Shown here in pieces: positions 1-15,673 of a stretch of 15,673 nucleotides of DNA. Positions within the stretch are counted from its first letter, which is position 1. Every line of letters begins with the position of its first letter. Source of the DNA: a virus; IMG/VR virus record IMGVR_UViG_3300045988_059271, positions 1 through 15,673 of that record. One strand, 5' to 3'. The position numbers were made by a program, and so were the translations under genes. Under the pieces are notes generated by a model that searched no databases, was not told where the DNA came from, and worked only from the letters and a program-made list of their open reading frames with translations.

Positions 1-99
1 CCGAAAAGCGGGCAAAACCGCCGGAATGTCCGCGGGACGCGGACACATCCGAAACGGCAACTCACTTTAGTCTGCTAAAGTGTCCGCGGGTGACGGACA
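1..99. repeat. Left inverted terminal repeat (ITR-L), 99 bp perfect
   Basis: Bases 1-99 are the exact reverse complement of 15575-15673, compared base by base. It contains three palindromic hairpin motifs: 27-45 tgtccgc/gggac/gcggaca, 63-82 cactttag/tctg/ctaaagtg, and 81-99 tgtccg/cgggtga/cggaca. Confidence 0.95.
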
Positions 100-140
100 A
101 TGGGTGTAGGGTTTATGTGTGTAGGATTAGTGATATAAAT

Positions 141-185
141 TTTCTAGAAATTTTTCTAGAAAAAGTATTGACATATTTCTAGAAA
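141..185. promoter_or_regulatory. Three identical 10-bp palindromes TTTCTAGAAA (141-150, 153-162, 176-185), putative operator array over early promoter P1
   Basis: Exact copies read directly. Copy 2 abuts the -35 box and copy 3 lies in the -35/-10 spacer. I saw no full TTCTAGAA copy elsewhere in the window. Confidence 0.6.
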
Positions 186-196
186 AGTTATATTGT
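168..196 (+). promoter_or_regulatory. Early promoter P1 (sigma-A/sigma-70 type)
   Basis: TTGACA at 168-173, a 17-nt spacer, then TATTGT at 191-196. It is preceded by AAAGTA, the same extended box seen at P2 and P3. Confidence 0.65.
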
Positions 197-250
197 AATA
201 TCAGAAACAAGGAAAACCAATAATACAAAATAGAAATGGAGGAAACAAAA

Positions 251-535
251 ATGAAAGAAATTAAGAGACAAAGTGGATATGAAGTTGTAGTAACAAAATA
301 TGGAAAAGAGATTGTCAGATATAAAGTTGATTCATTATTAACAGCAAATGGATTAGTAAAAACTTTATGTTCACAAGCTATGAAAGAAAATAGTGAAATT
401 TTCTTTTCCATCTATGAAAATGGAATAGAAATAGTAAATGGAGAACATTTTTCGGAAGATGCTTTTTATTACTACTCAGATCTTAGACCGGAAATATTTG
501 CTACTTACAAGATGTCTTGCAATAGAGAACATTAA
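251..535 (+). CDS. Hypothetical early protein (94 aa)
   Basis: ORF track gives 236..535. GGAGGA at 238-243 sits 7 nt before the in-frame ATG at 251, so 251 is the more likely start. No recognisable motifs. Confidence 0.6.
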   Translation: MKEIKRQSGYEVVVTKYGKEIVRYKVDSLLTANGLVKTLCSQAMKENSEIFFSIYENGIEIVNGEHFSEDAFYYYSDLRPEIFATYKMSCNREH

Positions 536-539
536 AAAA

Positions 540-567
540 TGGTATTATAAGTACAGAAACAAGGAAA
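540..567 (+). promoter_or_regulatory. Possible internal early promoter P1b (extended -10) with a conserved leader box
   Basis: TG-n-TATTAT at 540-548. The segment tattataagtacagaaacaaggaaa (543-567) aligns with tattgtaatatcagaaacaaggaaa at P1 (191-215). No good -35. Confidence 0.35.
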
Positions 568-673
568 CGACAAATGAAGATTTATTAAAAGAGTTTAACA
601 TTGATTTATAAAGGAGGAAATTATATAAATAACACGCTGACCTATCGGCAATACGGGGAGAAAAGAGGATAAC

Positions 674-1027
674 ATGAGAATTAATCAAAAAATGACTTAT
701 GAAGAACTTGTTAAAATGCAAAATAGCGTTGCTGACCTGCCTTTCTATGTAACAAGAAAAGTAGGAATGGAGTTTAAAGTGTATGCCTATTCTCACTCGT
801 CTACGACCAACGGTTACATTCGTAAAAAAGCAACCTATAATCCGAAACCATATAAAGGACGTTTTGGTGTAGGGTTTACTGTAAAATCCAACAATTCCGC
901 AAGCACTCGTTATGCTTATTTAACTTATTATATTGAAATCAAACATTCAGTTATCTGTTCTGCTAACGATAATTGTACGTTGTGTCCATTGTATACGATA
1001 GAAAATGGAGAGCACTGTTTATATTAA
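674..1027 (+). CDS. Hypothetical early protein (117 aa) with a Cys-rich C-terminus
   Basis: AGAGGA at 663-668 precedes ATG 674. The C-terminal pattern C-x6-C-x2-C-x11-C could be a small zinc-binding motif. No family recognised. Confidence 0.6.
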   Translation: MRINQKMTYEELVKMQNSVADLPFYVTRKVGMEFKVYAYSHSSTTNGYIRKKATYNPKPYKGRFGVGFTVKSNNSASTRYAYLTYYIEIKHSVICSANDNCTLCPLYTIENGEHCLY

Positions 1028-1039
1028 GGAGGTCTCATC

Positions 1040-1270
1040 ATGAGAGTAAAAGATTTTGTAAAAATGTATCGCGGTATGAAGTGCTTAGAAGTCGAAATTT
1101 ACGCTAGTGTTACCATTTTTAATGAAGAATATTACGTATTAGTAAGGGAATTTGCCATGGATTACGCAAAAGTCTACAGTGAAAGAAAAGAAAACTTCAT
1201 GTCTGAGGAAGTTTTAGGTTTCGAAATTGAGTCCGGTAAATTAAAACTTTTTATTGGGGGGTGCGAATAA
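1040..1270 (+). CDS. Hypothetical early protein (76 aa)
   Basis: AAGGAGG at 1026-1032 is 7 nt before ATG 1040. The TAA stop shares a base with the next ATG (TAATG at 1268-1272). Confidence 0.6.
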   Translation: MRVKDFVKMYRGMKCLEVEIYASVTIFNEEYYVLVREFAMDYAKVYSERKENFMSEEVLGFEIESGKLKLFIGGCE

Positions 1271-1848
1271 TGCCAGCGTCAAAAGACTATAGTATCTACC
1301 AGGAACTCGACTTATCCCTCGACCAGATCAAACGCGAACTTCCACGCGTTGCGCAGGCGGCAAATAGCCGCCTTGCCAAACTGGAAAAAGTTCACGCGCG
1401 TGACCAATGGGAGTATGGGCGTGTAAAAGAATTTTTTGTGTCGCAAGGGCGTGAAAAGAATCGTTTCTTGAAAGGCGTAAAGCGTTCGGATGCATCCATC
1501 CGGCAGGAATGGGATACCATGATTGCGTTTTTGAACTCTCCAGAAACTACTTTGGAGGGATACCGCATTGCGGAGTTACAAAGACGTTTTGATAAGTCAA
1601 AGAAGAAAATTGATGGAGAAGTAACAGAAGATAACTATAAAGACTTGTATCGTTTTCTAACTTCCAATCTCTACAAAAAAAATCTGCGAAAGCAGGTAGC
1701 GTCCGATCAAATTATTGACGATTTTATTTCGAAATTAAATGATAGTGGAATCGAACTAGAAGATATTCTTGACGAATATCAGGAGTTTCTAGATGGATAT
1801 ATAACAGAAGAAGAATTATTTGTGAAAAAAAGAACAAAATTAAAGTGA
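1270..1848 (+). CDS. Candidate terminal protein (TP, DNA-replication primer), 192 aa
   Basis: Lies immediately upstream of, and translationally abutting, the protein-primed DNA polymerase gene, as gene 3 precedes gene 2 in phi29. The genome has ITRs. The protein is highly charged with an acidic C-terminal third. ATG 1270 with the G-rich run 1256-1263 is preferred over GTG 1261. The assignment is positional, not by sequence recognition. Confidence 0.5.
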   Translation: MPASKDYSIYQELDLSLDQIKRELPRVAQAANSRLAKLEKVHARDQWEYGRVKEFFVSQGREKNRFLKGVKRSDASIRQEWDTMIAFLNSPETTLEGYRIAELQRRFDKSKKKIDGEVTEDNYKDLYRFLTSNLYKKNLRKQVASDQIIDDFISKLNDSGIELEDILDEYQEFLDGYITEEELFVKKRTKLK

Positions 1849-1857
1849 GTGAATATA

Positions 1858-4017
1858 ATGTATAAATTAAATGTTCCCGTTATCATAAATGGAATTGAAT
1901 ATGTTTCACGTGAAAAAATTTATTCTGTTTATGATTTTCCTTTTTCCGATTTCCAGACGTTGCGCGAATGCCGCAAATGCGGAAGAAAGAAAAAACCTAT
2001 AGTTTATTATGACGTTGAAATGGCGTTTGATATTGAGACAACCACACTGGAAAAATTAGATTATAAACGCTATAATAAAACAGGGGAAAAAGTAATAAAA
2101 GGTGATGCTTTTATGTATCACTGGCAGTTCTGTTTAAAAGATACGGTCTGTTTCGGACGAACATGGAACGAGTTTATTCGTTTCTGTGAGGGTTTACATT
2201 TGTATTTGAAAACATCTGATACGAAACGCGCTGTAGTCTACGTTCACAATCTTTCATATGAATTTCAGTTCATGAAAGATTTCATTGAATTTGATGAAAT
2301 CTTTGCGCGGGATGCACATAAAGTTATGAAATGTTATGCGTATAAATACGGGATTGAATTTCGATGCTCGTATTTTTTAAGCAACATGAGTCTTTCAAAA
2401 TTTTGTGAAAACAGTGAGGGCGTAACCCACTATAAACTGGTTGATACGTATGACTATAAAAAACTACGTACACCAAAAACACCTTTAACGGACGTTGAAC
2501 AGGGATATTGTTACAACGATGTTCGAGGCTTGTGTGAGTGCATCCGCGCCTTACGGAAAGATGACAACCTTGCAGAAATCCCCCTTACATCAACTGGATA
2601 CGTCCGCCGTGAATTTCGCCGCGCCATGCAAGCAGATAGAGGCTATTATCCGGAAGTCTTTAACGATCTGGCATTAACCTTGCCGCAGTACCAACTCTGC
2701 AAAGATGCGTTCCGTGGCGGCAACACGCACGCCAGCCGCATCCACGCTGGGCACACGATCACGGCGAAAAAGGGTGAATCTGCGATCGTTATGGGTAGTA
2801 TGGATATTTCGAGCAGCTATCCGGCGCAGATCGCAACTGAGTATTATCCAATGAGTGCGTTCCGGGCGGTTGAGATCACAACGCAGGAACAGTTTGACAA
2901 CTTGTGTGCTACCCGCTGTGTTATTATGCGGGTACAATTTGATAATTTACACATCAAAGAAAACATTCCGGTACCATACATCCCGCTGTCGAAGTGCCAG
3001 AAGCACGGGAAAGATTGTGTGATTGATAATGGTCGAGTACTCTCTATTGACTGTTGCGAAATCGCAATGACAGAGATTGAGTTGGAGATCATAAAAAATC
3101 AATATGACTATGATTTCTTTACTGTCTCGGAGTGCTATGTAGCCGCGCGCGGCAAATTACCGGACAGTATGCGTAATACTATGATGGCGTTTTTTATCGC
3201 AAAGAGCCAGTTGAAAGGAAATCCCGATAAAGTCTATGAATACATGAAGTCTAAAAATAAGTTAAACAGTACGTTCGGTATGTGCGTGACCGATCTTTTG
3301 CAGGACGAATGGGCAATGGATGGTTTTACGGGTGAATGGCATCGGGAAAAAGCGGATGCGGAAAAAGCACTGAACACGTATTACGATGGAAAGAATAGTT
3401 TCCTACACTATCAATGGGGTATCTACGTTACCGCCCATGCAAGAAAGCAGTTACAAGATATGCTCGAAGTGGTTGGTATGGATGTAGTATACTGCGACAC
3501 GGACAGTATTAAGTTTTTGCATCCAGAAGTACACATTCCAGAATTTGAAGCGAAAAACAAATTACTTTCAAAACGTGCGATTGAAAACGACATTCCCGCG
3601 TTTTGCGATGTAGGTGAAAAACGCTACATTCTAGGCGTATGGGATATGGATGATCTGTATGTTCAGTTTAAAACCCTGGGGGCAAAGAAATATTGCGGAG
3701 TAGAATGGGACGAAAAAGCGGCACAATCCGGCAAAGACCCCGTGCGTTTTACGTCTACGGTCGCTGGCATGAACAAAAAATTAGGCGCGGAAAATATAAA
3801 GTGCTGTAATAATTTCCGTCTCTGCCGCAGAATGGAAAATGTCGGACGAACGATCAGTTGTTTTAACAACTCGAAACCGCATTATATCAACGTAAACGGG
3901 GAAGAAATTTTGACAGCTAGTAACATCGGAATTATTGATACTACTTATACATTAGGGGTATCGAATGAATACTATGAAGTGTTGGTAAACTCTCAAGACG
4001 GAGTGATACCGGAATAG
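1858..4017 (+). CDS. Family B DNA polymerase, protein-primed type (phi29 gp2-like)
   Basis: Exo I FDIETT (from nt 2029), Exo II HNLSYEFQF, Exo III YCYNDVRGL, motif A DISSSYPAQ, motif B KSKNKLNSTFGM, motif C YCDTDS (3490-3507), and GAKKY. The start is ambiguous between GTG 1849 (directly after the TP stop) and ATG 1858; neither has a good SD. Confidence 0.93.
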   Translation: MYKLNVPVIINGIEYVSREKIYSVYDFPFSDFQTLRECRKCGRKKKPIVYYDVEMAFDIETTTLEKLDYKRYNKTGEKVIKGDAFMYHWQFCLKDTVCFGRTWNEFIRFCEGLHLYLKTSDTKRAVVYVHNLSYEFQFMKDFIEFDEIFARDAHKVMKCYAYKYGIEFRCSYFLSNMSLSKFCENSEGVTHYKLVDTYDYKKLRTPKTPLTDVEQGYCYNDVRGLCECIRALRKDDNLAEIPLTSTGYVRREFRRAMQADRGYYPEVFNDLALTLPQYQLCKDAFRGGNTHASRIHAGHTITAKKGESAIVMGSMDISSSYPAQIATEYYPMSAFRAVEITTQEQFDNLCATRCVIMRVQFDNLHIKENIPVPYIPLSKCQKHGKDCVIDNGRVLSIDCCEIAMTEIELEIIKNQYDYDFFTVSECYVAARGKLPDSMRNTMMAFFIAKSQLKGNPDKVYEYMKSKNKLNSTFGMCVTDLLQDEWAMDGFTGEWHREKADAEKALNTYYDGKNSFLHYQWGIYVTAHARKQLQDMLEVVGMDVVYCDTDSIKFLHPEVHIPEFEAKNKLLSKRAIENDIPAFCDVGEKRYILGVWDMDDLYVQFKTLGAKKYCGVEWDEKAAQSGKDPVRFTSTVAGMNKKLGAENIKCCNNFRLCRRMENVGRTISCFNNSKPHYINVNGEEILTASNIGIIDTTYTLGVSNEYYEVLVNSQDGVIPE

Positions 4018-4026
4018 GAGAATAAA

Positions 4027-4149
4027 ATGAGATTTTTCATCTTTTTTATGTTACTTTTAATCGCAACGGTCTGTGCTTTGCATGAAGAGGAAATAGACCT
4101 TGCTATTCTGCTTTTATTTTTGGATATTTTTTTTATTTTTCTTGTATGA
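4027..4149 (+). CDS. Unannotated 40-aa hydrophobic mini-protein (MRFFIFFMLLLIATVCALHEEEIDLAILLLFLDIFFIFLV)
   Basis: Hand-translated and below the ORF-track size cutoff. AGGAG at 4016-4020 is 6 nt before ATG 4027. Two hydrophobic stretches are separated by HEEEID. The T-richness of the region could also generate such an ORF by chance. Confidence 0.4.
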   Translation: MRFFIFFMLLLIATVCALHEEEIDLAILLLFLDIFFIFLV

Positions 4150-4154
4150 AAGTA

Positions 4155-4183
4155 TTGACATTCTGCCAGAACAGTGCTATTAT
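4155..4183 (+). promoter_or_regulatory. Promoter P2 with a spacer palindrome
   Basis: AAAGTA-TTGACA (4155-4160), a 17-nt spacer, then TATTAT at 4178-4183. The spacer begins with the palindrome TTCTGcCAGAA (4161-4171), related to the TTCTAGAA boxes at P1. Confidence 0.65.
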
Positions 4184-4230
4184 AATACTTGTAAGAAATA
4201 ATAACCACATAAAGTAAAGGAGAAAAAAAC

Positions 4231-4464
4231 ATGGTACGCACAAAAATTGAAAAATGGCAGTACGCTGTCATTGACAGAAAAACAAGACAGGAACTCGGTT
4301 TTTTTGAGTCTGACTCAGAATTAAAATCGCAGAAAGCCAAAAAAGATGCTGTCATCTCGGCAGGACTGCCGGAAGATTCCGTTTGCGTCTTAGTCGACAC
4401 CGTATCTGCCCGCTACGAGATGACGGATGAGCAGTTTTTTGCAGAAGCAACAAGACTGGATTAA
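4231..4464 (+). CDS. Hypothetical protein (77 aa)
   Basis: AAGGAG at 4217-4222 is 8 nt before ATG 4231. No recognisable motifs. Confidence 0.6.
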   Translation: MVRTKIEKWQYAVIDRKTRQELGFFESDSELKSQKAKKDAVISAGLPEDSVCVLVDTVSARYEMTDEQFFAEATRLD

Positions 4465-4466
4465 GC

Positions 4467-4533
4467 GCACAACCGCGGTCTGGAATAGTCCAGATAAGAC
4501 GTAACCGATCAAAGCAACGCGCCGCGGTTTTGC
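4467..4533 (+). other. Structured intergenic element (long-range stem enclosing a hairpin)
   Basis: gcacaaccgcgg (4467-4478) pairs with ccgcggttttgc (4522-4533) with one mismatch. The inner hairpin is tctgga/atag/tccaga (4479-4494). The 3' arm runs into TTTT. Confidence 0.4.
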
Positions 4534-4568
4534 ATAACAAATAAATTAATCAAAAGGAGAACGAAATC

Positions 4569-4988
4569 ATGAGCAAAGCGAAAATGAGACTGAACAACGT
4601 AACTGTTAAATACGCAAAAGAGGAAGACGGAAAAAGTGTTCTTTCCGCGTCTATCTCTGCCGATCAGCAAAAAGACATTTTTGAAAAAATCATCAAAGAG
4701 TTTGGCGAAGATGCCGCCGCAGAAGCAAAATGGATTCCGGCAAAAGAAACCGATAAAAATGATCTTTACGTAAAAGCGCAGACCAACTATAAAGTAGATT
4801 TTTACGAGGACGGAATCGAGAGCGACACCGTTTCTAGTGTTGACGAACTCGGCAAAGGCGCAGTAGTCGACCTCTTCCTCTCGATCGGTGAAAGCAAATT
4901 CCGCCGCGACAAGGGATTCACGGCATACCTTTCCGCCGTAAACGTCCACAAGTTTGGCGATATGAAAAAATTCAATCCGTTTGCTTAA
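4569..4988 (+). CDS. Putative single-stranded DNA-binding protein (T7 gp2.5 / DUF2815-like architecture), 139 aa
   Basis: AAGGAG at 4554-4559 is 9 nt before the ATG. Overall layout resembles gp2.5-type phage SSBs as I remember them: an N-terminal beta-like MRLNNVTVKY segment, a central K/E-rich helix, and a C-terminal aromatic tail FNPFA. It sits in the replication-side module and is followed by a strong terminator. Weak, memory-based similarity only. Confidence 0.4.
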   Translation: MSKAKMRLNNVTVKYAKEEDGKSVLSASISADQQKDIFEKIIKEFGEDAAAEAKWIPAKETDKNDLYVKAQTNYKVDFYEDGIESDTVSSVDELGKGAVVDLFLSIGESKFRRDKGFTAYLSAVNVHKFGDMKKFNPFA

Positions 4989-5097
4989 CTACATATGACG
5001 GCGATACGTGCCCCGACTGTCGGACGGTAACTTGTGTGTTTAAGTAATCTGTAGTTGATTGTTACAATCTTGTATGTTGAAAAACTCCATACGTGTG

Positions 5098-5130
5098 AGA
5101 GAGCTACGTTTTCCAGCGTAGCTCTTTTTA
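5098..5130 (+). terminator. Rho-independent terminator
   Basis: Stem gagctacg (5101-5108) pairs with cgtagctc (5117-5124) around the loop ttttccag, followed by TTTTTA. It can be extended by A:T and G:T pairs. Confidence 0.8.
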
Positions 5131-5142
5131 TACCCAGCGAAG

Positions 5143-5252
5143 CTCTGCCGCCCTCTGCCGTCCATCTGCAAGCAAAACGTGCGATCATCGTGCGATTAAC
5201 GTGAGATTGACTGCGGAGAGACTGGCGGGGAACTGGCGGGACGCGGAGCGGG
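5143..5252. repeat. G/C-rich block of helically phased short direct repeats
   Basis: ctctgccg occurs twice at 10-bp spacing (5143, 5153). cgtgcgat, cgtgcgat and cgtgagat occur at 11-bp spacing (5178, 5189, 5200). actggcggg occurs twice at 11-bp spacing (5221, 5232). gcggag occurs at 5213 and 5243. Confidence 0.7.
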
Positions 5253-5298
5253 ATGTGAAAACGATAGAAAGGAGGATGTGAAACAAAAAATGTTTCAC
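5251..5298 (+). promoter_or_regulatory. GGATGTGAAA direct repeat plus an 8-bp-stem palindrome overlapping the uORF start
   Basis: ggatgtgaaa occurs at 5251-5260 and 5274-5283. The palindrome is gtgaaaca/aaaaa/tgtttcac at 5278-5298. GGAGGA is at 5271-5276. Confidence 0.5.
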
Positions 5299-5310
5299 GT
5301 AAAACAATGA
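5290..5310 (+). CDS. 6-codon upstream ORF (MFHVKQ) overlapping the ATPase start in ATGA
   Basis: ATG 5290 lies 13 nt after GGAGGA, the only SD in the region. Its TGA stop (5308-5310) overlaps ATG 5307 of the ATPase gene, which has no SD of its own. Confidence 0.35.
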   Translation: MFHVKQ

Positions 5311-6446
5311 TTTTTTGGAACGATATTCAATGGGAAAAACTTTTCGATGAATATAATTTGAAATTTGAAGCGGTAGACGATAACGGAAAACCAATTAAGT
5401 ATTACAACCCAATTCGGTTGTTTTCTGAGCCGGACGTTGACGGTGAATTCGCAGGTGTGGCAATTACGTGTTCCAACCGAAGTGCCGGAAAAACCAGTGC
5501 GTTTGCCGCGGCGAGTTGTATCTTGTGCAAAGAATATGGTTTGCAGACCGGATGGATTTTTCGGACAAAAGGGGAAATGACGGGAGCGGCGGCGATGTAT
5601 GAGGATATGTTGCAAATGTATCCAAAATTGGGTAGTGTGATTACCTATAAAAATCTGGATAAGAATGGAAATGTCGTGCGGTATTTTCTGGACGGTGAGC
5701 CATTCGGATGTGCGTTTAGCTTTGGAAGTAAGATGGACAGCGTGAAAAAATTATCGCCGTATTTTCGGGATATTTACTTTTTGTTTTTTGATGAGTTTTC
5801 CATGGAGAGTGGACAGTACGTAAAAGGAGAGAGCGAAAAACTCCAATCGTTGTTATTGACGATCAGCCGTGGAAACGGAAGTCAGTCAAGATGGTTTAAA
5901 CTGATTATGGCATCCAATAATATTTCGTTGCTCAATCCCTATTTTGTATTTTTTGGCATCCACAAACGGTATCAGAAAGAAACCAAAATGATGCATGGAA
6001 GTGGTTTTGTGTGCGAATTTACGCACAATGACAGTGCTAGTAAGGCGATGTGGGAAAATACTGCTCTGAAAGCATTCCGCGGCGGACACTATATGAAGAG
6101 CATGAGTGTAGGAGATCAGATGTTGATTGATGATGCCGTGTTTGTGCAAAAGCCGACCGGACGGTCGCGGTATCTGTTTACGATCGAGCACAGCGGAAAA
6201 AGTTATGGGGTGTATGAGTATTACGAAGAGGGTTACATCTATATTACGCACAACTATAACCCGTCTTGTAATTTTGTCGCGGTTTTTCGGGACGGAGATC
6301 ATACCCAAAACACGGTTATGTTGGAACACTATGATTATTTGTTTGAAAATCTAGTTGACGCATATCGCAAAGCATATTTGCGGTTTGACGATCTAGACAG
6401 CAAAAATATGGCGGTTGAGTTACTAGGGATTGATCTTTATAAATAG
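5307..6446 (+). CDS. DNA encapsidation (packaging) ATPase, phi29 gp16-like
   Basis: Walker A SNRSAGKTSA (GKT at 5487-5495) and Walker B FLFFDEF (DE at 5790-5795). IMASNNISLLNPYFVFFGI resembles phi29 gp16 ICLSNAVSVVNPYFLFFNL, and the C-terminal AYLRFDD resembles GYLRFDN. Confidence 0.9.
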   Translation: MIFWNDIQWEKLFDEYNLKFEAVDDNGKPIKYYNPIRLFSEPDVDGEFAGVAITCSNRSAGKTSAFAAASCILCKEYGLQTGWIFRTKGEMTGAAAMYEDMLQMYPKLGSVITYKNLDKNGNVVRYFLDGEPFGCAFSFGSKMDSVKKLSPYFRDIYFLFFDEFSMESGQYVKGESEKLQSLLLTISRGNGSQSRWFKLIMASNNISLLNPYFVFFGIHKRYQKETKMMHGSGFVCEFTHNDSASKAMWENTALKAFRGGHYMKSMSVGDQMLIDDAVFVQKPTGRSRYLFTIEHSGKSYGVYEYYEEGYIYITHNYNPSCNFVAVFRDGDHTQNTVMLEHYDYLFENLVDAYRKAYLRFDDLDSKNMAVELLGIDLYK

Positions 6447-6470
6447 TTCGTGGGAGACGGACAAAAGTAC

Positions 6471-6499
6471 TTGACATACGGATAAAAAAGATGTATCAT
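6471..6499 (+). promoter_or_regulatory. Promoter P3 (lysis and structural operon)
   Basis: AAAGTAC-TTGACA (6471-6476), a 17-nt spacer, then TATCAT at 6494-6499 with TG immediately upstream. Confidence 0.7.
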
Positions 6500-6509
6500 G
6501 AAAATACGG

Positions 6510-6579
6510 GGAAACCTTTTAAAAAGGGGTTGCCACGGTTGAGTAAACCGCCCTGTCCTTGGCAGGTCAAAAGGTTTCC
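6510..6579 (+). ncRNA. Structured leader or candidate small RNA (multi-stem element closed by an 11-bp stem)
   Basis: ggaaacctttt (6510-6520) pairs perfectly with aaaaggtttcc (6569-6579). Internal hairpins are cggtt/gagta/aaccg (6536-6550) and cctgtc/ctt/ggcagg (6552-6566). It starts a few nt after the predicted P3 transcription start. An alternative pairing is cctgtcc (6552-6558) with ggacagg (6591-6597). Confidence 0.45.
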
Positions 6580-6611
6580 TTGTTTTAATGGACAGGAAGA
6601 AAGGAGCAAAG

Positions 6612-6902
6612 ATGGCAAGTATCGTTTTTAATATGATTGTCGGAATGATGAAAAAAGAAAATGCTTATCTTGCTTATACGGTACGCTATAAAGCGGACGA
6701 AAAAGACACGCTGATCATTGTCCCTCATGAAAATTACGAGTCTCACATCCGGTATTTGTGGGATTTCTTTTTCATGGATGGCAACGCGTATAACAGTAAA
6801 TCGCCAGTTCGATTCATTCATAATTTTATTATGTGTGATAAATTAAGTGAAATTGAGGACTGGTTAAAATGGCAGGATAAGGAGGTAGAAACATGGATGT
6901 AA
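6612..6902 (+). CDS. Hypothetical protein (96 aa), first gene of the P3 operon
   Basis: ORF track gives 6588..6902. AAGGAG at 6601-6606 precedes the in-frame ATG 6612 by 5 nt, so 6612 is preferred. No family recognised. Confidence 0.55.
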   Translation: MASIVFNMIVGMMKKENAYLAYTVRYKADEKDTLIIVPHENYESHIRYLWDFFFMDGNAYNSKSPVRFIHNFIMCDKLSEIEDWLKWQDKEVETWM

Positions 6903-7090
6903 CTATGGTAACGCAGTTAGTTGGAAGTCTCGGTTTTCCAATTGTTTGTTGCGGCGCACTTTTTTGGTATCTGGTGAAAGAAAAAGACGCACACAAGGAA
7001 GAGATGGAAGAACTGCGGAAAAGCGTAGAAGCGAACACGACTGCAATTAATTCACTTTGCCGGCACTTAGGAGGTGAAAAGAATGAATAA
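6893..7090 (+). CDS. Small single-TMD membrane protein, YvrJ-like; putative holin
   Basis: AAGGAGG at 6879-6885 is 7 nt before ATG 6893. The hydrophobic N-terminus (LVGSLGFPIVCCGALFWYLV) is followed by a charged helical tail, resembling the YvrJ family as I recall it. It lies immediately upstream of, and overlaps, the endolysin gene. Confidence 0.55.
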   Translation: MDVTMVTQLVGSLGFPIVCCGALFWYLVKEKDAHKEEMEELRKSVEANTTAINSLCRHLGGEKNE

Positions 7091-7742
7091 AATCGAAAAA
7101 GCAGTTGCATGGGCGGAACAAATCGCCGCAGATGATCGGCACGGGTACTCACAGGTACACCGGAACAGTCCCGATTATGACTGCTCCTCTTTTGTCGGGA
7201 CTGCACTTGAAAAAGCTGGTTTTCCGGTCAGCATTTACAGTACAACTAGAAATCTAGGTGAACAGTTGGAAAACGCTGGTTTTGTGAAATGCGGTAAACC
7301 GTGGAAACGCGGTGATATCCACCTTGCGGCTGGTCATCATGTAACGATGTCGGTTGACGCGAACCGCATCGTCCACGCCAGCCAGTCGGAAAACGGCGGG
7401 ATTGATGGTCAGACGGGAGATCAGACCGGAAAAGAAATCTGTGTACGGTCTTATTACGATCTTCCGTATGAAAATACCGTTCACTATCGGTATGCAGGAG
7501 CCGTCAAGACAGAATACGCGCGTAGTTTTGACCGGAAAATTGCAGGAGCGTATCATACCAATGATCGCTATAATCTGCGTGTTGGCGCAGGAATGAATAA
7601 AACTGTCATCTTGACGTTGCCAACCGGAATCAGTGTTAGAAACTACGGATATTATACAGGAGAATGGTATCTTGTGAAAGCTATCGTTAATGGAATTGTC
7701 TATACCGGATATGTAGCAAAAGAGGGTCTGACACGTGGCTGA
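7083..7742 (+). CDS. Endolysin: Amidase_5-type (Pal-like, Cys-His) peptidoglycan hydrolase plus a C-terminal SH3b wall-binding domain
   Basis: IEKAVAW...GYSQ..R.SPDYDCSSFV...WKRGDI...GHH matches the N-terminal domain of the pneumococcal phage Dp-1 Pal lysin as remembered, and a GDQTGKE motif is present. The C-terminal YNLRVGAG...GEWYLVK...GYV is SH3b-like. AGGAGG at 7069-7074 favours ATG 7083 over the track's GTG 7074. Confidence 0.8.
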   Translation: MNKIEKAVAWAEQIAADDRHGYSQVHRNSPDYDCSSFVGTALEKAGFPVSIYSTTRNLGEQLENAGFVKCGKPWKRGDIHLAAGHHVTMSVDANRIVHASQSENGGIDGQTGDQTGKEICVRSYYDLPYENTVHYRYAGAVKTEYARSFDRKIAGAYHTNDRYNLRVGAGMNKTVILTLPTGISVRNYGYYTGEWYLVKAIVNGIVYTGYVAKEGLTRG

Positions 7743-8787
7743 TCTGACGCTTGCTTATAATGCTTGCATACAAATTTGTAATAATCCAAACGTGGGTTAT
7801 TCCCAAACGTATCGTGAGGGGCAGACCGTGGGAGGGATTACGTACTATGATTGTTCGTCCCTTATGAGTTATTGTTGCACCGTTGGCGGTTTTTTGGCAA
7901 GCAACCCGTGGTTTACCACTCGGAGCATGGACGGGTATCTGATCGGTGCGGGATTCCAAAAAGGAACAGCAAACCAGCCTTGGAAAAAAGGCGATATTTT
8001 GTGGCGTTCCGGGCATACCGAAATGGTATATGACCCGGCAGACGGCGGCGGGTATACGATGGGAGCGCACACAGATAGCTACCCACTGGACAGACAGGTG
8101 TCCATCAATACGTTTGTGTCGCCCTATAGTGCCTGGACGTATCTGTACCGATACCCAGTTGAGGTACAAAGCGGAATCAGCCAGTATGTGATTGCCGCCA
8201 TCTGCGGCAACTTCTGGCAGGAATCAACCATTAATCCGGGTTTGTGGCAGGGTACGATTGTCGGTTCTCCCGGTTATGGTTTGGGACAATGGACGGATAA
8301 CGCCGTCACCGACCGCCGGACGCGGTTGTTCCAATGGTTAGATTCCAACGGGTACAGCCGGGAAGATGGTAACGCGCAGTTAGAATATCTGATTTATGAA
8401 AATGTCTGGTATTCGGTCGGAGCCGCTAGTGCTTACGAAAATCTACAAGCGTTTTTGCACAGTGACAGCACCGATCTGAACGCACTGACTTCCGCCTATA
8501 TGAAAGGATGGGAGGGAATTAGTGACGATGGAACACTTGCGTTCCGGCAGGAAAAAGCACACGAGTGCTTCAATTATATTTCCGAACACGCAAAAGATTC
8601 TGCAATTACCGGATGGATTGTGGGGAACCGCTATCTATCCGATTCTGAAAGATTAAACAATGCGATTATGGTATTTCGGTATCTGTCCACTGGACAACCG
8701 GAACCGCCCGAGCCGCCCCATCCCATGAAACCAAAACGGCATAAAATGCCGATCTGGTTATATCCCAATTTAAAAAGGAGGTATTAA
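7735..8787 (+). CDS. Virion-associated (tail) peptidoglycan hydrolase: second Amidase_5-like domain fused to a phage tail lysozyme-like domain (functional analogue of phi29 gp13)
   Basis: The N-terminus (GYSQTYR...YYDCSSLM...WKKGDILWRSGHTEMV) is paralogous to the preceding gene. The second domain (ICGNFWQESTINPG...GYGLGQWTD...R...L) fits the phage tail lysozyme family (PF18013-like). The Pro-rich, basic C-terminus is PEPPEPPHPMKPKRHK. A GTG start at 7735 is implied because the conserved N-terminus lies before the first Met. Confidence 0.7.
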   Translation: MADLTLAYNACIQICNNPNVGYSQTYREGQTVGGITYYDCSSLMSYCCTVGGFLASNPWFTTRSMDGYLIGAGFQKGTANQPWKKGDILWRSGHTEMVYDPADGGGYTMGAHTDSYPLDRQVSINTFVSPYSAWTYLYRYPVEVQSGISQYVIAAICGNFWQESTINPGLWQGTIVGSPGYGLGQWTDNAVTDRRTRLFQWLDSNGYSREDGNAQLEYLIYENVWYSVGAASAYENLQAFLHSDSTDLNALTSAYMKGWEGISDDGTLAFRQEKAHECFNYISEHAKDSAITGWIVGNRYLSDSERLNNAIMVFRYLSTGQPEPPEPPHPMKPKRHKMPIWLYPNLKRRY

Positions 8788-8788
8788 C

Positions 8789-9133
8789 ATGACACTTGAA
8801 GAGTATTGGACAGAAATTGTAGCCGATATTGGAAACATCGAAACGCATGGTGATGCGATCGCCGCCATCAGTGAAAAAATCAAAACAGAAGATACTGACA
8901 TCGGAGCGCTGATGTCGGAGCGTGACGCACTGGTTGCGGAACGGGACGAACTGCGCGGAAAGTATGAATCTGCGGTCGCAGAAATCAAAAGCCGCTGGTC
9001 TGATCTTTCCCACGGCGGAAGTATCACAAAAGTAACCGAGTTTGGCGGAAAAGTGCCGGAAGCAGAAGACACCGCAACAAGTATCAATGATCTTGATATG
9101 TCCCAGCTCATCATGAGCGGAAAAGGAGAGTAA
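8789..9133 (+). CDS. Putative scaffolding protein (phi29 gp7 position)
   Basis: A 114-aa acidic protein that looks helical or coiled-coil, directly upstream of the capsid gene, behind a strong SD (AAAAGGAGG). The assignment is positional and compositional. Confidence 0.5.
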   Translation: MTLEEYWTEIVADIGNIETHGDAIAAISEKIKTEDTDIGALMSERDALVAERDELRGKYESAVAEIKSRWSDLSHGGSITKVTEFGGKVPEAEDTATSINDLDMSQLIMSGKGE

Positions 9134-9135
9134 CA

Positions 9136-10443
9136 ATGGCAAAACTTGACATGACAAATATTAACATGCTGAACGCCGTTCGGCAGACGATGAGTGTTGA
9201 TTACCGTGACAGAGTTCCTGTGGCAACGCGTGATAATATCGCGGATATTGCAAAAACGTTAACTGACCCGTACAATCCGATGGCAAGAAACGAACTCGTT
9301 CCGGCACTGGTGAATCTGATCGCCAGCCAGTCCATCAGTACCGAAGCGTTCCGCAATCCTCTGCGTGTACTGAACAGTAACGCTATGCCGTATGGAAACG
9401 GTGAACAGGAAGTTTATGTAAACTTTGCGCAGGGATATGCACACGATGCCAATATCAGCATCGAAGATGCGACCGCCATTTATGACAGCTATATTATGGC
9501 GCTGTATCATGTAATCAATTTTAATAACGATTATCCGGTAACGATCTGGTTTGAGGATATGCGCGGCGCGTTTCTCGATGATTACGGACTCAGAAGTCTA
9601 GTGCAGGCAAAAGTGGAGAGTGTCGTTTCCGCTTGTAACTGGGATGAGTTTACGACAGCGAAAGAGTTGATTGCATCCGCAAAGCGCGCTGGACAGATTT
9701 ATCCGGTTCATGTGGATGCGGTTACAGATCAAGCATCCGCGAACGCACTGGCGAAACAAATTCAGTCCTATATTGACAAGATTCAGTTCCCGAACCCGCT
9801 GTATAATTTCGCTGGCGCGACATCGGCGGCAAAAGAAGATACCATTCTTCTGTTTGTCGACCCAGATACCAAAGCCGCGATGAACGTTGACAGTTATGCA
9901 AGCGCGTACAATCTCGACCGGATGATTCCGAAAGCACAGCAGGTTTTAATTGATAACTTTAACGATGCTGAGGGTATCGTGGCTGTACTGGTTGACAAAC
10001 GGTTCTTCAAAATCCGAGAACAGTACCGCATGATGGTACAGGACAATGTCAATCGCGGTTTGAGATGGAACAGTACCTATACCGTAAAAGAGATGTTCTC
10101 GTATTCGCTGTTTTATCCAATTATTGTATTTACAACCGAGACAGTTCTTGTTTCTTCCATCAATAAAAGTGATGTGGGACTGGTGAAAGCCGGAACAGAT
10201 GTGGACTTTGGAAGCAGTTTTGATGTTACTTCCAATGGTGTAGCTGACAAAGCAATTGATGTAAAAGTAGAGGGTAACTCTTCGTCTGATACATTTGTGA
10301 TTCCGGGCACAACCATTCTTCGAATTGCAAAAAATGAACAGAATCTGAAACCGAAAGCAAATAAAACAGACAGCGTGCGGGTTGTGATTACCAGTCGATA
10401 CGATTCTTCCAAAACAGAAACCATTTACTTTACGACCGATTAA
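9136..10443 (+). CDS. Major capsid protein, phi29 gp8-like, with a C-terminal Ig-like domain
   Basis: [27 protein letters not shown] resembles gp8 [36 protein letters not shown]...NRGLRWN resembles AVLVDKDWF...PRGLYWN. The last ~90 aa ([16 protein letters not shown]...VRVVITS) look like a BIG2-type domain, as in gp8. Confidence 0.88.
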   Translation: [435 protein letters not shown]

Positions 10444-10457
10444 GAGAGGTGGGAAAC

Positions 10458-12023
10458 ATGGATAGTTTCATTCCAATGCCGCCGCAGACCGATGTGGCGG
10501 CAGTTTCCCCGCAGACCACGGTTATTCTGGCTAGTGGTATCGAGTGGGGAAACGATTATGAACATGTACGATACTACGAAAACGGAAAAGCAGGTTGTCT
10601 GGCGCACGTAAGAGAAAAAGCAATCCATACTTTCAAGCAGTCCGCGCCCGTGAGATGGGGAGAACTGACTTATAAGGGAAAAGGGAATGAGAGTGATTTT
10701 CTGAAATGCAATTATATTGCTTTTCAGAACAAACCCTATACGGAAGAATGGTATTTCGGTTTTGTGACGCGCGTAGAATGGTTGAGTGACGGAAGTTTCA
10801 AGATTTATTTCGAACCCGATCGTTTTCAGAACAGTTTTTACGATGTGGTACTTCAACCGTGCTATGTAGAGCGAGAACACGTTGCGAAAGCAGATGACGC
10901 AGTAGGTGCGAATCTAGTCCCCGAAAATCTGGAAACTGGAGAATACATTGTAAATAGTTCCGCTGGCATGGGTTTCGGTCTTATGAACTATTGCCTTATT
11001 GCTAGTGCAGACGAAAATGGCGTTGCTTTAGAACCGGAATTAAATCAAAAAATAATGTCTGGTTTGACTTATTTTAACACTACAGATTTTGCTACCATGA
11101 AACAAAAAATTCAAGCCTATGCTACAAGCGGAAATGCAGACGCTATTGTATCTATTTTTCAAGCACCTGCTTTATGCTTTTCTGCAAGTCCACAAGACTT
11201 TACCATGGCTTTCCCAACAACGCTAGCTGGCTATACTCCAAAAAATAAAAAACTATTTCAATATCCATTTTCATATTTAATCGCAGATGCGCACGATGGA
11301 ACGCAATATGCATACCGACTCGAATACTTCAAAAACCAAAAAATAGTTTTTGGCGCACAAGGAGTAAAATTAAATATTCCGTCTATATACATATATCCAA
11401 AAAATTACAAAAATGAACCTACTAATAATACGCCATATGCATTTACTTATAGTAATTTTCCTACCTGCGCGTGGACAAATGACGCTTATCAAGCATGGCT
11501 GGCACAGTCTCAACCTATATGGGATTATCAGACAAAACAGCAGTATATTGATACTGGAAAAAGTGTTGTATCAACCATTGCAAACGTATTAAGCGGTAAT
11601 TTCGGAAAAGCCATCGAAAGCAGTATCGGTCAGACAGTAAGCAATTTTATGTTTGGCGAAAATATTTCAGCACAGATGGAGCAACACGATTTAATTCCGC
11701 CTACAGCAAAAGGAAGTGCTACTGGAAGTTATGTTCAGACTGCACTTTTTAGTAATACGATTGCATTAAAGACCATGTGTGTAACTCCGGAAATGGCGAA
11801 AGTAATTGACGATTATTTCACCATGTACGGATATGCAACGCATAGAATCAAAGTGCCGAATATCACAGGGCGGTCAAACTGGAATTTTGTCAAAACGGTT
11901 AATTGCGGATTACATGGCGCGTGCGTTACAGATGATATCAACTTTTTGCAGGCAATGTTTAACCGCGGGGTTACGTTCTGGCACACGGATGACGTTGGAA
12001 ACTATGGTCTTTCCAATAATTAA
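10458..12023 (+). CDS. Tail knob / distal tube protein, phi29 gp9-like
   Basis: The N-terminus (YIAFQNKPYTEEWYFGFVT...VEREHV) resembles gp9 YIMFQNADYGNKWFYAFVT...IVREHV. The C-terminus (YGYATHRIKVPNITGRSNWNFVKT...GVTFWHTDDVGNY) resembles [24 protein letters not shown]...GITLWHTDNIGNY. A Gly/Ser/hydrophobic loop followed by IPPTAKG (about 11547-11720) is positioned like the gp9 membrane-active loop. ATG 10458 is preferred over GTG 10449. Confidence 0.88.
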   Translation: MDSFIPMPPQTDVAAVSPQTTVILASGIEWGNDYEHVRYYENGKAGCLAHVREKAIHTFKQSAPVRWGELTYKGKGNESDFLKCNYIAFQNKPYTEEWYFGFVTRVEWLSDGSFKIYFEPDRFQNSFYDVVLQPCYVEREHVAKADDAVGANLVPENLETGEYIVNSSAGMGFGLMNYCLIASADENGVALEPELNQKIMSGLTYFNTTDFATMKQKIQAYATSGNADAIVSIFQAPALCFSASPQDFTMAFPTTLAGYTPKNKKLFQYPFSYLIADAHDGTQYAYRLEYFKNQKIVFGAQGVKLNIPSIYIYPKNYKNEPTNNTPYAFTYSNFPTCAWTNDAYQAWLAQSQPIWDYQTKQQYIDTGKSVVSTIANVLSGNFGKAIESSIGQTVSNFMFGENISAQMEQHDLIPPTAKGSATGSYVQTALFSNTIALKTMCVTPEMAKVIDDYFTMYGYATHRIKVPNITGRSNWNFVKTVNCGLHGACVTDDINFLQAMFNRGVTFWHTDDVGNYGLSNN

Positions 12024-12035
12024 GGAGGTGATATC

Positions 12036-12995
12036 ATGTACAATAACCCGTATCGGGTGAGTAACAAAGAAGTGTGGGGACAATGGGAAAACAACCCGAA
12101 TACGTCACCGGAAGAAAAGATGTATTTTCGCCACTTTTTCGACAAGTTCGTAAATTTAGCATTATCACGTTATGAGTATGACGGTTTACCGGATGAGATT
12201 CCGCCGCGGATGCTCAACTCCTATCTGTTATGGCAGGGAATGTGTCTGTTCAAAAAAGAACCAATCACCGGACTTTTCGGAGTGTTTGGTGTTAATCTGG
12301 TTGGTGAACCAGACATTTACGGGATTCCGACTGATTGGATTGCATACGCCATGAATGGACAGTATTATGAACAGACCGACAAGGAAGAAAGCGCACTGAT
12401 TTTCGCAAGACCTTTTGCTGTACCGGAAATTCTCAGTATTATTCTGCACGCACAGAGCTTGGCAGAGAAAAAAGCGTCCACAAGGGTAAACGTTATTCAG
12501 CAGAGAACGCCAGTTGTTATAAGCGGGGATTCCACGCAGAAGTTATCCATTGACAACTTTATTCAGAAGTGGGTAAAAAATATTCCTTTCATCAAAGCAA
12601 AAAACGATCTGCGAAAACAGATTCAGATTGATACCATTGACTTGAAAGTACAGCCAATCTTTAACGAACTTGACACCGCCGCACAGAGAGAAGTAGCAGA
12701 ATGTCTGGCTGATCTCGGAATCGAAGCAAGCGGCGTGGAAAAACCGGAAAGGTTGGTTTCCGCAGAAACGAGTTACAATGATGGAGAGATTGAGTTAACG
12801 AGAAACGGAAATCTGGCAACCATTCAGAGGGGACTTGATGCAATCAATGAAATGTATGGTTTGAATATCCATGTACATTTTAATTCTAAGATGGTAACGC
12901 CGATTAACAGACCGGATGTATTCGACACGACAAATGCCGAAAACGACACACCGGAAAACAACGGAAACGGCACACCGGAAAGTGAGGTGGAATGA
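12036..12995 (+). CDS. Portal / upper collar connector, phi29 gp10-like
   Basis: [21 protein letters not shown] resembles gp10 [40 protein letters not shown] resembles [32 protein letters not shown] resembles INELYGLNVKVKF. Confidence 0.88.
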   Translation: [319 protein letters not shown]

Positions 12996-13753
12996 TGTTT
13001 CTTAACTATAACTACGAAACGAAAACGCTAACGAATACCATTGAACAGTTAGTTATTTCCGATCATGTACTTTCACCACTTGAAAATCAGACCATTGATA
13101 ATATGATCGAAGTCGCCGTTCCTTTAATCTTCAATTTTGACTTTCCGTTTTATGTCGATGCATCCGCGCCAGAATATGCAACCGCAAAACTTGCGTTCGA
13201 AAAATCGTTCTGTTTACAGTATTTTCGAGAACAGATTGGACTGGAAACAATCGGAGAATTTCAGTATCATCTGAAAAGGATTCTTTCGGTCAATATGCCA
13301 TACTATGAGCAGTTGTACCGGAGTATTACTTTTGAGTACAACCCGCTTATTACTCATAAGAGTACACGAAAAGTAACGAGTACAAAAGACGATACACGAA
13401 CAGGCGTGATCTCGGGAGACAGCACAGCAAAAAACACAACTACAGCCGATACAAATAATGACACACAAAATATTCACTCGGACAACCCGCAGATTAATTT
13501 CGCCGGAACGAATTATGCATCTACGATGGATAGGGGACAGAATACCATCCATAACAGTGCTGTAAGCAATGGAGAGAATACCACAAAAACCAACAGTAAT
13601 GACACGTATCATGCAGATAATAATGATACGATTGAAGATGAGGGATTCAACGGTAGTTACTCTATAGAAATTCAGAGATTCCGAGATACCATACTTAATC
13701 TTAACAAGCGTATTTGCGATGATTGCAGAGAGTTATTCTATCAATTTTATTAA
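12992..13753 (+). CDS. Lower collar protein (phi29 gp11 position and type)
   Basis: Follows the portal with an ATGA overlap; the alternative ATG 12995 has better spacing to GAGG at 12984-12987. It has a conserved-looking N-terminal helical part (FEKSFCLQYFREQIGLETIGEF...MPYYEQLY) and then a long polar T/N/D-rich region, consistent with tube-forming hairpins. Assigned mostly by synteny. Confidence 0.6.
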   Translation: MMFLNYNYETKTLTNTIEQLVISDHVLSPLENQTIDNMIEVAVPLIFNFDFPFYVDASAPEYATAKLAFEKSFCLQYFREQIGLETIGEFQYHLKRILSVNMPYYEQLYRSITFEYNPLITHKSTRKVTSTKDDTRTGVISGDSTAKNTTTADTNNDTQNIHSDNPQINFAGTNYASTMDRGQNTIHNSAVSNGENTTKTNSNDTYHADNNDTIEDEGFNGSYSIEIQRFRDTILNLNKRICDDCRELFYQFY

Positions 13754-13765
13754 GGAGGGATAATA

Positions 13766-15526
13766 ATGGCAGAGAAACCAACGATTCCAGATTTTCCTAC
13801 GTTGCCAGATTTCGGTAAGATGATTACGCAGGCTTGTGAAGTTGTAGCAAGTGTGCGGGGGATTCCGTATGATTTCAACGGTACATTGAGTCTGGAAAAT
13901 AAATTTGTTGTGCTGTTTAAGACGGTGAAAGAAATGTTTGACGCACAGGACGAACTTGTAAAAAGTTACAAGGCGTTATATGATTTTGTCAATCAGTATT
14001 TTACTGATTTAAATGTACAGGACGAAATAAACAAAAAAATACAGTCAATGGTAGAAGACGGAAGTCTAGTTACTTTACTCGCACCGACTGTATCAAATAG
14101 TACAGGAGAATGGTTAGAAACCAATATTACTAATCCATCCAATCCGCCTATTGATAAAAGTTTAACAGTTGAAAACGCCGCCGCTGATGCAAAAATAGTT
14201 GGAGATAAAATAACAGCTAATACAGAACAAATTACTAAAAACTCAACTGAGTTGTACTACACAAAAGAAAACGAAATTACGGTAAATGTACCCGAATATA
14301 GTCTATTAGAAAATAAAGTTGCTTATATTGACACAAATAACAAAATTGCAACGTATGATAATACCGCCGCATTTGTACTTAAAAAAAATGTTTCAAACGG
14401 CGAAAAATATAGAATTAAATCACAAACACACGGAACAGTAAACACGTTATTATATGCTATTTGCAATACAAACGGTATTGTTCTAAAATCAGAAAAAATG
14501 GGTGTTCCTGCAAATACTTACATTACAACTAACATTACAATCCCAGAAAACGGTACTATATTATATCTGAACGAATTTCCAACACAGAAATTTCCTTTAG
14601 TTGTGTATAAAATAGAAACTATTGATGTTTCTAGCATCAACGGGAATAACACAATAAATTGCTGGGGCGATTCACTAACGCGTGGTGTAGGTGTAGGCGA
14701 TTCCTATTCTAAAGCTTATCCATATGTTTTATTTAACTTACTTGATGGTCGAAAAGTAATCAACTGTGGAATAGGAGGAGAAAATATAATTGCCATTGCA
14801 TCACGGCAGGGAGGTTTGCCGAATATGGTACAGCCTTTTACTATTCCATCAGATTCCACAAAAGTAAAAATTAATTTGTCTAATATATACGGCAATAGTG
14901 CAGAAATTTTATTACAAAGTGGTTCAGCTTTAGACCCTATAACAGATAAGTATATTAAAACGGCGCAAATTAACCCGTGTGCCATTAACGGAATTACAGG
15001 TACTATTACTTACGAAAATGGTAACTATTATTTTTCACGTTCCGAAAAAGGAAACTCTGTAATAGTAACGCGCCCTGTTCCATTGATTACACATGGCATG
15101 ACAAAGCTACGCGATAATATCAATGTAATATGGATTGGCACGAACGGCGGTTTCACAACCTCCGCAGAATTGATAGAAACTATAGATACTATGATTAAGT
15201 ATATGCGCCCGATTACAAAAAAATATATAGTAATCGGTTTACATCACTTAACCAGTTCGGTAACAGAATCATTCGCAATTATCGAAAAAAATATGACAAC
15301 ACACTTTGGTCAGAATTACATTAATGAACGCCAATATATGGTTAAATATGGCCTGCTTGATGCTGGTATTACACCCACTCCAGAAGACAATGCCGCTATT
15401 TCACAGGGAAAAATACCTCCGTCATTATTATATGACGATGTCCACTACAATGCAAAAGGATATGCTATAATTGCTAATCTCGTAGCAGAACGCGGAAAAG
15501 AAATTGGTTACTGGCAGTTAAAGTAA
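13766..15526 (+). CDS. Tail fibre / appendage (receptor-binding protein) with a C-terminal SGNH/GDSL esterase domain
   Basis: It is the last structural gene, behind a strong SD. The N-terminal virion-anchor-like part includes LNVQDEINKKIQSMVEDGSL and an AADAKIVGDKI motif common in Gram-positive phage fibres. All four SGNH blocks are present in order: CWGDSLTRG (GDS at 14666-14674), NCGIGGE, WIGTNGG, and DDVHYN (15434-15445). Confidence 0.8.
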   Translation: MAEKPTIPDFPTLPDFGKMITQACEVVASVRGIPYDFNGTLSLENKFVVLFKTVKEMFDAQDELVKSYKALYDFVNQYFTDLNVQDEINKKIQSMVEDGSLVTLLAPTVSNSTGEWLETNITNPSNPPIDKSLTVENAAADAKIVGDKITANTEQITKNSTELYYTKENEITVNVPEYSLLENKVAYIDTNNKIATYDNTAAFVLKKNVSNGEKYRIKSQTHGTVNTLLYAICNTNGIVLKSEKMGVPANTYITTNITIPENGTILYLNEFPTQKFPLVVYKIETIDVSSINGNNTINCWGDSLTRGVGVGDSYSKAYPYVLFNLLDGRKVINCGIGGENIIAIASRQGGLPNMVQPFTIPSDSTKVKINLSNIYGNSAEILLQSGSALDPITDKYIKTAQINPCAINGITGTITYENGNYYFSRSEKGNSVIVTRPVPLITHGMTKLRDNINVIWIGTNGGFTTSAELIETIDTMIKYMRPITKKYIVIGLHHLTSSVTESFAIIEKNMTTHFGQNYINERQYMVKYGLLDAGITPTPEDNAAISQGKIPPSLLYDDVHYNAKGYAIIANLVAERGKEIGYWQLK

Positions 15527-15550
15527 ACAATTACAACTTATGCCACCCAA

Positions 15551-15598
15551 TGTCCGTCACCCGCGGACACGCCGTGTCCGTCACCCGCGGACACTTTA
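15551..15598. repeat. Right-end-specific tandem duplication of the innermost ITR hairpin (24-bp period)
   Basis: tgtccgtcacccgcggacac occurs at 15551-15570 and again at 15575-15594. The left end has a single copy (81-99). Confidence 0.85.
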
Positions 15599-15673
15599 GC
15601 AGACTAAAGTGAGTTGCCGTTTCGGATGTGTCCGCGTCCCGCGGACATTCCGGCGGTTTTGCCCGCTTTTCGG
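15575..15673. repeat. Right inverted terminal repeat (ITR-R), 99 bp perfect
   Basis: Exact reverse complement of 1-99. Weaker homology continues inward after the 24-bp duplication (15543-15550 versus 100-107, 6 of 8 positions). Confidence 0.95.

Follow-up and report, generated by a model that had tools for sequence, protein, structure and literature searches.

A conserved palindrome confined to the long inverted terminal repeats of an uncultured phi29-like phage lineage, and the probable truncation of one such repeat to 99 bp during assembly

Gene content of the window

The window, by which we mean the whole stretch of viral DNA analysed here (15,673 nucleotides), contains 18 substantial ORFs, all on the + strand, between two arms of an inverted repeat. 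One of these ORFs codes for a PolB (1849..4017, + strand; phrog_1907, E = 1.6e-50). Pfam and NCBIfam returned no match for this protein, and a custom profile alone reached the phi29 DNA polymerase (DNAP): built from nine homologues and run against the PDB, it matched only that enzyme (1XHX and 2EX3, E = 4.6e-25, residues 55–551). The motifs DxxSxYP, KxxxNSxYG and YCDTDS are present, and the Exo III, A, B and YCDTDS motifs align with those of the Cp-1 and asccphi28 enzymes. The initial annotation, made from the letters and their ORFs, had recognised a protein-primed PolB in this protein, and the profile match identifies it as one of the phi29 type.

Directly upstream of the polymerase gene, where phi29, Cp-1 and asccphi28 have their TP gene, lies an ORF of 192 aa (1270..1848, + strand, with an alternative GTG start at 1261), which by its position and conservation is a candidate terminal protein (TP). 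A homologue occupies the corresponding position in AD70P2 (E = 2e-5), and the same-position ORF of HM2 shares a motif, present twice, with the candidate. The family to which it belongs comprises 110 representatives at 50% clustering, with N32, F87 and S145 invariant, and the AlphaFold (AF2) model of the candidate is confident and all-alpha (pLDDT 91). No match to the TPs of Cp-1 or asccphi28 was detected by BLASTP, and neither a profile search against the PDB nor a Pfam search on 61 members linked the family to a known TP. Likewise, comparison of the AF2 model with the PDB and BFVD recovered no fold match to the TPs of phi29, Cp-1 or asccphi28 or to any named protein. TPs are poorly conserved as a rule (PMC5175343).

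The phi29-type packaging and virion set, namely the Gp16 ATPase, connector, collar and MCP, is present. The packaging ATPase is of the Gp16 type (PF05894, E = 5e-28), the virion genes matched phrog_2006, 2038, 3225 and 2248, and the Phi29_MCP and phi29_gp9_C families were recovered on the homologues from L097, a related contig described below. Other ORFs correspond to a holin, lysins, a scaffold-sized protein, a phi29-type major head protein, tail, upper and lower collar proteins, and a tail fibre with an SGNH/GDSL domain. By this gene content, the window very probably represents a phi29-like linear phage genome with protein-primed replication, and a terminal protein would be covalently attached to its 5' ends.

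The inverted repeat as present in the window

The window starts and ends with a perfect inverted repeat of 99 bp, as the initial annotation had reported: the left arm (1..99, + strand) is the exact reverse complement of the right arm (15575..15673, - strand), and the first mismatch falls at position 100 (A on the left, C on the right). The three palindromes and the 10-bp direct repeat that it had described are also all found where it placed them. Site 1 (27..45; right-arm copy 15629..15647) reads TGTCCGCG-GGA-CGCGGACA, with 8-bp arms, and is an instance of the motif (T/A)GTCCG-N7-CGGACA. A further copy of this motif, site 2 (81..99; right-arm copy 15575..15593), reads TGTCCG-CGGGTGA-CGGACA, with 6-bp arms, and lies 54 bp from site 1. 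Between the two copies is an AT-rich palindrome with 8-bp arms, CACTTTAG-tctg-CTAAAGTG (63..82; right-arm copy 15592..15611). The direct repeat, TGTCCGCGGG, occupies positions 27–36 and 81–90. An extra 24-bp tandem motif unit is found in the right arm only (15551..15574), at the inner edge of the perfect arm identity. Beyond this 24-bp indel, the similarity between the arms returns for about 8 nt (80–106 aligns to 15544–15570 at 96%), with ATGGGTGT at 100..107 (+ strand) continuing the repeat imperfectly against TTGGGTGG at 15543–15550.

The G+C content of the ITR is 59.6%, compared to 41.0% in the remaining window. The core of the motif, GTCCG-N7-CGGAC, occurs five times in the window, all in the ITR arms (two on the left and three on the right), against 0.01 expected from 200 shuffles. 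When folded as ssDNA, window positions 1–110 reach −26.3 kcal/mol (z = −4.2), and 0 of 200 shuffles were as stable. This motif count and the z-score of the fold show that the repeat structure is not due to chance.

Just inside the ITR, and outside the repeat itself, is an early promoter region (141..196, + strand), with TTGACA at 168–173, a 17-nt spacer and TATTGT. It is overlaid by three copies of a different palindrome, TTTCTAGAAA, at 141–150, 153–162 and 176–185.

Relatives with longer ITRs and a common terminus

A scan of IMG/VR with the motif recovered 85 loci, mostly on contigs of 15–17 kb that are 85–90% identical to the window over 8–14 kb. About 45 contigs that are 85–90% identical to the window have longer ITRs, and the 12 contigs that we rebuilt with both ends have perfect ITRs of 273–816 bp. 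The lineage is very abundant in public metagenomes, with one of its proteins forming 533 clusters at 90% identity. A megablast of the whole window against deposited phages gave no match, and a scan of genome collections for the terminus of the relatives, in which a host or a plasmid-prophage form was sought, also gave none.

The relatives place the ends of the window well inside their ITRs. In many of them, about 340 bp separate the motif from the end of the contig, compared to 27 bp in the window, and the first 57–60 nt of the window are 82–95% identical to an internal ITR segment that begins at 311–328. A MAFFT alignment of 34 distinct arms with both window arms gave the same internal placement of the window start, such that each 99-bp arm corresponds to the inner part of a longer ITR, at about 316–414 of the full ITRs of the relatives. 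Two contigs are particularly close at this point. Contig 077393 (L066) carries the left junction of the window at 97.6% identity and has the full outer 315-bp block. In an independent 16,539-bp MEGAHIT contig from ENA (L097), whose TP candidate is 96% identical to that of the window, the distance between the contig end and the TP gene is 310 bp greater than in the window, and the same outer block is present.

We then searched for the terminus by anchoring on the first motif copy. This showed that one and the same base, 13 nt outside the motif, is the last one in 18 ends, which belong to 14 contigs of three IMG datasets. The common terminus is 5'-AAA(C/G/T)ATATATA(C/T)A followed by GTCCG, with the relatives converging on 5'-AAACATATATA. 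Three contigs overrun this terminus, and their extra sequences are mutually unrelated; one further contig starts with a Nextera adapter. Shorter contigs are without the 1–10 terminal nt, which is to be expected since protein-blocked ends are hard to sequence fully (PMC5175343). The terminal ~65 nt of the relatives can be aligned with the genome end of HM2. This makes the outermost block of the ITR its evolutionarily conserved part, and it is this block that is absent from the window.

Ends that begin with 5'-AAA imply a template strand that ends in 3'-TTT. In phi29, internal initiation followed by sliding-back on the terminal 3'-TTT is established, and the terminus of the relatives fits this mechanism (PMC5175343). 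A 3'-TTT template end is also that of phi29, Nf, GA-1 and Cp-1, and it would permit internal initiation and then sliding-back. The terminal reiteration of the relatives is thus 5'-AAA, whereas the window's own ends are 5'-CC and are not physical ends; the phage from which the window derives probably also has a 5'-AAA terminus.

The structure of the terminus bears on other kinds of linear genomes as well. A hairpin telomere of the protelomerase type, or a hairpin-primed genome, was rejected because no palindrome includes the terminal 13 nt, AAACATATATA(C/T)A. None of the 18 ORFs codes for a telomere resolvase or a nickase; what the genome encodes instead is a protein-primed PolB. The gene content together with the terminus structure also ruled out rolling-hairpin and transposon (Polinton- or casposon-like) readings.

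Layout of the full ITR

In the coordinates of a relative with a full ITR (L060), the repeat opens with the terminus AAACATATATATA (1–13). This is followed by two motif copies that are roughly reverse complements of one another (14–30 and 45–61), a bidirectional terminator-like hairpin, AAAAGCGGTGTC-(11 nt)-GACACCGCTTTT (77–111), an AT-rich stretch (~113–190) and an inward-facing sigma-70-like promoter, TTGACA-17-TAAAGT (193–221). The block that is kept in the window starts from 316 and consists of a motif copy, the CACTTTAG palindrome, another motif copy and 0–2 extra 24-bp units. Inward of the kept block, many relatives have a variable GC-rich segment of CCGTCCG repeats that is not found in the window.

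The ITR promoter of the relatives is a 10/12 match to the sigma-70-like pattern and lies about 95 nt upstream of the kept block. Several relatives have a 10-nt poly-A insertion inside its spacer. We also considered a 76-aa ORF in the ITR of the relatives (L060 163–393) and rejected it as coding, as it overlaps the promoter and its frame is broken by the 10-nt poly-A insertion.

Origin of the 99-bp repeat

The initial annotation had taken the window for a complete genome with a 99-bp ITR, and neither statement survives the comparison with the relatives. Position 1 of the window corresponds to about position 316 of their ITRs, which means that the contig ends are not the DNA ends, and with ITRs of 273–816 bp in the relatives, 99 is better understood as the remnant expected from an assembly at k = 99. 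Thus, of the proposed whole, TP-capped linear phage, the phi29-like, linear and very probably protein-primed character stands, and what has to be given up is that it is whole, with about 315 bp absent from each end.

We infer that k = 99 is the cause of the truncation, which would account for both its symmetry and its length. The value 99 is standard in the k lists of SPAdes and MEGAHIT. In a de Bruijn graph, the two identical arms would merge into a single path that branches at their point of divergence, and the contig of the unique part would retain k = 99 repeat bases at each of its ends. The outer edges of the contig would then be break points in the graph rather than ends of the DNA, and the physical ends would lie about 315 bp further out on each side, starting with 5'-AAA(C)ATATATA. 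We modelled this by flanking the window with the outer 315 bp of L066 on the left and with their reverse complement on the right, which gives a genome with an ITR of 414 bp. In a de Bruijn simulation of this genome at k = 99, the unbranched path spans 317–15987, or 316–15988 with the two junction vertices, which were included as in the edge spelling of SPAdes and MEGAHIT. The simulated edge equals the window exactly, with 15,673 nt and a 99-nt terminal repeat.

The outer 315 bp of the window's own phage are extrapolated from its relatives, because the exact phage was not found in the searched collections, and their sequence is accordingly a presumed one. In exact-protein look-ups, no record was found for the first ORF, taken from either of two alternative starts, nor for the tail fibre or the MCP, and the right junction of the window had no match in two metagenome scans and one viral scan, nor among the fetched contigs. 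The only relative with a similar tail-fibre C-terminus stops 54 nt past the gene. One other truncated relative was found; its remnant is 85 bp long, a length that does not correspond to a standard k. Repeat collapse may also be part of the reason why the ITR arms are perfectly identical in assemblies.

Two other accounts of the 99-bp repeat have to be weighed against this collapse. In one, the contig is the whole genome, and its 99-bp ITR marks the true termini, TP-capped at 5'-CCGAAAAG, which implies that the virion DNA ends in 5'-CCGAAAAGCG. We regard this as highly improbable. It would explain why both contig ends stop at the identical repeat base, yet such a symmetric stop is exactly what a de Bruijn repeat collapse yields. 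The 5'-CC would provide a minimal 2-nt reiteration, and all the expected phi29-type genes are present between the repeats; however, the common terminus of the relatives is a different one (5'-AAA), the first 57 nt of the window are 82–95% identical to an internal ITR segment (~316–372) in every close relative, and the ITR block most conserved across to HM2 is the outer block, which the window does not have. The other account, in which the terminal repeat is an assembly artefact such as a chimeric fold-back contig, draws on the coincidence of the repeat length with a standard k value and is exceedingly improbable. At least 12 contigs that were assembled independently have the same architecture at both of their ends and vary naturally from genome to genome; the window arms differ by the 24-bp tandem unit at their inner edge, and the repeat lies outside genes at both ends. 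The fold-back chimera, which the initial annotation had itself named as the danger to its reading, is therefore not borne out: the recurrence of the architecture at both ends of dozens of independent contigs marks the ITR as a genuine biological repeat. Collapse of a longer ITR at k = 99 remains our preferred explanation for the form in which it appears in the window.

Distribution and conservation of the palindromic motif

Complete relatives carry 4–6 copies of the motif per ITR arm, and the ~15 kb of intervening sequence is almost free of it. In total, we counted 229 instances of (T/A)GTCCG-N7-CGGACA over 84 distinct ends, with fixed spacings of 31, 298, 54 and 24 bp. The 54-bp spacing, which separates sites 1 and 2 in the window, was counted 59 times, and the 24-bp tandem spacing also recurs in the relatives. 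The outermost copy lies 13 nt from the true end.

We assessed conservation in an alignment of 45 distinct arms, which has a mean column identity of 89%. The arms of site 1 are identical in 45/45 of the relatives' arms, with the 3-nt centre between them taking five forms. For both motif copies together, 23/28 arm columns are invariant compared to 88/167 elsewhere (p = 0.004), and only 1/10 of the centre columns is so. Over the 45 arms, 98.4% of the cells are paired, and compensatory changes were found in 0 of 20 pairs; RNAalifold also reported 0 compensatory pairs, with a covariation term of −0.75. The AT-rich palindrome between the two copies (63–82) is conserved in the relatives too, and the changes observed in it break pairs, with none that compensate.

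Compared with the common form, some relatives have the exact reverse complement in the loop of their terminator-like hairpin and at the centre of site 1. Such inversions of loops and centres are a signature of template switching, and hence hairpins seem to form at these positions at some frequency.

A conserved, ITR-restricted 19-bp palindrome is thus a feature of this uncultured lineage. It is the new element here, and its function we infer from the patterns above.

What the motif may do

The same half-sites are found in every copy and in every genome, with no compensatory change, and this points to conservation of the sequence and not merely of the pairing. The motif would accordingly fit a sequence-specific, probably dimeric, protein site better than a role in structure only. 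Further, two copies lie 13–61 nt from the end, outside the terminator and upstream of every promoter, which argues for a function in replication or end organisation rather than in transcription. The initial annotation had suggested recognition sites for origin-binding proteins. This is still the best reading, and it is now better grounded in the invariant arms, the restriction to the ITR and the copy 13 nt from the terminus, though it stays a conditional one.

A dimeric protein would bind the motif and mark or organise the genome ends for initiation by the TP and polymerase. The motif would thereby act as an auxiliary origin element, analogous to the NFI sites of adenovirus and to the nucleoprotein complex of phi29 p6. 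The idea of an end-organising DNA-binding protein parallels p6, which binds every 24 bp. The more specific proposal of a dedicated auxiliary origin, in which a phage-encoded dimeric protein binds the 4–6 phased sites per ITR and recruits or positions the TP-polymerase, is possible and is offered tentatively. The motif-binding protein is perhaps encoded by one of three small, unannotated ORFs that lie upstream of the TP candidate. These occupy what we take to be the genomic position held by genes 6, 5 and 4 in phi29. The small early ORFs (251–535, 674–1027, 1040–1270, 4231–4464, 4569–4988 and 6588–6902) had no match to any DNA-binding family, and the searches gave no candidate for the motif-binding protein.

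The palindromes would inevitably fold as hairpins on the displaced strand, and the roles of the motif as a duplex site and as a hairpin are not mutually exclusive. A hairpin under some other constraint would likewise be compatible with palindrome arms that do not vary. That the palindromes function mainly as ssDNA hairpins, which would snap back on the displaced strand and aid panhandle formation, SSB loading or end repair, is nevertheless unlikely. A fold far stronger than in shuffles (z = −4.2), the 98.4% of paired cells over 45 arms and the loop and centre inversions, as traces of hairpin-mediated template switching, all speak for hairpins. However, the 20 pairs show 0 compensatory changes among 45 sequences, and the same hexamers are kept in all copies and genomes, which pure structure would not require. 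Moreover, the copies with a 6-bp stem and a 7-nt loop make weak hairpins, yet their half-sites are kept. We find it quite unlikely that the motif instead provides operators for a regulator of the ITR or early promoters, with no relation to replication. Phi29-type regulators such as p4 bind inverted repeats near promoters. Palindromic sites at fixed spacing between the ITR promoter and the early promoter would suit such a regulator, but the two copies at 13–61 nt from the physical end lie beyond the terminator, upstream of any promoter and facing away from it. In addition, the early promoter already has a different palindrome, TTTCTAGAAA, in three copies, and the motif is absent from a second, similar promoter at 4149–4187.

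A role at the RNA level, in which inward transcription from the ITR promoter would yield a structured RNA (a pRNA analogue or a leader) that includes the hairpin block, is very unlikely. The phi29 pRNA is 174 nt long and encoded at 147–320, near one genome end (PMC11476376); this location, together with the inward ITR promoter of the relatives, is the reason why we searched for an RNA gene. The relatives do have this 10/12 sigma-70-like promoter (TTGACA-17-TAAAGT) some 95 nt upstream of the block, and the phage encodes a Gp16-type ATPase, which is the partner of the pRNA in phi29. However, Rfam at gathering scores matched nothing in the window or in the end loci of four relatives, and at E ≤ 1 a full ITR gave nothing credible, with a single chance-level sRNA match. 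The RNAalifold result described above, with its negative covariation term, likewise speaks against a conserved RNA structure; the 10-nt poly-A insertion in the spacer of several relatives would wreck the promoter, and the transcript of the right arm would be antisense to the tail-fibre gene.

Taken jointly, the explanation that we favour and consider likely is that the window is a near-complete phi29-like genome, with an ITR of about 414 bp collapsed to arms of k = 99, and that the motif is a protein-binding site.

Comparison with known protein-primed systems

Of the ITR lengths against which the initial annotation had set the repeat, those of phi29 and Cp-1 hold good: the ITR of phi29 is 6 bp (PMC11476376), and that of Cp-1, at 236 bp, does exceed 100 bp. 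Podophages of Clostridium perfringens have ITRs of 25–30 bp (PMC3362512). Long ITRs with a terminator and promoters are already known among phi29-like phages, namely in asccphi28 and Cp-1.

The Lactococcus phage asccphi28 (NC_010363) is, like the phage described here, a phi29-like podophage with a long ITR (577 bp by its GenBank annotation) and has a genome of 18.8 kb. As in the layout of the relatives, its ITR has a terminator hairpin near the terminus (23–75) and promoters inside the repeat; it also has a near-terminal 23-nt inverted repeat, and its TP gene lies directly upstream of that for a 722-aa polymerase, as the TP candidate does here. The two differ in that the ITR of asccphi28 has no sequence similarity to that of the window lineage, with near-terminal repeats that are AT-rich (TTTCA/TGAAA) as opposed to a GC-rich 19-bp palindrome in 4–6 copies. 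Its structural genes are on the opposite strand, whereas all genes here are on one strand, and its PolB is only marginally similar to that of the window (E = 6e-5).

In the Streptococcus phage Cp-1 (NC_001825), protein-primed replication is experimentally established. It shares with the lineage described here the 5'-AAA start (as seen in the relatives), promoters in the ITR, the succession of TP (here a candidate) and polymerase genes and a mostly rightward transcription. Its ITR differs in being shorter and AT-rich, with no inverted repeat detected in the first 140 nt, and its PolB is weakly similar to that of the window (E = 9e-4). With phi29, the polymerase type and the morphogenetic module are shared, whereas the 6-bp phi29 ITR (AAAGTA) is without a sequence-specific repeated palindrome and the gene orientation differs. 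Phi29 also has a pRNA, and none was detected here by Rfam.

Adenovirus offers an analogy, with no homology implied. Its ITR, of about 100 bp or more, has a core origin at the terminus and, after it, a palindromic site where a dimeric factor acts to stimulate initiation. It is likewise a protein-primed linear genome, with NFI and Oct-1 sites in its auxiliary origin, and its terminal reiteration serves jumping-back (PMC5175343); the DNA-binding proteins of phi29 are reviewed elsewhere (PMC4974454). The adenovirus system differs in that it belongs to a eukaryotic virus, uses host factors and has one site versus 4–6 copies.

The nearest cultured relative is the Clostridium phage HM2 (LT600745), with a genome of 29% G+C (PMC11476376) and a PolB that is 45–46% identical. 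It has the same gene order, including a homologue of the TP candidate upstream of the PolB gene, which is a two-copy form of 312 aa compared to 192 aa here. Its ITR is shorter (~155–184 bp), and it is the first ~65 nt that align with the terminus of the relatives. HM2 has an imperfect palindrome at 11–35, at the same distance from the end, with a different sequence and without GTCCG-N7-CGGAC. AD70P2 has a repeated hexamer of its own, GTGCTA/TAGCAC. Such differences in sequence between the HM2 palindrome and the AD70P2 hexamer are what lineage-specific pairs of proteins and sites would look like.

Implications

A perfect ITR whose length is a common assembler k (55, 77, 99, 127 or 141) is not proof of a complete linear genome, and contigs of this kind will be mislabelled by completeness callers for which any terminal inverted repeat suffices. 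In the present case, the part that was lost from the window is the most informative one, the 315 bp with the true origin. The lineage as a whole provides a natural series of ITRs (273–816 bp) with a strictly conserved palindrome confined to the repeat. To our knowledge, end recognition and maintenance in protein-primed phages have been studied almost only in phi29, and the lineage is a convenient one in which to address both processes where the ITRs are long. If the reading of the motif as an auxiliary origin is true, it would be the first sequence-specific origin-binding module described in a phi29-like phage and a bacterial counterpart of the NFI/Oct-1 arrangement of adenovirus.

Inversions and promoter variants in the terminal repeats

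The ITRs of related phages extend beyond the window's terminus by an outer block that contains a terminator-like hairpin and an inward TTGACA-17-TAAAGT promoter. In most relatives, the 11-nt loop of this hairpin reads CGCCAGGGAAA; in IMG/VR contig 038131 (loci L080/L032) and the ENA MEGAHIT contig L097, it is inverted to the exact reverse complement, TTTCCCTGGCG (about positions 55-75), with the stems unchanged. A comparable variant was observed at site 1, the copy of the (T/A)GTCCG-N7-CGGACA palindrome at window 27-45, whose centre is CGGGACG or CGGGTCG in most relatives and CGTCCCG in contigs 052362 and 112335 (L022 and L041). These "flip-flop" versions of the loop and of the site 1 centre suggest hairpin-mediated template switching in vivo.

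Alignment of the ITR arms further showed that in L012, L036, L070 and L078, four of the relatives, the spacer between the -35 and -10 elements of this promoter has grown from 17 to 27 nt through a poly-A expansion of 10 nt (TTGACAAAAAAAAAAAAAAACGC). The promoter may be dispensable; alternatively, the insertion may be a slippage-prone on/off tract.

Contig 099216 opens with the Nextera transposase adapter TCGTCGGCAGCGTCAGATGTGTATAA (L021 1-40); untrimmed adapter was thus joined to the phage end during assembly. The only near-match to the palindrome in the genome interior (GTTCGTGGGAGACGGAC, one mismatch) lies at window 6440-6464, where the packaging ATPase gene ends; this segment (TAAATAGTTCGTGGGAGACGGACAA) is 80% identical to window 76-100, and its presence here may be due to chance.

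Transcriptional organization and the tail-fibre gene

Three TTTCTAGAAA palindromes (window 141-150, 153-162 and 176-185) flank the early TTGACA promoter (141-196). A second promoter, directly after PolB (4149-4187), is 79% identical to it over 39 nt, with TCTGCCAGAA where the early promoter has the palindrome. This looks like an early promoter under operator control, accompanied by a middle or late promoter at 4149-4187. Whereas the early and late genes of phi29 diverge, all substantial ORFs of the window phage lie on the plus strand (236-15526). As both ITR arms have an inward promoter, transcription from the one on the right would produce RNA antisense to the tail-fibre gene.

The 3' end of that gene and the right junction (window 15400-15580) have no counterpart among about 45 contigs that are otherwise 85-90% identical; the C-terminal domain of the tail fibre is 92% identical in just one IMG/VR contig (104413, L099). 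The 3' end is probably an exchanged receptor-binding or SGNH-esterase module.

The TP-candidate family

The TP candidate, encoded directly upstream of PolB (window 1270-1848), is a tandem duplication of its 190-aa domain in Clostridium phage HM2, the nearest cultured relative (L086 1150-2088), and in about 20 other representatives (280-310 aa). Its C-terminal part (query residues 119-176) is a helical module used repeatedly in two large proteins, with 14 matching stretches in P0138 (2694 aa) and five in P0217 (979 aa). In Logan, ENA and JGI data, the TP candidate alone forms 533 clusters at 90% identity, none with a functional name and some with hundreds of member sequences; the lineage of the window phage is extremely common in public data.

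What the first reader, a model, noticed from the sequence alone, without database searches (positions are those of the whole stretch)
6500..6611. Structured RNA immediately downstream of P3: pRNA-like candidate or riboregulator of the late operon
Transcripts from P3 should begin a few nt before an element in which an 11-bp perfect stem (6510-6520 with 6569-6579) closes a multi-branch region with two hairpins (6536-6550 and 6552-6566). Two mutually exclusive pairings exist. cctgtcc (6552-6558) can pair with ggacagg (6591-6597), and the 3' arm uuuccuu (about 6575-6581) is complementary to the downstream SD region aaggag (6601-6606). That resembles a switchable leader controlling the first late gene or the whole operon. 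Alternatively, phi29-type motors need a phage-encoded packaging RNA, none is otherwise evident here, and this element lies directly after the ATPase gene. It matches no riboswitch or tRNA pattern I can recognise.
Basis: seen in the sequence. Interest (0 to 1): 0.65.

Follow-up and report, generated by a model that had tools for sequence, protein, structure and literature searches.

The report
Compact packaging RNA (pRNA) candidate
This 78-base RNA encoded just after the DNA-packaging ATPase gene of a small gut phage has the defining architecture of the phi29 packaging RNA, a motor component so far reported only in Bacillus phages, in a much smaller form that current databases do not recognise.

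Summary
The structure is real.

**Setting.** The window is a complete 15.7-kb phi29-like genome with 107-nt terminal inverted repeats, a gp16-type ATPase and a gp10-type connector.

**Fold.** A strong promoter-like site (TTGACA-17-TATCAT) should start transcription at about A6506, the first base of a 15-bp helix A (6506-6520:6569-6583). Inside helix A, comparative data support:
- a C helix, GGGG:CCCU;
- a 5' bulge, UUGCCA (R loop);
- an E hairpin;
- a short D hairpin with loop UUGGCA (L loop).

**Relatives.** Their ATPases are 33-87% identical, and they include the isolated Clostridium phages HM2 and CS229P1. All carry the same architecture directly after the ATPase stop codon, with every helix covarying. 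R/L changes in step (GACU/AGUC, GACA/UGUC, UGCA/UGCA, GUAGUC/GACUAC and others).

**Limits.** Rfam's pRNA model does not match, although it finds phi29's own pRNA. The RNA is about 40 nt shorter than phi29 domain I. Here it sits in the leader of the late operon with no terminator hairpin. A downstream segment (6590-6596) complementary to the core may add a regulatory layer. Function in packaging is inferred, not shown.

The parts
6471..6499 (+). Promoter P3: -35 TTGACA 6471-6476, 17-nt spacer, -10 TATCAT 6494-6499. Predicted start at about A6506, the first base of helix A.
   Evidence: 11 of 12 matches. Both hexamers are kept in close relatives while the spacer varies. The same promoter-to-helix-A spacing is seen in L136, L137, L373-L376, L219 and the HM2-type RNAs. 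The start site is inferred, not measured.
6506..6520 (+). Helix A, 5' strand (ACGGGGAAACCUUUU)
   Evidence: Pairs with 6569-6583. 11 of 15 pairs show changes on both sides across 44 sequences. The G.U pairs and the model scores (111.6 bits on + against 30.6 on -) fix the strand.
6526..6529 (+). C helix, 5' strand (GGGG), preceded by the variable junction 6521-6525
   Evidence: Pairs with CCCU 6551-6554. The outer pair goes G.U to G-C in 10 variants, is U-A in L219 and A-U in the automated fold of L138. It corresponds to GGG:CCC of phi29 pRNA.
6530..6535 (+). Bulge UUGCCA = right-hand (CE) loop. UGCCA 6531-6535 is complementary to UGGCA 6560-6564.
   Evidence: 5 Watson-Crick pairs. 98.6% paired in 44 variants, with one C-to-U change giving U.G. 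Other lineages carry other complementary loop pairs.
6536..6550 (+). E hairpin CGGUU-GAGUA-AACCG
   Evidence: 3 of 5 pairs have compensatory changes (U-A to C-G, G-C to A-U/U-A/C-G). UUGAGU (6539-6544) also forms the E loop of phi29; here its two U's lie in the stem.
6551..6554 (+). C helix, 3' strand (CCCU)
6555..6568 (+). D hairpin GUCC-UUGGCA-GGUC (internal U.U). Its loop is the left-hand (D) loop.
   Evidence: Pair 6558:6565 goes C-G to U-A (4 sequences) or U.G (2). The U.U position is a C-G pair in L219 and L138.
6569..6583 (+). Helix A, 3' strand (AAAAGGUUUCCUUGU)
6584..6586 (+). U tract directly after helix A: possible 3'-end or partial termination signal
   Evidence: At least 3 U follow helix A in nearly all near-clade sequences even where helix A has a different sequence. 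Model R2 cross-hits intrinsic terminators. Termination is inferred only.
6590..6596 (+). GGACAGG, complementary to CCUGUCC 6552-6558 (C-helix 3' strand plus D-stem 5' strand). It excludes the C helix and D stem of the pRNA-like fold.
   Evidence: Linked variants at 6554/6594: U-A, U.G, C-G and G.U. Sub-clades L136/L376, L137 and L374 have 8 Watson-Crick pairs to the same core region, p 0.005-0.017. It is lost in L373 and p is about 0.1 in the window itself.
6601..6614 (+). Shine-Dalgarno AAGGAG 6601-6606 and ATG 6612-6614 of the first late ORF (96 aa, 6612-6902)
   Evidence: no family match for the ORF.
5307..6446 (+). gp16-type DNA encapsidation ATPase, the presumed partner of helix A
   Evidence: PF05894, E = 5e-28; phrog_2150.
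12036..12995 (+). gp10-type connector (portal), the presumed docking site of the RNA ring
   Evidence: PF05352, E = 1e-31; phrog_2038.

Best explanation
Bases 6506-6583 encode a compact packaging RNA, a counterpart of phi29 pRNA.

**Proposed mechanism**
1. Host RNA polymerase starts at P3, at the base of helix A.
2. The RNA folds into a three-way junction. Helix A is formed by the 5' and 3' ends. A C/E arm carries the bulge UUGCCA and the E hairpin. A short D hairpin carries the loop UUGGCA.
3. By analogy with phi29, the bulge of one molecule pairs with the D loop of the next (UGCCA:UGGCA, 5 bp). This closes a ring on the connector end of the prohead.
4. The helix-A spokes dock the gp16 ATPase, which then pumps the protein-primed genome into the head.

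**Shown here:** the structure, its conservation, the loop complementarity and its covariation in relatives, the link to the ATPase gene, and the strand.

**Inferred:** the transcript ends, ring formation, and any role in packaging.

**Special to this lineage:** the RNA is the 5' leader of the late transcript. It would have to be released by partial termination at helix A plus the U tract, or by processing.
For: **Genome context**
- The window is a complete phi29-like genome: 107-nt terminal inverted repeats, type-B DNA polymerase, gp16 ATPase, phi29-type capsid protein, tail knob and connector.
- There is no other RNA candidate. Rfam finds nothing. Model R1 hits only 6504-6586.

**Fold in the window's clade**
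- 98.7% of cells are paired and 15 pairs change on both sides; 0 of 500 shuffles reach this, and the slid controls fall to 43-60% paired.
- The rival hairpin is broken by variants.

**Loops**
- R and L are complementary over 5 bp.

**Relatives**
- The same architecture starts 15-30 nt after the ATPase stop codon in the HM2-type relatives and 55-125 nt after it in the window's own clade, L138 and L219 (ATPase identity 33-87%). This includes the isolated Clostridium phages HM2 and CS229P1.
- In 13 HM2-type RNAs, 29 of 32 pairs covary.
- Their loop-loop helix was not part of the model that made the alignment. It is 100% paired, with compensatory changes in 3 of 4 pairs.
- Across 22 non-redundant folds chosen without looking at the loops, each RNA's own R/L match exceeds cross-pairings. 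Only 1 of 20000 permutations is as good.
- Regions after more distant ATPases give background values.

**Resemblance to phi29**
- phi29 core: GGG-bulge(AACC)-CUGA UUGAGU UCAG-CCC, D loop GGUU.
- Window core: GGGG-UUGCCA-CGGUU GAGUA AACCG-CCCU, D loop UGGCA.

**Transcription**
- In all lineages with a recognisable promoter, helix A starts 5-11 nt after the -10 box.
- HM2-type RNAs end in a terminator hairpin; by my own inspection, the phi29 sequence printed has a similar hairpin plus U run after its 120-nt domain.
Against: - Rfam RF00044 gives no match, even when only these 106 bases are searched at E up to 10. The same model scores phi29 at 145 bits.
- The RNA is 78 nt, against 117-120 nt in phi29. 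It lacks phi29's extended C helix and the bulges of helix A.
- Within the window's own clade the R/L bases hardly vary. Covariation of that pairing comes from sister lineages, and models R2 and R3 cannot link those to the window type by sequence.
- There is no terminator hairpin: the SD of the next gene follows 17 nt after helix A. A discrete small RNA is therefore not assured.
- Intermolecular and intramolecular loop pairing cannot be told apart from sequence.
- No experimental data exist.
Confidence: 0.72

Rival explanations
1. Cis-acting leader only. The structure is a riboswitch, attenuator or translational operator that controls the first late gene or the whole late operon. It would work by switching between the closed fold and the pairing of 6552-6558 with 6590-6596, or of 6576-6581 with the SD.
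For: - It lies between the strongest nearby promoter and the SD, with no terminator hairpin.
- The downstream complementary segment recurs in several sub-clades, with linked changes.
- The 3' strand of helix A is anti-SD-like.
Against: - Relatives encode the same architecture as a free-standing unit with its own promoter and terminator.
- What follows it differs: a tRNA, a terminator plus genes on the other strand, or a putative holin-like ORF (the last by my reading).
- No Rfam family matches.
- The alternative pairing is at chance level in the window (p about 0.1) and is lost in L373.
- A leader model does not explain the covarying bulge/hairpin-loop complementarity.
Confidence: 0.08
2. A structured small RNA of another function, for example a regulator of host or phage genes, or a replication cofactor. 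The bulge and hairpin loop would pair within one molecule as a pseudoknot, and the resemblance to pRNA would be convergent.
For: - The family cannot be linked to RF00044 by sequence or model.
- The short arms (4 bp each) might allow an intramolecular kiss.
- No experiment ties it to proheads.
Against: - It is found in genomes that encode a gp16-type ATPase and a gp10-type connector, always abutting the ATPase gene.
- It matches pRNA feature by feature.
- According to the literature read here, ATPases of this family depend on pRNA to dock on the connector (PMC11476376, PMC5066667). No other candidate RNA exists in this complete genome.
Confidence: 0.12
3. A generic 5' stem-loop that only stabilises the late mRNA, or a chance structure.
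For: The 5'-terminal helix starts at the predicted first base. The folding z-score of the whole leader is unremarkable (-1.24).
Against: - Compensatory changes occur in 15 pairs.
- The unpaired loops are strictly conserved.
- The internal three-way junction is conserved across ATPases down to about 46% identity.
Confidence: 0.03

Closest known systems
phi29-family prohead/packaging RNA (pRNA; Rfam RF00044, 'Phage_pRNA')
   Same: - Encoded by a phi29-like, protein-primed podophage with a gp16 ATPase and a gp10 connector.
- The transcript starts at the base of a helix formed by the 5' and 3' ends.
- Three-way junction.
- GGG(G):CCC(U) helix closing a 5' bulge plus a hairpin that contains UUGAGU.
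- A second hairpin whose loop is complementary to the bulge (phi29 AACC/GGUU; here UGCCA/UGGCA).
- The loop pair covaries among relatives.
   Different: - No match to RF00044. That model's gathering score is 100 bits and it describes the Bacillus phage RNAs.
- 78 nt instead of 117-120 nt.
- No extended C helix between the junction and the GGG:CCC pairs.
- Helix A is 15 uninterrupted bp, without the bulges of phi29.
- The D stem is only 3 pairs plus a U.U mismatch.
- The gene lies directly after the ATPase gene and ahead of the late genes, instead of at the left genome end under early promoter A1.
- No 3' terminator domain.
- The relatives are gut and Clostridium phages rather than Bacillus phages.
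Unannotated RNAs downstream of the ATPase genes of Clostridium phage HM2 (LT600745) and CS229P1-3 (OP172772-4), and of IMG/VR relatives (here called 'HM2-type')
   Same: - Same position, 15-30 nt after the ATPase stop codon.
- Same size (81-86 nt).
- Same order of helices.
- The same bulge/loop complementarity.
- A promoter that places the start at helix A.
   Different: - Not alignable to the window type with the models built here.
- C helix of 5-6 bp, and helix A interrupted by an internal loop.
- A strong intrinsic terminator follows 8-12 nt downstream, so they are free-standing small-RNA genes.
- Different loop sequences.
Riboswitch or attenuator leaders and HK022 put-type antitermination RNAs (structured RNAs directly after a phage promoter)
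   Same: Position at the very 5' end of a long operon transcript. Mutually exclusive pairings are possible.
   Different: - No Rfam match.
- The association is with the upstream ATPase gene, not with the downstream operon.
- Relatives carry it as a terminated small RNA.
- These classes do not have loop-loop complementarity that covaries.

Membership tests
pRNA (phi29-type packaging RNA) | Encoded by a phi29-like phage that has a gp16-family ATPase and a gp10-family connector | tested here: met
   PF05894, PF05352, PF25622 and PF20934 hits; PHROG hits; 107-nt terminal inverted repeats.
pRNA (phi29-type packaging RNA) | The 5' and 3' ends pair to form helix A, and the transcript begins at its base | tested here: met
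   15-bp helix with 11 covarying pairs. The promoter places the start at about 6506. The real RNA ends were not measured.
pRNA (phi29-type packaging RNA) | Three-way junction with a C/E arm (5' bulge plus E hairpin) and a D hairpin | tested here: met
   Descriptor search and pair counts. The rival two-hairpin drawing is rejected. The C helix has only one-sided changes in the near clade; its outer pair differs on both sides in L219 and L138.
pRNA (phi29-type packaging RNA) | The bulge (right-hand) loop and the D (left-hand) loop are complementary over at least 3-4 nt and covary among relatives | tested here: met
   5 bp in the window. Covariation in HM2-type relatives: 3 of 4 pairs, 100% paired. 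Only 1 of 20000 permutations matches the observed value across 22 lineages. Almost invariant inside the window's own clade.
pRNA (phi29-type packaging RNA) | Match to the Rfam RF00044 covariance model (gathering score 100 bits) | tested here: not met
   No hit at E up to 10, even on 106 bases. HM2 and CS229P1 are also negative. The positive control phi29 scores 145.4 bits.
pRNA (phi29-type packaging RNA) | Domain I of about 117-120 nt with a bulged helix A (for example the CCA bulge) and an extended C helix; a 3' domain II with a terminator | tested here: not met
   78 nt, helix A uninterrupted, no extra C helix, no terminator hairpin before the SD. HM2-type relatives do have a terminator and an interrupted helix A.
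pRNA (phi29-type packaging RNA) | Binds proheads as a ring and is required for RNase-sensitive DNA packaging | not testable with these tools
   Needs experiments. HM2 and CS229P1-3 are isolated phages in which this could be done.
Riboswitch or cis-regulatory leader | Conserved association with the regulated downstream gene, and an expression platform (terminator/antiterminator or SD sequestration) | tested here: not met
   The downstream context differs among relatives. The SD is unpaired in the predicted folds. The alternative pairing is only weakly supported.
Riboswitch or cis-regulatory leader | Match to a described RNA family | tested here: not met
   No Rfam family reaches its threshold. 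The best sub-threshold hits are short chance matches.
Intrinsic terminator | G+C-rich hairpin with a short loop, followed by a U run | tested here: inconclusive
   Helix A is followed by UUUU, and model R2 cross-hits real terminators. But the 'loop' is a 48-nt junction and the consensus scan does not list it.

The most novel reading that the evidence does not exclude
The element is a two-state RNA: a miniature pRNA that is also the terminator/leader of the late operon.
- Helix A plus the U tract would end a share of transcripts, giving free pRNA.
- Read-through would give the late mRNA.
- In the late mRNA, the conserved downstream segment (6590-6596 here, 6-8 nt in sister clades) would pair with the C-helix/D-stem core. 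This would disable the prohead-binding fold, so that long mRNAs do not poison packaging motors.
- Sister lineages would solve the same problem with a tRNA-like processing signal or with a separate terminator.

This would make pRNA far more widespread than thought (Clostridia and gut phi29-like phages). It would also tie motor-RNA supply directly to structural-gene transcription.
Probability: 0.2. Interest if true: 0.85.

Novelty: new variant of a known kind. Interest (0 to 1): 0.75.

Why it matters
**What the literature says.**
- pRNA is the only known RNA that is an essential part of a viral DNA-packaging motor.
- The literature read here describes it only in phi29-related phages. A 2024 review calls it unique to phi29 and related Bacillus phages (PMC11476376). 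A 2016 review says phi29 and its relatives are the only phages known to need it (PMC5066667). A 2025 search that used Bacillus-phage pRNAs as seeds added 12 more (PMC12670572).
- A 2012 paper on Clostridium perfringens podophages mentions pRNA only as the partner of the ATPase and reports no pRNA gene (PMC3362512).

**What this finding would add if correct.**
- A second, much smaller pRNA class (about 80 nt) in gut and Clostridium phages, always next to the ATPase gene.
- A minimal natural design of the ring-forming three-way junction, which is widely used in RNA nanotechnology.
- A way to annotate the missing motor RNA in many metagenomic phi29-like genomes.
- New data on whether pRNA is ancestral in this phage group.

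It can be tested directly, because HM2 and CS229P1-3 are isolated phages.

Tried and rejected
- **Rfam.** Gathering and E-value scans of the window, of the 106-nt element alone, of 20 related loci and of HM2/CS229P1 gave nothing relevant. They found only tRNAs in L219 and L310 and phi29's own pRNA.
- **tRNA or tmRNA in the window:** none.
- **Nucleotide search of GenBank phages:** one weak hit in the lysin region, of no help.
- **MAFFT alignments across sub-clades:** they put the helices out of register. I replaced them with model-based alignments.
- **Model R2 (window type) against distant lineages:** it found only terminators, and only weak full-length matches at the right place in L336 and L338. 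**Model R3 (HM2 type):** it does not hit the window. Homology between the two types therefore rests on architecture and gene order, not on sequence.
- **First descriptor search:** it added a bonus for loop complementarity and picked A+U-rich false positives. I replaced it with a structure-only ranking before testing the loops.
- **Alternative pairing, shuffle test with G.U allowed:** not significant, because the SD region is purine-rich. With Watson-Crick pairs only it is significant in some sub-clades but not in the window.
- **ATPases at about 25% identity (L231-L298):** a gene follows at once and there is no such RNA. I used these as a negative control.

Full report
**1. What the window is**

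The main ORFs all lie on the + strand. They encode a type-B DNA polymerase (1849-4017), a gp16-type encapsidation ATPase (5307-6446), lysins, a phi29-type major capsid protein, a tail knob and a gp10-type connector. Bases 1-107 and 15567-15673 are 97% complementary inverted repeats. The window is therefore a complete 15.7-kb linear phi29-like genome, and any phage-encoded packaging RNA must lie inside it. No nucleotide-level relative exists among GenBank phages. IMG/VR holds well over a hundred close relatives, most from one large sample set (3300045988). The only GenBank nucleotide hit and several of the ATPase protein hits are bacteriophage records from human faeces.

**2. Checking the observation**

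The sequence at 6500-6611 is as described, with small corrections.
- The perfect 11-bp stem is part of a 15-bp helix, 6506-6520:6569-6583.
- GGACAGG is at 6590-6596.
- The promoter-like site TTGACA(6471)-17-TATCAT(6499) is joint best in the window. It puts the start at about A6506, the first base of the helix.
- Thermodynamics alone is not convincing: z = -1.24 for 6505-6615 and -2.75 for 6506-6586.
- Rfam finds nothing at any threshold. The same library finds phi29's pRNA at 145 bits.

**3. Which fold is conserved**

Sixty-five distinct versions of the region from close relatives were found. Six intermediate relatives, with ATPases 71-87% identical, were fetched from Logan and ENA assemblies. 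Both sets were aligned to a covariance model of the window clade.

For the proposed fold:
- 98.7% of 1407 cells are paired.
- 15 pairs change on both sides: 11 of 15 in helix A, 3 of 5 in hairpin 6536-6550, and 1 in the short hairpin 6555-6568.
- No shuffle out of 500 reaches this.
- Sliding the 3' partners by 1-3 columns drops pairing to 43-60%.

The common T6554C change and the G6565A change break it: 16 unpaired cells and no compensation. The same changes fit the proposed fold:
- T6554C turns G6526.U6554 into G-C.
- C6558U/G6565A is a C-G to U-A swap in the short hairpin.

Strand is settled by the G.U pairs and by 111.6 bits on + against 30.6 bits on -. A model built only from the intermediate and more distant relatives finds the window element at 88 bits, E = 1e-20, and nothing else in the window.

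**4. The architecture**

In 5'-to-3' order:

| Element | Coordinates | Sequence |
|---|---|---|
| Helix A, 5' strand | 6506-6520 | ACGGGGAAACCUUUU |
| Variable junction | 6521-6525 | AAAAA |
| C helix, 5' strand | 6526-6529 | GGGG |
| Bulge (R loop) | 6530-6535 | UUGCCA |
| E hairpin | 6536-6550 | CGGUU-GAGUA-AACCG |
| C helix, 3' strand | 6551-6554 | CCCU |
| D hairpin | 6555-6568 | GUCC-UUGGCA-GGUC |
| Helix A, 3' strand | 6569-6583 | AAAAGGUUUCCUUGU |
| U tract | 6584-6586 | UUU |

The bulge UGCCA (6531-6535) is perfectly complementary to the D-loop UGGCA (6560-6564).

This is the layout of phi29 pRNA domain I. There, GGG:CCC closes the CE bulge (AACC) and the E hairpin CUGA-UUGAGU-UCAG, and the D loop carries GGUU. 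The motif UUGAGU recurs in the window. The window RNA lacks phi29's additional C helix and the bulges of helix A. It is about 40 nt shorter.

**5. Relatives**

A descriptor for this architecture ranked folds by helix strength only, without looking at loop complementarity. It was run on the 400 nt around the ATPase stop codon of 85 loci. In many lineages it finds a strong fold beginning 15-30 nt after the stop. The loop pairs differ but are complementary:

| Lineage | R / L |
|---|---|
| Window and near clades | UGCCA / UGGCA |
| L138, L219 | UGCC / GGCG |
| L221, L223, L226 | GACU / AGUC |
| L222 | GACA / UGUC |
| L300 | AGACA / UGUCU |
| L229 | GUAGU / ACUAC |
| L304 | AACU / AGUU |
| L227 | UGCA / UGCA |
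| L307, L314 | ACCA / UGGU |

Statistics on these automated folds:
- Over 22 non-redundant folds, false positives included, the mean Watson-Crick run between an RNA's own R and L loops is 3.0, against 2.25 for cross-pairings.
- 7 of 22 reach 4 or more pairs, against 6.5% of cross-pairings.
- Only 1 of 20000 permutations is as good.
- Regions after ATPases of about 25% identity, where a gene follows directly, give only background.

The closest isolated phages carry it too. Both folds below were read by eye from the sequence.
- Clostridium phage HM2 (42.7% ATPase identity) has GUAGUC/GACUAC, 6 bp.
- CS229P1 (33.6%) has CUGUA/UACAG.

A third model, built from five HM2-type RNAs, recovers 13 members, HM2 among them at E = 1.6e-5. 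On that alignment:
- 29 of 32 pairs change on both sides, with 94% of cells paired against 64% in shuffles.
- The loop-loop helix was not in the model. It is 100% paired, with compensatory changes in 3 of its 4 pairs.

This is the signature used in the literature to recognise pRNAs (PMC12670572; PMC5066667).

**6. Transcription units**

In the HM2 type:
- The -35 TTGACT lies in the last codons of the ATPase gene.
- Helix A starts 5-8 nt after the -10.
- A strong terminator follows 8-12 nt after helix A. This gives a free-standing small-RNA gene; the phi29 sequence likewise shows, by my own inspection, a hairpin plus U run after the 120-nt domain.

In L219 and L310 an Rfam-positive tRNA with an oversized anticodon region abuts the RNA. 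L138 has a T-arm/CCA-like stretch. This suggests release by tRNA-processing enzymes, which is inference.

In the window's clade there is neither. Helix A is followed by a conserved U tract and, 17 nt later, by the SD of the first late ORF. The RNA is thus the 5' leader of the late transcript. It would need partial termination or processing to be released. Model R2 cross-hits genuine terminators, which shows that helix A plus UUU looks terminator-like. None of this was testable here.

**7. The alternative pairing**

CCUGUCC 6552-6558 is complementary to GGACAGG 6590-6596. It uses bases of the C helix and the D stem, so it excludes those two helices of the pRNA-like fold.

In favour:
- Close variants show U-A, U.G, C-G and G.U at 6554/6594.
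- Sub-clades L136/L376, L137 and L374 have different 8-bp Watson-Crick matches to the same core (AGACAGGG, ACAGGGCG, ACAGGGCA). Against shuffles these give p = 0.005-0.017.

Against:
- In the window itself p is about 0.1.
- With G.U allowed it is at chance, because the SD region is purine-rich.
- L373 has lost it.

I regard it as a probable lineage-specific secondary feature of unknown role. It is what one expects from the anti-SD-like composition of that strand in all near clades.

**8. Conclusion and comparison**

The element works like, and is most likely a divergent form of, pRNA. It meets the architectural and contextual criteria. It fails the Rfam model and the size and bulge features of the Bacillus-phage RNAs. 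Its function is untested. The papers found here describe pRNA only in phi29-related phages, and the 2024 review calls it unique to phi29 and related Bacillus phages (PMC11476376, PMC5066667, PMC12670572). The paper found on Clostridium perfringens podophages does not report one (PMC3362512). My literature search covers only the held library, so earlier reports elsewhere cannot be excluded. I file it as a new variant of a known kind, with confidence 0.72 for the pRNA reading.

Noticed in passing
window 1-107 and 15567-15673: 107-nt inverted terminal repeats, 97% complementary. The window is a complete linear genome of the protein-primed type.
   Followed up: partly
window 28-44, 82-98, 6446-6462, 15552-15568, 15576-15592, 15630-15646: The palindrome GTYCG-N7-CGGAC gives 13 strand-hits against 0.95 expected. 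It occurs two or three times in each terminal repeat and once over the ATPase stop codon, just upstream of the -35 box of P3 (9 nt between them). It is kept at that place in L136, L137, L375 and L376, and with one mismatch in L373. It is a candidate operator shared by the replication origins and the pRNA/late promoter.
   Followed up: partly
window 134-190: Repeated TTCTAGAA palindromes flank and overlap promoter P1 (TTGACA 168 / TATTGT 196). They may be a repressor or activator site for the leftmost operon.
   Followed up: no
window 5096-5130 and 5270-5311: A terminator-like hairpin (GAGAGCUACG...CGUAGCUCUUUUU) lies in the 319-nt gap before the ATPase gene. Further on, an 8-bp hairpin GUGAAACA/UGUUUCAC and a 6-codon mini-ORF end in ATGA, overlapping the ATPase start codon. 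This suggests translational coupling or control of the ATPase.
   Followed up: no
L219 2734-2811; L310 2715-2783; L138 about 3895-3930: tRNA genes (Rfam, 56 and 54 bits) with 16- or 10-nt oversized anticodon regions directly abut the pRNA-like RNA. L138 has a T-arm plus CCACCA-like stretch that ARAGORN does not call. They may act as processing signals that release the RNA from the late transcript.
   Followed up: partly
L378 (HM2) 1770-1960; L220-L229, L300, L304 around 2500-2720: In HM2-type phages the -35 box of the RNA's promoter lies in the last codons of the ATPase gene (for example gtt gac tta tat aaa taa). A strong terminator follows the RNA.
   Followed up: partly
window 6506-6514 and 6575-6583; same positions in L136, L137, L374-L376: The outer part of helix A is conserved in composition: the 5' strand is SD-like (GGGGA/GGAG) and the 3' strand is anti-SD-like (UUUCCUY/CCUCC). 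This could reflect ATPase recognition or interplay with ribosomes.
   Followed up: no
L231-L298 (ATPases about 25% identical): In this larger group of 17-19.7-kb phi29-like contigs the ATPase gene is followed at once by another gene, and no pRNA-like fold is found there. If they have a packaging RNA it lies elsewhere.
   Followed up: partly
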